NCBI GenBank assembly: GCA_031551405.1
Contig: JAVBNQ010000005.1
Location: 33,743 to 97,742, forward strand
Source of the DNA: a bacterium
Lineage (GTDB): Bacteria > RUG730
Reading direction: 5' to 3'
Length of the DNA: 64,000 nucleotides
In this document: piece after piece, positions 1 through 64,000 of the stretch
Layout of the letters: each line of letters opens with the position of its first letter
Numbering within the stretch: position 1 is the first letter of the stretch
The notes under the pieces: model-generated
Seen by the model: the letters and a program-made list of their open reading frames with translations, nothing else
Databases searched by the model: none
What the model was told of the DNA's origin: nothing
Made by a program: the position numbers and the translations under genes

Positions 1-382
1 GAAGCGTATAAACCTCATTCAAAAACTTCGGATTATCGCTTATCATAGCAAAAGTAATACTGAGTGCGAGCTCAACCTTTAAATTCTCAGGCAATTTAAT
101 TTTATATTTTACCTTTACTTCGCCTGACTCAAAATTATAATAATCTTTTTCCAAAACAAACCAATCTTGGATCGGAAAATCTTTCAGCTCGTATTGATCC
201 TTCAAAGAAGCCTTCACGCCTTTAAAATCTAAATCAACATCTTTTATTATTATTTCAGATTCGAAGGATTGAGATTCTAGCACATGAATAATTGGTCTAA
301 ACGGAGAAATAATGACTTTTGCAAATAGTGAATCAGAAAGTAATACACAACAAAAAATCAAAAAAAATATTTTAAGACGCAT
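1..382 (-). CDS. Hypothetical exported protein, 5' end of gene only (ATG at 382..380; continues beyond window start)
   Basis: Manual reverse-strand translation is open from 382 to position 1 (MRLKIFFLIFCCVLLSDSLFAKVIISPF...). N-terminal hydrophobic signal-peptide-like segment. Not in the ORF track because it is truncated by the window edge. Confidence 0.45.
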   Translation of the reverse strand, partial: MRLKIFFLIFCCVLLSDSLFAKVIISPFRPIIHVLESQSFESEIIIKDVDLDFKGVKASLKDQYELKDFPIQDWFVLEKDYYNFESGEVKVKYKIKLPENLKVELALSITFAMISDNPKFLNEVYTL

Positions 383-383
383 T

Positions 384-2726
384 TTACTCGACGTAATACT
401 CTAACGTAAGCGTATTTGTTGTATATGCTTCCGAAGATTTAGCATTATCAAAATTTGCGCCGAGATACAAATAATATGTATCGAAATCCTGCCGAACAAC
501 AGTAGTTGATGGCGGTTCTATCATATTAATAGCAAACCCAGCCTCGCCTATGGCATAATGAGCCCCTTTTTCGCTAGTTATTATGTTTACGGCTGATTCT
601 TTATCTACAAATCTCGTAATATTTCTAGTAGGATCGTCCTGCGTATTTTTATCCTTCATCCACTGCCAAATATAATAATTACTCGAAGTTGAGGTTGACA
701 AATTAATATCATTTCCGGATTTAATTTCTACAATAGGCAAATCTGCTCTTGTTTTTCTCGCATCCGTAAGCATCCAGCACGTACCTAAACTTCTAGAGCT
801 ATCTCTTACTCCTACAAGACCCACAGGATTCGCAACTCCCGTATAAACCGGGACCGCTGATGTACCTTTATTATCAGTATAAATTTGAATACCCCACTTA
901 GCCATATCGTAATTTATAATTTTTGTCTCAATATATTGATCAGAAGCCTGCCAATTGAAAGGAAGTGATGGAATATTCCAACTCAACGACTGAGCTCCCA
1001 TATTGTTACTAACGTTTTTTATATTAGTATCAAAAGTAATAGGCTCTTCAACTGCAGATAACCACTTAATGTCATCTATATAAAATTCTGTTGAAACTGC
1101 TGTACCACCTTCGTCAGCAAGAATAAAAGTATCTATTATTTCTGAAAAATTCAGATTAGGTTCTTTAACTTTAAAATTATACAACAATATCCTAACTTCT
1201 TGCCAGTCCCAATCAAGTCTATATCCAAGTTCTGAGAGTTTTATTTTTGCTTTATTATCGTTTACTGAGACATATTTTGAGCGAATACCCACTGTTAAAT
1301 CTCGAGCAGGGTATCCTGCTCCAAATTTTATCTTAAAACTCAATATACTAGGAGGAGAGTTGGTGAAACTCAAATTTCTTGGCTTAAGTTCAGGCTCAGA
1401 AATGGCAAAACCGGCCCATCCAGTAGAAGAATAAACCTCATAATTAACTTTCAATGATCTATTGCCTGTTATTCCTGCAGAATTTTCAGAGGATGTACTA
1501 ATTCTAATGTCAGCAGAATCTTTAAAAATTCCTAGTGTGCCATATTTAATATAGTTCGAAAAAACATTAAATCTCGACTTCCAGTCTATAAGATGTGAAA
1601 TAGAAATGCTACTTACTGCAGTCAGCGTTTTATCGCTGTAGTCTAAATTATCAGGATCTTTAGGCACAGTGGCAGTTACAGTAATATTATGACTTCCAAT
1701 TGCATTACTCTGGAAAGAATTTAAATACCCTCTTGTGTTTGCTAAACTACCGCCTGAAGCATTCCAGGTCGGAGGATTTATGGCTGATAAATTATCAAAA
1801 CCATCATATGCTTCTGCTGATAAAAATATAGGGGTATTTCCAGGAAGGGTTAAACCAGAGGTTGAAATTTTGATTTGCGTTGGCATTTCATTAAAAAGCA
1901 CAAAATTATCAAAATAAAAAGTTGTGTACCCAGTAGTGGAAACTGAAACAACAAAGCCTAAAACTGAATCTAGTTTTGCATTATTAGCTTGAGCAGAATG
2001 TATTCTTTTATAAGCGTTTAAAAACTGAGAAGTAGAAAATACTACATTGTACCAACCATTTATTGCTTTAGAAGGGTCCATCTGTTTTTCAATAAACTTT
2101 AAATCCATAGCCGCTGTAGTATAACCAGGAATAAAATCCTCTAATGTAATACTCAGCCTAGCCGTAGTTGTACCATCTTGTACGACATATCCAAAATTAA
2201 GTCCATCTTTTTTATTGCCAAATTTCAAGTTTAACATTACAAGTTTATAATCTTTCAAATTCTTTTTTCTCGAATTAACAAAATCTATATATTCACCTGA
2301 AAAATACCCTTTTGCATGAAAATAATGATATTCCTCAAAGTCTCCATAAGTGAAGTCCATCGATGCTTGTGACATACAAACCCCTATCGGCTTTTTACTA
2401 GCCAAAAGCTCGCTAGGCGCTAATTTAGCTGCCTCGTCCAAAGTTGAATAACCAGCCCATTTCATGAATCTACTATACCCACCATCTTTATACGAGTCTA
2501 GAATATTTTTCATCTTTTGAGCCAAAGCTGCTTTTTCAGGTGTATCAGTTGTATAAGGAGTCACCCAGTATGGAGCATAATCACCAACTATAATAATTTT
2601 AGTATCGCAAATATCAGTGTAATGATCAGAAAATATAGCGTATACGCTATCATTCGTTGCAGCGAAAAGTTTTAACAGACAAATAGAAAAAAATACTACC
2701 GTTAAAAAAAACGCTTTGAATTTCAT
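384..2726 (-). CDS. Hypothetical secreted protein (780 aa) with N-terminal signal peptide
   Basis: Long ORF; N-terminus MKFKAFFLTVVFFSICLLKLFAA is signal-peptide-like; no family motif recognised by eye. Confidence 0.6.
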   Translation of the reverse strand: MKFKAFFLTVVFFSICLLKLFAATNDSVYAIFSDHYTDICDTKIIIVGDYAPYWVTPYTTDTPEKAALAQKMKNILDSYKDGGYSRFMKWAGYSTLDEAAKLAPSELLASKKPIGVCMSQASMDFTYGDFEEYHYFHAKGYFSGEYIDFVNSRKKNLKDYKLVMLNLKFGNKKDGLNFGYVVQDGTTTARLSITLEDFIPGYTTAAMDLKFIEKQMDPSKAINGWYNVVFSTSQFLNAYKRIHSAQANNAKLDSVLGFVVSVSTTGYTTFYFDNFVLFNEMPTQIKISTSGLTLPGNTPIFLSAEAYDGFDNLSAINPPTWNASGGSLANTRGYLNSFQSNAIGSHNITVTATVPKDPDNLDYSDKTLTAVSSISISHLIDWKSRFNVFSNYIKYGTLGIFKDSADIRISTSSENSAGITGNRSLKVNYEVYSSTGWAGFAISEPELKPRNLSFTNSPPSILSFKIKFGAGYPARDLTVGIRSKYVSVNDNKAKIKLSELGYRLDWDWQEVRILLYNFKVKEPNLNFSEIIDTFILADEGGTAVSTEFYIDDIKWLSAVEEPITFDTNIKNVSNNMGAQSLSWNIPSLPFNWQASDQYIETKIINYDMAKWGIQIYTDNKGTSAVPVYTGVANPVGLVGVRDSSRSLGTCWMLTDARKTRADLPIVEIKSGNDINLSTSTSSNYYIWQWMKDKNTQDDPTRNITRFVDKESAVNIITSEKGAHYAIGEAGFAINMIEPPSTTVVRQDFDTYYLYLGANFDNAKSSEAYTTNTLTLEYYVE

Positions 2727-2792
2727 AATAAAAAAACCTCTAATAATTTTTATATTTTGGATACTATTATTTTTTAAAATTCAAGTCAAGTT

Positions 2793-3989
2793 TTAATTAA
2801 AAAAATAATCAAAAACCTGTCGCATTGATACATTTGAAATATTGTAATCTTTAAATTTTTCGTAAATAGTTTCAATTGCTTTATCTAATTCTTCGTTTTT
2901 TATACCGTTATTTATAGTCAAATAAGCCTCTATGTATGCAGCTAATTTATCAGCTATTTTTACTAATATACCATCTCGTGGACTGTATTTATCGTAATTA
3001 TATTGCTGAGGGATAAAATCTGCAATCTCATAATATTTTTCATCTTTTAAGATGAGATTAGAAAACTCGTTTTCTGTAAAAATTTTTAAATCTTTCGTAA
3101 TATTTTTTGGCAAAATACTATAAATTTTTTTCATTTCTTCTCGTTCATAATCTTTGATAAAATCATCTAACCCTTCAACGTTAAACTTTATGGGACTAAT
3201 TATATCTCTGGTCAGCGCTTCCGGCAAATCATGAAATAATCCGGTGAAAAAATTATTGTAAATACGGCTGTCACATGCAGAACTTTCTATCGAAAAAAAA
3301 TAACTTATGAGCGCCACCAAAAACATGTGTCCAAGAACACTAGTTTTTGGGATTCGGTACAATTGATTCCAGCGGATTTGATATCTGAGCGACCCGCAAA
3401 TATTAACAAACTTCTTCAAATTATCGCTAAAAGCAAGCTCTTTCACGCTCGTAAGATCAGCGAATTCTTGCTCTCTAGCTATCATATCATTTTTTACTTC
3501 TTCCGTCTGATAACCGTTTAAATTATAATCTTTTATAATATCAAATTCCCATTTTGTTGCTAAAAAATGCGCAGCTTGCAAAATACGTTTATTTATATCG
3601 TAGTCGCAAGTCTCATCAAAAATATAATCTTTAAACTTTTTCAAAAAAATTCCATCATTAATTGATACAAAATCTGGCTCGATTTTTTTGATCAAAAAAA
3701 GGTTTAGCTGCTTATACTTCTCTTTGTCATTTTTAATTTTGAAGAATAACGCCGGCTTGATATCAGTCCAACTCACTCGCTGCAAAAATTCAAAGATTCC
3801 GCCTTCTATGAGCTTCACCCAATCAATTTTTTTACCAAAATTCTCCTCAGTTTTTGCCAAAGTGTACGCGAAAATCATTTTATGAGCTTGCTTATCGAGC
3901 TCGTAGAAATCTATCGGCCGCAAATAATCGTTCCATCTCTGCATAAAAGCTGCTTTATACAAATACAAAAATAAATTTTTACTCAACAT
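2793..3989 (-). CDS. HD-domain phosphohydrolase family protein
   Basis: 398-aa ORF with H...HD-like metal-binding context (GHMFLVALISYF ... FHDLPEALTRDIISP). Confidence 0.55.
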   Translation of the reverse strand: MLSKNLFLYLYKAAFMQRWNDYLRPIDFYELDKQAHKMIFAYTLAKTEENFGKKIDWVKLIEGGIFEFLQRVSWTDIKPALFFKIKNDKEKYKQLNLFLIKKIEPDFVSINDGIFLKKFKDYIFDETCDYDINKRILQAAHFLATKWEFDIIKDYNLNGYQTEEVKNDMIAREQEFADLTSVKELAFSDNLKKFVNICGSLRYQIRWNQLYRIPKTSVLGHMFLVALISYFFSIESSACDSRIYNNFFTGLFHDLPEALTRDIISPIKFNVEGLDDFIKDYEREEMKKIYSILPKNITKDLKIFTENEFSNLILKDEKYYEIADFIPQQYNYDKYSPRDGILVKIADKLAAYIEAYLTINNGIKNEELDKAIETIYEKFKDYNISNVSMRQVFDYFFN

Positions 3990-3992
3990 TTT

Positions 3993-4445
3993 TTATTTTT
4001 CTTTATAATCCAAAATTACTTTTCCATCTAAATGATCAAGTTCATGTTGAACTGCAATTGCTTCAAGGCCGGTCAATAAAACTGTGATTTCATGCCCATC
4101 ATAATTTAATCCTCTAACGACGACTTGGCTAGCTCTATTGACTTTTATAGTTTCTCCCGGAACGCTCAAACACCCTTCCTCTCCACAAACTTCTCCCTTC
4201 CGTGTCAAAATAACAGGATTAGCCAAAAATATAACATTACGATTTTTCTCATTACAAATATCGACCACAAACATTCTCTTCAAAATTCCTACTTGAACAG
4301 CTGCAATTCCAATTCCTTTTTTCTCGTACATCAAAAGCTTCAAATCGTTAAAAAGGCGTTTTTCTTCTTCTCCAACTTTTTTAATTTCAACAGATCTTTT
4401 TGTTAATATTTCATTCGGATAAGTGATTATTTTCAAAGTTGCCAT
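3993..4445 (-). CDS. def: Peptide deformylase
   Basis: All three PDF signature motifs present: GIGIAAVQVG, EGCLSVPG, HELDHLDG; 150 aa. Confidence 0.9.
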   Translation of the reverse strand: MATLKIITYPNEILTKRSVEIKKVGEEEKRLFNDLKLLMYEKKGIGIAAVQVGILKRMFVVDICNEKNRNVIFLANPVILTRKGEVCGEEGCLSVPGETIKVNRASQVVVRGLNYDGHEITVLLTGLEAIAVQHELDHLDGKVILDYKEK

Positions 4446-5231
4446 TTATTTTTTTCCTCGTCTAAATTCAGTCTCATTTTTATTAAGCCCGATTACATCT
4501 TCCTGTTCAATATCATACACACTCACTATGTTTATTTTAGTATTTTTGAAAAAAATTTGAAAGGATTTTTTTATCAAGTTTATCTCTTCCGGATTAAGCG
4601 GTTTTGTATCGCAAGGGCGCAAAGGCGTGTTAATTTGAATCCTGTCAGGCGACAAATTTTTTATAATTTCGAAATATTTCTCGTATGAATCCTTATTTTG
4701 ATTCGTAAACATTATTTGAATTTCCAAAATCCCGACAAATTCCTCTCGAAATTTTTTCAGTCCGCTATAAATTTTATCGAAGGAAAGCGAGCTATCCGGC
4801 CTATTAATTTTACGGAACATTTCGTCGTCACAAATATCGAATTTTGCCAAAACCACGTCAGCTTCTCGCAAATCTTTTCTTACTTCCGGTAAATAAAAAT
4901 TGGAAGAATTCGTGATTACGGCAATTTTTTCAGGTCTAATTTTTCGTAATTCGCGGATCACTTCGCCCAAATTCGTAGCCAAAGTCGGCTCGCCTCGTCC
5001 TGAAAACGTCATGAAATCTATCTTTATGTTTTTATCTAAAGCCCGAATTTCAGACAAAACTTCATCAGTTGGAACAAAAATTTTTCGCTCTGTTTGTAAA
5101 TCAGACTCATTTCCGAGCTGACAATAAACGCAATTGTAATTGCACATTTTTTTTAGACTGGAAATCAAGTCAATTCCCAAAGAAATTCCAAGTCTCCATG
5201 AAAAAACCGGACCATAAATAAATTTGTTCAT
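4446..5231 (-). CDS. Radical SAM domain protein
   Basis: CNYNCVYC (CxxxCxxC) cluster motif near N-terminus; N-terminal GPVFSWRLGISLGIDL. Confidence 0.7.
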   Translation of the reverse strand: MNKFIYGPVFSWRLGISLGIDLISSLKKMCNYNCVYCQLGNESDLQTERKIFVPTDEVLSEIRALDKNIKIDFMTFSGRGEPTLATNLGEVIRELRKIRPEKIAVITNSSNFYLPEVRKDLREADVVLAKFDICDDEMFRKINRPDSSLSFDKIYSGLKKFREEFVGILEIQIMFTNQNKDSYEKYFEIIKNLSPDRIQINTPLRPCDTKPLNPEEINLIKKSFQIFFKNTKINIVSVYDIEQEDVIGLNKNETEFRRGKK

Positions 5232-5241
5232 ATTGTTTCGC

Positions 5242-5673
5242 TCATCCTTTTTTCAATGTTAAAACTTTCTCAATTTCATAAATTTTAAACCTAAAATTTT
5301 TGAATTTTGGCGACAATTCTGCAAAATCCGCGTCAACACTTTCCAGCAATTTCGAATATTCTTCTAAAACTCTCAAAGCTTCCTCTATTCTTTTGAAATT
5401 TGCAACCAAAAGCGCGTCAATATTTTCTCTATTTTTTTCTTTGAAAGTCGCGCCAACATCATTTTCTACGTCTCTTTGAGACAAAAGCTTTGCGTAAATT
5501 CCCACAGACAAACTCGACAAACTGTGCCTGATAAAACGAATTTCATCCATAGTTTTATCGTCGCGAATGCAAAATCGAACATATTCTTCGACAACTCGTA
5601 ATCCTTCTTTTGCACGATTGAAATTCGCATCCAAAATTCTGTAAATTTTATTAGAATCCATTTTAATTATCAA
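5242..5673 (-). CDS. Hypothetical protein with internally duplicated ANFxRxxEgLRVxEEY motif
   Basis: 143-aa ORF; two copies of the motif (ANFNRAKEGLRVVEEYVRF and ANFKRIEEALRVLEEYSKL). Confidence 0.45.
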   Translation of the reverse strand: MIIKMDSNKIYRILDANFNRAKEGLRVVEEYVRFCIRDDKTMDEIRFIRHSLSSLSVGIYAKLLSQRDVENDVGATFKEKNRENIDALLVANFKRIEEALRVLEEYSKLLESVDADFAELSPKFKNFRFKIYEIEKVLTLKKG

Positions 5674-6673
5674 CTTCGATTTTGTCTAATTCTCGAGCAA
5701 AGAAAACACACAAAACTGCGACAAAAATGTACAAATAAATTGCAAAAATAAAGCTTGATTTTGTAATCAAATATGCGGTTATTGCAGCAAAAAATGACGC
5801 AAAATATAGAGTAAAAACTATTTTTTTGACAGGCCAACCCTTAATTTTCAGACGAACCGCTACGTGATCTTTGCTTCCAAGAAAAATTGATTTTCCTTTT
5901 TGCGCCCTCTTGATCATAATGTAAATCGTATCGTAAATAGGTACGATTAAAATTAAAATTGGGGTAAAAATAGAAATTTCATTCTTTGTAGAATAATTCG
6001 CACCGAGAGAAACCGCAGCCAAAACCGTGCCAATGAACATGCTGCCAGCGTCGCCCATAAAAATTTTGGCAGGATAAAAATTGTGCTTCAAAAAACCCAA
6101 ACAAGCGCCCGCAAGACTAATTGCAGCAAAATTGACGTACGAAGCCTCGTACTTGAAATGTATAAAAAAAAATGCAAACGACGCAATAATCGCAATCCCA
6201 CTAGAAAGTCCGTCCATAATATCAATCAAATTTACAGCATTAATGATCCCGATAATCCAAAAATACGACAGAATTATTGAAATATAATCTGGTTCGATAA
6301 ATTTTATTTTCATGCCGTAAAATATCAAAATTGTTGCAGAAACAAATTGCCAGACAAACTTTTTTTTAAAATTCCAATCTTTCAGATCGTCAAATAATCC
6401 AATGAGCAGCGAAATAAAACTCGCCAAAAATATTCCTCGCAAACTTCGTAAAACGCCGGTCTCAAAATGCGTGCAAAATCTGACGATTATGAGAGTTGCG
6501 TAAAACGAGCCTGCGATAGCCAAACCGCCCAAATAAGGAGTTGGATCTTTATGATTTTTTATGTCAGAAATAGGATTGTCGTAAATTTTAAACTTTATAG
6601 CAAATTTTTTGGCTGTGAACGTAAAAAAAAATGCAAACAAAAAAGACAACAAAAAAGTTAAAAGATAAATCAT
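5663..6673 (-). CDS. Glycosyltransferase family 4 polyprenyl-phosphate HexNAc-1-phosphate transferase (WecA/MraY family)
   Basis: Multi-pass membrane protein with LFDDLKD, NAVNLIDIMDGL and FMGDAGS motifs characteristic of the MraY/WecA family. Confidence 0.75.
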   Translation of the reverse strand: MIYLLTFLLSFLFAFFFTFTAKKFAIKFKIYDNPISDIKNHKDPTPYLGGLAIAGSFYATLIIVRFCTHFETGVLRSLRGIFLASFISLLIGLFDDLKDWNFKKKFVWQFVSATILIFYGMKIKFIEPDYISIILSYFWIIGIINAVNLIDIMDGLSSGIAIIASFAFFFIHFKYEASYVNFAAISLAGACLGFLKHNFYPAKIFMGDAGSMFIGTVLAAVSLGANYSTKNEISIFTPILILIVPIYDTIYIMIKRAQKGKSIFLGSKDHVAVRLKIKGWPVKKIVFTLYFASFFAAITAYLITKSSFIFAIYLYIFVAVLCVFFARELDKIEVDN

Positions 6674-6699
6674 CGGTTTTCCTCAACAAAACACAAATT

Positions 6700-10787
<4,088 letters not shown>

Positions 10788-10818
10788 TAATATGCTCCGG
10801 ATTTATGAATTTTCTTTT

Positions 10819-13800
10819 TTAAAACTCCCAATTGAGTCTTACGTCAAATCCTTGTTCAGAATAATATTTTTTTGTCTCGCTTATGTACGAAAATCCTAAA
10901 CTATATTGATTTAACATTTTTATATCTAATCCAATTCTCACTCTTAAAACATCTCCTGATTCTATGCCTTTTATCTTCCAAGTCTCGCTTCCGCCAACAA
11001 ATTTTCCTTCGCCTTTCGTTTCTTTGTCTCCTACTCCAAATCCATAATTAACGTCTATTATTCCAATTAACGTACTCATAAACGAATTATCAAACACAAC
11101 TTTTTGCGCAAACTTCACTCCGATTGGAATCTCTCCTACATTCATATCAAACTGCCTTATTTCCCTCGTCACGCTCGCGTCTCCTTTCTCCATAAATCCG
11201 TCGCCATACATCTTTCCCACATTCAACCCAATATGCGGCATTATTTGTCCACACCAGCTCTCTGACTCAAATTCCTTAGCCAAGATCCCTAACTCTCCAT
11301 TCGCTCCAACATAATTCAAATCATATTTTCCTTTTGCTTCGGTCTTTAAAAACTTGTAATACGTATTCTCTTCATTCGTTGTATTTCCAAACTCAAGTCC
11401 AACATTCGCATAATATTTTTCTCCATCATAAGCTCCATACAACGCTCCTCCAAATCCTCTCACCTTCATAGTCAGAGTTTTATCGTTCGCAAACAATTCT
11501 CCTTCGTCATACTGCAATGCTCCTCCTACCAAATATTCACCAATAAACCTGTCGTATCCAAGGGTAAATCCTTTTGGCTCATATTCGTATTCTACTTTTT
11601 CTGCTTGGGCTTTCTGTTCAATCTTTCGACTAGAGTACATTCCCCAAATCTTTTGCGGATATCCCTCGTTATGTCCCAATGTCGCCATCGTACCTATAGA
11701 CGCATATTCTGTAAACGGATCTATAGTATCTCCATAATGAAAACTGTCCAATCTGCTATCCAATCTACCTCTTAGCGTCTTCATATGTTCCAAAAGAGTA
11801 TCTCTCGTACTCATCATCGCACTTCCCTCCAGCTCAACTCCCAGCTTTTCCAATTCCAACGCCAAATCCTCAGAAATCCCTCCAGTCGCATAAATATCCT
11901 CAAACATTTTTCTTTCTTTATTCGGTAAATTCGGATTATTCCTGTAACAATCGATCGCCTCCTTAAATCCAAACGCATCTTTCAATGCCATCAAATTTAT
12001 GATTAAATCAAAATTTTTACCAGTCAAATTGTTCGCATTTTCTTCATAATAAACGTCAATTAAATTGTTGAAACAAGAAAAACTACTTTTTTTCCCCGGA
12101 ATATACGAATTTTCATTATTCGTAACTATAGCATTTTCTAAAATCGTTTTACCTGTCTTTAATGATACAACATCTATAATATTCACTTGCAATATCACTC
12201 CATCTTCTACTTTTACTGTTTCAGCTGACAATTCCGTAGTTTTAGATGTACTAAAAAATGGCACAAATGTTGCATCTTTTTCAAAAATTAATTTTGTATC
12301 ATAATTCGGATTTAAAAATAATCTTTGGCTTTCTGTCATATCCAGTACACCTTCTTTTACCGTAAAACTTCCATTCGACGCTATCGAATTTTCTCCATAT
12401 AATTTCAAAACTCCTTGCCCGGTTTTCTTAATATTAACAAAACCATTTCCTGCGGATGTTTGTATTGAGTCTTTAATTTCTAAAAATTTTCCGTCATTTA
12501 TATCAAAATTTATATAGATTTTATTCCCAACTTTTTTCGCGTCCAAAAACATAAAATTTGATATTCCGTTTGCAGTATTCCCAAACCAAACGGTTTTATC
12601 ATTCGCAAACTCGTTTATTTTGAAATTCAAAGACGCATTACCTTCTACATAAATTGCTCCGCCATTTACTCCGGATGCATGATTGTTTATAAAAATTGGA
12701 TTCAAAAATTCAACACTATTTATATCACTCATAGCTAATGCAGTCATATAAATCGCTCCTCCACTTTTCGCCTCATTATTCGAAAAAATTACTTCACTAA
12801 ATTTCACATTGGAATTATCCAAATAAAGCGCTCCGCCTTTGTCTCCGGATTTGTTGCTGTCAAATATCGCCGCATCCTTAAAAACTGCCATACTATCTGC
12901 CAAAAACATTGCTCCGCCATCAACCTCTGCGCTGTTGTAACGAAACGGTACGCTTCCGTAGAACAAAACTTTCGAAGCATCAAAAAAAGCAAAACCGCCG
13001 CTGCCGTTTAACGCCGTATTTGATGTGACAACAACATTCGTAAACGTATGTGTTCCGATAAGTACATAAAGAGCGCCTCCATTTGCCTCAGCAGCATTAT
13101 TGCTTAATATCACATTATTCATGTTCGATTTAGCTAGGGGATTTGTTGATCTTAACACAGATCCGGACGTTGCGATGTAAGCGCTATCTATCGTCAAATT
13201 ATTTATTGTTAGAGTCGTTGCATCAACAAGATTAAAAAGCGAACCGCGCTGGAAAGTAGTAGTATCTTTCAAGACTCCCGATATCACGCTGTGTGAAGCA
13301 TCATTGTCATATCCTTGAACCAACACGCTTCCTCTGGCCGTATCATCAAGCGAAGCTCCTAAATGATAAATGTCCGGCTGATTAATAAAAAATGAAAAAT
13401 TAAAGCCTCTAGTACCGGAATATATATTAATTTTATTCAAGGAATATTCATCAGCCTCTTTTATTACCGTAAGCTCTACTCCGGTTTGATCGCTATCAGT
13501 AGTGAACGCATATTCGTAAACCGTCGTGGCTATGACAGATTGCACGGAATTTAGAAAATGAAGCCCGCTGAGCACCGTAGAACTGTAACTTCCGGACAAA
13601 CCGCTATCGAGGTTATCATTAACAATCTTTATGAATCTCAAAGAAACTGTATCTGTGCTTGCTTGAGTTACGAGTTTATCTGAAGAAAATGATCCGGTTC
13701 CCGTACTGTTATTAAAGCTTATGGTAAAATCAAGCTCGGAATTCGAAGTACCCAAATTATTGAATGTCACGGTTCTTGTATTGTTCAGGCTTGTGGTAAG

Positions 13801-16800
13801 GTCTAACACCGCATTATTGAAAAAATATGCGGTTCCGTTTGTATATGTGTTTGCGCCAAAAGACACCTTGGAATTTTCAAAAATAACGGTATTGGCATTT
13901 GTGTTGCCGAGACTAGTGGAAAGCAAATAATTGGATTTAAAAGATGCAAAAGAAGCTGTTCCAAAATACGCAATCGCATCACTGCCGGTAAAAGATAGAT
14001 TGGAGGAAGAGACGGTAGTAAGAGGAACATCAGTATTGTAATGCTGAAGTGTGCCTGTACTGCCAAGCTTTACGCTGTAGTAATATGAATCTCCAGTAAC
14101 ATTGAGCAATGCGTTGTTTGAAACATTATTTGTCCCGGCAAACATCTTGCCTGAAGAACTGACTATTATTTCTCCGCCGGTCTCATTTAAAGTTCCGGTA
14201 AAACCCGAACTGTCGCCGTTTATAAGCAGACGTCCGTCATTTGACTTGTTTATTGTCCCAATACCTGCTATTCCGCCTTCTATAACAACATCATTCAGCG
14301 TACCGTTAATATTTATGCTACTCGCAGCATTATAAATATCATTGCCTAATCCGGAAGCCGAATTATTAAAAAATACAATATTCCCCAAAAAGGAGTTAAG
14401 ATATAACACTCCTAAATTATATATTGCTCCGCCGTTACCACCGGATTTATTTCCTTCAAAAACGCCGGCATTTATATTGACTGTGCCTCCACTTGAATAA
14501 ATAGCTCCACCGTTGCCGGTTGCGCTATTGTTATAAAAAAGACTACCATTTGAAGTTATGGTTCTTGTGTTATATACAGCTCCTCCGGAAAGAGCAGTAT
14601 TCGACGAAAAAATAATTTCGGAATCCAAATTGAGCGTTCCGGAATTATAAATAGCTCCACCACTGGACGACGCAGAATTTTTAATAAAATTCACAGAAGA
14701 GACATTTATAATCGAATTTGCACTGTTATTATTCCATAATGCACCACCGTTAAGCGCAGAATTACTGATAAAATCACTGTCTGTAATACTGAGAATATTA
14801 GTCGCAGAAGTTGTAACATGATAAATGGCACCACCTGAACCTGTCGCAGTGTTATTTGCAAATAAACTGTAGTCGATAGTTATGAGGCCCGTGTTATAAA
14901 CTGCGCCGCCGCTGCTTGAAGAAATATTGTAACTAAACTCATTAGTGTCTATGTTTATCGTTCTTGTATTATATATCGAACCGCCGTTTACTGCCGTATT
15001 CGAAGAAAATGTGTTTCCGTAATTTAAATTTAAAAGTCCGGAATTATATATTGCACCGCCGTTTGACGACGCGCTATTTTGTGTGAAATTCGATGAAGAG
15101 ACATTTATAATCGAATTTGCACTGTTATTATTCCATAATGCGCCGCCGTTAAGTGCAGAATTACTGATAAAAGCGCTGTCTGTAACACTTAGAACATTGG
15201 TCGTAGCCGTTACAACATGATAAATGGCTCCGCCATACGCAGTAGCCTGGTTATTCATAAATACGCTATCACATATTGCTAGCGCGCTGTTGTTATAAAT
15301 CGCGCCGCCTAAACCCGTAGATAAATTGCTAGTTCCTGACGCAATATTTGTAGTAAACGCGCTTCCTGTAATTGTAGAGGAAGCAGTATTATAAATGGCT
15401 CCGCCGTTGCCAGTAGTTCCGCTTACAAATGTTGCCGTATTTGAACTAAAAACGACATTATCAACCTTTCCGCCTCCTTGATATATCGCACCGCCGCTAC
15501 CCGCGCTATTCCCTACAAACGTTGAAAAAGCTATCGCATAACCCATACCGTTTGAAGCAAAATAAACGGCTCCACCGTACATCTTGGCGCTGTTAGTTTG
15601 AAAAATAGAATTGGTTATTGATGTGAAAACATTTGAAGCATTATGATAAAATGCGCCGCCGCCATTATTGCCGCTGGTCGATAGTGAAGCATTATTTGTA
15701 AACACAGATCCATCAAAAGTTATTGTCGAACCCGCGACATTACTGTTACTGTAAATCGCGCCGCCGCTGACGGCTGCCTGATTTCCTATAAAAGAATTTC
15801 CGGAACCAAACGATAAAACCGCGTTTGTGGTGTTAAAAATCGCTCCGCCGCTGACTGTTGCCTTGTTCCCTATAAAAGAATTTCCAGAACCAAACGATAA
15901 AACTGCGTTTGTGGTGTTATAAATCGCGCCGCCCGAACCGCCGGCAGAATTACCATTGAATGAACTTCCCGTAACACCAACCGATGAATTCACTCCAGTA
16001 TTATAAATTGCTCCTCCGTTACTTGTTGCAGTATTCGTTGAAAACACTACATTTTCTATCGTAACTGATGATATAGATCCGGCAACACCTGCATTGTATA
16101 ATACGCCGCCGTTAGCCGCACTGTTTAAATCAAAAAGTCCGCCATTAATTTTTACTGTCGCTGAAGATCCTGTCTCAGAATAATTGTAAATAACTCCTCC
16201 GTTATTGGTTGCGCTGTTGGCAGTAAAAGTGCTGTTGCGTATGTCAAGCAACGCTTCCGCGTCAGAATTTTTCCCGCCAAAATTATATATTACGCCGCCC
16301 AATCCGTTTCCTGTACCTCCCAGTGCTTTATTTTCTTTAAACAAAGAGCCTTCAATAAATGTTTTGACATCCTTTCCGTAAGCGCTTGGGTTGGATGTTC
16401 CTTGCCATGTATTTTGGGCAATTACCCCGCCCTTATAGGCAGAATTTGAGATGAATTTATTTCCTGAAGAGATATGTACCTCAACTTCAACTGTAACCAT
16501 GGAGGAGACATAAACAAGCCACTGAGTCGTGCTGAAAATAGCTCCGCCGCTAGCTCCGGATGTTCCGGTAGACGAATTATTTTCAAAAGTATTTCCATAA
16601 TCAACGTATAAGTAGCCTTCATTATAAATAGCTCCGCCGCCAGATCCGGAAAAAGTGGTATTAAAATTTCCTTTAAAAATATTGTTTGATAAATGCATAG
16701 TTCCATTGTCGCCGTTAGTAATGGCTCCGCCTACTCCGGCTGAGTTGTTTTCAAAATAACTGTTTTTAATTTCGCCTTTAGCAGAATCAAACACTTCTCC

Positions 16801-17805
16801 GGCAATCCATGCATTAAGACAAACTGCTCCACTATAACCCGTACTCACGCTATTGTTAATAAAAGTTGAGCTGTCGATATAAAGTTGTCCCGCGGCATAA
16901 ACGGCTCCAGAATATCCAGAGCCAGCTGAAATATTTGTATCAAATATAGAATTTTTTATGTTTATCGTCGTATCTTTTCCACCCCCTATTGCCGGACCGT
17001 TTAACTTGGCGATATTATCTTTGAAAAGAGAGTTGTTAACGTTAAGTGTGCCGCCAAAATCTACAAAGACAGCTCCGTATATAGAGTTTGATGTTCCGTT
17101 TTCTATAAATCTAGCATTGCTTATGTCCAAGAGAGACCCAGCTCCTGTGCTGTAGATTGCTCCTCCTCCGGGATGCATTGAATTATCGGTAATGAAAGTA
17201 ACGCTATTGTTTGAAAACAAGGTAGTGCGGTTTACCGGATCAGTTGAAGTTATCGTGAGAAAACCGCCGTTATTGTATATAGCTCCGCCGTAATAATAAG
17301 CCGTGTTATTTGAAAAAGAAGAATTTGTTATAGTCATGGTGCTTCCGTTGGCATTGTAAATCGCGCCCCCATTACCTAAAGCAGTGGTAGCTTTGTTAAA
17401 ATTAAAAACAGAGTTTTTGATATTAACTACAGAATTGCTACTTGTATACAAGGCCGCCCCGGAATTTGTCCTAGTCATGCTGCTGACTTGGATATCTTGC
17501 ATATTAAGTGTTGAAGTAGAACCGAGCGACATTGTAAATCCGGAACGTGTACCTCCGCCGTTTATCATCCACAAATTTGACGCATTAGTACCTTGTATTG
17601 TTTTTGTGCTTCCGGCAGGAAAATTGGAAATGTTTGCATTCAAAACAATATCTGAGCTAACGTTTACAATGGTTATACTACTGCTTACAACAGCATTGTT
17701 GAGTTCTGCTGTATTCGAAACGTTCTCTGTTTGCGAAAAAACGTATCCTACATAAAAACAAAAAAACAGAAAAATGAAAACTTTTCCAATAAGATATTTT
17801 TTCAT
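10819..17805 (-). CDS. Giant autotransporter (2,328 aa) with polymorphic-membrane-protein (Pmp) type repeats and C-terminal beta-barrel domain
   Basis: N-terminal signal peptide; dozens of GGA[IVL] and FxxN repeat motifs typical of Pmp-type parallel beta-helix passengers; C-terminal ~350 aa ends ...DVRLNWEF (aromatic terminus typical of autotransporter barrels). Confidence 0.8.
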   Translation of the reverse strand: MKKYLIGKVFIFLFFCFYVGYVFSQTENVSNTAELNNAVVSSSITIVNVSSDIVLNANISNFPAGSTKTIQGTNASNLWMINGGGTRSGFTMSLGSTSTLNMQDIQVSSMTRTNSGAALYTSSNSVVNIKNSVFNFNKATTALGNGGAIYNANGSTMTITNSSFSNNTAYYYGGAIYNNGGFLTITSTDPVNRTTLFSNNSVTFITDNSMHPGGGAIYSTGAGSLLDISNARFIENGTSNSIYGAVFVDFGGTLNVNNSLFKDNIAKLNGPAIGGGKDTTINIKNSIFDTNISAGSGYSGAVYAAGQLYIDSSTFINNSVSTGYSGAVCLNAWIAGEVFDSAKGEIKNSYFENNSAGVGGAITNGDNGTMHLSNNIFKGNFNTTFSGSGGGAIYNEGYLYVDYGNTFENNSSTGTSGASGGAIFSTTQWLVYVSSMVTVEVEVHISSGNKFISNSAYKGGVIAQNTWQGTSNPSAYGKDVKTFIEGSLFKENKALGGTGNGLGGVIYNFGGKNSDAEALLDIRNSTFTANSATNNGGVIYNYSETGSSATVKINGGLFDLNSAANGGVLYNAGVAGSISSVTIENVVFSTNTATSNGGAIYNTGVNSSVGVTGSSFNGNSAGGSGGAIYNTTNAVLSFGSGNSFIGNKATVSGGAIFNTTNAVLSFGSGNSFIGNQAAVSGGAIYSNSNVAGSTITFDGSVFTNNASLSTSGNNGGGAFYHNASNVFTSITNSIFQTNSAKMYGGAVYFASNGMGYAIAFSTFVGNSAGSGGAIYQGGGKVDNVVFSSNTATFVSGTTGNGGAIYNTASSTITGSAFTTNIASGTSNLSTGLGGAIYNNSALAICDSVFMNNQATAYGGAIYHVVTATTNVLSVTDSAFISNSALNGGALWNNNSANSIINVSSSNFTQNSASSNGGAIYNSGLLNLNYGNTFSSNTAVNGGSIYNTRTINIDTNEFSYNISSSSGGAVYNTGLITIDYSLFANNTATGSGGAIYHVTTSATNILSITDSDFISNSALNGGALWNNNSANSIINVSSVNFIKNSASSSGGAIYNSGTLNLDSEIIFSSNTALSGGAVYNTRTITSNGSLFYNNSATGNGGAIYSSGGTVNINAGVFEGNKSGGNGGAIYNLGVLYLNSFLGNIVFFNNSASGLGNDIYNAASSININGTLNDVVIEGGIAGIGTINKSNDGRLLINGDSSGFTGTLNETGGEIIVSSSGKMFAGTNNVSNNALLNVTGDSYYYSVKLGSTGTLQHYNTDVPLTTVSSSNLSFTGSDAIAYFGTASFASFKSNYLLSTSLGNTNANTVIFENSKVSFGANTYTNGTAYFFNNAVLDLTTSLNNTRTVTFNNLGTSNSELDFTISFNNSTGTGSFSSDKLVTQASTDTVSLRFIKIVNDNLDSGLSGSYSSTVLSGLHFLNSVQSVIATTVYEYAFTTDSDQTGVELTVIKEADEYSLNKINIYSGTRGFNFSFFINQPDIYHLGASLDDTARGSVLVQGYDNDASHSVISGVLKDTTTFQRGSLFNLVDATTLTINNLTIDSAYIATSGSVLRSTNPLAKSNMNNVILSNNAAEANGGALYVLIGTHTFTNVVVTSNTALNGSGGFAFFDASKVLFYGSVPFRYNSAEVDGGAMFLADSMAVFKDAAIFDSNKSGDKGGALYLDNSNVKFSEVIFSNNEAKSGGAIYMTALAMSDINSVEFLNPIFINNHASGVNGGAIYVEGNASLNFKINEFANDKTVWFGNTANGISNFMFLDAKKVGNKIYINFDINDGKFLEIKDSIQTSAGNGFVNIKKTGQGVLKLYGENSIASNGSFTVKEGVLDMTESQRLFLNPNYDTKLIFEKDATFVPFFSTSKTTELSAETVKVEDGVILQVNIIDVVSLKTGKTILENAIVTNNENSYIPGKKSSFSCFNNLIDVYYEENANNLTGKNFDLIINLMALKDAFGFKEAIDCYRNNPNLPNKERKMFEDIYATGGISEDLALELEKLGVELEGSAMMSTRDTLLEHMKTLRGRLDSRLDSFHYGDTIDPFTEYASIGTMATLGHNEGYPQKIWGMYSSRKIEQKAQAEKVEYEYEPKGFTLGYDRFIGEYLVGGALQYDEGELFANDKTLTMKVRGFGGALYGAYDGEKYYANVGLEFGNTTNEENTYYKFLKTEAKGKYDLNYVGANGELGILAKEFESESWCGQIMPHIGLNVGKMYGDGFMEKGDASVTREIRQFDMNVGEIPIGVKFAQKVVFDNSFMSTLIGIIDVNYGFGVGDKETKGEGKFVGGSETWKIKGIESGDVLRVRIGLDIKMLNQYSLGFSYISETKKYYSEQGFDVRLNWEF

Positions 17806-18010
17806 TTTGACCTCATAAATAAAAGACTGCCACCTAACATTAAAATGCTAGAGAAAAAACCGTCTTTATAAATATTGTAAATTAACAAAAAATAAACAAG
17901 TTAGAATTTTTATAGCCGTAGCAACACAACGACAGCATCTGCGCTTACAAAACACATCTAAAATACTATAATTAAATTTTTTCAAAGGTTAAACAAAAGC
18001 AAATAAAAAA

Positions 18011-18070
18011 TTTCTTTTTCGTCAGTTTTTGGTTTGGACGAGCAAAAAAAATGGACAAAGCCGGCATCTA
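18011..18070. repeat. Intergenic repeat element, partial copy C, between the two Pmp-like genes
   Basis: cgtcagtttttggtttggacgagcaaaaaaaatggacaaagccggcatcta aligns with the 3' portion of copy B. Confidence 0.5.
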
Positions 18071-18304
18071 CAAGTTGGGAAAATAACACAGACGTCATTA
18101 GCAAAAAAACAAAAATGTGAAAATTTTGTCATTGCATGTAACACAACGCCCGGAAACCAATCGCACCTTGAGCGAAACACAAGATCTGAAACTGAGATGC
18201 GTCGCTAGTTAAGAATGACGAAAGTGTACTCGTGATGGCTATTAATAAAACTTGGAATTATATTTACTACAACTCCACAACACTTTTTTTGTCTATTATT
18301 TTTC

Positions 18305-21300
18305 CTAGAACTCCCAATTAAGTCTTACGTCAAATCCTTGTTCAGAATAATACTTTTTTGTCTCGCTTGTGTACGAAAATCCTAAACTATATTGATTTAA
18401 CATTTTTATATCGAATCCAAGCCTCAATCTTAAAACATCTCCTGATTCTGCGCCTTTTATCTTCCAAACCTCACTTCCGCCAACAAATTTCCCTTCGCCG
18501 TTCGTTTCTTTGTCTCCTACTCCAAATCCATAATTAACATCTATTACTCCAATTAACGTACTAAAAAACGCATTTTCTAACACTACTTTTTGCGAAAACT
18601 TCAAACCAATCGGCACCTCCCCTACATTCCTATCAAATTGCTTTATTTTTCTCGTCACACTCGCATCTCCAGTTTCGCTAAATCCATCGAAATATATTTT
18701 CCCAACGTTTAATCCAATATGCGGCAAAATCTGTCCACACCAGCTCTCTGACTCAAATTCCTTAGCCAAAAATCCTATTTCTCCTCTCACTCCTACATAA
18801 TTCAAATCGTATTTTCCTTTAGCTCCGGACTGCAAAAATTCGTAATATGTACTTTCTTCATTTGTCGTCACACTATAATCAAATTCGGCAATCCCGTAAT
18901 AAAATTCTCCATCGTAAGAACCATATAATGCAGCTCCAAATCCTGCTAATTTACTACTCATTGTTTTATTATTTACAAACAATTCTCCCTCGTCATACTG
19001 TAATGCTCCTCCAACCAAATATTCACCAATAAACCTGTCGTATCCAAGAGTAAATCCTTTTGGTTCATACTTGTATCCTACTTTTTCCGCGTGGTCTTTC
19101 TGTTCAAGCTTTCGACTAGAGTACATTCCCCAAATCTTTTGCGTATATCCATCGTTATATCCCAATGTCGCCATTGTCCCTATCGATGCGTATTCTGTAA
19201 ACGGATCTGTTGGATCTCCATTATGAAAACTATCCAATCTATTATCTATCCTATTTCTCAATGTTGTAACATGTTCCAACAAAGTCTCGCTCGTACTCAT
19301 CAACTCGCTTCCCTCTAGTTCAAATCCTAGTTTGTCCAACTCCAGCGCCAAATCTTGAAAAATTCTTCCAGTCATATAAATGTCCGCAAACATTTTTTTT
19401 CTTTATTCGATAAATTCGGATTATTACGATAATAATCGATCGTCTCCTTAAATCCAAACTCGTCTTTTAGCGCTTTCAAATTTATTACCAAATCATAATT
19501 TTTTCCTGTTTCTGCTGTCAGGCTTTCTTCAAAATATACATCAACCAAATTGTTGAAATATGAAAAACTACTTTTTTCTCCTGGCACATACGACGTATAG
19601 TCATCTGTCTCTATTGCATCTTTCAATACTGTTTTGCCTGGCTTAGCTGATACCACATCTCTTACATTTATTTCCAACTTAGCTCCGTCTTCTACTTTAA
19701 CGGTTTTGGCCGATAGTTTCGTAATTTCTTTTGAAGTCAAATATGGCAAATACGAACTATCACTTGAAAAATATAAAAGAGTGTTCGCCTTTTTTGCAAA
19801 CCTCAAATTTGCTCCGCTGCTCAAATCAAGAGCTCCTTCTTTTATTTTAAATGTTCCATTCGTCGCTATATTATTTTCACCTCCTAGCTTCATCACTCCT
19901 TTACCGGTCTTCTCAATATTTATCCAGCCATCTCCGGCTCCACTCGAAAATGGATCTCTGATTTCCAACATCTTTCCTTCGCTTATTTCAAAATTTACAT
20001 TGATTTTTGTATTAACTTGTCTCGCTTCCATAAACATAAAACTTGACTCGCCTTTTGCCGTATTTCCTGCCCAAATCGTTTCGCCACTCGCTTTGTCGTC
20101 TATCATAAATCTCAAACTCGCATTTCCCTCAACGTAAATAGCTCCTCCTTCTCCTTCAATCGCTTTGTTGTTCGTGAACACTGCGTTCCTTATTTCCAAA
20201 TTATTTTCACTCGTCACTGACATCGTCGTCATATATATCGCTCCTCCTAATCTTCCCTCATTTGAATCAAAAATCACCTTCTCTCCCCTAAACGTCGCTG
20301 TAGAGTTCCTCATATACATCGCTCCTCCTACTGCGCTCATGCTCAGGTTTCCTTCAAATAATGCCGATCCTTCAAAAAGAAACGAGGAATTCACAGCAAG
20401 TATTGCTCCACCATCCAATCCAGATTCGTTTTTTCTAAAAATAACATTATCCTTAAACTCTACTCCTCCATACCTGCCTAAACCAATTCCACTTGAGTAA
20501 ATAGCTCCCCCAAATGAATTAACACTTTTATTCTCTTGAAATACTGTTTCTCCGGCGAAAATCGCAATAGAATTATTCAAATAAAATGCTCCGCCACCGA
20601 CTTCTGCTTTATTAAATTCAAAAATAGACGTACCCTGAAATGTTGCAGTTGAATCAATAAGATACAGAGCTCCCCCGGAAATATTCGCTTCATTATTTTT
20701 AAAATAGGCATAGTTTTCAATAGTTAATTTTGAAGCATCCGAGTAAATCGCTCCGCCATTTGTATTTGCCGTATTGCCAGAAAATAAAACACCGTTTTTT
20801 AAATTAAGAATAGATCTATCTACGTTTAATGCTCCTCCGTATGCCATTAAGCTGTTATTAGTCTCGAATTTAGTTGCTCCTTCAAAGCTTAAAACCGTAA
20901 GTTCCAAATGTATAGCGCCTCCAGCAAGTACCGCCGCATTACTCGAAAATGTTGAGTCACTTTTAAAAGTCGCTGTTGACTTAGATAAATACATTGCTCC
21001 ACCGGCAGCGAGGGTGCTTTTATTGGTGTCAAATTTTGACATGCCTTCGAACGTTAAATCTGATCCAAAAGAAAATAACGCTCCTCCATTTGACGTTGCA
21101 GTGTTGCTACTGAAAAAAGAATCTGCTCTAAAAATTCCTATTGAACTTGACAACATCATTGCTGCCCCTGAAGCTCCATTGCTATTGTTATCAAATAATG
21201 CTATCCCTCCAAAATCTAGTTTTGAAGAACTGGCATACACAGCTCCGCCATTATTGGAGGAAGATGAATTTTTTGAGAAAGATGTTAAATTTTGAAAACT

Positions 21301-23874
21301 AACTGTTGACCCCGTCAAATACATTGCTCCACCGCTTGTTTGGGCTGAGTTATTTTCAAAACTAGCCTCAGCTTGAAAAGTTGCTGTAGAATTCAATAAA
21401 TATATTGCTCCGCCAGAAACTTTGGCTTCATTAGCTTCAAAGCTCGCATCTCCTCCAAACTCTAATTTTGCGCTTTCCAAAAACAACGCATCACCAGACG
21501 AAACTAATGACTTGTTATTTTTAAATTCTGCGCTAGTAAAACTCAAACTAGATCGATTTATCGGAGCCACATAAATAGCACCCCCTGAACTAGTACTTTT
21601 ATTGTTATCAAACAAAGCATGCCCTGTAAAAGAAATATTGGAAGCATTATATAAGTGAAATACGCCACCGGATTTATCTGTTTCATTATCTCTGAAAGTC
21701 GCGGTTGAAAAAACAATCTCAGAATTATCAAGATATCCAACTCCTCCTCCAAACGTTTGTAAACTGGTAGCTTTATTTCTTTCAAACAAAGCTTCGTCTA
21801 AAAATGTCAATTTTGAGTTTCCAATTATATAAATAACACCGCCAGGCGCTTTTGCGGCGTTATCAGCAAACAGAGCAGTTGAGTAAAATGTTACGCTAGA
21901 TTTGTCTAGATATAGAGCTCCTCCTCCAAACTTTGTACCAGGATTACTTTGACTCGTACTCTTATTGCCAATAAACTCAGCACCTCCTGTAAATGTAGCG
22001 GTAGATTGATTTAAATACATCGCTCCGCCCGATTGAGTTGTTTCGTTATTTTTAAAGGTCACAGTAGAAAAAGAAATATATGTTGAAGTACTGTATATGG
22101 CGCCACCGTTGCCTGTTCCAGTCACTTTATTCCCTTCAAACCAAGATTCTGAGGAAAATGTAGCGGTAGATTGAAGCAAATACATCGCTCCACCATTTAT
22201 CTTTGCTTCGTTATTTTTAAACGTCACCGCCTAAAAAGAAAGATACGATGAATTACCAGCATAAATTGCTCCACCACTTGACACTATGCCCGTACTTTTA
22301 TTCTCTTCAAACCAAACTTGTCCGGAAAATGTAGCGGTAGATTTGTCCATATAAATTACTCCGCCTGACTGATTAGATGAATTGTTGCTAAATGTTGCAG
22401 TTGAAAAAGAAAGGTATGACGAATTAGCTGCATATATTGCGCCGCCGTTCGAAGTTGCCGTATTGCTCGAAAAAAATACATTTTCTTTCAATATAGCCGT
22501 CGACTTATCTAAATATATCGCGCCGCCGTTTAGTTTAGATTCATTTTTTTAAAAAATACATCTACAAAAGAAAGATACGATGAATTTCCTGCGTATATCG
22601 CTCCTCCGCCCCCTACTGTAGCAAGAGACTTATTTCCTTCAAATAAAGAGTCTCCGGAAAATGTAGCGGTAGATTTGTCCATATAAATTGCTCCGCCACT
22701 TGTTTTAGATTCATTGTTTTTAAGAGAAACATCATCTAAAAAATAGAGTTTTGATTCAGTTTTTGCATTAATCGCTCCACCGGCCGAACCTGTACTTTTA
22801 TTCCCTTCAAATAAAACGTATCTATTGAATGTTGCAGTTGCATTAACGACAACTAGCGCTCCTCCGATCTGATAAGCTTCGTTATTTTTGAATGTTACAG
22901 TAGAAAAAGCAATCGTTCCATTTGCTAAATATACTGCGCCGCCGCCACCCATAATAGTTGTATTTGTACTTTATATTACCTTCGAATAGCGCTTCTCCTG
23001 TAATATTAGTGTTGGATCCAGATAAATACATTGCTCCACCAGTGTTAACTGATACATTATTTTTAAAAATCACATCTATAAAATCTACTTTTAGTCCACT
23101 GCCGGCATAAATCGCTCCGCCGCCGCTTGTTAAACTTTTATTCCCTTCAAATAAAGTAAAATCTGTAAAATTTAACGATGAGTTTGCAATTGAAATACTA
23201 ACAGCTCCTCCTGAGAGCAATGCGGAATTATTTCTAAATGTTACGCTTGAAAATAAAATACTCGATTTTTGAGTTGATGACGGGTTTGTGCCGCCTCCGG
23301 AATATATTGCTCCTCCATTTCCTCCGGATCCGGCTTTATTCCCTTCAAATAAACTTGCCCCTGAAAACGTAACGCTAGAACCCTCGATATAAAACACACC
23401 CCCATATCGCATACCGTTATTATATAAAAACTCCGAATTATTAAAATTGACACTGGACTGATTAATATAAAAAACCACTCCATCCGGATCATTACTGTCT
23501 ACGCTTGCCGAAGAAAAAATTATACTATCTATAGTGACTACGCTATTATTATTAACTTTAAAAATTCTTCCCTTCACTGTCGAGCTACTGACGGTCATCT
23601 TAGTAGTTGAGGATTTCAAAATAATGTCTTCAAGCCCAGAAATTGGAAAACCACCAGAAGCAATGATGCTTTTGTCATCTTGATACAAAATAACACTGTC
23701 TCCTGTCAATAACACACCCGCATTCAAGAATTCTTGCAAAGTGTCATAATAAATTCCACCTACCGGCTGTCCGCTTCCAATATGATACTCTGTTGCAAAA
23801 ACTTTCGCATTAAACGTAAAAAAGAAAAGCAAATTACAGAGAATTAGCGAAATACATTTTTTTAAATTTTTCAT
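18305..23874 (-). pseudogene. Pmp-repeat autotransporter paralog, disrupted by two homopolymer frameshifts, one other frameshift and one in-frame TAG
   Basis: ORF-track fragments 22882..23874 (with signal peptide), 22530..22952, 22231..22491, 19372..22227 and 18305..19393 form one colinear Pmp-like gene; the last fragment is a near-copy of the beta-barrel domain of 10819..17805. Confidence 0.7.
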
Positions 23875-23900
23875 TGATGGCTCCTGTTTTCAACTTAAGC

Positions 23901-25430
23901 TTAATGTTTAAAATGCCTTTCGCCAGTAAAAATCATACTAATTTTGTTTTGATCGCAACACTCGACCACTTCATTATCTCGAACAGACCCTCCAGGTTGA
24001 ATCACGCTCGAAATACCGTATTTCGAAATCATTTCAATCGAATCCTTGAACGGGAAAAAAGCGTCCGATGCCAAAACCGCTCCTTTTAAATCGAAGCCAA
24101 ATTTTTGCGCTTTTGAAATCGCAATTTCTACGGAATCAACTCTACTCGTTTGTCCGGCACCGATACCAATTATCGTCTTATTTTTCGCTAAAACAATTGC
24201 ATTTGATTTCACATTTTTACATACAAGCCAAGCAAACTCCAAATCGCTAATCTCAGTTTCCGTCGGGTTTTTCTTCGTGATAATATTTTTTTCAACTTTC
24301 ATTATTTTATCTTTTTCTTGAGCCAGAAATCCGGAAAAAACCATTTTATATTCGACCTTATTATTTGAATTTACGTTAATTTTCAAAACACGTAAATTTT
24401 TTTTTGCTTTCAAAACTTCGAGAGCTTCAACGTCGTATCCTGGCGCAATTATGCATTCCGTGAACAAATTCGTAATTTCGAGCGCAGCCTCTTTGTCCAA
24501 AACAACATTTGTCGCGATAATCCCTCCAAACGCACTTACAGGATCCGTAGACAAAGCCTTCAAAAACGCATTTTTCAAATTATCACTCGAGCCAACTCCG
24601 CAAGGATTATTATGCTTTACAATGACTACAACTTTTTCCTTAAAATCAGACGCAATATTCCACGCGGCTTCAAGATCGATCAGATTATTATACGACAATT
24701 CTTTCCCGGACAATTGCTCCCACGAAAAAACGTCATTATTCGCGTCTTTGTAATACGCTGCTTTTTGATGCGGATTTTCTCCATATCTAAGCTCGAATTC
24801 TTTGACTAACGTTTTATTGATTAGAGATGGAAAATCTCCATTCTCAACTCTTTTTTCTGCTAAATAATTTTGAATAAAACTATCGTAAACGCTCGTAGTA
24901 AAAAAAACCTTACTTGCGAGCTCGCACCTGGTTTTTTGTGAAATCTCACTATTTTTTTTGAGTTCGGTAATCACTTTTTGATAATCATTTGGATCACAAA
25001 TTACTGCTACGTCTTTATAATTTTTTGCACTCGATCTGAGCATACCAGGTCCGCCAATGTCGATGTTTTCTATCATTTCTTCATGCGATGCACCCTTTTT
25101 TAACATTTCGGCAAAAGGATACAAATTCACGACTACAAGGTCAATAAACTCAATATTATGTTCGTTTACCTGTGAAATATGAGAGTCTTCATCGCGCTTT
25201 GCAAGAAGCGCGCCGTGAACTTTTGGATGCAGCGTTTTGACTCTTCCATCTAAAATTTCTGGGAATCCCGTGAACTCAGAAATATCTTTTACAACGAAAC
25301 CAAGTCCTGAAATATATTTTTTTGTTCCGCCGGTAGAAATTATTTCTACGCCAAAGTCGACTAATTCTCTTACTAAAAAATCCAGATTGGTTTTATCGGA
25401 AACACTTATAAGCGCTCTTTTTATCTGCAT
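23901..25430 (-). CDS. purH: Bifunctional AICAR transformylase / IMP cyclohydrolase
   Basis: 509 aa; N-terminal MGS-like domain (RALISVSDKTNLDFLVREL...GVEIISTGGT) followed by AICARFT domain. Confidence 0.9.
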   Translation of the reverse strand: MQIKRALISVSDKTNLDFLVRELVDFGVEIISTGGTKKYISGLGFVVKDISEFTGFPEILDGRVKTLHPKVHGALLAKRDEDSHISQVNEHNIEFIDLVVVNLYPFAEMLKKGASHEEMIENIDIGGPGMLRSSAKNYKDVAVICDPNDYQKVITELKKNSEISQKTRCELASKVFFTTSVYDSFIQNYLAEKRVENGDFPSLINKTLVKEFELRYGENPHQKAAYYKDANNDVFSWEQLSGKELSYNNLIDLEAAWNIASDFKEKVVVIVKHNNPCGVGSSDNLKNAFLKALSTDPVSAFGGIIATNVVLDKEAALEITNLFTECIIAPGYDVEALEVLKAKKNLRVLKINVNSNNKVEYKMVFSGFLAQEKDKIMKVEKNIITKKNPTETEISDLEFAWLVCKNVKSNAIVLAKNKTIIGIGAGQTSRVDSVEIAISKAQKFGFDLKGAVLASDAFFPFKDSIEMISKYGISSVIQPGGSVRDNEVVECCDQNKISMIFTGERHFKH

Positions 25431-25764
25431 AAAACTTCCTTTTTTTCGATTTTTTTTTTAAAATTATATGAAGAATTAATGTAGCAAAATATCCATCGAG
25501 AAGCAATAAAATATTTCAAATATATATATATATAAATTTTGTGAGGGTCAATTGATTTTTTCATGATACCAAATAATAAAACAAAAAAACGCCACTCAAA
25601 GATTCAATTTTAAAAAAAATATTAGAAAAAATCAGTTCATACACGAGGAGAAAAATTTGGCGTAACCGTAAAAGGAAAAAACAATCAAAAAAAATTTGAA
25701 ACTTTTTGCATAAAAAAGTCTCTAACTAGGCGAAAGAGCTCTCAAAAAGAGGGAGGATCCAAAA

Positions 25765-26517
25765 ATGAAAATTGTAAGCTTAAATCCTACAACAATGAAT
25801 CTAATAGTCGAATATATGAGCTTGCCCAACTCTGATGTTTATAAAAAAATTTTATTTGAAAAAATAAAAAATACTGAACTTGGCCTCGAAGCTCTAGAAA
25901 GTCAACAAAATGTTCTTCAAACTTTTAAGACTTTAAGCTCTCCTGAAATACCTAGTTCAGCTTCCATTACAATAACAGAAAAACTCCAAAAAATAAAAAG
26001 CAAGAAGCAAATTAGTTCTGCCAGTGATATTGCTTATAAATTTTTAGCTACACTGAAAACTGCTCTACAAATAAGTCTCGTAACAATTGGAGCGTTTTTG
26101 ATTGGAGTTGGAACAATCGCTTATTTTGTAAACCCTGAAAAAAACATTCAAAATAACAATATCTCATCACCTGCTTTTACTACTAACATTAATTCAACCT
26201 TATCAAAAACTTCTAACACATCTCTAAATTTTCAAGGGAACATCACTTTGGACTCAATCAAAAGTTTTGATTTGGAAAAAAATGAAAATCCACAAAATCT
26301 AAAAGAAAACTCTTTATATGCATTTCAAGGTGAATTAAAAAAATATAAAGCTATAACAAAAGATTCTGAATCTAAAGATGTTTTGGAAGTCTTGCAAAAC
26401 GCTGAGAAAGAGCTCGATAAAAGTTTCATAAATACAAATAAAATCGATAATTATATATATTACGCAGTCTTATCTCAACATGACGTAAAAATTTTATCTG
26501 ACGAAGAGTTAGACTGA
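25765..26517 (+). CDS. Hypothetical single-pass membrane protein (250 aa), first gene of the giant-ORF operon
   Basis: GGGAGG RBS upstream; one hydrophobic helix (LQISLVTIGAFLIGVGTIAYFV); stop lies 13 nt before the start of the 14.2-kb ORF. Confidence 0.55.
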   Translation: MKIVSLNPTTMNLIVEYMSLPNSDVYKKILFEKIKNTELGLEALESQQNVLQTFKTLSSPEIPSSASITITEKLQKIKSKKQISSASDIAYKFLATLKTALQISLVTIGAFLIGVGTIAYFVNPEKNIQNNNISSPAFTTNINSTLSKTSNTSLNFQGNITLDSIKSFDLEKNENPQNLKENSLYAFQGELKKYKAITKDSESKDVLEVLQNAEKELDKSFINTNKIDNYIYYAVLSQHDVKILSDEELD

Positions 26518-26530
26518 TAGAGGGGGAAAA

Positions 26531-29500
26531 ATGTTTATAAAAAATTTAAAAATTACAAAATGTTTGGCGTCATTCTTGGTTGTAACGACTTTTACATGTT
26601 TTATCTTGAATGACTACACCTATGCCCAAACTCCTGCAAAAATATTGCCTTCTATCAGCGAATTACGTAAAGCAAGGGGATATGACAAAACTTTTACAAA
26701 CATCGGTTTTAGAGAAGAAATTGCGATTAATCAAAGCGCTGATTTATACGCTAAAAAAATGAACACAAATTATGCTAATCAGCAAACAAAAATTGAAAAC
26801 AATTTAAAAGCAAAAAAAGAATCTGCTTGGGCAACTGCCGAGAAAAAAACAAATGAAATAAAACAAACTGCCACATTAAATAGAGAACAATTAAATGTAA
26901 ACTATGCAAAAAATCTTGCAGATTACAAATCAACATATTCTGTTCAAAAAGCTAAACTTGCAAGCGATTTTGACATAAAAGTTGCACAAGTAGACAAAAA
27001 TTTGGCGAGGCTTAGAGACGTATCCGCAATAGCTGCAAAAAAAATTGATACTCAGTCCGGTATTAACAAAATAGGCAGCGTAGTAGCCTCTGGTATTATG
27101 AAACCTGTACAAGGGATTATGAGCGGTCTTACATCTGTAGTCGGTTTCTTTTCAGGAAAAGATAATAACCCTCTTACAAAAATAAATGACAAAATACAAA
27201 ACATTGATAAAGATTTGGCTGATTTAAAAAATTCTAAAAACGACAATATGGCTTCTATTCAAAAAAATACTGCTGATCAAATAAAAAATTTAGAGAAAAA
27301 AAAGAAAGATCTGCTTGAAGCTAAAAGTGCATCACTTACAAATATGGACAAAAGAAATGACGAAACTTTGGCAAATATGGAGCTTTCATTCAAAAATGAA
27401 ATAGAAGCCGTAAATAATCGTGAAAATTCTTACATAGCGAGTTTGGTGAATAGTACAACTGATGAACTTGCAAAACTAGACGGTGAAATAAAATCCAGAC
27501 TTGAAGATTTGTACACACTTACAAACTCAGAGCTGGAAAATTATTTATTTGGAGACGATGGCTTATTTAAGAAAGCTTATGAATACGATGACAAAACAGC
27601 CTTACGAAATTTAAAGTCTGATCAAGATAATTCCAATCGTGAAATTCAAACTGACGAAAAAAGCGGTGGTTATATTGGAAATTTAGCTAACTATATGGGA
27701 GTGGAAGAGCAAAAAAGGGCATTTGCAAGTAATCAATACTTAGAAAAAGCAGAAAAACTGCTTTTGTCAGGAGCTAGTGATGGTACGAGAAGAGCCGGTG
27801 AATTTGCTGCAGCAGCCGGTGTAGTTAGCAAAGATGCCCAAGTTTTGATGCCACGCGATTTTTCTGATGCAAGTTTGGCTCGAAGCGGCGCTATAGAGCT
27901 TAATATGGATCAAGGCGAAGCCGCAGGCACCGTCCGAGATAACAAAGTAGCAAATATAGACGCATCATTCTTAAAATCCCAGCAAGAACTTGCCGACTAT
28001 TCTGACAGCATAGTCAAATATTCCGACGAAGTTACCGGTTTTCTAGAGGATACAATCAACAATTTTGCTGATAATTCGAAAAATGAGATGAATGATTTTA
28101 CCAACAAAACGGTCAAAAAGAATGATGAAATCAATCAAAAAGAAATACAAGCGCTTTTGGCATTTGTAAAAGAACTGCAACAATATATGGATATGGTCTG
28201 GCCGGAGTCACAATCTGCAGGCTATGAGCGAGCTACTGAAGCATTAAAAGAAGCCGCTGAATTATACTTGAACGCGTCAATTGATACCCTTGCTATTATA
28301 CTTGCTGTAGTCTTAGGAATTGTCGGTGGATTAGTTGCGACTATTATAGGTGCAATATTTCTTATAACTACAGGAATTCCTATGATATTTTCCGGTATTT
28401 TAACTCCCTGCGGAATTGTACAGGTAGTGGCCGCTGTAGCTAGCTTAATAATCGGTATTACCGGAGTAGCTCTTGGTATTTGGGGAATTATATCAGCCAT
28501 AAGTGAACGTGAACAATTAAAAACTGCGCTCGAAATAGCAAGTAATAATGTCAAGGTTTTAAACGATTTGTTGCCGGATCCATCAAAAAAAGACTGGCCT
28601 GAGAACACACCTAGTGAGTACAAAGTTTTCATGGATGCAGAAAAAAATTATAATTCAGCTATGGGCCAATTTAAAGTAATGTTTTTCAGACGTTTCGGCA
28701 TAGAAGGCCTAAAAAAAGTCAGAAACAAAATAAACCAAATAAACAGGTTATTAGGAAAAAAAGGCATCTCTGGACTGACTCATGACGAATTATTAAAATT
28801 ACAAGAACTACTCTTTTTCTTCAAACCTGCTTCTAACGATAAACTCCTAAAAAGATCGATGGAAGGACTGAAAAATACTTTTAAATCATATCAAGAGGCT
28901 TTAGAAAACTTCAAAAAATCCACAAAGACTGTAACATACACATTAAAAGAGCTCAAAGATGGAAGCATTGTAGAAACTACTTACACAAAAACTATTTGGG
29001 AGGCTTATCAAGACAAACAATTTTGGGGAGTTGTCGCCAGCGAATTAGATATGGCTCTAAACAATGCATACGTATTTGATATCGACGCAAATGGAAATGT
29101 AATAAAAGTAGATAGATCTGATGGATCAACTTACACTGAAGAATATAAGGATCCAGAAACCGGAGAATGGAAAACAGTTACTAAGAAGGGTTGGAGTGGC
29201 TTTGCAAATAAAGCATCTCAATCTGGAGATCGTTTTTTTTCTGCTATAAATAATGGCTTCACTAAGTTTATAGATGCAACAGATGCATTCTTCTCTGGAG
29301 TAATATCTGGTGTAATATACGGGGTTACTTTTGGTCACGTCAAGGTAGATAAATTTCCTACTTGGGTCAAGGGGATAACGACATTTATTCCAAATTTCTT
29401 CAAAGCTATAGTAGATATGACTTTTATGGGATATAACCTCACCTTGCATCTTGCAAAAGGGTTATCTCAGAATGGTGTTTTGAAAGGTTTACAAGATTTT

Positions 29501-32500
29501 GCTCTCGGAATGGCCTCTTTCCCTCTTGGCATTATTGAAAATGCGATTGGTATGAAACAGGGAACATTCTTAGATCTATTCAAAGGAAAAACTCACAGTG
29601 CAAAAGAAATTTGGGGCGAAGGAGAATACTGGAATCCCGGAGCAGCTGCAGGAACTTTAGGTTTCACTATTGTTATGATGATGGGGAGCCCTTCCGGAGC
29701 TTCTTCTATAAAAGCTTTTGTTAGTAATATTAAATCAGCACTTTCGTCAATATGGAACGCTATTAAGTATGTTGCAGTGAATGGAATATGGGCCGGATTA
29801 AAAGCTTCTTTCAAAGTTGTCGGATCTGCTCTAGGAAAAATAATAAATTGGACGAAATCCCAATTCAATTTCAAAACCGTACTAGGGAATGGTTTTAAAG
29901 CCGGAGTTAGTGCAGTTTTACATAACGTTTTATCAGGTGTTAAAATTGGATTAGGGGGTTTAGGAATCGCTGCTGTAGCTGTCTTAGGCGCAGCAGGGAG
30001 TATAGCAGGTAGCATAGTATTTGGCTTAGGAAAGAGTTTACTTACAGCGACTAAAGCTCTTGCCACTACTGCCTCTAAATATCTTAAAAAATTCTATAAA
30101 GAATCTTCTATAAAAAGTCTATTTAAATGGGCTTCTAAACAAGTTACTCCTAGAAAAAGTGCAGGAGCATTGCTTGCAGCCATATTATTAACCCCTGTTT
30201 TAATCGTATCTCACGTATTAGGTATTACACAAGCCATAAAACAGCTTCATACAGGTTTTGTAGGTTTAAGAAAAGAATATAAAGCAATGCAAAAGGTATA
30301 CAATTCTACCGGTTCTTATGTACAAACACGAAATGGAATGCCTGTAAACTTAAGGACTCAATTCATTCAAAATACTATCTCTTATGGACTGCAAGTTCCT
30401 CAAGTTTTAATTAACACTGTTATGTCTGTAGCGTTAGCTCCCCTTCTTATCACTAGCCCCCTTCTTTTTATAGGAGTTAAAATAGGTCACGTTTTCTGGT
30501 CGGAAGTTATCTTAGGGCAGAGAAAATTACGGGCGATGCAAAAAGAGCAGCAAAAAGAGCAATCTCGTGGAGCCATCAACTCTCAAAAAACCCAAATTGA
30601 ATCCGAAACCAATGCTCAAGCAGTGCAAGCTTCAGCAAGAAATCTTCGTGATCACGCGAAAGCTTTCGGTATAGAAGTTTTCGACAAAACAGGAAAAAGC
30701 TTAGGAGTAGTTAGCTATAAAGTCTTCATGGAAAAAATGATTAGTGGAGAGATATCCAGCTTTGCAGTAAATCAAGGAGGCTCTAAAAACGCAATATCGC
30801 TTGGTATCGGAGCACGCGAAGCCTTGACTAGAGATTATTTGGCATCACGAGATAATGCCAGTTTAACAAGACTACTTGCCCGTAATAACGGTAATAATAA
30901 ACTAGAGGCTTTGGTCGCGGCAGAGCGAGTTCAACGAAGCACCATAATCTTAAGAGAATATAACGCACAAAGACAAAAATTAACAGGTCAGTCAGCTATT
31001 AATTTTCTAGAACAAATGCTTAATCAAAATAAGTTACGAAGCAAGGTGGCCACTTCTGCACAAAAAGCCTTTTTAAAAATGCAAAATGCAGCTATAAAAA
31101 CAGAGCTCGCAAATCTACATGCTCAAGCACTTGCTGCAAGAATAGAATTCTTATTTAGTCAATCTAAGCTTGATCCTAAGATTGTTGAGCTACTTGATTC
31201 TAATTTAGGAATATTAGATTTCTCAAAAATAAAAGCCGGTGGTCTAACACGTAATGCTGCAGAAACACTTGTAAGACAAATGGGAGATATTTTGGGAGTA
31301 GTTTCAAAAAAATATCAAGAGAGCTGTTCAACAGGAAACAAACAAATCATAAAAGACTCAAGCTCTGTAGTCTCAGCAAGATTTAAAGAAATAGTAAACA
31401 GCGAAAAATTTCAAGAAATTTTAAAGATTGCAAGCCTAGCAGAGAGGCAACAAAAAATAATGGATTATATGAAAGAGTTGAAAGCAGTTGAAAGCGCTAC
31501 TCCTCCAACTGCTTTGGAAAGACTAGTAATTGATAGGATGACGCAAGTTCTTAGAGATAATCCTTCAATTACTCCTAAACAGCTAGCAAAAATGGAAGTC
31601 CAACTGCAAAAAGAAACTGTTTTAGCTCTAGAAACCGGAGCTCTTGTTTATAACGGGTTTACAAGTTATAACAACATTGCTGACGGTATAAAACAACTAG
31701 GCGTGCGACCTGATTTAGAATTAAATAACCAAAGAAAAGCAGTGAAAGCTACGACGGCATTAAATGAAATTGAAATTACAGCTCATCATCAGACTGTTGT
31801 TAGCCAACTTAACGAAATCATAGCAATGAAACCTGAACTCTTCAGCAAGAACCAAGGTCCCGCAGAAGGAAGAATTGAGGCACGAAGAAAGGCTAATTCA
31901 GATTTTATAGCTTCAGTACGCGAAAAATATAAAAATGACCCAATTGGCAAAATACTTGCAAAAAGACTTGAGTTTTTATTGGAAATCAACGTTTACAACA
32001 ACCAAGGAATTTCTGCAAAGGATATGAAGAATTTCACAAGTCTCCTCAAAGAAGAAGTTACTTTCGCCTTAAAATCCGGCGATATAGTTCCTGCTAATGG
32101 GCGTTTTATCTCGCAAACTCAAATGGAGGCATACCTAAAAACTTTTGCAAGCGAAGCCGAACTTATGCGGCATGCACAAGAAACCTTCAAAGTTCAAAAA
32201 CAAAAAGAGGCTTTAGATAAAAAATATGAGGGGAAACAGTTTGAAAAATATTCTAGAAGCAAAAGAAACGCAGCCCAAGATTTAGTCAAAGAATGTCTTG
32301 TTATAGGAAATATGGGAGAAAAAGAAAGACAAACTGCTATTGAAGCTCTTCAAAAACAAATATCTGATATAAAAATTGAAAGAGACACCGAAAGTCCAAG
32401 CATGAGAAAATTATTAAATCGACAAGTTGATGCATTAGAAATGTTGGTAAGCTCAATAAAAAACAACGATGTTGCGAGGATAAAAGAGGCTGTAACAGCT

Positions 32501-35500
32501 TATTTTTCAAAGGGAGGAGCGAGCAGTAGCGTGACAGCTGAAGCTTTCGTAGCAAGTATAAAATCTGTTATAACCGTTACAGAAGCATTTGCTGAGAGAG
32601 TAGATCAACTAAGTCGAATTTCGAAGGATCACGAAATTCATAAGGCTGATGGAAAATTAAGCATGCAAGACTTCCAAAAAAGAGAGGTCGGTGCAGAAAC
32701 CAAAGCAACATTAGTAATCTTAAAGGCTCAACTGGACGCATTAAAAGACACCTCAACAAGGCCAATTAGTTTAGAAACTTATAAAGAATATGCTGCTTTA
32801 AGAGAAAAAATTGAAAAAAGCGATGCTTACAAAAATGCAACCACTGAACAAAGAACAGCTGCGACCACTGCAACAACACCACATGAAATACTGGCGGCCG
32901 CACTCAATCCACTAGAGGCTGTGACATATAATAAACTTATGGAACAATTTAAAGGCTTAGACTTAAAAAGTGAGCAAAGCTTTAGGGACAGCTTTAACCA
33001 AGCTATACGAGAGAAAATTAATTTGTTTGTAGCGGAAGCTGGATCTTCGATGCCAGTCGCAACAATAGTAGATTACTTACGAGGTAATCGCTCTCGTATC
33101 CCAACAGATCTAATGGCTAGTTTAGAGCAACAAATTGTTAATAAACTTAAAGGACGCGAGGCAGTAACAGCTAACGATCTTACTAGAGATCAGGCTTTAC
33201 TTGGAACTCTGCCTCAGTCTTCAATTAGAGAAGTGTTAGCTGCTCGTCCTGACTTGCATAGGCTGATACTTCAAAAAGAAATATCTTATTTGCAAGCAAA
33301 AGAAACTGTTCCTGCTGCTGTCCAAGAAGCGAATAGGCAAGTAAACGAAACCCTAAGTCTTACTGATGCAGCTGCTCTTGTCAAACTAAAAGAAACAATC
33401 GCAACAATTAGCGATCCGACTTTAAAAAAACAAATAACCGCACTTATTAAAGGCAAAGAATTAGGAAAAATTACTTTTGCGAGATTGAGCGAGTTAATCG
33501 AACAAACAAAATCAAGTCCGGAAGCCACTCAAGCGTTAAACTTGATTGTTTCCAGACGAATGAATCAGCTACAAACGTATAAGAACGCAGCCGGAAGTGC
33601 CCAAAAATCTGCCTCTAATGCTCTTATTGCCGAATATAAAAAACTAGAAGACTACATTATGAAAGGTGTAGAAAAAGCATCCGCTGGATATTTGGAAATT
33701 TTAAATAGAGAGCATCTACCTCTAATGGAAAAAATGTATAAAATAATGGAAGCAGCCGGTATTCCAAAAGCAGAGATTTCTACTTTTGATCTATCAACTG
33801 GCAAAATAGGAGATAAAACTTTTTATCAAAAAGTCCAGGAACTTGCCAGTGCAAAAAAATTAACTTCAGCCGAATATATTCAAAGAGAATTATTCGGAGA
33901 AAACCATCAACTAACACATCTTCAAGCTGACGCACTCAGAGTCGTAGGGTTAAAACTGATAGAAGGACATAACAAAATAGGTGACGGAACCATAACAGCC
34001 AGGACAGCTGCACTCACTGACCCTAACTTCAATTTTACACAAAAACAAATCTTGATGATGGCAGCCAATGACCAAGGAATGATTGCTGCTCTTGGAATGG
34101 GAGGAGGAAAAACCAGAGTTTATCCTACTGTAATAGGCTCTATGATGCAAAAAGGAATAGGCGGAGGTATTGGTGAAATTCTGGTTTCTTCAAAACAAGA
34201 AATCGCTAATATGTTAGGCAATAAAGATTACATGGAAACCTTTTATGGTGTTAAAATGCTTGATGGAACCAAGTTGCATGCAGAAAATAAATTAGGAGAA
34301 ACACTCGCCAGCCACAAAAGAGACGGTATAAAAGTCATAGTTGTCTTTGACTTAGAGACAAGAGGACATTTGTCTCACGAGATCAGAACTAATAAAAGCC
34401 TGCAAATCCTAGACAAAATAGATATTTTGGCTATTGACGAAGCTGATGCCTTATCTCTAAAACAACAATCTTTTATTAATGCAGAAAGGCTGCCAGCAAC
34501 CGATCTGATTAAAAACCAAGTAGCGAAGATTCTAGAAACTTACGAAAAATTGAAAGGTGAAGGTGCAGAAAAATTTGATGCTAAAAAAGGCGGATTTGCT
34601 GACAAAACCTTTTTGGATGCAATGTTGGCCGAGCTAAAAACCAACGCTGAATTCCAAAAAGATCAAAGCTCTTACCTTAAAAAATCACTTTTTAGTTTAA
34701 GTGACAAAGAATGGACCGGACAAACCAGCGCAATGATAACCCAAGTTTTGAGAGGTCGTGCCGAGGTGCTTTCCGGGGAAACAAAAGGTGGATTCAAAGT
34801 AGACACTGTTGGTGGTATTCAAGTCGGAGTTCAAGATGGAAACAACTACAACTCAGTTGCCGTTCAAATTATAGATGCATTCCAAAAAAATGCACCACAA
34901 GGAGTTACTTTCTCAATCGAAAGATTTAAAACAACGACAGGAGCGAGTGTATCAGAATTTGCTGCTACGGTTTCAAAAACTACGGTTGAATCTGCCGCGC
35001 AAGAAATTCTTACCAGGGCACCCGGAGTTAGATTGCACGTTTTCGGAGGGTCAGGAACAACAGGCGGCGCTAAACGTATCAGCGAAGCTGTCACTGCTCC
35101 GGTAGCAGAAATCTCCGAAGCCTCTTTTGCTAACTATGCGTTCAATACGCAAGTACAAAAACCCGGACAGCGAACAACAGATGTGGTGGCTGCATTTGCC
35201 GGGAAAGCCTTGGAGGGTAAATGGGGACGACTTATCATTCAATCGCAAGAGAATTTAGCAGAAAACCTCTTGGCTACAATAGAAAAAGTAGCAGGCCCGG
35301 AAGCTGCAGCAGCATTTAAAAATGCGGCTAGCACTAGCGGCAAAGTTGAACGAATCTCAGATGTACAATTCGCGATAGAAAAATTAGACTCAGCCTTTGT
35401 CGATCCGGTTTTCATAAAAGGACAAGGAGGTGGATTCATAAGTCTCAACCAAGCTATTACAGACGGGTTAGTAAGATCTAATGGGAAAAAGTTTTTTGAA

Positions 35501-38500
35501 ACAGTGTCTGGCAGAGAAGTCAAAGTAAGTTTAGGTGATATTTTAGCGTCTCCAACAGCAATGAGAGAATTGAATATCCCAGAAAATCATAGAGCAACTT
35601 TACAAAAAATCATAGTAATAGATCATTACACTAATCCTGAAAGCGTGAGTGGTCTAGCAAAAAATACTTCAGCAAATGGCAATATTGTCTTTTCTACTGC
35701 AAAAGCAGGCAGAGGCATGGATTTTAGAGGAAAAATGCAATTACTAGTCACGGATGTTGATTCGCTTGCAAAAAATGATTTCCTACAAATATCCGGACGT
35801 GTTGGTCGCGGTGAGTCCAGAGATGTATTCCATAGAACAGTTCTAGTCAATCCTACTCAACTAAAATCTACTTTTACGGAACAAATTGAAATTTTGCAAC
35901 AAAAAAAAGAATTCATGCAAAGCAGTACTCTAGGGAAAGAATTTATCGAACAAGGAGGCGGCCTTAAAGCTCCTCCTGCAGATAGGCAAATTACTCAATC
36001 AGAACAAGCATTCAGGGCAGAGTGGACGGAATTACAAAGTAACTTAAAAAGTTTAAAAATATATGAGAAACAGCTTGATAAAGGATCATTTACGCAAGCG
36101 TCATCCGCAGAAATGATCCGAGCCAGCACAATAATACAAGGAGAATTTAAATCCAACGGAGCAGCTCTTTATCAAATAGGCGAAGGCGTCAGGTCAGCGA
36201 TCCTAAAAATTCCTCTTGAAAGGATGAAAGCCAAAGCTGAAGCTATGGGTAATACTCATGACGCAGCTTTGATCCAACGCATAATAGATGAAATGATCAG
36301 AACAAACAAAGGAGCTACGGCAGATGCTTTGATCTTGCAAGAGTCCGGATGGAAAAATCCAAAAGAAGTTTTTGAAAAAATGATGAAAGCAAATTACGAG
36401 GCTGCCATTCAAATTTATAAAATGTTAGATGCAGTAAGAATCACAGATCCAAAAAGCATGATGGAAAAAGTAGCTTCACCTATTACAAGAAAAGTAGCAA
36501 TAGGTGAATTCAATGTTGGGTTACAAGATCCAACATTATTAAGAGAAGTTAGAACTCGTGTTTTGGATTTAGAACAAGGGAAAATGGAAGTCCAAGCAAT
36601 AGGCAAAAGAGATTGGTATGAAACCAGAGCTAAAGCAACTGAAAAAGCTAAATCCGGACAACTGACTACTTTATCAGAAATTAATTCAATGGATAACCCT
36701 CAAATAAGTCGTCAAGTCTTGGAAACCGTAACTTATGTAGCGAAAGATTTGAATCCTCAACGGAAAACTACGGCATCAGACTCATACGCTCCAAAACAAA
36801 CCGTAAGAATAGCCAACCAGGCTCTTACCGGCGTAAAAGGGACAGAAGCCGTAAGGGTAAATACCAGTAATGCAGGACAGCTGGTATCGTCTTTGGAGCA
36901 TTACAAGACAAAAGGCGATAGAATAGGTGCCATTGTTTTGACTAATAGACAACTCATAGCATTACAGCAAGATCCGATTGCTTATAAAAGATTCCAAGCC
37001 GAAATTGTAGCTACTACAGATTGGAAACATGGAGTATTCGCAACAGGACAAGCTAAAATTTTAATAGCAGACAGTGATCAAGATATAACCAATGGAAGAG
37101 CCAAGACGCTAGAACAAGCACTTGGACAAGCACAAGCTCTTAAACCACCTATTGTAACAAATGCCACTCAAATAGTTCTAGGCAGCTCATCTCAAGATAA
37201 GAAAAAAGACAAAGATTTACAAAAACTTTTTGAAATTCAAACAAGAGATTTGCGAGCAGGTATTGACCCTAAGCTTTGGGATGATTTGGATACTAATCTA
37301 GAAATCGCTATTGATAAACAACGATTTGATGCAATGCCAGAAAAGGCGAGACAAGAATTTATAGCACAATTGGGACGAGAAGCGCAATTACGAAGTGAAC
37401 GCGCTAGGGACGCTGGTAAAGATACCGGTCAAGTAACCGCAGTTTTGAGAGAGGAGGTAGTGGATACGAGTCTTAAGGGAAATCAAATCGCAACTTCCGT
37501 GCTCAGTAAGCTCTCGACACAGCCTACTGTTAGATCCGAAGCTCTTGCGCTGTTAATAGAAGCTCAAGAATCAGAAATAGCCAGACTAGAAAAAGAAAAG
37601 GGAGCAGCATCAGACCTAGAAAGCTTAGGCCTTGAAGCTTTATTTAATGAAGAAGCGCTTGTTACTAAAAAAGATCTTGAAGCCAAAATACAAGACCTTA
37701 AAGTCGAAAGACAAAAACTACTTGCCCTAGAAACTGAGGTAAGAATATTCGAAACTATGGATAAAATAATAGACACAAAAACAAACAAACAAGAAGCTTT
37801 GGCTTTAACAAAAAAAGCTCAGACTTTACTTCCTCAATTGGCAGCACAAATGGATAGATTAAATGACGAAGCACAAGCTCTTCAGACGCAAGTTCAAGTT
37901 ATAGGCCAAGAACTTTTAGATCAAGGGAACTTGGCTGTTCTCGCTAATATTGTAAGAGGAGACCAAGCGCCTCAAATCATACAACAATATACAACCCTTA
38001 GAGACGATAAAAATGAAGCTTTAAAAGATAAATTGCTTGCAATCGCTAGAACTGCAGCCCCTACTGAACAATCTAAAGTTATGACGCATTCAACACTACT
38101 CATGACTACTGATGCTACTGTTAATGCCGGATATGCAAAAATAGAAGAACAATACAGAAAAGACGTATTCCCAGGCGTTTATCAGCCTACTGTAAATGCT
38201 GATGCTAATGCTACGACTTCACCTCAACAGCCCGTTGTAGTTCAAAATGCCAGATTAGACTTGGCTCAACCTGCGATACTCAAAGATGCAAAAGCAAAAC
38301 TTAAAAATGAAGCGGAAGGAAACAAATCTACCTCTAGCCAAGGACCATCAACTGCTGCTAAAACACAATACACTTCTCTCGTGACCATGGAAGTACGCGA
38401 CAAACTTTTAACAGAAACAGGAGTCAGTCAGCTAGAAATCGTTATAAGTACAGAAGTCCAAGACGCTGCTGAAAAAGCTCTAAGAGATGGCGTACAAAAA

Positions 38501-40768
38501 GCTAATGAAGAAACTCGACGCTATGTTACTTCATCTCCAAGACAAAGTTTACCAAAATCTCTGGTTGTAAAAAATTCTAAAGGAAAAATCGTAGATATTT
38601 ACGAATTAAGGAATGGTCAACTAGAAAGCAGAAACGCAGGAATCCAAAGTAGGCTTACTCGAGGCAAAGAAGACACTAGTGATCAAATGCAACAGCTGAT
38701 GGCTATGTTCGCGCAACAAGGTATGGCGCCTCCTGCTGGCTTGGGAGCTAACGGCGGAGTCGGTGAAATAAAAATTAAATCTTTTACATTTGGCAAAAAA
38801 TCCAAGCAACTAGAACAATTAATGAGTGAGCTCAGTAAACAGAAAAAAGATGGCTCAGTAACTATCGATTTAAGCGAAGTTGCTGACGAAAATGTAGAAG
38901 AATTCGTAAAAAGCGTTTATTCTGCGATATTCGAAGATCAAAACTTGCCAAGAAACGTTGTCTTCAAAAAAGGCAGTAAATATTTTGGAGCAACTGATGC
39001 TGATTTGAGAAATTACCTCGAAACCTGGAGTGGAGCTGAAAGAACTTTAGCTTTAGCGGACTCTGCATCATTATCATTTAGCAAGCAAAATCCGGACGTT
39101 CTTTTGCGAGAAGACACACTCAAGCCTAATTTAACTGATTCATATTTTGCAGAAAAACCTTTTAGACAAGAGGCTGATCAGGTCGCTCTTGCCAAAACAT
39201 ACGAAGGACGTGAATATTTCGACGGTAAAATAGAAATTGAAGGCGACAATGGTCCGACGACTAAAGCTTTATTCAAAAAAGACGTGACCGCAAACAAAGT
39301 TATAATAACTATTGATCCTGAAAACTTGAGATATTTTGGCGCTGAATATAATGCCCTCGAAAAATTCATAAAAGGTTTGCGGCAGATCGAGCTCGAATTC
39401 AAAGATTTAGGCAAAGATCTCGAGATAGTTATTCCAACGACAACTGACTCTTCTTTAACGGAAACTAGAGCAAATCTTGTAACAGCCTTAAAAACTTTTG
39501 TAGACGAATATAAAACTGATGCCAGAGAATTCAGGCTTCTAAATTCTGCAGGCAACTTACTTTTCACTAATAAGCCTGACAACTATGAAAAAACCACGTC
39601 TTTAAGCGTTGGTAAAAATGTTTTGGCTGTGCCGGAAACTGTTTTTTCTACTGACGCTGCTTTCAAAGCTTGGCTGCAAAACGCTCTCAAAACCGATGAA
39701 ATGAGAGCTCTCGACGAAAAAGGCGAAGGCGTAACTTTAGGCTTGGGCTCTGTTGAAAAGTTAACCGACGAAACTATACAAATGATTACAGAAGTTATTG
39801 CGAGGTCTTTCCCTGGAGAAAATGTAACTTTAGTCAATAAATTAGGGCAAGTAATAATTGACCCGGCTTCTCACCATGCCGTAACAAGTATTGCTGCACA
39901 ATCTTTAAGAATAACGAATGTACGATTGAATAAGCAAATTTTAAATATGCTCGACCAAAATAATATTGCTAATTTTACAAAAATCGAAATCTCTGAAGAA
40001 CTCGCAAATTCTCCTAGCGACATTTTACTTCTAACAAATTTTTTAACTCAAAAGGGTTTTAGCGGCGATGTAGTAGTAAAGACAAATTCCGGCGAAGTTA
40101 AAATTTGGAGAGAAGCATTGTTCGAAGCCGGCGCTATTGTAAAAGACGTAGGAAGCTTGGAAGACTTGAATAAGTTCCTCGCAACTTTGGACGAACAAGC
40201 TGCCAGCGTAGATTACACTAATTATTCTATAGTTTTGAATCTAAAATTCAGAGATAAATTTACTGACTGGAGCAAATTAAATGCTTTGATAAAAAGCGGC
40301 AAATTGAAAGATTTAACCATAACTCAACGTGGCCAAATCTTAGCGACTAATAACGCCAAAGTACAACAGTTCGTTAAACATTACGAAATCATCAGTCGTT
40401 CTCACGATATAAAACTAGAAACTTTGCGTAGCTACCAAGGCGAACTTCAACCTGTAAATGCTTCAGCTTTACAAAAAATTGATTTTGGAAAAATCGGTGG
40501 AGCAAGTACAACAGTTCAGCCAAACTTTAGTTTACCTGTTATCGCAGGAAGCGTTGTTGCTTCTTTCCAGGGAGCTGACGCATCTTTTGCTAAATATGTC
40601 ACTTACATGGGCAAATCTGACGTAACTCAAACTGCCAATTTTGCGGCGGAATTCAAAAAGAGTGTTCGCAGTTTGGGAGTTGAAGCCGGTCTAATCAGGC
40701 GAACTTCCGACGCTTTCCCTCGAACTACTGATACAGCGAACATGAGGCATTTGGATAGCGCTGCATAA
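26531..40768 (+). CDS. Giant protein (4,745 aa): signal peptide, coiled-coil region, hydrophobic/TM clusters, SF2 SecA/DEAD-like ATPase motifs, long C-terminal region
   Basis: Single uninterrupted ORF of 14,238 nt in an AT-rich genome; AGGGGG RBS; N-terminal hydrophobic signal-like segment; Walker A GMGGGKT (34094..34114), Walker B LAIDEAD (34427..34447), AGRGMD (35705..35722), QISGRVGRG (35786..35812); terminator hairpin downstream. Confidence 0.8.
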   Translation: MFIKNLKITKCLASFLVVTTFTCFILNDYTYAQTPAKILPSISELRKARGYDKTFTNIGFREEIAINQSADLYAKKMNTNYANQQTKIENNLKAKKESAWATAEKKTNEIKQTATLNREQLNVNYAKNLADYKSTYSVQKAKLASDFDIKVAQVDKNLARLRDVSAIAAKKIDTQSGINKIGSVVASGIMKPVQGIMSGLTSVVGFFSGKDNNPLTKINDKIQNIDKDLADLKNSKNDNMASIQKNTADQIKNLEKKKKDLLEAKSASLTNMDKRNDETLANMELSFKNEIEAVNNRENSYIASLVNSTTDELAKLDGEIKSRLEDLYTLTNSELENYLFGDDGLFKKAYEYDDKTALRNLKSDQDNSNREIQTDEKSGGYIGNLANYMGVEEQKRAFASNQYLEKAEKLLLSGASDGTRRAGEFAAAAGVVSKDAQVLMPRDFSDASLARSGAIELNMDQGEAAGTVRDNKVANIDASFLKSQQELADYSDSIVKYSDEVTGFLEDTINNFADNSKNEMNDFTNKTVKKNDEINQKEIQALLAFVKELQQYMDMVWPESQSAGYERATEALKEAAELYLNASIDTLAIILAVVLGIVGGLVATIIGAIFLITTGIPMIFSGILTPCGIVQVVAAVASLIIGITGVALGIWGIISAISEREQLKTALEIASNNVKVLNDLLPDPSKKDWPENTPSEYKVFMDAEKNYNSAMGQFKVMFFRRFGIEGLKKVRNKINQINRLLGKKGISGLTHDELLKLQELLFFFKPASNDKLLKRSMEGLKNTFKSYQEALENFKKSTKTVTYTLKELKDGSIVETTYTKTIWEAYQDKQFWGVVASELDMALNNAYVFDIDANGNVIKVDRSDGSTYTEEYKDPETGEWKTVTKKGWSGFANKASQSGDRFFSAINNGFTKFIDATDAFFSGVISGVIYGVTFGHVKVDKFPTWVKGITTFIPNFFKAIVDMTFMGYNLTLHLAKGLSQNGVLKGLQDFALGMASFPLGIIENAIGMKQGTFLDLFKGKTHSAKEIWGEGEYWNPGAAAGTLGFTIVMMMGSPSGASSIKAFVSNIKSALSSIWNAIKYVAVNGIWAGLKASFKVVGSALGKIINWTKSQFNFKTVLGNGFKAGVSAVLHNVLSGVKIGLGGLGIAAVAVLGAAGSIAGSIVFGLGKSLLTATKALATTASKYLKKFYKESSIKSLFKWASKQVTPRKSAGALLAAILLTPVLIVSHVLGITQAIKQLHTGFVGLRKEYKAMQKVYNSTGSYVQTRNGMPVNLRTQFIQNTISYGLQVPQVLINTVMSVALAPLLITSPLLFIGVKIGHVFWSEVILGQRKLRAMQKEQQKEQSRGAINSQKTQIESETNAQAVQASARNLRDHAKAFGIEVFDKTGKSLGVVSYKVFMEKMISGEISSFAVNQGGSKNAISLGIGAREALTRDYLASRDNASLTRLLARNNGNNKLEALVAAERVQRSTIILREYNAQRQKLTGQSAINFLEQMLNQNKLRSKVATSAQKAFLKMQNAAIKTELANLHAQALAARIEFLFSQSKLDPKIVELLDSNLGILDFSKIKAGGLTRNAAETLVRQMGDILGVVSKKYQESCSTGNKQIIKDSSSVVSARFKEIVNSEKFQEILKIASLAERQQKIMDYMKELKAVESATPPTALERLVIDRMTQVLRDNPSITPKQLAKMEVQLQKETVLALETGALVYNGFTSYNNIADGIKQLGVRPDLELNNQRKAVKATTALNEIEITAHHQTVVSQLNEIIAMKPELFSKNQGPAEGRIEARRKANSDFIASVREKYKNDPIGKILAKRLEFLLEINVYNNQGISAKDMKNFTSLLKEEVTFALKSGDIVPANGRFISQTQMEAYLKTFASEAELMRHAQETFKVQKQKEALDKKYEGKQFEKYSRSKRNAAQDLVKECLVIGNMGEKERQTAIEALQKQISDIKIERDTESPSMRKLLNRQVDALEMLVSSIKNNDVARIKEAVTAYFSKGGASSSVTAEAFVASIKSVITVTEAFAERVDQLSRISKDHEIHKADGKLSMQDFQKREVGAETKATLVILKAQLDALKDTSTRPISLETYKEYAALREKIEKSDAYKNATTEQRTAATTATTPHEILAAALNPLEAVTYNKLMEQFKGLDLKSEQSFRDSFNQAIREKINLFVAEAGSSMPVATIVDYLRGNRSRIPTDLMASLEQQIVNKLKGREAVTANDLTRDQALLGTLPQSSIREVLAARPDLHRLILQKEISYLQAKETVPAAVQEANRQVNETLSLTDAAALVKLKETIATISDPTLKKQITALIKGKELGKITFARLSELIEQTKSSPEATQALNLIVSRRMNQLQTYKNAAGSAQKSASNALIAEYKKLEDYIMKGVEKASAGYLEILNREHLPLMEKMYKIMEAAGIPKAEISTFDLSTGKIGDKTFYQKVQELASAKKLTSAEYIQRELFGENHQLTHLQADALRVVGLKLIEGHNKIGDGTITARTAALTDPNFNFTQKQILMMAANDQGMIAALGMGGGKTRVYPTVIGSMMQKGIGGGIGEILVSSKQEIANMLGNKDYMETFYGVKMLDGTKLHAENKLGETLASHKRDGIKVIVVFDLETRGHLSHEIRTNKSLQILDKIDILAIDEADALSLKQQSFINAERLPATDLIKNQVAKILETYEKLKGEGAEKFDAKKGGFADKTFLDAMLAELKTNAEFQKDQSSYLKKSLFSLSDKEWTGQTSAMITQVLRGRAEVLSGETKGGFKVDTVGGIQVGVQDGNNYNSVAVQIIDAFQKNAPQGVTFSIERFKTTTGASVSEFAATVSKTTVESAAQEILTRAPGVRLHVFGGSGTTGGAKRISEAVTAPVAEISEASFANYAFNTQVQKPGQRTTDVVAAFAGKALEGKWGRLIIQSQENLAENLLATIEKVAGPEAAAAFKNAASTSGKVERISDVQFAIEKLDSAFVDPVFIKGQGGGFISLNQAITDGLVRSNGKKFFETVSGREVKVSLGDILASPTAMRELNIPENHRATLQKIIVIDHYTNPESVSGLAKNTSANGNIVFSTAKAGRGMDFRGKMQLLVTDVDSLAKNDFLQISGRVGRGESRDVFHRTVLVNPTQLKSTFTEQIEILQQKKEFMQSSTLGKEFIEQGGGLKAPPADRQITQSEQAFRAEWTELQSNLKSLKIYEKQLDKGSFTQASSAEMIRASTIIQGEFKSNGAALYQIGEGVRSAILKIPLERMKAKAEAMGNTHDAALIQRIIDEMIRTNKGATADALILQESGWKNPKEVFEKMMKANYEAAIQIYKMLDAVRITDPKSMMEKVASPITRKVAIGEFNVGLQDPTLLREVRTRVLDLEQGKMEVQAIGKRDWYETRAKATEKAKSGQLTTLSEINSMDNPQISRQVLETVTYVAKDLNPQRKTTASDSYAPKQTVRIANQALTGVKGTEAVRVNTSNAGQLVSSLEHYKTKGDRIGAIVLTNRQLIALQQDPIAYKRFQAEIVATTDWKHGVFATGQAKILIADSDQDITNGRAKTLEQALGQAQALKPPIVTNATQIVLGSSSQDKKKDKDLQKLFEIQTRDLRAGIDPKLWDDLDTNLEIAIDKQRFDAMPEKARQEFIAQLGREAQLRSERARDAGKDTGQVTAVLREEVVDTSLKGNQIATSVLSKLSTQPTVRSEALALLIEAQESEIARLEKEKGAASDLESLGLEALFNEEALVTKKDLEAKIQDLKVERQKLLALETEVRIFETMDKIIDTKTNKQEALALTKKAQTLLPQLAAQMDRLNDEAQALQTQVQVIGQELLDQGNLAVLANIVRGDQAPQIIQQYTTLRDDKNEALKDKLLAIARTAAPTEQSKVMTHSTLLMTTDATVNAGYAKIEEQYRKDVFPGVYQPTVNADANATTSPQQPVVVQNARLDLAQPAILKDAKAKLKNEAEGNKSTSSQGPSTAAKTQYTSLVTMEVRDKLLTETGVSQLEIVISTEVQDAAEKALRDGVQKANEETRRYVTSSPRQSLPKSLVVKNSKGKIVDIYELRNGQLESRNAGIQSRLTRGKEDTSDQMQQLMAMFAQQGMAPPAGLGANGGVGEIKIKSFTFGKKSKQLEQLMSELSKQKKDGSVTIDLSEVADENVEEFVKSVYSAIFEDQNLPRNVVFKKGSKYFGATDADLRNYLETWSGAERTLALADSASLSFSKQNPDVLLREDTLKPNLTDSYFAEKPFRQEADQVALAKTYEGREYFDGKIEIEGDNGPTTKALFKKDVTANKVIITIDPENLRYFGAEYNALEKFIKGLRQIELEFKDLGKDLEIVIPTTTDSSLTETRANLVTALKTFVDEYKTDAREFRLLNSAGNLLFTNKPDNYEKTTSLSVGKNVLAVPETVFSTDAAFKAWLQNALKTDEMRALDEKGEGVTLGLGSVEKLTDETIQMITEVIARSFPGENVTLVNKLGQVIIDPASHHAVTSIAAQSLRITNVRLNKQILNMLDQNNIANFTKIEISEELANSPSDILLLTNFLTQKGFSGDVVVKTNSGEVKIWREALFEAGAIVKDVGSLEDLNKFLATLDEQAASVDYTNYSIVLNLKFRDKFTDWSKLNALIKSGKLKDLTITQRGQILATNNAKVQQFVKHYEIISRSHDIKLETLRSYQGELQPVNASALQKIDFGKIGGASTTVQPNFSLPVIAGSVVASFQGADASFAKYVTYMGKSDVTQTANFAAEFKKSVRSLGVEAGLIRRTSDAFPRTTDTANMRHLDSAA

Positions 40769-40800
40769 AAGCTTAACTTTAAAAAAATAAATCTACTAAT

Positions 40801-40841
40801 CGAGAGTTTAAAATTTTACTTTTAGACTCTCGTTTTTTTTT
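40801..40841 (+). terminator. Putative rho-independent terminator downstream of the giant ORF
   Basis: Inverted repeat CGAGAGT (40801..40807) / ACTCTCG (40826..40832) followed by T9 (40833..40841); the 18-nt loop is larger than ideal. Confidence 0.45.
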
Positions 40842-40926
40842 AGTCAAATTTTTTAGTCAAAACTTATGAGCTCAAACAAGCCAAACGAAAATATACATTT
40901 TTGTTTAACCGGTGGAAAAAATTTCG

Positions 40927-41670
40927 CTAAATCAAATCAAATGCATATTCAATAATCGAAACCAAAGTAAGCGCAGCAGTCTCGACTCGCAAAATATTTC
41001 CGTTCAAATGAAAATCCTGCCAATTATTTTTCTTCGCTTGCTCAATTTCAAAATCTTCAAAACCGCCTTCAGCTCCGACGATAAGATTTATATTTTTGTA
41101 TTTTTCGCGATAATTCTTCAAAATCGGTTTTAACGGATTTTCGCCTTTTTCCCAAGCGATCAATTTTAGCGAATTTGGCTCTGAAATTTTCAAAATATTT
41201 TCGAATTTTTGGGGAATAGAAATGGTAGGAATGATTGGATTTTTGGATTGTTTTACGGCGGAAAGAGCGATTTTTTGCCAGCGTTCGAGCTTGTGAAGAC
41301 CAGATTTTTCGTCTAAATTTACGACCACATTTTTTGTCAAGATCGGAACGATTTTTGTAATCCCGAGCTCAACTGCTTTCTCGATAATAAAATCCATTTT
41401 ATTCGCTTTTGGCAAGGCTTGAAAAAGCGTGAAATCGTACTTTTTTTCGCAATTCTTTTTGTTCAAAATCTCAAAAAACACAACATTTTCTTTCATCTCG
41501 ATAAAAACTGCAAAATACTGACTTCCATTTTGATCCAAAAAATAAACTTTTTCGCCAGGTTTGATCCGCAGAACATAAACAAGATGCTTGAAATCGGCGT
41601 CGTGGTTTGTCAAAAAAACTTTATTTTGCGAAACATTTACATTTTTGCTGGATATTAAAAACTGCGGCAT
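40927..41670 (-). CDS. rsmE: 16S rRNA (uracil1498-N3)-methyltransferase
   Basis: 247 aa; RsmE-like N-terminal PUA-like region and C-terminal ...LIVGAEGGFEDFE motif. Confidence 0.7.
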   Translation of the reverse strand: MPQFLISSKNVNVSQNKVFLTNHDADFKHLVYVLRIKPGEKVYFLDQNGSQYFAVFIEMKENVVFFEILNKKNCEKKYDFTLFQALPKANKMDFIIEKAVELGITKIVPILTKNVVVNLDEKSGLHKLERWQKIALSAVKQSKNPIIPTISIPQKFENILKISEPNSLKLIAWEKGENPLKPILKNYREKYKNINLIVGAEGGFEDFEIEQAKKNNWQDFHLNGNILRVETAALTLVSIIEYAFDLI

Positions 41671-41674
41671 TTTT

Positions 41675-42820
41675 TTATTTAAACATTTTTTTTATAAAAT
41701 TTTCTTTATCTTCGTCTACAATTGTCTCGCCCATGCTCGCAGCAAAATCTTTCAGTTTTTGTTTCTGTTCAGGCGTCAGTTTTTTGGGAATACTCACGTT
41801 AATTTTCACAAACTGATCCCCCCTTCGTTTTGTTCCAAGAATCGGCAAACCCTTTTCTTTTAGACGAAAAATCGTGCCATTTTGGGTCCCGCTTGGAATT
41901 TTAAGTCCGGCTTGACCATCAATAATTGGAACCGTAATTTCAATTCCGAGCGTAGCATTCGTAAAACTAATGCTCTCTTCGATATATAAATTCTCTTTTT
42001 CTCGCCTGAATTTCGTGTCATTTATCACATTCAAAACTATGAATAAATCACCATTTGCGCCACCTCGAATACCGGCATTTCCTTCGTTCCTAAGCCGCAA
42101 AGTCGAACCGGTTTCAACTCCTCCGGGAATTTGTACGTCAATTGTCTTTTGTTTTCGAACAAATCCTCGACCTGAACACGACTCGCAAGGTTCTTTGATT
42201 TTTTGACCGGAGCCTTGACAATCCGGACAAGTCTGAACGCTCGTGAAAAACCCTTGAGAAAACCGAACTTTTCCAGCTCCGCCGCATCGCGAGCATTTCT
42301 CAATTTTTGTGCCTGGTTTAGCGCCTGTCGAGTTGCAGACTTCGCATTTTTCGGTATGCTCGATTTTTATTGTGCGCTTCATTCCAAACGCCACTTCCGA
42401 AAGATTTACTTTAAGCTCGTATTCTAAATCCTGCCCTTTTTGAGGGCCTTTACTTGCAGACGAAGCTCTTCTCCCTCCTCCAAACAAATCGCTGAACATT
42501 TCGCCAAAAATATCGCCTCCAACGTTAAAATCAAAACCCTCGAATCCACCTTGCCCGCCAAAGCCTTGCCCGAAACCTTGACCAGCGTTTCCACCAACTC
42601 CGGCGTGTCCGAATTGATCATACATTGAACGCTTTTGCTTGTCGCTCAAAACCTCGTAAGCTTCATTGATTTCTTTGAATTTCTCTTCAGATTCTTTGTT
42701 ATTGGGATTTTTGTCAGGATGATACTTTAGTGCCAATTTCCTGTAAGCGGTTTTTATCTCTTGTTCCGTCGCATTTTTGTTCACACCTAAAACTTCGTAA
42801 TAATCACGTTTTGTTGCCAA
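41675..42820 (-). CDS. dnaJ: Molecular chaperone DnaJ
   Basis: J-domain with HPD (YHPDKNP), G/F-rich linker, four CxxCxG zinc-finger repeats. Confidence 0.92.
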
Positions 42821-43167
42821 TTTTTTGCTCCAATAAATTTTATATCGTTAAATTTAGAACATGTTTTTAAAAAAAATTGCCGAACAATTTTTATAAATTG
42901 CTATTATATGAAAAAAGACAAGGAGAATTTTAATATTTCAATTTTTAAATTTTTGAAATCAAAAGAATGTCAAATATTTTCTTTTTTTGCTCAAAAATTC
43001 GTTTTTCCGTGTCAAGTCCACACGTTTCTAGACACAAAACTTCGTACTCGGCGTTCTTTTTTCTCGAAAAACCAAGTCATTGCACTACACACGTATTTTC
43101 GTGGCTCCGAATAAAAATTTTATTTTAGTCTTTTTGTGCTTGCCAAGGGAAAAAGCCTGGTTTTACT

Positions 43168-45030
43168 TTACTTCTTCTCCTCAAAATCCGCATCAACAAT
43201 ATTCTCGTCGTCTTTTTTGTTTTCGCCTGAAGAATCTGAACTTCCCTCCGGCTGCGCTTGATCTTGACTTTGTCCTTTTGCTTGAGCTTCCTTATAAATC
43301 GCTTCTGCCAATTTATACGACGCAGTCTGCAAACTTTCAGTTTTAGCTTTTATATCGTCTAAATTTTCTGTTTTCAAAGCTTCTTTCAAATCACTCGCAG
43401 CATTTTCAATCGCAGTTTTTTCTTCAACAGAAATTTTATCGCCGTGTTCTTTTAGCGATTTTTCCGTCTGATAAACCAAATTATCGGCATTATTTCTGAC
43501 TTCAATCGATTCTTTTCGTTTTTTGTCTTCATCGGAAAATTTTTCCGCGTCTTTCACCATTTTATCGATTTCTTCGTCGCTAAGTTTTGTCGATGCGCTA
43601 ATTTTTATGCTTTGCTCTTTTTGCGTGCCCAAATCTTTCGCAGACACGTGGATAATTCCGTTTGCGTCGATGTCAAACGTCACTTCAATCTGTGGCACTC
43701 CTCGAGGTGCAGGCGGAATTCCAACCAAATCAAATCTTCCGAGCTCGACGTTATCGTTAGCCAAAGCTCTCTCTCCCTGTAAAACTCGAATGCTCACAGC
43801 AGGCTGACTGTCAGACGCCGTTGAGAAAACCTGGCTTTTTCGAGTCGGAACAGTCGTATTTCTGTCAATAAGTTTCGTGCAAACTCCACCCAAAGTTTCA
43901 ATTCCCAAAGAAAGCGGCGTCACATCGAGAAGTAAAACGTCTTTCACTTCGCCGGTTAAAACTCCGGCTTGAATCGCAGCTCCCATCGCGACGCATTCCA
44001 TCGGATCAACTCCTCTCTCAATCGGTTTCCCGATAAAATCTTCGACGGTTTTTTGGATAATAGGCATTCTCGTCGGTCCGCCAACCATGATTATATTGTC
44101 AATTTCCGATGGTTTTAATCCGGCGTCGTCTAATGCTTGTTTGATAGGAGCCTTACATTTTCCCACGATCCCAGATACCAAATCGTCTAGTTTCGCGCGT
44201 CTTAGTTTCAGATTCAAATGCTTTGGTCCCGTCGCATCAGCAGAAATAAAAGGCAAATTTATATCCGTCTCGAGCGTAGTCGATAATTCGATCTTTGCTT
44301 TTTCAGCAGCCTCACGAAGCCTTTGAATCGCCATAGAATCGTTCCTCACATCTATTCCGGATTCTTTTTTGAATTCTTCGGCAATGTAATCGATGATCAC
44401 TTTATCCATGTCTGTTCCGCCAAGTTTCGTGTCTCCGCTGGTTGATTTTACTTCGAAAACTCCATGAGCCATTTCCATAATTGTAACGTCTAAAGTTCCT
44501 CCGCCCAAATCAAATACCAAAATTTTACGTTCTTGCCCGCTTTTGTCGAGCCCGTAAGCTAGTGCTGCTGCCGTCGGTTCATTAATAATTCTGACGACTT
44601 CAAGTCCTGCAATAGTTCCGGCATCTTTCGTCGCTTGCCGTTGGTTATCGTTAAAATAAGCCGGTACTGTAATCACAGCTTTTTCTACTTTATCGCCCAA
44701 AAATGCTTCTGAATCTTTTTTGATTTTTTGCAAAATGAAAGCTGAAATCTGTTGTGGCGTGTATTCTTTGCCGTGGACTTTGAATTTATAATCTTCACCC
44801 ATTCGTCTTTTTGCAGCCATTACAGTACCATCCGGATTTACGACTGCTTGCCTGCGCGCCGGTTCTCCAACCAAAAGTTCGCCTTCTTTTGTGAAAGCTA
44901 CGTACGACGGAAAAGATTTTCCTCCGACGCTAGTTCCTTCAGCGCTTGGTATTATCGTCGGTTTTCCGCCTTCCAAAACGAAAGCCGCTGAATTTGAAGT
45001 TCCTAAGTCTATTCCTATTATTTTTGCCAT
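43168..45030 (-). CDS. dnaK: Molecular chaperone DnaK (Hsp70)
   Basis: 620 aa; [18 protein letters not shown] and other Hsp70 signatures. Confidence 0.95.
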
Positions 45031-45257
45031 TTTTTTACTCCTCCGATATAAAAAAGTATTATTTTTTGTTTTATTGATAAAAAATTTAGAAATTTATATT
45101 TTCGCTTTTTCTCTAAAAATTGCTTTGCAAATTTTACTCAAAACCCCACCATGAAGGAAAGTGGAAAAATTTTTGAAAAACTGTTTGAGCCCAATTTTTG
45201 TGACGAGTTTTGTCCTTTGCAGGACAAGCATCAGCCTCCGCTTAGCGAAGATTTCAA

Positions 45258-45366
45258 GTAAAACTTTATTTCTCTGCTATTATTAGCCGTATGCAATACT
45301 TTTTGAAAATTTTTACCTATATCCGGAATGTTTGGAGCGTCCTTTTCTTTTGGTTCATTTTCTTTT
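45258..45366. repeat. Intergenic repeat element, copy A, between grpE and dnaK
   Basis: ~110 nt roughly 85% identical by eye to 57872..57978 (shared core ...aatgtttggRgcgtcSttttcttttggttcattttcttt). Confidence 0.6.
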
Positions 45367-45539
45367 TTGTGCAATTTCAAAAAAAATTTAAAAACTAACC
45401 TAAACTTTCGTTTTTTGAAATCCGCTGACTTTGCCAAGAATGAAAATTTTAAAAAATTTCTTTTTCTGGATTTTACTTTACTTTTACAAATTTTTTAAAA
45501 AAAATTCTCTCATTTTCGCAAGATTTTTTTATAAATTTT

Positions 45540-46073
45540 CTATTTCTTATTTATTTTTACTATCGAATGCCGCAAAACCTTCTCTTTGAGCTTGTATCCT
45601 GACTGCATCTCACACGTAATCACATTTTCGTCTAAATCTTCTCGACTATCAAATCCAATCGCTTCGTGATAAGCCGGATTAAATTTTTCGCCGGTCGCGA
45701 TAATTTTCTCCAAACCTTCTTTCTGCAAAATATCAAGCAAAGATTTCTGCAAAAGCTCAAAACCTTTCAAACATTCGTCGAAGTTATTATGTTTCGCTTT
45801 GAGTGCGCTCTCAAAAGCATCCAAAAACGGCAAAAGCAAAATCAAAGTTTCCTGGCAAGAATATTTCAAAAGCTCAAACTTTTCTTTTTCAACTCTGGTT
45901 TTGTAATTCGCAAATTCCGCGTTAAGACGCAAAATTTTATCATTCAATTCTCTGTTCAAAGCTTGCGCGTCTTCGACAGATTGTTTCAAAATTTCCAGCT
46001 CAGAAATTTTTTCTTCTCGAGCTAAATCTTCCAGATTTTCTTTTTTTTCTTCGTTATTTTTTTCGTCTTGCAT
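45540..46073 (-). CDS. grpE: Nucleotide exchange factor GrpE
   Basis: 177 aa; coiled-coil N-terminus and C-terminal GrpE motif (FNPAYHEAI). Confidence 0.85.
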   Translation of the reverse strand: MQDEKNNEEKKENLEDLAREEKISELEILKQSVEDAQALNRELNDKILRLNAEFANYKTRVEKEKFELLKYSCQETLILLLPFLDAFESALKAKHNNFDECLKGFELLQKSLLDILQKEGLEKIIATGEKFNPAYHEAIGFDSREDLDENVITCEMQSGYKLKEKVLRHSIVKINKK

Positions 46074-46081
46074 TTTGTCCT

Positions 46082-47101
46082 CTATTTTTCCTTGAGAATT
46101 TTATTCAAAACTTTTGTAATGTAATCGACAAAACTCGCCATTTTATTATAATTCATACGTTTCGGTCCAATTATTCCCAACGCACCAACAGCATCATCGC
46201 CAATCTTGTACGTGCTCGCAATAAGGCTATAATTTCTCACACTCCCACTTTCTTCTGTTTCCGGAATATAAATTTTCACGCCATCAGTAATTTTTGATAA
46301 GTCAGAAAACAAATTTTTCACAAATTTATCGTCTTGGAAAATATTTTCAAATGAATCTCTCACATCAATTTTTTTACGCAAACTAAAGTTTTCTTCCAAA
46401 TAACAAATCTCAGTTTCAAAAATATCTGTTAAATCGTCGACAATATTATTCAAAAACAAAGAAAATAATTCCTGTTCTTTTTGTTCCTCAATAATAATTT
46501 CCAGTACATTTTCTTTTAAACTCGAAACCGATTTTCCTTTAAATTTATTATTCAAAATCACATTAAGATTATAAATTTTCCCCGTCTCAATATCAAATTT
46601 TGACTGAATCACTTTATGTTTTACTAAGCTATCTTCCGTCACAATTAACAACAAAAATCTATACGGCGCGAGTTTCGCAAGCTCCAAATAATTAATCTTG
46701 CTCTCCTTGATATTTTGCGCAATCACAAATCCGGCGCATTCGCTAATTGCAGCAAGCATTTTTGAAGTCTGCGCCATTATTTTATCAAGCTCTTTTATTC
46801 GCGAATTGAACTCAGAATTTACACGTTTTTCTTCATCTTTCGTTAATTTTTGAATCTCCATTAAAAAATCGATGTAATAACGATATCCGTCGTCAGTAGG
46901 CACTCTCCCGGCCGAAGTATGCGGATGCGTCAAATATCCATCTCTCTCGAGGCTAGCCAAATCATTTCTGATCGTCGCAGGACTGTAGTCCAGACCATAA
47001 TTATCACAAATATATTGGGAACTCACCGGTTTTCCGGAGCGTATGTACTCTTTAATTACAAGATCCAAAATTTGTTTTTTTCTATCGTTTAATTTATTCA
47101 T
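46082..47101 (-). CDS. hrcA: Heat-inducible transcription repressor HrcA
   Basis: 339 aa; N-terminal winged-helix region (RKKQILDLVIKEYIRSGKPVSSQYI...); position first in the hrcA-grpE-dnaK-dnaJ operon with CIRCE upstream. Confidence 0.85.
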   Translation of the reverse strand: MNKLNDRKKQILDLVIKEYIRSGKPVSSQYICDNYGLDYSPATIRNDLASLERDGYLTHPHTSAGRVPTDDGYRYYIDFLMEIQKLTKDEEKRVNSEFNSRIKELDKIMAQTSKMLAAISECAGFVIAQNIKESKINYLELAKLAPYRFLLLIVTEDSLVKHKVIQSKFDIETGKIYNLNVILNNKFKGKSVSSLKENVLEIIIEEQKEQELFSLFLNNIVDDLTDIFETEICYLEENFSLRKKIDVRDSFENIFQDDKFVKNLFSDLSKITDGVKIYIPETEESGSVRNYSLIASTYKIGDDAVGALGIIGPKRMNYNKMASFVDYITKVLNKILKEK

Positions 47102-47145
47102 TTTTCAATTTAAAATACAATTTAGCGTCATAAATAACCCATAAT

Positions 47146-47172
47146 TTAGCGCTCTATATGCTTGAGCGCTAA
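47146..47172 (-). promoter_or_regulatory. CIRCE operator (HrcA binding site)
   Basis: TTAGCGCTC-N9-GAGCGCTAA, a perfect 9-bp inverted repeat with 9-nt spacer, one mismatch per arm from the canonical TTAGCACTC-N9-GAGTGCTAA; located immediately upstream of hrcA. Confidence 0.75.
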
Positions 47173-47200
47173 GTATATTAAGTTTTTTTTTATTTGTCAA
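47172..47200 (-). promoter_or_regulatory. Putative sigma-70-type promoter of the hrcA operon
   Basis: On the minus strand TTGACA (47200..47195), 17-nt spacer, TATACT (47177..47172), directly abutting the CIRCE element. Confidence 0.5.
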
Positions 47201-47252
47201 ACATTTTCAATTTTTAAATATAAGTTTTGATTTTTTTAGGTCACGTCGAGAA

Positions 47253-48032
47253 TTACTTAGAATTCAAAGTCATTTCTCGAATGATTAGGTCGGTAATGTC
47301 TGAGGCTTTGTCGGAATAAGCAAGATCGCTCTTGTCGAAAATAACGCTATATCCAAGCTTTTTTGCTATGAAATTTATGTTATCGTAAATTTTTCCCATC
47401 GTATTGTGCAAATATTTCTTCTCTAGCGTTTCTATTTCTTTCTCAACTTTTTTTTGATATTCGAGCAGTTCTTTTTTGCTTGTCTCGATTGATTTTTTCA
47501 AAACTTCCGGTTCAATTTTTTCAATTTCCGTACTTTTTTTAACGTCAAAACTATCGATACCTTGATTCAAAACTTCTTCTTTTTTTATTTCAGTTGAAAT
47601 TTTTACAGAATAATTTTCTGGCAAATCTTCAGTATTTTTTGTGCTTGTTGAGTCAGAAATTTCGAATGTTTCTTTTTTTGCGTCGGGAACTTCAGGTTTT
47701 TGAATTTCTACGTTTTTTGCCAAATTTTCAATTGTAGCAGTAGTCTTTTGCATTTCCTCTGAAACTTTTGTATTTTCCGTAGATTTTTCTACTTCAAAAA
47801 GTTTTGTATATTTTTTTTCCATTTCGTCTATTTGCGCTTGCTTAAATTCCAAACTTTTTCTGAGTTGAACTTTTTTTATCTCTAGATCTTTTTTTTGTTC
47901 TTTTGTTTTTGGGTACTCGTTAAAAATTTTTTTCATATCAACTACAGCAGTTTTTTCAGTATTTATCACTACAGCAAATAAAAAAGTATTACAAAAAAAC
48001 AAAAAAATTAACAAATTAATCCATTTTTTCAC
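47253..48032 (-). CDS. OmpH/Skp-like periplasmic chaperone (tentative)
   Basis: Signal peptide, long K/E-rich coiled-coil body, C-terminal ...GYSVIFDKSDLAYSDKASDITDLII resembling the OmpH family. Confidence 0.5.
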   Translation of the reverse strand: MKKWINLLIFLFFCNTFLFAVVINTEKTAVVDMKKIFNEYPKTKEQKKDLEIKKVQLRKSLEFKQAQIDEMEKKYTKLFEVEKSTENTKVSEEMQKTTATIENLAKNVEIQKPEVPDAKKETFEISDSTSTKNTEDLPENYSVKISTEIKKEEVLNQGIDSFDVKKSTEIEKIEPEVLKKSIETSKKELLEYQKKVEKEIETLEKKYLHNTMGKIYDNINFIAKKLGYSVIFDKSDLAYSDKASDITDLIIREMTLNSK

Positions 48033-48057
48033 AACAACAAATCCTTTGTTATAATTC

Positions 48058-49812
48058 TTAGGCTTTCAGTACAGCGCCTTGATCAGCGCTCGTTACTAGT
48101 TTCGAGTATCTAAGCAGCCAACCACGTTTTACTTTTGGCTCGAACTCTTTTAAATGCTGAAAACGCTTTTTTATTTCTTCGTCGGAAAGTAGTACGTTCA
48201 AGCTTTTCTTATTTATGTCAATCTCGATGATATCGCCATCTTGAAGAATTGCAATCTCTCCTTTTGCCGCAGCTTCAGGAGACACGTGGCCGATACAAAG
48301 TCCGCGAGTTCCTCCGGAAAATCTTCCGTCTGTGATTAGAGCAGCTTTGATTCCGGCGCCTTTGATAGCTGCCGTCGGAGAAAGCATTTCTTGCATTCCG
48401 GGTCCGCCTTTTGGTCCCTCGAATCGAATTATTACAGCGTCGCCATCTTTCACTTCTCCGGCAAGAATGCCTCTTATTGCGTCTTCTTGCGAGTCATAAA
48501 TTTTCGCTTTGCCTCGGAAATTAAACATATCTTTTTCAACGCCGGTCGTCTTCAAAACTGCGCCGTTTTTTGCAAAATTCCCAAACAAAATCACAAGCCC
48601 ACCTTGACTTGAAAATGCGTCTTTCACATTTTTTATAATTTTTCCGTCTGCTTCAGGCGACAACAAAACATAATCCTTCAATTTTCCGTAACAAGTCTTT
48701 TGCTCTAAATTCAAAAGTGACGCACTTTCCTCGAAAATTGTTTTGAGAATCGTGCCCATTCCGCCGACTTTTTGTAAATCCTCGATGTGAATATCAGGAT
48801 TCGACGGCGAAATTTTTACAATATTCGGCGTTTTCTCAGAAATTTCGTTCAGATATTTCAAATCATATTTTATTCCGGCCTCACTCGCTAAGGCCAATAG
48901 ATGCAAAACCGTGTTCGACGATCCACCAATTGCCATGTCAAGAACAAAAGCATTATCAATCGACTGTTTTGTGAGAATATCGAGAGGTTTCACGTTTTTT
49001 TTCATCAGATCAATCAGCGTGAATCCGGCTTTCTTGACGAGATCAACGCGGTCTGGATTAATTTCAAATTGTCTTATTTCGCCTTCCCTCTTTTTTGTCG
49101 CCGGAATCGTCCCGTTTTTCGGCAGAGCAAATCCCAACACTTCTCCGATACAATTCATCGTGTTTGCTGTGAACATTCCGGCGCAGCTTCCGTAACCCGG
49201 ACACGCCGTTTTAGCTAAATCTTCAAGCTCAGCGTCCGAAATTTTTCCGACTGCATTCACGCCGACTGCCTCGGACACAGAAATCAAATCTTTATTTTGG
49301 CAACTGGCGAGCATCGGTCCGCCGCTCACGTAAATCGACGGTATATTCAATCGCACCATCGCATTGTACATTCCCGGCACGATCTTGTCGCAATTTCCAA
49401 TCCCGATCCAACCGTCGCAAGGATGCGCAGAAATTATTGTTTCAATTTGATCTGTAATTAATTCTCTCGACGCTAACGAATATTTCATGCCGTAATGTCC
49501 CATCGCAATTCCATCACAAACTGCTCCTCCGATATTCGTGTACCAGACGTTTACGCCGAGACTTTCCAAGTATTCTTTCAAAATATAACCAAGCTTATCG
49601 AGGTGCGCGTGACCCGGAATTTGCGTTGAAAAAGAATTTACGATCGTCACAAACGGCTTTTCCAAATCTTCCTTTTTTTTGATAAATCCCTCGGCAAACA
49701 TCAAAGAAATATTAGGTAAAGTGTGTTTTGATTCTTTAAAAACTTTGCTGCCTTTTTTACGAACGTTTTCTATTCCGTCTTTTATAATTTCAGTCGCCAT
49801 TTTTTGCCTCAT
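48058..49812 (-). CDS. ilvD: Dihydroxy-acid dehydratase (IlvD/Edd family)
   Basis: 584 aa; IlvD/EDD family signatures including CDGxxxG (AVCDGIAMGH) and SGGPM regions. Confidence 0.85.
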   Translation of the reverse strand: MRQKMATEIIKDGIENVRKKGSKVFKESKHTLPNISLMFAEGFIKKKEDLEKPFVTIVNSFSTQIPGHAHLDKLGYILKEYLESLGVNVWYTNIGGAVCDGIAMGHYGMKYSLASRELITDQIETIISAHPCDGWIGIGNCDKIVPGMYNAMVRLNIPSIYVSGGPMLASCQNKDLISVSEAVGVNAVGKISDAELEDLAKTACPGYGSCAGMFTANTMNCIGEVLGFALPKNGTIPATKKREGEIRQFEINPDRVDLVKKAGFTLIDLMKKNVKPLDILTKQSIDNAFVLDMAIGGSSNTVLHLLALASEAGIKYDLKYLNEISEKTPNIVKISPSNPDIHIEDLQKVGGMGTILKTIFEESASLLNLEQKTCYGKLKDYVLLSPEADGKIIKNVKDAFSSQGGLVILFGNFAKNGAVLKTTGVEKDMFNFRGKAKIYDSQEDAIRGILAGEVKDGDAVIIRFEGPKGGPGMQEMLSPTAAIKGAGIKAALITDGRFSGGTRGLCIGHVSPEAAAKGEIAILQDGDIIEIDINKKSLNVLLSDEEIKKRFQHLKEFEPKVKRGWLLRYSKLVTSADQGAVLKA

Positions 49813-49869
49813 GTAATTTAAGATTTAGAGTATTGACTTTCGATTCCGCTAAGTCGCTGAACAATATAT

Positions 49870-50505
49870 TTATCTTGAACGAACAATATCTTTCACCTTC
49901 ATCAGCCGAGTTAAAGTCGATCGTTCAGCTTCTTCGATTTTACTCGAAATACTTTTGATTGTTTCAAGTAATGAAGGAACCATCGTATACTCGAGCGCAT
50001 TAACTCTACGACGCGTCTTTTCCATTTCACTTGCCAAAACATTCACTTTCATTTCCAGATCCGCAAGTTTTATCATCTCAAACAAAAGATTTGTTTCTTT
50101 CTCAATCGTGTTGTCGAATTCTTTTGAAAGATTAAAAAAACGTGTTTTAAGATTATTTTGAGATGCAGAATCTTCTTCTAACGAAATACTATAATTTTCA
50201 ACTTTGATTCCAACTAAATGATTTTCGCTTTTATCGAGTTTAATTTTTTTAAATGGAATCTTGAAAGCAGCTGATAACACATACGGAAGAGAAGTTGATT
50301 TTGAAATGACATAACTTTTTATTGCTTGGGCCAAAGAATCATCGATAATTTTTCTCTGCGCCTTCAAGTCCTCGACTAATCCCATAAAAACCCTGACCAG
50401 CTCATCCAATTTATCCTTCAAAAGCTTGTGCCCACGCCGAGCCATCACGAGTTTATTTTTTAAATTTATAAGCTCCATCCTAGTCGGATTAACGTTTAGC
50501 GCCAT
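49870..50505 (-). CDS. atpD: V-type ATPase subunit D
   Basis: 211 aa; N-terminus NPTRMELINLKNKLVMARRGHKLLKDKLDEL is the V/A-ATPase D signature. Confidence 0.85.
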   Translation of the reverse strand: MALNVNPTRMELINLKNKLVMARRGHKLLKDKLDELVRVFMGLVEDLKAQRKIIDDSLAQAIKSYVISKSTSLPYVLSAAFKIPFKKIKLDKSENHLVGIKVENYSISLEEDSASQNNLKTRFFNLSKEFDNTIEKETNLLFEMIKLADLEMKVNVLASEMEKTRRRVNALEYTMVPSLLETIKSISSKIEEAERSTLTRLMKVKDIVRSR

Positions 50506-50512
50506 TTTTTAC

Positions 50513-51883
50513 CTATTTTTTGAGATATTTTTCAACGAACTCGTCTTTAATACGCTTAAGCTCAGTTTTTGGTAAGCTGGCGAGCAATTCCCAGCCAATA
50601 TCGAGGGTTTCTTCAATATTACGATTTTCATATAAACCCTGTGTAATGAAATTCAACTCGAACTCATCTGAAAATTTCGCATAAATTTTGTCTAGATCAG
50701 TTAGCGCCGATTCCCCAAGGACAATCGCGAGTTCCTTTGCTTCTTTGCCTCGAGCGTACGCTCCGAAAAGCTGGCTAGTCATTTGAGCGTGATCTTCTCT
50801 AGTTTTTCCGTCCCCGATGCCTTTTTCTTTCAAACGTGATAAAGATGGCAAAACGTCAATGCTGGGACTTATGCCTCGTCGCATCAAATCTCGAGAAATA
50901 ATCACTTGTCCCTCAGTAATATAACCGGTCAAATCCGGAATCGGATGAGTTTTATCATCTTCAGGCATAGTCAAAATCGGCAAAAGCGTGATCGAGCCCT
51001 CGGTATTTTTCAGTCGCCCCGCTCGTTCGTACAAGCTTGACAAATCCGTATACATATAACCAGGATAACCTCGTCTTCCCGGAATCTCTTTTCGAGCAGC
51101 TGATACTTGCCTCAAAGCCTCGCAATAATTCGTCATATCCGTCAATATCACCAGAACATGCATTCCCTTATCAAACGCCAAATATTCTGCAGTTGAAAGC
51201 GTCATTCTGGGAGTAGCAATTCGCTCGATCGCCGGATCATTCGCCAGATTCAAGTACATAACAGATCTCGAAATTGCGCCCGTTTTGTTCAGCTCGTTTA
51301 TGAAATAATCCGACTCCTCGAACGTAATTCCCATTGCTCCAAAAACTACCGCGAATTTCTCGTCTTTCCCTCGAACTTTTGCCTGACGAGCGATCTGCGC
51401 TGCAAGCTCATTATGCGCCATTCCGGACCCTGAAAAAATCGGAAGTTTCTGCCCTCGCACTAAAGTTGTCATCGCGTCGATGCTAGAAATTCCTGTTTGA
51501 ATAAACTCTGACGGATAATTTCTTGCGCTTGGGTTAATCGGTAAACCGTTTATATCAACTTTTTTCTCAGGAATCAATGCCGGGCCGCCGTCTTTCGGCC
51601 TTCCAAGCCCGTCAAAAATTCGCCCGAGCATATCGCTTGATAGCGGAATTTCAATGCTTTTCCCAATAAAATTCACTCGGCTTCCTTTCAAATTTAAACC
51701 TGAGGTTCCCTCAAAAAGCTGTACCAGACATTTGTTCTCTGAAACTTCAAGAACTTGACCACGTCTCATCTCTCCATTTGCGAGTTTTATTTCTGCCACC
51801 TCGCCATAGCTCACATTATTCGTAGCCTCGACCAATATTAGCGGCCCGACGATAGCACTCAGTTCCGTGTATTCTTTTTTCAT
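50513..51883 (-). CDS. atpB: V-type ATPase subunit B (non-catalytic)
   Basis: 456 aa; alpha/beta ATPase fold sequence without a canonical P-loop ([18 protein letters not shown]). Confidence 0.85.
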
Positions 51884-51935
51884 TTTTGCCTCTCATCACA
51901 AAAAATTACAATTCTTAACTTCTAAATAAGTTCTC

Positions 51936-52895
51936 TTATCTACTGGAAAAACTATAATTTCCATCGAGATACGCATTTATTTTGCTTGTCACATCAAGCG
52001 CTAATTCCAGAGCATTTCTCCCGTGGATTCCGGAAACTTTCGGCTGTTTTCTATTTAAAACACAATTCACAAAATCCTCAAGTTCTAAAAAAAGAGGTTC
52101 ATTTTTTTTAGGAGAAAATTTCACAATTTTTATATCAGAAAAACTTTCGATTTTTTCCTTTTTTTTAGTAAATAATTTAAAAGATTGGCTTTCGTAATCG
52201 AGTGAAATATACGAGTTCTCACTGAAAATCCTAATTTTACGTAATTTTTCCATCGAAATCCTGCTCGCGGAAATATTTGCCACGCAACCGGTTTCGAATT
52301 TGAGTCGAACATTCGCGATGTCGTCGAAATCGGAAATCACTCTCGTCCCAATTGCGTCAACTGAAATTACTCGCGAATTTGTCAAAAACAAAACCATGTC
52401 TAGATCATGGACCATCAAATCGAGAACAACTCCGACATTTGTTGCTCTCTGGCTAAAAGTTCCAAGTCTATTAACCTCGATGTATTTTGGATTGTCAATA
52501 TATTTTTGAATTTCTATAATGGCTGGATTAAATCTCTCGATATGCCCGACTTGTAAGATCAAATCGTTTTTTGCAGCAATCTCTATCAGTTCATCGGCTT
52601 GTTCGAGAGTAGATGTAATCGGCTTTTCAATCAAACAATGGATCTTGTTTTCAAGAAAAAACTTACTTACTTCGAAATGCAGCGGCGTCGGAACAACAAT
52701 GCTTACAGCATCAATTTTTTCGAGCATTTCACGATAATCTTGGAAAAATTCCGCTTTGAAATTTTTCGCTATTTTTTCACCTTGAATTTTGTCGACGTCT
52801 GAAACTGCGACAAGATGTACATTTTTGAGATTTGCATAATTCCTGGCATGATGTTGCCCTAGACTCCCGACTCCGACTACTCCGACTCTCAGCAT
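51936..52895 (-). CDS. Gfo/Idh/MocA-family NAD-dependent oxidoreductase (GnnA-like candidate)
   Basis: N-terminal Rossmann motif VGVVGVGSLGQHH; 319 aa; immediately upstream of a DegT-type aminotransferase and the lpxI-lpxA pair. Confidence 0.75.
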   Translation of the reverse strand: MLRVGVVGVGSLGQHHARNYANLKNVHLVAVSDVDKIQGEKIAKNFKAEFFQDYREMLEKIDAVSIVVPTPLHFEVSKFFLENKIHCLIEKPITSTLEQADELIEIAAKNDLILQVGHIERFNPAIIEIQKYIDNPKYIEVNRLGTFSQRATNVGVVLDLMVHDLDMVLFLTNSRVISVDAIGTRVISDFDDIANVRLKFETGCVANISASRISMEKLRKIRIFSENSYISLDYESQSFKLFTKKKEKIESFSDIKIVKFSPKKNEPLFLELEDFVNCVLNRKQPKVSGIHGRNALELALDVTSKINAYLDGNYSFSSR

Positions 52896-53980
52896 AATTG
52901 GAATCCTTTAATACAATTTGTAACTGCTTCCAAATCCTCTGATCGAAGCTTCGTGTGAATAGGCAAACAAACGACTTCTTTGGCAATTCTCGAAGCGACT
53001 GGACAATCAAAAAACTCGACCTCACGATAAAAAGTCTGCTCGTGAACTGGAATTGGATAAATTGGAGCTGCGTTTATTCCGTTTTCATTCAGGTAAGCCA
53101 GGAATTTATCTCGGTATTTTTCGTTAATTCTAAGCGTAAATTGATGAAAAACGTGTTTTGCATTCGCATTTTCCGTCGGTAAAGTAAGCCAGTCTAGACC
53201 TTCCAAATTTTTTAGATAAAATTCTGCGTTTTTCTTACGTTTCTGCGTAAATTCTTCTAGCCTCGAAAGCTGAACAATTCCGATCGCAGCTTGCATATCC
53301 GTAAGCCTAAAATTGTAACCCAATTCCGAATGAGAAAATCTGCCGCTTCGGCCATGATTGATGAGAGATCTTATTTTTTCAGCCAATACGTCGTTATTCG
53401 TCGTTATCATTCCGCCTTCGCCTGTCATCATATTTTTAGTCGCATAAAAACTGAAAGTACCAAATTCGCCAAAACTTCCGACCTTATTTCCTTTATAGCT
53501 TGCGTCAACAGCCTGCGCACAGTCCTCGAAAATTTTGACATTATACTTTTGCGACAGATACAAAAACGCGTCCATATCACACGGATTCCCGTATAAATGA
53601 ACTAGCAAAATTGCTTTTATATTTTTTTGTTTTTTTAGGATTTCTTCGACGTGATTTGGGTCGAGATTGAAAGTTTTTTCGTCAATATCAGCAAAAACAA
53701 CTTTTCCATCGCAAAATAAGATGGAGTTCGATGTAGCGATAAAAGTAAATGGCGTTGTTGCGACTTTATCGCCTGGATTTATCCCGGCAGCCAGGAGTCC
53801 CGCGTGAAGAGCGGTTGTGCCGTTTGAGACGCAAATCGAATGTTTGACTCCATTAAATTCGCAAAATTTTTGTTCAAACTCTTTAACTTTAGGTCCACTC
53901 GCCAAAATGCCGCTTTCCAAGACTTGCATTACAGCGTCTTTCTCGAGGTTCGTAATGTCAGGTTTTGATAAATCGATCAT
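52889..53980 (-). CDS. DegT/DnrJ/EryC1/StrS-family PLP-dependent aminotransferase (GnnB-like candidate)
   Basis: 363 aa; family-typical sequence including FSFYATKNMMTGEGG with the putative PLP lysine. Confidence 0.8.
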   Translation of the reverse strand: MIDLSKPDITNLEKDAVMQVLESGILASGPKVKEFEQKFCEFNGVKHSICVSNGTTALHAGLLAAGINPGDKVATTPFTFIATSNSILFCDGKVVFADIDEKTFNLDPNHVEEILKKQKNIKAILLVHLYGNPCDMDAFLYLSQKYNVKIFEDCAQAVDASYKGNKVGSFGEFGTFSFYATKNMMTGEGGMITTNNDVLAEKIRSLINHGRSGRFSHSELGYNFRLTDMQAAIGIVQLSRLEEFTQKRKKNAEFYLKNLEGLDWLTLPTENANAKHVFHQFTLRINEKYRDKFLAYLNENGINAAPIYPIPVHEQTFYREVEFFDCPVASRIAKEVVCLPIHTKLRSEDLEAVTNCIKGFQLC

Positions 53981-54784
53981 TTAAACTCCATAAACCGCGA
54001 TATTATTATCGTCGGCAATTTTCAAACATTCATCTTTATCGAAAAACAAAGTCTTCCCGGCTTCAAAACAAATGCAAGCTGCGCCGACTTTTTGCAATAT
54101 TTCAAACGTTTTTTTCCCAACAACAGGAACATCAAATCTCTCATCTTGATTCGGTTTATTTACCTTTGCAACGACAATTTCTTTTCCAGCAAGCTTGTAA
54201 GCTCGCAAAATACATTCATCAGTTCCTTCGAGCCCTTCGACTGCTACAACAGCTTTGTCTTTCACAACTACGGTTTGTCCGATATCAAGCCCAGCGATTT
54301 TTTTCGCAGTCTCTAAGCCAAACAAAATATCTTCAAAAACTTGTTCCGAGACTTTTTTACTCGTCAGAAAACCTGTTGATTTCGGCAACCATTTTCCCAT
54401 AAAAGTTATTGACGAAATGAGCTCAATGCCTTCCTTCGAAAGCTCAGTAGCTACTGCTCCCAAAATACTGTCAGTTTTTTTATTCGCGATTGTTGCAAGC
54501 AGTTTTATAGCGCGGAAATCGAGTTTTATCTCAGTAAAAAGCTTAGTGTGAATTACTTGTCCGCACATTATTGCTTTTGTGACGTTATTTTTTTTTATTA
54601 TCTCTATGATCGTGTTTAACTTTCCGATGTTTGACCAAAAAACTTTATATCCAAAATTTTCGATTTTTTCGTCGGTTTCGCCTTTTAACGCAATTATTAT
54701 CAAATCTTGATTATTGTTTTTTGCCTCGCTCAGAAACAAAAACGGAAAATTTCCATTGCCGGCTATGAGAGCCAATTTTTCCAT
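53981..54784 (-). CDS. lpxI: LpxI-like protein (DUF1009; UDP-2,3-diacylglucosamine hydrolase candidate)
   Basis: 267 aa; N-terminus LALIAGNGNFP... and overall size resemble LpxI; immediately downstream of lpxA. Confidence 0.55.
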   Translation of the reverse strand: MEKLALIAGNGNFPFLFLSEAKNNNQDLIIIALKGETDEKIENFGYKVFWSNIGKLNTIIEIIKKNNVTKAIMCGQVIHTKLFTEIKLDFRAIKLLATIANKKTDSILGAVATELSKEGIELISSITFMGKWLPKSTGFLTSKKVSEQVFEDILFGLETAKKIAGLDIGQTVVVKDKAVVAVEGLEGTDECILRAYKLAGKEIVVAKVNKPNQDERFDVPVVGKKTFEILQKVGAACICFEAGKTLFFDKDECLKIADDNNIAVYGV

Positions 54785-54787
54785 AAA

Positions 54788-55561
54788 CTAATCTCTCGTA
54801 ATTCCTCGTTTAGAATTTTTGATGAAATTGATAAAATGCTTTACTTCGTCCGACTCAAAATCCAGGTTGTCCAATTCTGAAAGAGCCTGACTCATAAGTT
54901 TTTTTGACTCAAAAATAATTTTGTAAGCTTTTTTCAGCTCGGAAATAGTCTCGTCTGATATATTTCTTCTCGCTAACCCGATGGAATTTAAACCATAATT
55001 TTTTGCAGGGCTTCCGGCGATTTTACAAAAAGGCGGAACATCCTGTGAAATTCTGCTCGCACCGCCGACAATTGCATGTTTCCCGACTCTAACGAACTGA
55101 TGAATCGGTGTTAGGCCACCGACTATTGCAAAATCCTCGATTTCAACGTGACCGGCCAAAGTCGCATTATTTGCAAGAATGGCATGATCACCGATTATAC
55201 AGTCGTGCGCGACGTGAACATAAGCCATCAAAAGTATTCCATTTCCAATTTTTGTTTCGCCTGCTGCTATAGTTCCTCGATTTATCGTTACATATTCGCG
55301 AATTGTGCAATTATTGCCTATCGAGACTGCAGTCGGTTCATTTCTGTATTTTAGGTCTTGCGGTTCAGTACCGATAATCGCGCCAGTGAAAATCCTGCAT
55401 TTTTTGCCGATTTTCGTGTGTCCATCTATTACAACATTAGCGCCCACTTCAGTCTCATCGTCGATTTTTACGTTTGCGCCAATTATTGCGTTAGGTCCAA
55501 TTTTTACATTTTGACCAAGAATTGCTTTCTCGTCAATGATTGCAGTTTTATGAATTAACAT
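54788..55561 (-). CDS. lpxA: Acyl-[ACP]--UDP-N-acetylglucosamine O-acyltransferase
   Basis: Left-handed beta-helix hexapeptide repeats; start moved to ATG 55561 (MLIHKTAIID..., AGGAG upstream) instead of the track start at 55600. Confidence 0.85.
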   Translation of the reverse strand: MLIHKTAIIDEKAILGQNVKIGPNAIIGANVKIDDETEVGANVVIDGHTKIGKKCRIFTGAIIGTEPQDLKYRNEPTAVSIGNNCTIREYVTINRGTIAAGETKIGNGILLMAYVHVAHDCIIGDHAILANNATLAGHVEIEDFAIVGGLTPIHQFVRVGKHAIVGGASRISQDVPPFCKIAGSPAKNYGLNSIGLARRNISDETISELKKAYKIIFESKKLMSQALSELDNLDFESDEVKHFINFIKNSKRGITRD

Positions 55562-55612
55562 TTTTTTATTTTTCTCCTCTAATTTTTCAAAAAACAACAT
55601 TTAAAAAATATT

Positions 55613-56077
55613 TTAACTTAAAAATTTCCTTTTTGAAACAAAAAAATCTTTCAGCAAATCTTCGCATTTTTGTTGCATTATTCCGGATTTTACCTCGATT
55701 TTATGGTTAAAACTTTTATGTTCACAAAAAGAAAAAAGTGATTCTACGCTTCCAACCTTTGGATCAAATGCTCCGAAAACAAGACGCTTTATCCGAGCCA
55801 GCACGAGCGAATATGCGCACATCGGACAAGGCTCGAGAGTCGTGTAAAGTGAGCATTCGTTCAAGCGATAATTTTTCAGATATTTCGAGGCATTTCGAAG
55901 GGCAATTATTTCGGCGTGAGCAGTAACGTCAGCATCCAAAATACTTTGGTTATGTCCGCGAGCGATTATCTTCGATTCAAAAACAACTATGCTCCCGACT
56001 GGAACCTCGCCATTTTCCCAGGCTTTTAAAGCTTCGTTATACGCTTCATTCATAAAAAATTCATCAAGATTTTTCAT
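55613..56077 (-). CDS. tadA: tRNA-specific adenosine deaminase
   Basis: 154 aa; CDA zinc-binding motifs HAEIIALR and PCPMCA. Confidence 0.85.
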   Translation of the reverse strand: MKNLDEFFMNEAYNEALKAWENGEVPVGSIVVFESKIIARGHNQSILDADVTAHAEIIALRNASKYLKNYRLNECSLYTTLEPCPMCAYSLVLARIKRLVFGAFDPKVGSVESLFSFCEHKSFNHKIEVKSGIMQQKCEDLLKDFFVSKRKFLS

Positions 56078-56216
56078 ATGTCTATCGTCATATTTTATAA
56101 AATGTTGGATTTTACATTATTTAAAATTTTTTGGCAAATATAACTTTTAAATTAACGAAATTTTGTATATAATTCAAAAAATTTAATAGCGAGGATCGTC
56201 TTCAAAAATAAAAATT

Positions 56217-57335
56217 ATGGACAAACCTACTTCAAAATATACTTTCGATAAATTTGTACGAATAATTTTCACAACGGCAATTTTAATTTGTTTGTATTTT
56301 TTGCTAAAATATTTGAGTCCGGTTTTAATCCCATTTGTTGTAGCCTTGCTCTTAGCGTACCTCATAAATCCTGTAATAGTTTTCTTTGAAAAACACGTAA
56401 AAAGCCGTGTACTTGCAGTCTGGATCACAATATTCTTATTGCTTCTCATAACTTTATTTGCGATTTTGGTGATAATCCCGCAGATTTCCAAAGAATTAAC
56501 GCAAACTTACACTTTCGTGAATAATTTACTGGAAAATCAAGCTATTCTCGATCACAAGGATTCCAAATATAATCTCATTTCCTTCTTTTGGACAAAAGTT
56601 CAAAACTTCCTCCAGCGCGACGAAATCAAAATTATTACCAAAGTTGAAAGTTTTAAAGTCCTTTTAAACGAGCTCAGCAAGTCCGTTTTCCCAACTGTAA
56701 TATCGATATTCAATGGCGCGCTCAGCTTAGTCGGATTCATTTTGAGCCTATGTTTGGTTTTATTGTATTTAACGTTCATGATGTTTGGCTTCAATCAACT
56801 AAAATACGAATGGCAAACTCTAATTCCAGAAAATTACAGGCAAAAAGTTTTAGATTTCATACGTACTTTCAACACTTCAATGAATAATTATTTCCGAGGA
56901 CAAACGTTAGTTGCTCTTTGCGTTGGGATTTTATTTTCGATAGGTTTTATTATCCTAAAACTTCCTATGGCGCTAATTCTCGGTATTTTTTTTGGAATTT
57001 TAAACATCATTCCGTATATGCAAGTTTTTGGTTATTTACCAGCTGTAATTCTCTCCATCTTAAAGTCAATCAACACCGGCATGCCTATCTGGAAATCGAT
57101 TGCTTTAACTTTTTTGTCAATAATAATCGTCCAAATTATTCAAGATACTATTTTAGTGCCTAGAATCGTCAGAAAAACGACCGGACTCCATCCCGTCATG
57201 ATAATTTTATCGCTTTCTGTCTGGGGCAGACTTTTCGGATTTTTAGGGTTTTTAATAGCAATCCCGTTCACGTGTTTGCTTTTAGAGTATTACAATAAAA
57301 TCATAAACAAAAAATCTTCAATTGAGTCGAGGTAA
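56217..57335 (+). CDS. AI-2E family transporter (PerM-like membrane protein)
   Basis: 372-aa multi-pass membrane protein with AI-2E/UPF0118 family topology. Confidence 0.7.
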   Translation: MDKPTSKYTFDKFVRIIFTTAILICLYFLLKYLSPVLIPFVVALLLAYLINPVIVFFEKHVKSRVLAVWITIFLLLLITLFAILVIIPQISKELTQTYTFVNNLLENQAILDHKDSKYNLISFFWTKVQNFLQRDEIKIITKVESFKVLLNELSKSVFPTVISIFNGALSLVGFILSLCLVLLYLTFMMFGFNQLKYEWQTLIPENYRQKVLDFIRTFNTSMNNYFRGQTLVALCVGILFSIGFIILKLPMALILGIFFGILNIIPYMQVFGYLPAVILSILKSINTGMPIWKSIALTFLSIIIVQIIQDTILVPRIVRKTTGLHPVMIILSLSVWGRLFGFLGFLIAIPFTCLLLEYYNKIINKKSSIESR

Positions 57336-57338
57336 AAA

Positions 57339-57719
57339 ATGGCTTTATATTCAGATATAGTGATGGATCACTTTGAGAATCCGAGGAACGTCGGAATAAT
57401 AGAAAATGCAGATGGAGTTGGAGAAGTCGGAAATACTGCTTGTGGCGACATAATGACTTTCTACATCAAAGTCAAAGACAATATCGTCACCGACATAAAA
57501 TTTAAAACTTTTGGGTGTGGAGCTGCGATTGCAGTCTCATCGATGGTTTCAGAAATGGCAAAAAATAAAACTATCGAGGAAGTCCTTGAAATAACAAACA
57601 AAAAAGTTGCAGAAATGCTCGGCGGACTTCCATCTCACAAAATGCACTGTTCAAATCTTGGAGCTGACGCTCTCAAAAAAGCAATTCAGAATTATCAAGA
57701 AAAACAGCAAAAAAAATAA
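57339..57719 (+). CDS. Fe-S cluster assembly scaffold, IscU/NifU N-terminal domain type
   Basis: 126 aa; three conserved Cys in NTACGD, FGCGAA and HCSNLG contexts. Confidence 0.85.
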   Translation: MALYSDIVMDHFENPRNVGIIENADGVGEVGNTACGDIMTFYIKVKDNIVTDIKFKTFGCGAAIAVSSMVSEMAKNKTIEEVLEITNKKVAEMLGGLPSHKMHCSNLGADALKKAIQNYQEKQQKK

Positions 57720-57738
57720 GTCTTGTAAAAAACTGCTT

Positions 57739-57823
57739 GGAGAGATCGCATAGTGGTTTAGTGCACACGCCTGGAAAGCGTGAAACGGGCAACCGTTCGG
57801 GGGTTCGAATCCCCCTCTCTCCG
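57739..57823 (+). tRNA. tRNA-Ser (anticodon GGA)
   Basis: Hand-folded cloverleaf: acceptor GGAGAGA/TCTCTCC, 3-bp D-stem, anticodon stem CACGC/GCGTG with loop CTGGAAA, long variable arm with ACGG/CCGT stem, T-arm GGGGG-TTCGAAT-CCCCC; 85 nt; CCA not encoded. Confidence 0.85.
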
Positions 57824-57871
57824 GTCATTGCATAACGGGCAATAATTCGTGGCTCCGCATCAAAGTTTTAG

Positions 57872-58015
57872 AGTAAAACTTTTTGACTCTGCTAATATTA
57901 GCTGTGCGCAGCATTTTTTGAAAATTTTCCCTATCTCAGAAATGTTTGGGGCGTCGTTTTCTTTTGGTTCATTTTCTTTCTGGACGAGCAAAAAAAATGA
58001 ACAAGGCTCGCAATC
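57872..58015. repeat. Intergenic repeat element, copy B, downstream of tRNA-Ser and upstream of hydG
   Basis: 5' ~107 nt match copy A (45258..45366); 3' part (...ggacgagcaaaaaaaatgRacaaRgc...) matches copy C (18011..18070). Confidence 0.6.
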
Positions 58016-58069
58016 TCGTTTCTAAGATATCTAAACTCTAGATTTCATCCAAATTTAAGGATCACCACA

Positions 58070-59431
58070 ATGAAATACATCGACGAACAAAAAATCAATG
58101 AACTTCTTACAAAAAAATCAACTTTAAATCTCGATTCAATTCTCGACAAAACAAAAAAACTTGAACGTCTAAGTTTAGAAGAAACGGCATTTTTATTGAA
58201 TTGCGAAGATAGCTTTAGCCTACAAAAAATTTTTGATGCTGCCAAATTCGTAAAAAACGAAATCTATGGAAAACGCGTCGTGATGTTTACGCCGCTTTAC
58301 GTCAGTAATTTCTGCGTAAACAATTGTAAATATTGCTCTTTCCGTGTTGATAATCAGCAAATTATCCGCAAGGCTTTGTCTCCAGAGGAAATTCGCGAGC
58401 AAGTTTTGTGGCTTCTAAAGCGTGGCCACAAACGCATTCTTCTCGTAGCTGGCGAAGCCGCAAAGCCAGGAGTAAAATTGATTGATTACTATGTGTCTTG
58501 TATCGAGGCGATTTATTCAGTGGAATACAATGGACACTCGATACGACGAGTAAACATAAATTGCGCTCCTCTTGAAGTTGAGGATTTCAAAAAACTGAAA
58601 GCAGCAAAAATTGGAACGTATCAAATTTTTCAGGAAACATATCACGATGAAACATACAAAAAAATGCATCCTTCCGGACCAAAAAACGATGGAGACAACA
58701 GAATTTCTGCAATTGATCGGGCTTTTCAGGCTGGAATTGACGACGTAGGATTCGGCGTTTTGTACGGACTTTACGACTACAAATTCGAAACTTTGGCAAT
58801 GCTCGCGCACGTCGAAGCTCTAGAAAAAAAATATGGTGTCGGACCACACACGATTTCTGTACCAAGACTTGAGCCGGCAATAGGCGTGGATTTTACGAAC
58901 GAAAAGTTTCATTTTGTAAAAGACGAGGAATTCGAAAAAATCGTCGCTGTTTTGAGGCTCGCTGTGCCATACACCGGCTTAATCTTGTCAACTAGAGAAA
59001 CTGCTGCAATGCGCGATAAACTTTTAAGCCTTGGGATTTCACAAATGAGTGCAGAATCCAGCACTGCGCCAGGAGGTTATTCCGACGAGAACGAAAATTC
59101 ACAGTTTTGCGTGAGTGATCACCGAAATCTCGAGGAAATGATTGAGACGATTTTGAATTTTGGATTCATCCCGAGCTTTTGCACGGCTTGCTACAGAAGC
59201 AATCGAACTGGTAAAAATTTTATGGATCTCGCAAAACCAGGAAAAATCAAAGGCAAATGTAGTCTAAATTCGTTAATTACTTTGAAGGAATATTTGGATG
59301 ATTTCGCGAATGAAAATTTGAAAAAACGCGGCTATGAATTAATCAAAAAAGAAATGGAAAATTTAACTTTAGACGATAAAAAAGCATTAGAAAAAATTTT
59401 TGAAACAGACAAAAAAGATAAATTTGTATAA
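58070..59431 (+). CDS. hydG: [FeFe]-hydrogenase maturase HydG (radical SAM; ThiH-like)
   Basis: N-terminal radical SAM CVNNCKYC (Cx3Cx2C) plus C-terminal CTAC-x22-C (Cx2Cx22C), the second cluster motif that distinguishes HydG from ThiH. Confidence 0.8.
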   Translation: MKYIDEQKINELLTKKSTLNLDSILDKTKKLERLSLEETAFLLNCEDSFSLQKIFDAAKFVKNEIYGKRVVMFTPLYVSNFCVNNCKYCSFRVDNQQIIRKALSPEEIREQVLWLLKRGHKRILLVAGEAAKPGVKLIDYYVSCIEAIYSVEYNGHSIRRVNINCAPLEVEDFKKLKAAKIGTYQIFQETYHDETYKKMHPSGPKNDGDNRISAIDRAFQAGIDDVGFGVLYGLYDYKFETLAMLAHVEALEKKYGVGPHTISVPRLEPAIGVDFTNEKFHFVKDEEFEKIVAVLRLAVPYTGLILSTRETAAMRDKLLSLGISQMSAESSTAPGGYSDENENSQFCVSDHRNLEEMIETILNFGFIPSFCTACYRSNRTGKNFMDLAKPGKIKGKCSLNSLITLKEYLDDFANENLKKRGYELIKKEMENLTLDDKKALEKIFETDKKDKFV

Positions 59432-59445
59432 AAAAACGAGGAAAA

Positions 59446-60753
59446 ATGTTTGTAGATAGAACAAAAATTTTTATAAAAGCCGGAAACGGTGGCGATGGTT
59501 GCATCAGTTTCAGGCGTGAAAAATTCGTAGAATTCGGCGGTCCAGACGGTGGAAATGGAGGCAAAGGCGGCGACGTATATTTTGTGGCTGATAGAAATTA
59601 CGTAACTTTGTACGATTTCACGAGGAATAGACATTTTTTTGCAAAAGATGGAGCTCGTGGTGAAGGGAAATTAAAAAATGGCGCGGGCGGCGAAGATCTA
59701 ACTATAAGAATTCCGTGCGGATCTGAGGTTTACCTTTTTAATGAAGAAACCGGCGAAAAAACTTTCAAAGTCGATTTGGTAAATGACGGCGACAAATTCA
59801 AAATCGCGAACGGCGGACGAGGAGGGCGAGGCAACGCAACTTTCAAAACTCAAACGCGAACAGCCCCACGAATTGCCGAAAAAGGTGAGCCCGGCGATGA
59901 TATCGCAATAGTTCTCGAGTTGAAATTAATTGCAAATATTGGACTTTTGGGCTATCCAAATGCCGGGAAATCGACTTTTCTCGCGTCAACAACTAATGCA
60001 AAACCAAAAATTGCCGATTACCCGTTCACGACTCTAACTCCAAATCTCGGCGTCGTAAAATATTTCGATAGACAATTTGTGATTGCGGATATTCCTGGTA
60101 TTATCGAGGGAGCTCACGAAGGAAAAGGTCTTGGATTTGATTTTTTGAGGCATGTTGAGAGGACAAAATTATTACTTCATCTCATCGACGTGAACGGCCA
60201 GGATAAAAAAAACATTTACGAGAATTTTATCACGATGAACCAAGAACTTTTCTTATACAACCCGAATCTTGCCAAGAAAAAACAGGTTGTTTTGATTACA
60301 AAAATAGATACATTTCTCGATACAAGAGATACTAGAAACCAGCTTGAAAAACTTAAGAAAAAAATTCTAGCAAGCAAAAAATATAACGTTTTAAAAATTT
60401 TTGAGATTTCTGCTGTTACTCACGATGGCATAAGAAAATTTTTGGATTATTTGCGCGATTTGATGGACAGCGAAATTTTAAACGAAGCTGACGAGAACGA
60501 GAAGAAGGAAAATATCACGAAATTCAAGCTTGAGCCAAATTTTACAGTTACTCGAGATGAAAACGTATTTTATGTGACAGGGAAGAAAATTGAGACTCTA
60601 GTGTCTATGACATATTTTAACGAGCCGGAAGCTTTAATGCGATTCCAAAATATTTTAAAAAAAATGGGGCTTGATGACGAATTAAAAAAACAAGGAATTT
60701 GCGAGGGAGATCTAGTCGTAATTAGCGATTTTGAGTTTTATTTTAAAAATTAA
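59446..60753 (+). CDS. obg: GTPase Obg/CgtA
   Basis: Glycine-rich Obg fold N-terminus (GNGGDGCISFRREKF...GGPDGGNGGKGGDV), G-domain GYPNAGKST, DIPG. Confidence 0.9.
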   Translation: MFVDRTKIFIKAGNGGDGCISFRREKFVEFGGPDGGNGGKGGDVYFVADRNYVTLYDFTRNRHFFAKDGARGEGKLKNGAGGEDLTIRIPCGSEVYLFNEETGEKTFKVDLVNDGDKFKIANGGRGGRGNATFKTQTRTAPRIAEKGEPGDDIAIVLELKLIANIGLLGYPNAGKSTFLASTTNAKPKIADYPFTTLTPNLGVVKYFDRQFVIADIPGIIEGAHEGKGLGFDFLRHVERTKLLLHLIDVNGQDKKNIYENFITMNQELFLYNPNLAKKKQVVLITKIDTFLDTRDTRNQLEKLKKKILASKKYNVLKIFEISAVTHDGIRKFLDYLRDLMDSEILNEADENEKKENITKFKLEPNFTVTRDENVFYVTGKKIETLVSMTYFNEPEALMRFQNILKKMGLDDELKKQGICEGDLVVISDFEFYFKN

Positions 60754-60771
60754 AGTGAAAAAGGTCATTTT

Positions 60772-61407
60772 ATGCTCGACAATTCATTCTTATACGTTGT
60801 GACAAAGCAACCTAAAAACTTTGAAAATTACGAAACCGCAGTTGAAAAAGCCTTGAAAGGCGGAGCAGACGTGATTCAATATCGTGATTCGAGCGATAGA
60901 ACAGATAAAGAAAGATTAAAAATTATAAAAAAACTTCAAATTTTGACTCAAGATTTCGGAAAAATTTTGATAGTAAACAATAGAATCGATCTTGCAATAC
61001 TGGGACAAGCCGACGGAGTCCACTTGGGACAAGAAGATTTGAGCGTCAAAGAAGCAAAAAATTTCACACAAAAGTACTCGAGCCAAAAAAACTTTCTTAT
61101 CGGCATCTCGACTCACTCGCTAGCTCAAGCTGAAGAAGCGGAACAAAACGGCGCTTCTTATGTCGGGATTGGACCTTTATTCGCGACGGAAACGAAACCG
61201 ACTTACATTCCGATTGGTATAGAAACTGCAAAGCTTGTGACCCAAAAATTGAAGATTCCAGCATTCGCGATAGGAAACGTAAATCTTTCAAATCTCGACG
61301 ATATTTTAGCAAATGGCATAAAAAGAGTCGCTGTAGTTCGAGCGATTTTTGACTCGATAAACATCGAAAAAACAACCTCAATATTCAAAGCCAAACTAAA
61401 AAAATGA
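60772..61407 (+). CDS. thiE: Thiamine-phosphate synthase
   Basis: 211 aa; TMP-synthase TIM-barrel motifs (VIQYRDS, GADGVHLGQEDL, IGISTHS, YVGIGPLFATETK). Confidence 0.8.
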   Translation: MLDNSFLYVVTKQPKNFENYETAVEKALKGGADVIQYRDSSDRTDKERLKIIKKLQILTQDFGKILIVNNRIDLAILGQADGVHLGQEDLSVKEAKNFTQKYSSQKNFLIGISTHSLAQAEEAEQNGASYVGIGPLFATETKPTYIPIGIETAKLVTQKLKIPAFAIGNVNLSNLDDILANGIKRVAVVRAIFDSINIEKTTSIFKAKLKK

Positions 61408-62876
61408 CTGCAAAACTTATTCGTAAAATTTTTGTGTCGATATTTTTTATGTATCTTTTTGGTATAATTTTTGCGAACTATTTTGGGGCTTGGAATTTTC
61501 CTGCAAAAACAAAAACTTTACCGCCAAATTTAATTAGAGAACGCGCTTTAGTCGTTGGTCAGGTTTCAAATTTTGCGCAATTTTATGAAAAATTTCATAA
61601 AAAACGAACTAAATTCACACTAAAATTAAAAAAAATTAATAATGTTGATTTATCTCGAAAAAATATAAAACTTTTTGTAGACCTCAATCTATGGCAAAAC
61701 TATATTCCAGATTATGGTGATGTGATTGAAATTAATGCAAAAATAGAAGAAATCGACGTCAAAAATCGTTACGAAACAAACCAAAAATATCGAAATATTT
61801 ATTACAAAATTTCTGAAAATTCTATCGGAAATTACAAAAACATAAGGAAATCTGATGGTTTCAAAGAAATTTTAGTTGATACGAGAAAAGCTGTTTTAAA
61901 CAAAATACTTTTGCTGTATCAAACCGGTTTTCCGAGAGAAATTTTGCCGGCCATTATTATAGGCGACACCAACTTTATTTCTAAAAAAACCAAGGATTTC
62001 GTGTCGTCGGCAGGACTTAGCCACATCATCTCGATTTCCGGCATGCATCTTGCGATAATTTTTATGATTATATCGTTCTTTTTTAAGAATAAAAAAAGTT
62101 GGATTTTTTTCGTAACCATACTGACAGCGATTTGGTTTTATTCTCTTTTAACAGGGTTTAGTCCGTCGTGTGTTCGTTCAGCAATTATGCTGACTTTTCT
62201 GGTCGTAGCGAATGTTTTTGGAAAATCAGCTTTTACCATCAATAATCTCGTCATTACCTGCTTTTTGATGCTCGTTATAAATCCAAGGCAATTATTTCAA
62301 ATAAGTTTTTTGTTTTCTTTTTTAGGCGTTTTTTCTATAATCTATTTCTTCGATTTTTGGAAGAATATTTTTACATCGATATTTCCCAAAAATCCGATAA
62401 AAAATAAAAATCAAAACCTGCTAAAAAAAATAATTTTGTACCCGATAATTACTCTGCGTGAAATATTTTTTGTCTCGCTAGCAGCACAAACTTTGCTGTC
62501 GCCTTTTGTATGTTTTTATTTTAAAAGTCTGAATTTATCATCGATTTTGTTCAATCTTGTGTTCGTGCCTTTCGTCGGTATAATAATGTGGCTTACTTTT
62601 GCAACTGTCGGGGTTTCGTATATTTCTCTTTCATTCGCAAAATTTTTAGCCGTATTCAATAGTTTTCTACTCAACAAAATTTTCGAAATTTGCCTTGCTC
62701 TTCACGATAAATTCAGTATTTTTATTAAAGCTAGTTTTGATGTTTTTTATTTGTTAAATTTAGTAATTTTTTTATTATTTTTGCCTATTTTGCCCGATAT
62801 TAAGAGGAATTTTCGTTATTTACGACTTTATTTGCTTTGCCTGATAATTTTTATTTTCAATATGTTTCTCATCTAA
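61404..62876 (+). CDS. ComEC/Rec2-family membrane protein (competence-domain protein)
   Basis: Multi-pass membrane protein with competence-domain region ...SAGLSHIISISGMHLAII... Confidence 0.6.
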   Translation: MTAKLIRKIFVSIFFMYLFGIIFANYFGAWNFPAKTKTLPPNLIRERALVVGQVSNFAQFYEKFHKKRTKFTLKLKKINNVDLSRKNIKLFVDLNLWQNYIPDYGDVIEINAKIEEIDVKNRYETNQKYRNIYYKISENSIGNYKNIRKSDGFKEILVDTRKAVLNKILLLYQTGFPREILPAIIIGDTNFISKKTKDFVSSAGLSHIISISGMHLAIIFMIISFFFKNKKSWIFFVTILTAIWFYSLLTGFSPSCVRSAIMLTFLVVANVFGKSAFTINNLVITCFLMLVINPRQLFQISFLFSFLGVFSIIYFFDFWKNIFTSIFPKNPIKNKNQNLLKKIILYPIITLREIFFVSLAAQTLLSPFVCFYFKSLNLSSILFNLVFVPFVGIIMWLTFATVGVSYISLSFAKFLAVFNSFLLNKIFEICLALHDKFSIFIKASFDVFYLLNLVIFLLFLPILPDIKRNFRYLRLYLLCLIIFIFNMFLI

Positions 62877-62899
62877 AAAAGCCAATTTTTGAGGTTTTT

Positions 62900-63499
62900 A
62901 TGAATAAAAGAATTTGTGAATTTAACCGAGAGACGCTCGAGACAAATATCTCGATCAAACTAAATCTTGACGGAATGGGAAACCATAAAATCTCGACGAC
63001 AATTCCTTTTCTGGATCACATGCTCAGTCTCTTTGCAAAACACGGAAAATTTGATCTCGAGATAAACGCGAAAGGAGACACAAATATCGACGAGCATCAC
63101 CTTATCGAGGACATGGGAATAAGTTTAGGACAAACGCTAAAAAACAGTCTCGGCGAAAAACGAGGCATAAAAAGATATGGATTTGCGTCGATTCCGATGG
63201 ATGATTCACTCGTCAATTGTAGCCTTGATATTTCAAACAGACCGTTTTTAATTTACAATATGCTCGTTGCAAATCTCACGATTTTTGAAGAAAAAGAAAA
63301 ATATGGACTTTACAAACATTTTTTTAATTCGCTCTCGTGCAATTTAGGATTAACGTTACATTTGAACTTGTTTTACGGTGAGAATTTGCACCATAATCTC
63401 GAGGCCGGATTCAAGGCTTTTGGAATCGCGTTAAAAGAAGCTGTATCGATCGAAGACAAATATGCTGAACAAATTCCTTCGACAAAGGGAATTTTTTAA
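62900..63499 (+). CDS. hisB: Imidazoleglycerol-phosphate dehydratase
   Basis: IGPD motifs (LDHMLSLFAKHG, IDEHHLIEDMGI); start set at ATG 62900 (MNKRICEF..., GAGG upstream) rather than track start 62837. Confidence 0.85.
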   Translation: MNKRICEFNRETLETNISIKLNLDGMGNHKISTTIPFLDHMLSLFAKHGKFDLEINAKGDTNIDEHHLIEDMGISLGQTLKNSLGEKRGIKRYGFASIPMDDSLVNCSLDISNRPFLIYNMLVANLTIFEEKEKYGLYKHFFNSLSCNLGLTLHLNLFYGENLHHNLEAGFKAFGIALKEAVSIEDKYAEQIPSTKGIF

Positions 63500-64000
63500 T
63501 GAAACTTGCGATTTTAGATTATGAGATGGGCAACTTAAACAGCGTCGAAAAAGCATTCGTTTTAGCTACAAAAAATCTAGGTTTGCAAAACAAAATTTCA
63601 ATAAATAATACGAGAGACAAAAATTTTATAGAAAATGCCGATTGCTTAATTTTACCCGGAGTCGGGGCTTTTGGAGCTGCTGTCGAAAATTTGAAAAAAC
63701 TCGGACTTTTCAATACTATCAAAACTTTTGCAGAGAATAAACCGATTTTGGGAATTTGCTTAGGCTACCAACTTTTATTCGAAAAAAGTTTTGAAGACGG
63801 CGAACATAATGGGTTAGCGCTCATAAAAGGAAGCGTAAAAAAATTTAACGCTGACAAAAAAGTTCCGCATATCGGGTGGAATCAAGTGGATTTTGGATCA
63901 AACTTTTTGTTTGAAGGCATTGCACAAAATTCGTATTTTTATTTCGTACACTCGTATTACGTTTCAGTCGACAAAAATTTTGATGGAGATATTTTCTGGA
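63499..64000 (+). CDS. hisH: Imidazole glycerol phosphate synthase, glutamine amidotransferase subunit HisH (3' end beyond window)
   Basis: Manual translation from ATG 63499 (overlaps the hisB stop as TAATG): MKLAILDYEMGNLNSVEKAF...GICLGYQLLFE...HIGWNQV; class-I GATase catalytic Cys. Not in ORF track because it is truncated by the window edge. Confidence 0.85.
   Translation, partial: MKLAILDYEMGNLNSVEKAFVLATKNLGLQNKISINNTRDKNFIENADCLILPGVGAFGAAVENLKKLGLFNTIKTFAENKPILGICLGYQLLFEKSFEDGEHNGLALIKGSVKKFNADKKVPHIGWNQVDFGSNFLFEGIAQNSYFYFVHSYYVSVDKNFDGDIFW

Follow-up and report, generated by a model that had tools for sequence, protein, structure and literature searches.

The 4,745-aa product of a single Elusimicrobiota gene contains a module with two tandem RecA-like lobes and the ordered SF2 ATPase motifs, conserved in its relatives, in which an additional domain is inserted at the position that the preprotein-binding domain occupies in SecA. 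The reading that we tentatively favor is that this module (aa ~2452 to 3106; nt 33884 to 35848, + strand, of the window, i.e., the whole stretch of 64,000 nucleotides analyzed) is a very divergent "DEAD motor" of the SecA type that is catalytically competent, is tethered to the membrane, and faces the cytoplasm.

The gene (nt 26531 to 40768, + strand), delimited from the ORF list and its translation, encodes a hypothetical protein of an Elusimicrobiota MAG that is identical to database protein P0002. The DnaK encoded in the window shares 86% identity with its Elusimicrobiota counterpart, that of Omnitrophota being the next closest. Searches of the whole 4,745-aa protein against Pfam and NCBIfam gave no domain above threshold, Pfam searches run segment by segment on seven relatives and on the parts of the giant outside the module added none, and a self-BLAST detected no internal repeats. 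Only 13 relatives, ranging from 507 aa to 6,141 aa for the longest, were recovered in an exhaustive phmmer search. A scan of genomes with the 5 closest sequences placed relatives in MAGs from the rumen and, judging by isolate names, probably from termite guts. A word-indexed protein search, even with the family profile, returned one 511-aa fragment only and missed the query's own protein, and this type of search appears to be blind to these giants. The orthologous giants (4.2 to 6.3 kaa) have the N terminus, the central module, and the C terminus in common, and the module is the best-conserved part (51% identity to P0003, versus 32 to 33% at the termini).

A candidate partner is encoded by an ORF of 250 aa with one hydrophobic span (nt 25765 to 26517, + strand), which ends 14 nt upstream of the giant gene; in L005, the orthologous giant gene is likewise directly preceded by a homologue (26% identity, E 1e-12). 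Pfam, PHROG, and PADLOC searches with this ORF gave no match. Related genomes do not preserve the synteny with the dnaK locus. A phage or defense origin was rejected because PHROGs, PADLOC, and IMG/VR yielded no relatives.

Organization of the motor module

The original prediction had drawn attention to four motif strings between nt 33950 and 35870. Each occurs exactly once in the translation of the ORF, all four fall within that range, and the spacing of about 110 aa proposed between Walker A and the DEAD motif is 110 aa by coordinates. The first part of RecA lobe 1 (nt 34034 to 34486, + strand), delimited by motif coordinates, conservation, and hhalign, opens with FTQKQILMM...ALGMGGGKT (aa 2502 to 2528; nt 34034 to 34114), which comprises the Q-like motif FTQKQ (aa 2502 to 2506) and motif I, ALGMGGGKT (nt 34088 to 34114), with the Walker A residue Lys2527. 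The lobe also contains motifs Ia (VSSKQEIA) and Ib (FDLETRGHLSHE), the string ILAIDEADAL (aa 2632 to 2641; nt 34424 to 34453), in which motif II reads literally DEAD (aa 2636 to 2639; nt 34436 to 34447), and the outgoing strand QQSFINAE after motif II. The lobe is then interrupted by a mostly helical domain of ~165 aa (aa ~2653 to 2814; nt 34487 to 34972, + strand), delimited from the secondary structure of the model and from hhalign, which is placed where SecA has its PPXD (preprotein-binding domain) and carries a family-invariant LR(A/G) helix and a conserved xDG. Lobe 1 is closed by the return strand and motif III (SKTTVESAAQEILTR ... FGGSGTT; nt 34973 to 35062, + strand), which were recognized from the invariants of alignment A1 and align with SecA ITFQNYFR...GMTGTA; FGGSGTT itself occupies aa 2838 to 2844, and G419, S421, and T423 are invariant in that alignment.

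RecA lobe 2 (aa 2899 to 3106; nt 35225 to 35848, + strand), defined by a model pLDDT of 80 to 92 and by profile matches, opens with the strand GRLIIQS, its first strand and helix running from aa 2899, and has a second insertion of ~90 aa (aa ~2935 to 3025; nt 35333 to 35605). Motif V, VFSTAKAGRGMDF (aa 3053 to 3065; nt 35687 to 35725), and motif VI, LQISGRVGRG (aa 3085 to 3094; nt 35783 to 35812), are ~20 aa apart, a spacing of the DEAD-box/RecG type, compared with ~60 aa in SecA. The insertion of ~420 aa originally seen between Walker B and motif V was right as a distance (~418 aa) but is not one insertion, as it resolves into the ~165-aa lobe 1 insertion, motif III, half of lobe 2, and the ~90-aa second insertion; motif III (GGSGT) had been overlooked.

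The motif set is shared by 17 homologous modules, nearly all in giant proteins of uncultured bacteria. GxGK[TS] is retained in all 17 and DExD/H in 16 of them, while motifs III (G[GA]S[GA]T), V (GRGxD/N), and VI (QxxGRxGR) are retained in most; some distant members have altered motifs, such as P0013, with DGGD, and P0008, with DELH and GVGID. Motifs I (GxGKT), II (DExx), III, V, and VI (with the arginine fingers) thus occur in the order of SF2 enzymes. A family-based AlphaFold model has two RecA lobes, with a pTM of 0.48 (moderate confidence) and a low pLDDT around motif III (51 to 59); the single-sequence prediction had a pLDDT of 36. Of the two observations named beforehand as speaking against an SF2 ATPase, absence of a RecA-like fold and motifs that are not conserved in orthologues, both were looked for and neither was made; the predicted two-lobe model and the complete, conserved motif set bear the assignment out.

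Profile and fold comparisons with SecA and helicases

SecA ranked first in both fold searches; in Foldseek it took ranks 1 to 8 (E 1e-8, with ~730 of 760 columns aligned). The helicases DinG, XPD, Hef, and RecQ1 were also near structural neighbors, and a BFVD fold search gave giant-virus DUF3638 and helicase matches only. We then compared the family by hhalign with a 13-sequence SecA alignment and a 12-sequence DEAD-box alignment. The family is colinear with SecA from residue 5 to ~560, beginning at the SecA N terminus (K-x-F-G versus L-F-G) and reaching motif VI, with a global score of 65 for SecA versus 31 for DEAD-box; in these profile comparisons, an end-to-end alignment is obtained with SecA only. 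The local match (P 2.6e-5) pairs query positions 78 to 438 with SecA positions 78 to 393, spanning the insertion, and the local alignment stops near SecA residue 557. When the insertion columns were shuffled, the local SecA score fell from 50.1 to 43.0 ± 0.4 (none of 24 shuffles came up to the unshuffled score) and the global one from 65 to 32 ± 22; part of the similarity to SecA therefore depends on the order of the columns. The isolated insertion had no significant match to SecA (P 0.3), the best one being to the SecA ALRA helix.

Taken one at a time, the lobes scored slightly better against DEAD-box than against SecA alignments of equal depth: P 2.9e-7 versus 2.4e-5 for the N-lobe and 8.5e-6 versus 4.7e-5 for the C-lobe, for which RecG/Mfd gave ~4.5e-5. 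Among single Escherichia coli sequences, DeaD, RhlE, RecG, and Mfd outscored SecA (DeaD and RhlE being the best for the N-lobe and RhlE, DeaD, RecG, and Mfd for the C-lobe), and alignment A1 gave no significant match to E. coli SecA as a single sequence (E 0.014). A profile search of the PDB gave a marginal match to motifs V and VI of Mfd/RecG (E 0.01) and nothing else, and single-sequence Pfam, NCBIfam, and PDB phmmer searches gave none above threshold. The sole Pfam signals were DEAD (E 3e-4, 18.5 to 20.8 bits versus a gathering threshold of 26) and Helicase_C (E 2e-3, 15.9 to 19 bits versus 23.5). The curated SecA models (PF07517 and NCBIfam SecA) had no match to the module at an E of ≤10, nor did the SecA models of Pfam and NCBIfam match any of the 11 family members scanned at an E of ≤1. 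The preprotein-binding model PF01043 had no match to the module or the scanned family members, and the scaffold/wing model SecA_SW had no Pfam match in the module or the rest of the giant; the model shows long helices after lobe 2. The profile comparisons do not point to SecA alone, and a SecA-specific ancestry of the module is only suggestive.

Membrane topology and competing explanations

A putative Sec signal peptide (aa 1 to 32; nt 26531 to 26626, + strand), recognized by reading the sequence and by a hydropathy scan, has a K-rich n-region, a hydrophobic stretch at residues 8 to 26, and TYA/Q; the N-terminal hydrophobic segment is also kept in P0003, P0004, P0006, and P0008. The first hydrophobic block (aa ~586 to 656; nt 28286 to 28498, + strand) would form about three membrane spans (mean hydropathy up to 2.85 in a Kyte-Doolittle scan), and its position is conserved in the orthologues. 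The second, glycine-rich block (aa ~1133 to 1323; nt 29927 to 30499, + strand), delimited by hydropathy and charge per block, is followed by the basic stretch GQRKLRAMQKEQQK, with charges per block of +21 and +14 over aa 1001 to 1500. By the positive-inside rule, the C-terminal 3,400 aa are predicted to be cytoplasmic. The module is probably cytoplasmic as well, because it begins ~1,130 residues past the last span of the polytopic block; the signal peptide consequently does not imply export of the motor. Cotranslational self-export is implausible, as the motor lies that far beyond the last span and C-terminal to the exported part.

In a SecA-like motor, the signal peptide and the polytopic block (aa ~586 to 1323) would anchor the protein in the inner membrane, leaving the ~550-aa N-terminal coiled-coil part in the periplasm and the ~3,400-aa C-terminal part, to which the motor belongs, in the cytoplasm. 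ATP would be held between the lobes by Lys2527, Asp2636/Glu2637, and Arg3090/Arg3093, and its hydrolysis would open and close the cleft, shifting the inserted domain, which in turn would clamp and push, or remodel, a polypeptide at the membrane. The ATP-driven translocation or remodeling first proposed for the module is a reasonable inference. It is quite unlikely that the giant is a self-contained, SecYEG-independent translocator in which the glycine-rich, polytopic membrane block serves as the conduit and the tethered motor as the source of force, its dedicated client, which it would export or insert, being for instance the conserved 250-aa neighbor or parts of the protein itself. If so, the giants of Elusimicrobiota and Omnitrophota would form an unrecognized single-chain "motor plus channel" secretion class, and a motor moving polypeptides without SecYEG would be a new secretion principle.

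A membrane-tethered, nucleic acid-dependent SF2 helicase or translocase of the DEAD-box/RecG kind, acting on RNA or DNA at the cytoplasmic membrane face, is possible but doubtful; the insertion would then be an accessory nucleic acid-binding or regulatory domain, and the work might be localized RNA remodeling or DNA handling, as by ComFA or the FtsK-type anchored motors. The Pfam signals, the per-lobe and single-sequence scores, the Mfd/RecG match, the structurally close helicases, the literal DEAD, the spacing of motifs V and VI, and motifs Ia (SxKQEI) and Ib (ETRGHL), which resemble PTRELA and TPGRL, all speak for it. Against it, the Pfam scores lie below the gathering thresholds, lobe 1 is not contiguous whereas motifs II and III of DEAD-box proteins are not separated by a domain, and the global alignment and both fold searches put SecA first. 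Moreover, no nucleic acid-binding domain was found across the 4,745 aa with Pfam or NCBIfam, and phage, plasmid, or defense context is absent. Were the helicase reading true, the "SecA" label on giant proteins would need revising. It is very improbable that the motifs are coincidental strings in a long protein of low complexity or what is left of a decayed helicase, in either case devoid of ATPase activity: the curated family models all stay below threshold and P0013 and P0008 have altered motifs, but neither the window protein nor its close orthologues have lost any of the catalytic residues, the module is more conserved than any other part of the protein, and the two-lobe fold is confidently predicted.

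Many Elusimicrobiota inhabit guts or protist interiors, and an exported or host-delivered effector, targeted by its signal peptide and Inc-like block to the surface or to a eukaryotic host membrane with the ATPase in the host cytoplasm, also has to be weighed, though we consider it improbable. It would fit the signal peptide and bilobed hydrophobic block, the gut origin of the relatives, the adjoining cluster of Pmp-type autotransporter adhesins, and the nonsyntenic position of the gene in related genomes. The first hydrophobic block also gives a weak NCBIfam match to the chlamydial inclusion-membrane protein GarD (E 0.019), but at 14 versus 100 bits this is far below the cutoff and is accounted for by hydrophobic composition. 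Furthermore, no secretion system genes were found in the window and no eukaryote-like domains in the protein by Pfam or NCBIfam, and a chain of 4,700 aa containing over 8 hydrophobic segments does not fit easily with classical signal peptide export.

Relation to known systems

The DEAD motor of SecA consists of NBD1, PPXD, and NBD2. The PPXD interrupts NBD1 after motif II and before motif III, and the helical scaffold, helical wing, and two-helix finger lie C-terminal to NBD2. The module resembles SecA and SecA2 in its two lobes and motifs I, II, III, V, and VI; in the domain between II and III, whose flanking strands adjoin DExD on one side and precede G-x-[ST]-G-T on the other; in the profile colinear from the N terminus to motif VI; and in its predicted membrane tethering, SecA likewise acting at the membrane. 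It differs in having no match to Pfam SecA_DEAD, SecA_PP_bind, or SecA_SW, no detectable scaffold, wing, or two-helix finger, a short spacing of motifs V and VI, and the extra lobe 2 insertion, and in being part of a self-anchored 4,745-aa chain, whereas SecA is a soluble protein of ~900 aa that docks on SecYEG. With the DEAD-box proteins RhlE and DeaD and with RecG/Mfd, it shares the literal DEAD, the Q-like, Ia, and Ib motifs, the block and spacing of motifs V and VI, and the best per-lobe profile scores, while both insertions, the SGT in place of SAT in motif III, the subthreshold Pfam scores, and the membrane-anchored giant context set it apart.

To our knowledge, giant bacterial proteins are almost wholly unannotated, and a divergent SecA-like motor beside transmembrane segments is the sole enzymatic module that has been reported to recur in them. 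The present protein is a smaller and more tractable example (4.7 kaa, with a ~690-aa module of clear boundaries and catalytic residues). The original prediction considered the combination of motor and membrane anchor unusual, and it is, but it has a precedent, for which the only descriptions so far are preprints: giant proteins of Omnitrophota and Actinobacteriota have a divergent SecA_DEAD beside transmembrane blocks (West-Roberts et al., 10.1101/2023.11.21.568195; 10.64898/2026.06.07.730766). The Omnitrophota giants combine transmembrane regions with divergent SecA_DEAD and preprotein-binding domains and have no scaffold or wing; a function in export has been proposed by the authors of the preprints (10.1101/2023.11.21.568195; 10.64898/2026.06.07.730766). 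The protein described here is from Elusimicrobiota and measures 4.7 kaa, compared with >10 to 30 kaa (size cutoff, >30 kaa); unlike theirs, its motor is unmatched by PF07517 or PF01043, and the carbohydrate-active, dockerin, and peptidase domains described for those proteins are absent from it. Compared by description only, it has in common with them a very long, mostly unannotatable ORF, a signal peptide and/or many transmembrane helices, and a divergent SecA-like motor, lacking scaffold and wing, after the transmembrane block; both phyla are uncultured, and their DnaK sequences are near neighbors of each other. Since two preprints describe the same combination in Omnitrophota giants, we regard the protein as a further member, new and more divergent, of a known, uncharacterized kind. 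The occurrence of the module in a second phylum, in a form missed by all curated models, suggests that this architecture has an older origin or a wider distribution than surveys based on Pfam would show.

Motifs and anatomy of the ATPase module

Translation of 26531-40768 (+) gave a single unbroken ORF of 4,745 codons, the product of which is identical to a database protein recorded both on an NCBI contig of 164,664 bp and in Logan run SRR23967709. The four motif strings on which the original prediction of a SecA/DEAD-like ATPase was built were all present in this giant protein, each occurring only once and on the + strand: Walker A ALGMGGGKT (aa 2520-2528; nt 34088-34114), ILAIDEADAL (aa 2632-2641; nt 34424-34453), VFSTAKAGRGMDF (aa 3053-3065; nt 35687-35725), and LQISGRVGRG (aa 3085-3094; nt 35783-35812). 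The spacings given for them, 110 aa and about 420 aa, were correct, while motif III, FGGSGTT (aa 2838-2844), had been overlooked.

The stretch of about 420 aa, taken earlier for a single insertion, turned out to be composite, since motif III, the start of lobe 2, and two insertions all fall within it. Lobe 1 runs from a Q-like motif to motif II, and the chain leaves it via the strand QQSFINAE to form a mostly helical domain of ~165 aa (aa ~2653-2814; here called the insertion) before re-entering lobe 1 via SKTTVESAAQEILTR toward motif III. There follow the part of lobe 2 that begins with GRLIIQS (aa 2899) and a second insertion of ~90 aa (aa ~2935-3025), also in lobe 2, at the end of which lie motifs V and VI, separated by only ~20 residues.

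Relatives, predicted fold, and comparison with SecA

No Pfam or NCBIfam model matched the whole giant protein above threshold; the excised module gave sub-threshold Pfam matches to DEAD (E 3e-4 to 2e-3) and Helicase_C (E 2e-3 to 0.016), in the correct order. Exhaustive phmmer searching of 1.84 billion representatives returned only 13 proteins, most of them giants (2.8-6.1 kaa), and those bearing names were all "hypothetical protein [bacterium]". When GTDB genomes were scanned, three further orthologues came to light, from Elusimicrobia RUG730 (ORF of 6,236 aa), Elusimicrobiota Cc175_bin64, and "bacterium Cli_8" (ORF of 5,503 aa), along with one distant relative, from Lachnospiraceae. In the Lachnospiraceae MAG Hm464_bin108 (locus L006, ORF 2-7690), a distant lobe 1 copy with the motifs ALGMGGGKT, MDPTIRGHL, and VDEVH lies at the end of an ORF of >2,563 aa; as this MAG belongs to Firmicutes, the module family extends beyond Elusimicrobiota.

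The motifs proved to be conserved, as the original prediction needed: GxGK[TS] was found in all 17 modules compared and DExD/H in 16 of them, while motif III, motif V (GRGxD/N), motif VI (QxxGRxGR), and the Q-like motif N-terminal to Walker A were retained in most. The module is also the most conserved region of the giant protein, with 51% identity to the homologous giant P0003 versus 32-33% at the termini. The expected RecA-like fold was recovered as well. An AlphaFold model based on an 11-sequence alignment (pLDDT 71, pTM 0.48) was confident in lobe 1 (pLDDT ~80-89) and lobe 2 (80-92) and weak around motif III (51-59), and a Foldseek search of the PDB placed SecA at ranks 1 to 8 (E 1e-8 to 2e-7, ~730 aligned columns), followed by DinG, SecA2, Hel308, XPD, and Brr2. 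In a viral structure library, the best matches to a model of 33791-36070 were giant-virus "ubiquitinyl hydrolase 1" and DUF3638 proteins (E 1e-8 to 6e-8), which are large eukaryote/giant-virus proteins carrying an embedded P-loop module.

Alignments of SecA/SecA2 (n = 13) and DEAD-box proteins (n = 12), made from annotated records, were each compared with the family profile by hhalign. DEAD-box scored better than SecA locally over the whole module (P 5.9e-6 over 127 columns versus 2.6e-5 over 301 columns, the latter spanning Walker A, the insertion, and motif III), for the N-lobe alone (2.9e-7 versus 2.4e-5), and for the C-lobe alone (8.5e-6 versus 4.7e-5). Against single Escherichia coli sequences, SecA was outscored by DeaD, RhlE, RecG, and Mfd. 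End to end, the global score was 65.2 for SecA (residues 5-560) and 30.8 for DEAD-box, and the end-to-end alignment with SecA paired the family's conserved LFG segment with the SecA N-terminus and, within the insertion, the invariant LR(A/G) helix with the SecA ALRA helix. The module is thus generically DEAD-like in its lobes and SecA-like in its overall architecture. Shuffling the insertion columns only (24 times) lowered the local SecA score from 50.1 to 43.0 ± 0.4 (maximum, 44.7) and the global score from 65.2 to 32 ± 22 (maximum, 53.8), so that the insertion may resemble, weakly and in an order-dependent manner, the preprotein-binding domain (PPXD) region of SecA; aligned alone with SecA, it gave no significant match (P 0.3). 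SecA has a scaffold domain, a wing domain, and a long spacer between motifs V and VI, whereas in the module these are absent or undetected.

Genomic setting and probable membrane topology

An ORF of 250 aa that contains a single hydrophobic span (25765-26517, +) stops 14 nt 5' of the giant gene, and its homologue (E 1e-12) occupies the same place 5' of the orthologous giant gene at a related locus (L005); the two look like a conserved two-gene unit without known domains. The surroundings are ordinary chromosome (purH, rsmE, dnaJ, dnaK, grpE, hrcA, V/A-type ATPase subunits, lpxA/lpxI, obg, and Pmp-type autotransporters), and a search for phage, plasmid, and defence signals found none. DnaK of the window shares 86% and 79% identity with named proteins of Elusimicrobiota, with Omnitrophota next at ~72%. 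The hrcA-grpE-dnaK-dnaJ-rsmE block (40927-47101) is kept in related Elusimicrobiota contigs, in which the giant gene does not adjoin the dnaK locus; its position, with purH and rsmE on either side, is particular to the genome studied here. Elsewhere in the window, a Pmp-repeat autotransporter (18305-23874, -; signal peptide, Chlam_PMP repeats, and beta-domain) is broken up in differing frames, giving five or more successive ORFs, with the passenger/beta-domain junction at an A8 homopolymer (~19393-19400). Slipped-strand phase variation, sequencing errors in the homopolymer, or decay to a pseudogene could each account for this. Another very long ORF (10819-17805, -; 2,328 aa) is rich in Chlam_PMP repeats (E 2e-50), and no autotransporter beta-domain was detected within it.

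The giant protein begins with a lysine-rich and hydrophobic stretch ending TYA|Q, which looks like a putative Sec signal peptide. Two strongly hydrophobic blocks (aa ~586-656 and aa ~1133-1323) and the weaker ones that lie between them are followed by a basic stretch, a layout common to the orthologues. From the positive-inside rule, and given that an ATPase depends on ATP, the most probable location of the C-terminal 3,400 aa, motor included, is the cytoplasm. Scanning the rest of the 4,745 aa and seven relatives gave no further Pfam family match, and internal repeats were looked for in the giant protein and not found. The block at aa 586-656 (28286-28498, ~70 residues) has a weak and far sub-threshold match, probably compositional, to the chlamydial inclusion-membrane protein GarD (NF047332; E 0.019; 14 versus 100 bits).

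Possible roles and described giant proteins

The interpretation first attached to the motifs, an ATP-driven translocation or remodelling function, is supported in part only. Our tentative preference is for a membrane-tethered SecA-like motor, in which closure of the lobes, driven by ATP, and motion of the inserted domain would together clamp and move a polypeptide at the membrane, or else remodel it. That the giant protein exports itself co-translationally is unlikely, since the exported N-terminus lies ~2,000 residues ahead of the motor. The main rival is a helicase or translocase that acts on nucleic acid and is likewise tethered to the membrane; the profile scores of the single lobes, which point to DEAD-box proteins, speak for it, and we regard it as somewhat less probable than the SecA-like motor. 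That the protein is an effector delivered to a host seems improbable, and that it is an inactive remnant is hardly credible.

The SecA-like reading has a precedent among giant proteins, of which this one is a new, more divergent case of a recently described kind. West-Roberts et al. found SecA preprotein-binding domains in Omnitrophota giants that lack the scaffold and wing, and the same SecA domain pattern occurs in some Actinobacteriota giants (10.1101/2023.11.21.568195). The present protein matches this description, but it comes from another phylum, is smaller, and has a motor too divergent for PF07517.

Follow-up and report, generated by a model that had tools for sequence, protein, structure and literature searches.

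The biosynthesis of lipid A containing 2,3-diamino-2,3-dideoxyglucose (GlcN3N) has been described in Acidithiobacillus ferrooxidans (Sweet, Ribeiro & Raetz 2004), in which the GlcN3N precursor is produced by GnnA and GnnB (PMC8036547). The genes are arranged as lpxA-gnnA-gnnB-lpxB, such that a 3-dehydrogenase and a DegT-family aminotransferase are encoded near lpxA within a lipid A cluster. In GlcN3N lipid A, the primary acyl chains are amide-linked rather than ester-linked, and the LpxA step is chemically different. In Capnocytophaga canimorsus and Campylobacter jejuni, gnnA and gnnB accompany the usual lipid A genes, and a mixed backbone is possible, yielding hybrid GlcN3N-GlcN lipid A (PMC3342949, PMC8036547); the two lpxA genes of Capnocytophaga have been tied to the hybrid backbone (PMC3342949). 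C3 oxidation by a Gfo/Idh/MocA oxidoreductase and subsequent PLP-dependent transamination are also the first two steps of the 2,3-diacetamido-sugar pathways in Pseudomonas (WbpB/WbpE/WbpD), Bordetella (WlbA/C/B), and archaea.

A comparable gene string is found in a contig from the metagenome-assembled genome of an uncultivated Elusimicrobiota bacterium, of which a stretch of 64,000 nt (the window) was analyzed as a whole and defines the numbering and searches reported here. On the minus strand, tadA (55613–56077), lpxA (54788–55600), lpxI (53981–54784), a DegT/DnrJ/EryC1/StrS PLP aminotransferase gene (52889–53980), and a Gfo/Idh/MocA oxidoreductase gene (51936–52895) are tightly packed or overlapping; the last four had been listed in this order in the initial annotation, and all four are present as described. 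The TAA stop codon of lpxI directly adjoins the ATG of the aminotransferase gene, the stop codon of which overlaps the start codon of the oxidoreductase gene (ATGCTGA), and lpxA-lpxI-degT-gnnA is proposed to be a co-translated segment of the Elusimicrobiota lipid A pathway. The tRNA adenosine-34 deaminase encoded by tadA (NCBIfam NF008113, 175 bits against a cutoff of 150) is an upstream neighbor within the string and has no functional part in the pathway. As in A. ferrooxidans, the oxidoreductase and aminotransferase genes lie near lpxA, although the order is lpxA-lpxI-degT-gnnA instead of lpxA-gnnA-gnnB-lpxB, and the window, unlike the A. ferrooxidans cluster, has LpxI and no adjacent lpxB. 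In the window, gnnA is followed by genes for V-ATPase B and D subunits and not by lpxB, which counts against an assignment to GlcN3N lipid A. On balance, the GnnA clade, the gene packing, and the recurrence of the arrangement best support the reading put forward in the initial annotation, in which a lipid A operon includes a GnnA/GnnB-like pair; the pair and LpxA probably route UDP-GlcNAc through a 3-keto sugar and UDP-GlcNAc3N into GlcN3N-containing lipid A.

The oxidoreductase (319 aa) is a true member of the GnnA family and is predicted from its sequence to catalyze the NAD+-dependent C3 oxidation of UDP-GlcNAc, i.e., to be a UDP-GlcNAc 3-dehydrogenase. It comprises two domains, PF01408 (GFO_IDH_MocA, 112 bits) and PF22725 (C3 domain, 49 bits), and its top NCBIfam family is NF040723, the archaeal UDP-GlcNAc 3-dehydrogenase model (274 bits, under the cutoff of 450). 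The top PDB match is Acidithiobacillus GnnA (7bvj; E = 3.8e-60), with the next structure approximately 40 orders of magnitude behind (3.4e-21) and neither WbpB nor WlbA structures among the matches at E ≤ 1e-10; the 7bvj sequence is 98–99% identical to Acidithiobacillus proteins encoded in an lpxA-gnnA-gnnB-lpxB locus. Identity with A. ferrooxidans GnnA (AfGnnA) is 35% over 310 aa, and all 43 of the 43 family-invariant alignment positions are kept, including the GxGxxG glycines, E90-K91-P92, and H163-D164. The oxidoreductase and AfGnnA fall in one lipid-A-context clade (bootstrap 70%, or 83% with L107-111 included), and a lipid-A-context HMM scores the protein at 418 bits against 330 bits for a glycan-context HMM, a margin of 88 bits. 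Both tree and HMM thus separate it from the oxidoreductases of glycan clusters and triads, a placement that argues against an alternative in which the UDP-GlcNAc3N produced by the pair, or a 2,3-diamino sugar derived from it by additional modification, serves an O-antigen, a capsule, a protein glycan, or a similar surface glycan and in which the proximity to lpxA-lpxI is accidental or reflects a shared use of UDP-GlcNAc. This alternative is considered unlikely, and the translational coupling of the pair to lpxI also speaks against it.

The aminotransferase (363 aa; PF01041, 413 bits) has a different origin. In the alignment, its PLP lysine, part of FSFYATK, coincides with the SK/TK lysine in every reference protein. 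Identity with A. ferrooxidans GnnB (AfGnnB), the one characterized GnnB in a comparison that did not include those of C. jejuni, Leptospira, and Mesorhizobium, is 38%, whereas AfGnnB-type proteins of other species share 49–55% with AfGnnB. A clade comprising AfGnnB, WbpE, QdtB, DesV, and 7b0d excludes the window protein in 89 of 100 bootstraps, and the residues following the PLP lysine read TKNMMTGEGG rather than the PSKNLGxxGDGG of this classic clade, with a one-residue indel. An AfGnnB-type HMM gives 365 bits against 497–500 bits for the window-type HMMs, a deficit of 130 bits. The identity, bootstrap exclusion, HMM deficit, and motif together rule out orthology with AfGnnB: the protein belongs to a second DegT lineage and is a "GnnB" by functional analogy. 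Phylogenetic placement relative to characterized GnnA and GnnB, the comparison suggested in the initial annotation, is therefore divided: the oxidoreductase groups with AfGnnA and lipid-A-cluster homologs, and the aminotransferase does not group with AfGnnB. Because the latter protein lies outside the AfGnnB clade, a point against the GlcN3N reading, its substrate is assigned from context only, and C3 transamination of UDP-3-keto-GlcNAc to UDP-GlcNAc3N is its predicted activity.

A second alternative is that the DegT enzyme aminates a position other than C3 or uses a different substrate, e.g., acting at C4 as do perosamine synthetase, PseC, and ArnB, and that the oxidoreductase has a different, transamination-free role related to lipid A. 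In the PDB ranking, perosamine synthetase is second (250 bits) after 7b0d and ahead of QdtB; the NCBIfam matches, none of which reaches its cutoff, are led by PseC and LegC; and the TGEGG motif fits Per and ArnB rather than the C3 enzymes WbpE, QdtB, and DesV. The NCBIfam ranking does not discriminate, however, since PseC also ranks first for genuine AfGnnB. Furthermore, a C4 enzyme would need a 4-keto sugar, and neither a 4,6-dehydratase nor another 4-oxidizing enzyme is encoded nearby; the sole adjacent oxidase belongs to the GnnA clade, the characterized member of which yields a 3-keto sugar. In 57 of 80 GnnA-family loci, lpx neighbors occur without an adjacent DegT gene, which would suit an oxidoreductase acting without transamination, but Mesorhizobium loti makes GlcN3N lipid A with gnnA and gnnB unlinked (PMC7663294), and a lone gnnA in a cluster is thus no argument against transamination. 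The constant partners of the DegT lineage also fit the known C3 pathways: other members form triads with an oxidoreductase and a small hexapeptide acetyltransferase for di-N-acetylated, O-antigen-type sugars, a gene combination typical of pathways that oxidize, aminate, and N-acetylate UDP-GlcNAc(A) at C3 and one that supports C3 chemistry. Action at C4 or on a different substrate is accordingly regarded as very improbable.

The same triads also speak in favor of a surface glycan. The lineage of the window aminotransferase, distinct from the DegT clade of WbpE, is the one found in metagenome triads of the 2,3-diacetamido-sugar type and occurs mostly in this setting; the class-2 metagenome loci encode Hexapep proteins of 195–202 aa, and in the two loci of the lineage that were checked, the neighboring genes include one for a UDP-sugar 6-dehydrogenase or for an initiating transferase of family GT4. 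The window cluster, unlike these pathways, is without a small N-acetyltransferase, a UDP-sugar 6-dehydrogenase, or a glycosyltransferase: full-length LpxA, which carries the Acetyltransf_11 C-terminal domain, is the sole left-handed-helix acyltransferase beside the pair and the sole Hexapep protein that was found in the window. In the neighbor-joining tree, the aminotransferase groups with those of two relatives (L165 and L166; 100% bootstrap) within an Elusimicrobia subclade (74%) that is embedded in lpxA-lpxI-…-lpxB operons. Clustering with O-antigen-type paralogs, the outcome that would have spoken against GlcN3N lipid A, is not observed for the oxidoreductase; for the aminotransferase, it describes most of the wider lineage and not the lpx-embedded subclade.

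Conservation of the gene string was also considered in relatives. The order tadA-lpxA-lpxI-DegT-Gfo is also present in L166, and lpxA-lpxI-DegT-Gfo-lpxB is present in at least six metagenome loci (including L087, L089, L096, L099, and L105), which indicates that the juxtaposition is not a matter of chance. The proteins of these divergent relatives are only approximately 50% identical, and the string has therefore been kept over long evolutionary distances, contrary to what accidental proximity of a surface-glycan pair to lpxA-lpxI would suggest. Two loci count against the GlcN3N-lipid-A reading. L164, which shares the tadA-lpxA-lpxI order with L166, has tadA-lpxA-lpxI-gnnA without a DegT gene, and in L165, which has the DegT-GnnA pair closest to that of the window (63% and 71% identity), two GT2 glycosyltransferase genes and no lpx genes adjoin the pair, which also favors the surface-glycan alternative. 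A tandem pair of lpxA genes occurs in the Endomicrobia-like relatives L087, L089, and L099; the window has one lpxA, whereas Capnocytophaga has two. Among GnnA-family loci of other species, 67 of 80 have lpx genes within 3.5 kb, and GnnA-family genes between lpxA/lpxI and lpxB are found in Verrucomicrobiota, Omnitrophota, Desulfobacterota, Nitrospirota, Acidobacteriota, and other phyla.

LpxA, an acyl-ACP:UDP-GlcNAc(3N) acyltransferase, is identified by NF003657 (369 bits; cutoff 226) and TIGR01852 (342 bits; cutoff 231) and by the Pfam domains Acetyltransf_11 and Hexapep. The protein from the first ATG has 270 aa. The second ATG, at 55561, is preceded by a ribosome-binding site (GAGGAG) at a distance of 12 nt; this position, which coincides with the end coordinate in the initial annotation, is probably the real start and gives 257 aa, as in L164 and L166. 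Residues Q73, D74, K76, H122, H125, D126, H144, H160, Q161, G173, N198, and R204 (Escherichia coli numbering) are conserved. The protein is 51% identical to A. ferrooxidans LpxA, in which position 76 is G rather than K, and matches the E. coli structure (1e-73) more closely than that of the UDP-GlcNAc3N-specific Leptospira enzyme (4e-57). Comparison with the E. coli, Leptospira, and A. ferrooxidans sequences reveals no sign of an amino-sugar preference, which counts against the GlcN3N reading. UDP-GlcNAc3N and UDP-GlcNAc are reported to be acylated with similar efficiency by E. coli-type LpxA (Sweet et al. 2004, J Biol Chem 279:25411), and the supply of the amino sugar would then be the deciding factor. 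LpxI (267 aa), the UDP-2,3-diacylglucosamine pyrophosphatase, contains LpxI_N (118 bits) and LpxI_C (158 bits) and matches Caulobacter crescentus LpxI (4ggm) over its full length (residues 1–267, E = 7e-24). At 134.5 bits against an NCBIfam equivalog cutoff of 400, it is a divergent member of the family, and its functional assignment is based on the Pfam domains, the similarity to 4ggm, and the neighboring genes. Outside beta- and gamma-proteobacteria, LpxI is the usual enzyme, and of the 80 loci from other species, 22 have it beside the GnnA homolog; its use here, which had been called notable, is unremarkable.

In the proposed pathway, the GnnA-family enzyme would use NAD+ to oxidize UDP-GlcNAc at its 3-OH, yielding UDP-3-keto-GlcNAc, and the adjacent PLP-dependent DegT enzyme would transaminate C3 to yield UDP-GlcNAc3N. 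LpxA would then transfer an R-3-hydroxyacyl chain from ACP onto the new 3-amine, an amide replacing the ester; after LpxC and LpxD, LpxI would cleave the UDP-diacyl sugar to an analogue of lipid X, and the units would be joined by LpxB, the gene for which lies elsewhere. The product would be a lipid A backbone with GlcN3N, either throughout or combined with GlcN in a hybrid. The pathway itself is already known and the host is new to it; the novelty, a modest twist, is the aminotransferase from a different DegT branch. Elusimicrobia may have assembled the pathway independently, with the widespread lipid-A-cluster GnnA kept or acquired and an aminotransferase recruited from the 2,3-diacetamido-sugar lineage, i.e., non-orthologous displacement of GnnB; this scenario is offered tentatively, as one that we find plausible without quite favoring it.

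The outer-membrane lipid A of the host probably has extra amide-linked fatty acids. In known cases, GlcN3N lipid A is associated with weak stimulation of TLR4 and altered sensitivity to cationic peptides, and inactivation of gnnA/gnnB in C. jejuni changed TLR4 activation and sensitivity to antimicrobial peptides (PMC8036547). No report on the structure or chemistry of Elusimicrobiota lipid A was found in the literature searched, and the present prediction can therefore guide LPS studies on Elusimicrobium and Endomicrobium. For annotation, GnnA is recognizable by homology, whereas similarity to the A. ferrooxidans protein is not in itself enough to call a "GnnB". If the reading is true, the lpx-embedded GnnA genes across phyla would imply that amide-rich GlcN3N lipid A, far from being an isolated curiosity, is common among Gram-negative phyla that have not been cultivated.

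The host of the window quite probably produces a lipid A containing 2,3-diamino-2,3-dideoxyglucose (GlcN3N) by a GnnA/DegT/LpxA route, as judged from a gene string beside lpxA. In the ORF listing, this string runs unbroken along the minus strand from tadA (55613-56077, 154 aa; 175 bits, cutoff 150) through lpxA (54788-55600, 270 aa; NF003657, 369 bits, cutoff 226), lpxI (53981-54784, 267 aa; Pfam LpxI_N, 118 bits, and LpxI_C, 158 bits), a DegT/DnrJ/EryC1/StrS aminotransferase gene (52889-53980, 363 aa; PF01041, 413 bits), and a Gfo/Idh/MocA oxidoreductase gene (51936-52895, 319 aa; the top NCBIfam model is archaeal UDP-GlcNAc 3-dehydrogenase, 274 bits, cutoff 450) to the genes for V-ATPase subunits B (50513-51883, 456 aa; 772 bits) and D (49870-50505, 211 aa, from the family scan). 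The order lpxA, lpxI, DegT, and Gfo/Idh/MocA proposed in the initial annotation is thus confirmed by the ORF listing and the family scans. The DegT ATG directly follows the lpxI TAA, and the oxidoreductase ATG is overlapped by the DegT TGA (ATGCTGA), so that both junctions are indicative of translational coupling. A GAGGAG site lies 5′ of a second lpxA ATG at 55561, which is probably the true start of lpxA and had been taken as the end coordinate of the region in the initial annotation. A promoter and terminator scan of 49500-56600 returned counts close to shuffle expectation (21 vs. 18.4 and 7 vs. 6.7) and is therefore uninformative on the operon limits, and Rfam detected only one tRNA over the window.

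The remaining genes of the window are housekeeping genes, including hrcA-grpE-dnaK-dnaJ, ilvD, purH, ahcY, and obg, together with several features of separate interest. The V-ATPase B and D genes (49870-51883, minus strand) lie directly 3′ of gnnA, at the position held by lpxB in relatives; V-ATPase A, E, I, K, or other subunits are absent among the window ORFs scanned, and these two genes appear separated from those for the rest of the complex. A 259-aa OmpH/Skp-like protein (47253-48032, minus strand) is encoded by a gene flanked by ilvD and hrcA, with neither bamA nor lpxD nearby; it exceeds the typical Skp by approximately 90 residues, and its OmpH domain covers residues 129-254 only. Pfam gave no match at E ≤ 1e-3 for a single ORF of 4745 aa (26531-40768, plus strand) and none for the 250-aa ORF (25765-26517) that precedes it; GC and AT skew are positive in this region, opposite to the surroundings. 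Furthermore, a run of Chlamydia-PMP-repeat proteins on the minus strand (10819-23874) comprises proteins of 2328 aa (10819-17805) and 951 aa (19372-22227) and two shorter overlapping ORFs (22530-23874), which may be one disrupted gene; with a separate autotransporter beta-domain protein (18305-19393, minus strand, 362 aa), it resembles an island of adhesins or autotransporters.

The oxidoreductase belongs to the GnnA family. Against all PDB sequences, its top match is 7bvj (E = 3.8e-60), the Acidithiobacillus GnnA structure of Manissorn et al. (2020), as listed among the references of PMC9636410, with an inositol dehydrogenase (3.4e-21) in second place. Acidithiobacillus proteins are 98-99% identical to the 7bvj sequence, and a locus carrying one of them (L001) is arranged as bamA-skp-lpxD-fabZ-lpxA-[Gfo]-[DegT]-lpxB, which is the gnnA-gnnB order of Acidithiobacillus ferrooxidans (Sweet et al., 2004, as related in PMC3342949). 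The window protein is 35% identical over 310 residues to AfGnnA, the characterised UDP-GlcNAc 3-dehydrogenase of A. ferrooxidans, and retains all 43 invariant positions of a 12-sequence alignment of proteins from Elusimicrobia, Acidithiobacillus, Desulfuromonas, Magnetococcus, and others, including the glycine-rich NAD loop, E90-K91-P92, and H163-D164. Nearly all of the named close homologs come from metagenome-assembled genomes of Elusimicrobiota, which identifies the host as an uncultivated member of this phylum.

Scanning metagenomes with the window DegT yielded 80 loci, with a highest identity of at most 52%, which split into two classes of context. In class 1 (L087, L089, L096, L099, and L105, for example), the order is lpxD-fabZ-lpxA(-lpxA)-lpxI-DegT-GnnA-lpxB, and GnnA is 49-52% identical to that of the window; L084 carries this string as far as DegT, and L006, labelled Endomicrobium sp., is grouped with this class. 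Class 2 combines DegT with a more distant Gfo oxidoreductase (about 30-42% identity) and a hexapeptide protein of 190-200 aa. Its Pfam assignments comprise Hexapep acetyltransferases, a UDP-glucose/GDP-mannose-dehydrogenase-family protein (L108), and a GT4 transferase (L098), and the gene set is, by the families encoded, that of 2,3-diacetamido-sugar pathways. In a neighbour-joining tree (Kimura distances, as in the DegT tree below) of 128 Gfo proteins, a single clade unites AfGnnA, the window protein, and every other lipid-A-context protein; its bootstrap support is 70%, or 83% once the small triad group L107-L111 is counted in, and the class 2 oxidoreductases fall outside. The window GnnA scored 418 bits on a profile HMM of lipid-A-context proteins from non-Elusimicrobia loci vs. 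330 bits on that of the class 2 (glycan) oxidoreductases, and AfGnnA scored 311 vs. 207 bits.

The phylogenetic placement suggested in the initial annotation thus associates the oxidoreductase with its characterised counterpart but separates the aminotransferase from AfGnnB, the sole characterised GnnB reference in the comparison. Identity to AfGnnB is 38% for the window DegT but 49-55% for the gnnA-adjacent DegT proteins of Geobacter, Desulfuromonadales, Syntrophaceae, Nitrospirae, and Gammaproteobacteria, which share only 37-42% identity with the window DegT. The top PDB match of both aminotransferases is 7b0d, followed by the C3 aminotransferases DesV, QdtB, and WbpE for AfGnnB and by perosamine synthetase for the window DegT. 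The NCBIfam ranking was discarded because PseC came first, always below cutoff, for both the window DegT and the genuine AfGnnB. In a tree of 97 DegT proteins with WbpE, QdtB, DesV, 7b0d, perosamine synthetase, and E. coli ArnB, a clade of AfGnnB-type proteins, WbpE, QdtB, DesV, and 7b0d leaves out the window DegT in 89 of 100 replicates. The window DegT is grouped with those of its relatives L166 and L165 (100% bootstrap) inside a clade of lpx-linked Elusimicrobia DegT proteins (74%), which is itself nested among the class 2 triad proteins, and it scored 365 bits on the AfGnnB-type, 497 bits on the glycan-triad window-type, and 500 bits on the Endomicrobia lpx-linked profile HMM. The loop following the PLP lysine reads PSKNLGxxGDGG in the classic clade vs. 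TKNM(M/T)TGEGG in the window-type lineage, where it is one residue shorter and similar to that of perosamine synthetase and ArnB. That the DegT/oxidoreductase pair has a different regiochemistry or role is nevertheless very improbable; transamination at C3 is suggested by the coupling to gnnA, the consistent association of the lineage with C3 pathways, and the lack of a 4-keto-forming enzyme nearby. The window DegT is no AfGnnB ortholog, yet most likely performs the task of GnnB.

The closest relatives differ in how the pair is linked to lpx genes. L166 (GnnA 62% and DegT 68% identical to those of the window) carries lpxL, lptC, and an lptB-like ABC ATPase followed by the window string tadA-lpxA-lpxI-DegT-GnnA; L164 (64%) has tadA-lpxA-lpxI-GnnA without DegT. 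The closest DegT-GnnA pair, in L165 (2531-6834; GnnA 71%, DegT 63%), is followed by two GT2 glycosyltransferases and also flanked by a 534-aa protein without a Pfam match, and no lpx genes occur on its 7.9-kb contig. These contexts imply that the pair moves with respect to the lpx genes in this lineage, and this mobility is the main evidence that the product of the pair serves a surface glycan, a reading that we consider unlikely beside the lipid A route.

When one genome per species was scanned with the 12-sequence GnnA alignment, 80 further loci (L003-L082) emerged from Elusimicrobiota, Omnitrophota, Verrucomicrobiota, Desulfobacterota, Nitrospirota, Acidobacteriota, Planctomycetota, KSB1, Gammaproteobacteria, and others, and their ORFs were compared with the window proteins and with Acidithiobacillus BamA, Skp, LpxD, FabZ, LpxA, GnnA, GnnB, and LpxB. 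In 67 loci, lpx genes lie within 3.5 kb of the GnnA homolog, usually as lpxD-fabZ-lpxA-lpxI-gnnA-lpxB or gnnA-lpxB. LpxI adjoins the GnnA homolog in 22 of the 80, and its presence in the window, initially highlighted as notable, is therefore ordinary; the window LpxI aligns end to end with that of C. crescentus and scores below the NCBIfam equivalog cutoff (134 vs. 400 bits). A DegT gene neighbours the GnnA homolog in only 11 loci. A lone gnnA is no argument against the pathway, since the assigned gnnA (mll2825) and gnnB (mll7579) of Mesorhizobium loti, a producer of GlcN3N lipid A, are unlinked (PMC7663294). Loci with gnnA and no aminotransferase either encode the partner elsewhere, as in M. 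loti, or serve a function so far undescribed.

The window LpxA shares 51% identity with its A. ferrooxidans counterpart, is closer by score to E. coli LpxA (1.8e-73) than to Leptospira LpxA (4e-57), and conserves every catalytic and substrate-binding residue checked (Q73, D74, K76, H122, H125, D126, H144, H160, Q161, G173, N198, and R204 in E. coli numbering). E. coli LpxA reportedly acylates UDP-GlcNAc3N about as fast as UDP-GlcNAc, whereas the Leptospira and Mesorhizobium enzymes are said to require the amino sugar and that of A. ferrooxidans to prefer it. If these selectivities hold, the backbone would be determined by the supply of UDP-GlcNAc3N from the pair, and it could be mixed or hybrid. 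Capnocytophaga is documented to have hybrid backbones as well as two lpxA genes (PMC3342949). Two tandem lpxA genes also lie upstream of lpxI-DegT-gnnA-lpxB in the Endomicrobia-like loci L087 (3356-5087), L089 (3417-5022), and L099 (3430-5108), where E. coli position 76 is K in the first LpxA and S in the second; it is G in the UDP-GlcNAc3N-preferring A. ferrooxidans LpxA and K in the single LpxA of the window. By analogy with the proposal for Capnocytophaga, the tandem genes may divide the labour between UDP-GlcNAc and UDP-GlcNAc3N.

In the proposed lipid A route, the GnnA-family enzyme would oxidise UDP-GlcNAc at C3 with NAD+, on the basis of orthology to the characterised enzyme, DegT would transaminate the 3-keto sugar, and LpxA would N-acylate the product; LpxC, LpxD, LpxI, and LpxB would then complete the GlcN3N-containing disaccharide. 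No additional lpx genes, and hence no lpxB, lpxC, or lpxD, occur among the window ORFs scanned. The oxidoreductase family and the lipid A operon setting are shared with the A. ferrooxidans GnnA/GnnB-LpxA system, but the gene order differs, LpxI is present in the string, and the aminotransferase is from another DegT lineage. The top-ranked results of a literature search included nothing on the structure of Elusimicrobiota lipid A, and the prediction is thus new for the phylum, but modest; the pathway is a well-known one, and finding it in one more phylum is unsurprising. At somewhat short of even confidence, the aminotransferase may have been recruited independently, and cluster-embedded gnnA may be widespread.

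Follow-up and report, generated by a model that had tools for sequence, protein, structure and literature searches.

A pseudoknot module with a proposed triple helix in a bacterial intergenic repeat, and its possible place in a widespread class of RNAs

Introduction

Some well-known structured RNAs use a pseudoknot to hold a third strand against a helix. The SAM-II, SAM-V and preQ1-II aptamers and the telomerase RNA pseudoknot share a first helix (S1), a U-rich loop 1 that runs parallel to the A-rich 3' strand of a second helix (S2), and a short loop 3. Loop 1 of an H-type pseudoknot departs from S1 at the junction with S2 and follows the deep groove of S2 in the 5'-to-3' direction together with the S2 3' strand. 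Until now, long U•A-U triple helices have been known chiefly from RNAs of eukaryotes and viruses, and from the short cores of riboswitches. Here we analyse an intergenic repeat in a 64-kb stretch of bacterial DNA (the window); the 3' module of this repeat has the same topology as the four pseudoknots above. With an S2 of 12-14 bp and 7-10 potential consecutive triples, it is longer than they are, and, unlike the riboswitch and telomerase pseudoknots, it is linked to no class of genes, matches no Rfam family and has no reverse transcriptase next to it.

The triple helices formed by ENEs with A-rich tracts (MALAT1, MEN-beta, KSHV PAN and the ENEs of plant and fungal transposons) offer a second comparison. 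There, as would be the case in the module, two U-rich strands clamp an A-rich strand near the 3' boundary and a C+•G-C triple is embedded among U•A-U triples; 3'-end protection, the role of these elements, is also the function that we propose for the module. Unlike an ENE, the module is an H-type pseudoknot rather than a stem with a U-rich internal loop, is bacterial, involves no poly(A) and is not always terminal.

Among bacterial systems, the type III toxin-antitoxin RNAs (ToxI, CptI) are likewise small pseudoknots with triplex cores. Antitoxin RNAs of this type are tandem repeats of 34-45 nt directly upstream of the toxin gene, whereas the window copies are single and dispersed, form no array with such a period and have no gene conserved beside them. 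REP, BIME and MITE elements resemble the repeat in being intergenic, multi-copy and hairpin-forming, and the repeat, too, is depleted from divergent promoter spacers. In contrast to them it is low-copy and cross-phylum and has covariation of pseudoknot and triplex, with no inverted termini or target duplications seen by eye. As for tRNA attachment sites, the repeat contains no tRNA sequence and starts ~28 nt past a tRNA-Ser gene, and no tRNA is adjacent to it in 34 related loci.

The described RNA that comes physically closest is the TwoAYGGAY motif (Rfam RF01731; Weinberg et al. 2010, PMC2864571), whose function is not established. It has been rated 'probably an RNA, not cis-regulatory', has closing stems of up to 24 bp (Weinberg 2010 supplement), and was proposed to be a CsrA-sequestering sRNA (Gardner and Eldai 2015, PMC4333381). 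Like the window element, it occurs in several copies between genes and is not cis-regulatory. In Kangiella and Pseudoalteromonas, the RF01731 match stops exactly at the start of the module, and the five Psychromonas sequences examined in the published alignment all carry the module in the region that its authors took as 3' flank. The differences are that the RF01731 model has no pseudoknot and that most module loci of other phyla have unrelated 5' domains with no Rfam match.

Our preferred reading, to which we give a probability of roughly 0.6, is that the best-preserved copy of the repeat (copy B) is a ~150-nt structured non-coding RNA of a widespread, undescribed class with a triplex-pseudoknot 3' module, and that the other two copies (A and C) are decayed paralogues. 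The class would be defined by a 3' H-type pseudoknot that combines an S1 of 4-5 bp (YGYC with GRCR) and a U/A-rich S2 of 12-14 bp. A U-rich loop 1 (UUUCUUU...) would run alongside the purine strand, in parallel orientation, within the major groove of S2 and form ~7-9 U•A-U and C+•G-C triples.

Repeat copies in the window

The initial annotation listed three copies of the repeat, all intergenic and all on the plus strand whatever the orientation of the neighbouring genes. These observations hold: the three copies are real and lie at the positions first given or within a few bases of them (Table 1), and the flanking genes were confirmed with Pfam. The neighbours include DnaK and GrpE (both on the minus strand), NifU_N, a HydG-type radical SAM protein, a Chlam_PMP protein and an autotransporter beta-domain protein.

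The homology of copies A and B is borne out by blastn, which aligns 45236-45365 with 57853-57979 at 81.5% identity over 130 nt (E 9e-30). The 39-nt core put forward for the family has exactly two matches in the window (45327-45365 and 57941-57979) and none in 100 shuffles. Copies B and C are also similar, over a shorter stretch than the ~60 nt first claimed: blastn aligns 57958-58007 with 18011-18061 at 80% identity over 51 nt, and an exact-pattern search finds a 27-mer common to 18035-18061 and 57981-58007 that is absent from shuffles, so the overlap is ~50 nt. A covariance model of the 3' module, run over the whole window with filters off, gives 66.7 bits for copy B (E 4e-14), 36.7 bits for copy A (E 5e-7, plus strand, S2 mismatches flagged) and 22.6 bits for copy C (E 1e-3, plus strand). 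The seed included copy B, while A and C were outside it, and the model E-values are rough. No fourth copy of the module was found in the 64 kb by this search, the next-best score being 13.1 bits.

Table 1. Positions of the repeat copies, the parts of copy B and the neighbouring tRNA gene in the window
Feature	Position	Strand	Remarks
Copy A, grpE-dnaK spacer	45235-45394	+	Antisense to that operon; from alignment and model
Copy B, near-intact element, ~151 nt	57852-58002	+	A/B similarity from 57853; module 66.7 bits
Copy C, module only, between two Pmp/autotransporter genes	18011-18056	+	From alignment and model
B 5' part, ~100 nt	57852-57951	+	Common to copy A only
B S1 5' strand, CGUC	57952-57955	+	Pairs with GACG, 57983-57986
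B U-tract 1 (loop 1), UUUUCUUUU	57957-57965	+	Proposed Hoogsteen third strand
B S2 5' arm, GUUCAUUUUCUUU (U-tract 2)	57967-57979	+	13-bp helix with 57990-58002
B loop, CUGGACGAGC	57980-57989	+	Contains S1 3' strand GACG (57983-57986) and conserved AGC
B S2 3' arm, AAAAAAAAUGAAC (purine strand)	57990-58002	+	Cross-genome conservation ends right after
tRNA-Ser(GGA)	57738-57824	+	~27-28 nt upstream of copy B, same strand

Copy A keeps the 5' part, the S1 5' strand, both U-tracts and the S2 5' arm (45338-45365); its loop and S2 3' arm (45366-45394) are degraded and the S1 pairing is lost. Copy C has neither the S1 5' strand nor the 5' part. It consists of U-tract 1 (18011-18019), an S2 5' arm with a 2-nt bulge and one mismatch (18020-18035), the loop GGACGAGC (18036-18043) and an S2 3' arm (18044-18056). 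Copies A and C are best read as decayed paralogues that arose by duplication of a B-type unit. Separately, two Logan assemblies of the host organism break within the module, at window position ~57964.

Copy B consists of an AT-rich 5' part of ~100 nt and a conserved 3' module of ~50 nt (51 nt, 57952-58002). The 5' part has little structure of its own in the predictions: the folds of the B and A versions are no better than those of shuffled sequences (z -0.33 and -0.68, respectively), and the two-sequence consensus structure of A and B is weak. No homologue of this type of 5' part was found among ~170 fetched loci. By eye, a candidate closing helix can be drawn between GCUCC (57852-57856) and GGGGC (57948-57952). 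The short hairpin followed by a T-run that had been singled out inside copy B (57901-57919) fares badly, having a stem of only 4 bp that is not called by a terminator scan and is unconserved in copy A. More generally, the scan found no promoter-like or terminator-like site flanking copy B, including the gap between tRNA-Ser and the copy. In this genome, copy B may derive from the tRNA-Ser transcript by co-transcription; the tRNA-Ser neighbourhood is context for this copy and not a family-wide trait.

The pseudoknot fold

Read from the 5' end, the module of copy B consists of CGUC, a spacer G, UUUUCUUUU, GG (the second G starts the next arm), GUUCAUUUUCUUU, CUGGACGAGC and AAAAAAAAUGAAC. The two arms of S2, GUUCAUUUUCUUU and AAAAAAAAUGAAC, form 12 of 13 possible pairs, the sole mismatch being C-A (C57976/A57993). 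S1 is formed by CGUC and the GACG inside the S2 loop, with AGC next, which is the S1 arrangement of the family. A helix closed by GUUCAUUUUCUUU and AAAAAAAAUGAAC whose loop pairs with an upstream CGUC is an H-type pseudoknot.

Across the family, the layout is S1 (YGYC), UUUCUUU(U), S2 5' arm (..UUUCUUU), GRCR-AGC loop and S2 3' arm (AAAGAAA..). Because most members were retrieved by exact patterns in which the triplex core is fixed, the statistics given here rest on the positions left unfixed and on about ten unselected copies. In a set of 115 distinct modules, 5.33 of the six distal S2 positions that the search leaves free are paired, versus 3.07 with shuffled partners (maximum 3.41), and 56 different distal S2 5' arms occur. 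In the 105-row model alignment, 98.4% of the S2 cells are paired and 10 of the 13 pairs show double changes; for the whole structure, none of 500 shuffles equals the observed values, and sliding the partners lowers the pairing from 92% to 45-65%.

The S1 helix is absent from the covariance model. Its strands nevertheless sort by loop type (TGCC/GGCA, TGTC/GACA, CGCC/GGCG and CGTC/GACG), copies selected by no pattern add GUGC/GCAC and GGCG/CGCC, and four of the five S1 pairs show double changes in the 105-row alignment. Checked in this way, S1 and S2 covary strongly across phyla, and the 3' module is a pseudoknot. The distal part of S2 contains 46 G·U-type versus 6 A·C-type pairs, and model scores on the plus strand are about twice those on the minus strand; both results indicate that it is the plus strand that folds, as expected of a transcript. 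Covariation of both helices, conservation across phyla and the identity of the folding strand are thus observed directly, and from them we infer that the element is transcribed.

The proposed triple helix

The sequence TTTCTTT is present in loop 1 of 101 of the 115 independent modules and in 2 and 1 of 115 in control windows. Loop 1 has the form U(3-4)-C-U(n) and the purine strand the form AAA-G-A(n), and the two values of n agree (Spearman 0.96): a run of 3 corresponds to 3 in 30 of 34 modules, 4 to 4 in 48 of 50, and 5 to 5 in all four. The U-run of loop 1 before the C is constant at 3-4. The Watson-Crick partner of the purine strand, U-tract 2, reads U(n)-C-UUU. Loop 1 is thus a mirror (parallel) match of the purine strand, and neither its reverse complement nor a direct copy of U-tract 2. 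The mirror match is kept in variants selected by no pattern, in which loop 1 and the purine strand read UUCUUUCUU/AAGAAAGAA, UUUUCUUUC/AAAAGAAAG, UUCUUU/AAGAAA, UUUCUU/AAAGAA and UUUUCUU/AAAAGAA.

A third strand that runs parallel and forms Hoogsteen U•A-U and C+•G-C triples needs mirror symmetry of this kind, and we therefore propose a triplex; the path that loop 1 takes along the deep groove of S2 in H-type pseudoknots is compatible with it. To judge from sequence symmetry, loop 1 of the module probably forms a major-groove triple helix of U•A-U and C+•G-C triples.

The same symmetry bears on whether the module might instead be a conformational switch, in which the purine strand is contested by U-tracts 1 and 2, or a GA-rich stretch further downstream is the partner of U-tract 1. 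The two tracts are near-identical, and in one subgroup a post-S2 aGAAGRA could lengthen S2 by Watson-Crick pairing with U-tract 1. However, the asymmetric tracts show U-tract 1 to be a mirror, so that it cannot replace U-tract 2 in an antiparallel helix, and the downstream GA stretch is limited to that subgroup and absent from the window copies. We regard such a switch as improbable.

The window copies depart from the family at one position of this core: in the purine strand of all three, A replaces the family G (AAAGAAAA). When loop 1 of copy B, UUUUCUUUU, is set against the purine strand, AAAAAAAA, the U/A register fits, with A opposite C. The substitution accounts for the C-A mismatch in S2 and would also remove the C+•G-C triple. 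Given this change in the core, copy B itself may be an impaired or a lineage-specific variant.

Distribution across bacteria

An exact 23-mer common to copies A and B was scanned in 185,579 genomes, one per species, and gave 37 loci in unrelated organisms. At least 33 of the 37 extend to 41-58 nt with 81-95% identity to copy B, and similarity drops sharply after the S2 3' arm. Three loci (L010, L023 and L025) match little or nothing past the 23-mer, and none of them is a full model match (L025 scores 25.4 bits). The hosts include the Bacteroidota Kordia, Aquimarina, Mesonia, Ulvibacterium, Saprospiraceae, Mucilaginibacter, Fulvivirga and Bacteroidales, as well as Caldithrix, Kryptoniota, Desulfobacterota, Kangiella, Fusobacterium perfoetens and a WOR-1 (Saganbacteria) genome. 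With taxa as named in the genome records, the predicted fold is present in at least seven phyla: Bacteroidota, Calditrichota, Kryptoniota, Desulfobacterota, Gammaproteobacteria, Fusobacteriota and Saganbacteria.

On plasmids and secondary chromosomes, BLAST finds sequence variants in Ilyobacter polytropus, at six places on one replicon, and in Pseudoalteromonas. A degenerate 22-mer covering triplex core and loop matches at least 120 stretches in JGI metagenomes; the 115 modules used above, taken with their flanks, come from the stretches listed. Two scans of viral contigs gave 0 and 3 module matches, the three with the degenerate 22-mer. No counterpart of the module was found in E. coli, and a plasmid search with the window element as query gave no match. 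Several copies can occur together: five loci (L041, L080, L084, L105 and L124) have 2-3 copies each, and at least five copies are present in the part of the published Psychromonas alignment examined.

No family of Rfam 15 covers the module at gathering or permissive thresholds, either in the window or in the 14 genome, 2 plasmid and 20 metagenome loci tested. The only Rfam matches at the loci tested are tRNA, Flavo-1 (unrelated, on the opposite strand) and TwoAYGGAY, which adjoins the module. The models for SAM-II, SAM-V and preQ1-II give no match at E up to 10. Searches of the open-access literature, by concept as well as by sequence string, likewise yielded no account of the module. On the strength of these two sources it is apparently undescribed.

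The 5' domains

What precedes the module differs between lineages. In the Bacteroidota type, the preceding ~120 nt have 55 predicted pairs, 25 of them with compensatory changes, and make up a three-helix domain with two CCUUGGA motifs; one hairpin loop reads GAAGCCUUGGA, and the second CCUUGGA adjoins the closing stem. A second type of 5' part, in L007 and its relatives, is predicted to be a very stable rod (z = -5.9). By their predicted structures, the upstream parts of the Bacteroidota and L007 types are real RNAs. The 5' part would accordingly vary with lineage: TwoAYGGAY in Gammaproteobacteria, the CCUUGGA three-helix domain in Bacteroidota and the AT-rich part in the window.

The AT-rich part shows no sign of being a TwoAYGGAY RNA. 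RF01731 has no match in the window at its gathering score (43 bits), nor at E up to 10 over 57700-58100, and the positive controls were matched (L012 at 44.5 bits, L041 at 56.7 bits). Neither AYGGAY nor GGA in a hairpin loop is present in the 5' part of copy B. The 5' part of copy A contains CCGGAAU and UUGGAG, without supported hairpins.

Genomic context and alternative readings

No protein family is shared by the neighbourhoods of the module, either within 3-3.5 kb in 34 loci or in a further search of 159 loci; the downstream genes are diverse and mutually unrelated. Only 6 of 69 spacers are divergent, against 24 convergent, and among 132 loci the downstream gene is 79 times on the opposite strand and 53 times on the same strand. 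The scarcity of divergent spacers and the frequency of opposite-strand downstream genes count against the element as a 5' regulator and favour a free-standing unit or a link to gene 3' ends. An intrinsic terminator follows S2 in 1 of 123 cases. A high-GC subgroup has further conserved hairpins after S2, and the Psychromonas copies, in the portion of the alignment seen, likewise have a small hairpin right after it. Within the DNA fetched around 34 related loci (at most, and mostly, 8 kb per locus), a tRNA is present at two, and at neither of them is it adjacent. In Kordia, the element is at the same position upstream of deoC in two species. The element has no functional partner gene in these loci, and no link to tRNA, phage or hydG.

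Of the candidates originally suggested, a small non-coding RNA family is the one that these results favour, in a far broader form than envisaged: a pseudoknot that covaries across phyla and that would be transcribed. Remnant attachment sites next to a tRNA can be set aside, as the repeat begins ~28 nt past the tRNA gene, shares no sequence with it, and has a tRNA nearby in just the two loci mentioned.

Rather unlikely, in our view, but the most serious competitor, is a mobile or selfish DNA repeat resembling a MITE, a REP or an IS200/IS605 end, which would fold as single-stranded DNA or RNA for its own propagation and whose copies would be insertions of different ages. The copies are multiple and clustered (three in 64 kb here, 2-3 per locus elsewhere, at least five in the consulted part of the Psychromonas alignment), some are decayed or partial, and two of the three in the window are clearly decayed, which is more like a repeat than an essential gene. 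Divergent, promoter-type spacers are avoided; REP elements have a similar bias away from promoter spacers and toward gene 3' ends, and can stabilise upstream mRNA. The breaks of two Logan assemblies inside the module and the long closing stems of TwoAYGGAY RNAs, given above, also fit such an element. Nonetheless, the narrower proposal of a REP/MITE-like element finds no support, in that neither terminal inverted repeats nor target-site duplications are seen by eye at the borders of copies A and B, the copy number is low against the tens to hundreds expected of a REP-type element, and the shared deoC-upstream position in two Kordia species looks like inheritance rather than insertion. Nor is there a transposase, TnpB, RAYT or other shared protein within 3.5 kb in the 159 loci. 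Finally, the excess of G·U over A·C pairs (46:6) and the covariation in lineage-specific long-range helices point to selection on a transcript. A selfish component retains a small probability because of the local clustering, the decayed copies and the assembly breaks inside the module.

A cis-regulatory RNA, either a riboswitch of the SAM-II, SAM-V or preQ1-II type or a leader of the downstream gene (hydG in the case of copy B), is highly improbable and largely refuted by the genomic context. Three points recommend it: those three aptamers have the same class of fold, in which an H-type pseudoknot places its U-rich loop 1 in the major groove, the S2 3' arm of the commonest variant contains an AUG, and copy B stands 67 nt upstream of hydG. 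Against this, the downstream genes are unrelated to each other and mostly on the opposite strand, copies A and C are antisense to neighbouring genes, and the riboswitch families of Rfam give no match with E allowed up to 10. The AUG is missing in variants, and the open reading frames after it reach a stop within 5-10 codons and are unconserved, for which reasons a leader peptide or start-codon sequestration was likewise rejected. The nearest HydG relatives of the host are at most 69% identical (from Elusimicrobiota, Saganbacteria and Margulisiibacteriota MAGs, by their source names), and their hydG loci are not syntenic and contain no module that could be found; a hydG-specific regulator was rejected on these grounds.

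A function as double-stranded DNA, whether as a palindromic operator for a dimeric regulator or as a recombination or attachment site beside a tRNA, is hardly credible and for practical purposes refuted by the covariation pattern: a 13-bp inverted repeat with an 8-10 nt spacer, one copy adjoining tRNA-Ser and another in a heat-shock operon spacer would suit it, but the arms vary freely while staying complementary (56 distal arms) whereas the sequence of an operator would be conserved, neither S1 nor the mirror-matched loop 1 has a meaning in duplex DNA, the element is strongly asymmetric between strands, no sequence is shared with the tRNA and no tRNA linkage exists in 34 loci, and matches are rare in viral contigs (0 and 3).

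Guide-like and mobile-element RNAs (TnpB/IscB omega-RNA, IS110 bridge RNA, and retron or DRT non-coding RNA) were considered because conservation stops abruptly at the 3' edge, and rejected for want of any shared protein within 3-3.5 kb in the 34 and then 159 loci. The integron attC site and the CIRCE operator were rejected by eye, as the element lacks their conserved boxes and its arms are free to vary.

Proposed role of the module

Returning to the reading of copy B as a structured non-coding RNA, the triplex pseudoknot could act as a compact 'cap' that resists 3'-to-5' exonucleases, or as a handle for protein binding; in either case it would stabilise whatever effector domain lies 5' of it. 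We put this forward tentatively: the module may be a stabilising 3' element, through exonuclease resistance or as a generic protein handle, for lineage-specific 5' domains. The idea is suggested by the purine strand, which in the proposed triplex would be buried between two U strands at the 3' boundary, by the end of conservation at that strand in most lineages, and by the interchangeable 5' domains and lack of gene linkage. It is weakened by the hairpins that follow S2 in some lineages, so that the module is not always 3'-terminal; the A that replaces the core G in every window copy also calls for caution.

Taken further, and with the same doubtful standing, the module might be the bacterial counterpart of the MALAT1 and PAN 3' triple helices, a portable nuclease-resistant cap or universal protein handle used in seven or more phyla. 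In that case bacteria would possess a general device for RNA stability, so far unrecognised, that does without a terminator hairpin and is attached to unrelated sRNA effectors, TwoAYGGAY among them.

Should the structural reading hold, the AT-rich repeat in the window would locally represent a tertiary motif of RNA that is widely conserved and has up to 7-10 consecutive triples, and long U•A-U triple helices would extend to free-standing bacterial RNAs. The module would also complete the orphan TwoAYGGAY RNAs with their missing 3' half and link them to RNAs of Bacteroidota, Fusobacteriota and other phyla, and as a natural unit of 50 nt it would be a candidate RNA-stabilising part. For annotation, the module can be recognised by the signature YGYC, U3-4 C Un, 5' arm, GRCR AGC, A3 G An, 3' arm.

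Purine strand of the window copies

The family counterpart of the uninterrupted A8 run that occurs in the purine strand of all three window copies (positions in the table) is AAAGAAAA. Despite the A8 run, C is still present in both U-tracts of each copy; thus, the window copies have a C-A mismatch in common and have lost the C+•G-C triple. The A8 change may be a lineage-specific variant, perhaps with an A+·C wobble, or else inherited damage.

Assembly breaks and neighboring window features

Further module copies elsewhere in the genome, breaking the assembly graph, are suggested by where Logan contigs end. The hydG contigs of two independent assemblies (L001 and L002, from SRR23967709 and SRR23967707) begin inside the module at window ~57964, and a dnaK contig (L170) stops at window ~45179, 57 nt short of copy A. 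Only 23 exact bases are common to copies A and B. The grpE-dnaK spacer also contains a perfect small hairpin, UUUUGUCCUUUGCAGGACAAG, which sits just upstream of copy A and has no counterpart in copy B.

In two Pmp genes, the ends that encode the autotransporter beta-domains are covered by a segmental duplication with a spacing of ~7486 nt, with 90% identity between 10802-11101 and 18288-18587 and 83% between 11908-12024 and 19393-19509. The second Pmp gene is apparently broken into several ORFs, which may reflect frameshifts or a pseudogene. The window also contains one ORF of 4745 aa, for which no Pfam entry is listed in the Logan contig's precomputed table.

Modules in other loci

Some family loci carry the module more than once. 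Plasmid pNC201 of Pseudoalteromonas sp. NC201 (L041) has three module-bearing elements of alternating orientation inside 800 nt (2400-3200), interspersed with more hairpins whose loops are AUGGAU; across the ~3.6 kb that holds them (1-3613), the longest ORF is at most 152 aa. In L014, a ~320-nt unit is repeated at 4591-5480, with the module first and another hairpin, also of polypyrimidine/polypurine type, after it. On the minus strand, this second hairpin reads as a module too, with the variant core AAAAGAAAG; it is followed by a possible small ORF (MSKNFSAPLKQI...).

Positions of modules and other features
Locus	Feature	Position	Strand
Window, copy B	A8 run	57990-57997	+
Window, copy A	A8 run	45379-45386	+
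Window, copy C	A8 run	18044-18051	+
Window	Small hairpin	45205-45225	
Window	ORFs of second Pmp gene	18305-19393, 19372-22227, 22530-22952, 22882-23874	
Window	4745-aa ORF	26531-40768	+
L041	Module 1	2425-2478	-
L041	Module 2	3000-3053	+
L041	Module 3	3140-3193	-
L014	Complete module	5144-5199	
L014	Partial module (S2 and loop only)	4591-4632	
L014	Second hairpin	5254-5306	-
L035	Flavo-1 RNA	5752-5838	-

In a subgroup of metagenome loci (L048, L063, L078, L082, L097, L100, L114, L122 and L129), an aGAAGRA... stretch directly 3' of S2 is able to pair with U-tract 1. Such pairing would lengthen S2 into a hairpin of at least 20 bp, which the RNA might adopt instead of the triplex.

In Ilyobacter polytropus plasmid pILYOP01 (L040, 2640-3260), ILYOP_RS10975 is missing from the locus-tag series exactly at the module's spacer; the original RefSeq record may have an RNA or pseudogene annotated there that was left out of the PLSDB table. 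In L035, the Mesonia element is followed ~190 nt downstream by an Rfam Flavo-1 RNA (64.8 bits) encoded on the other strand.
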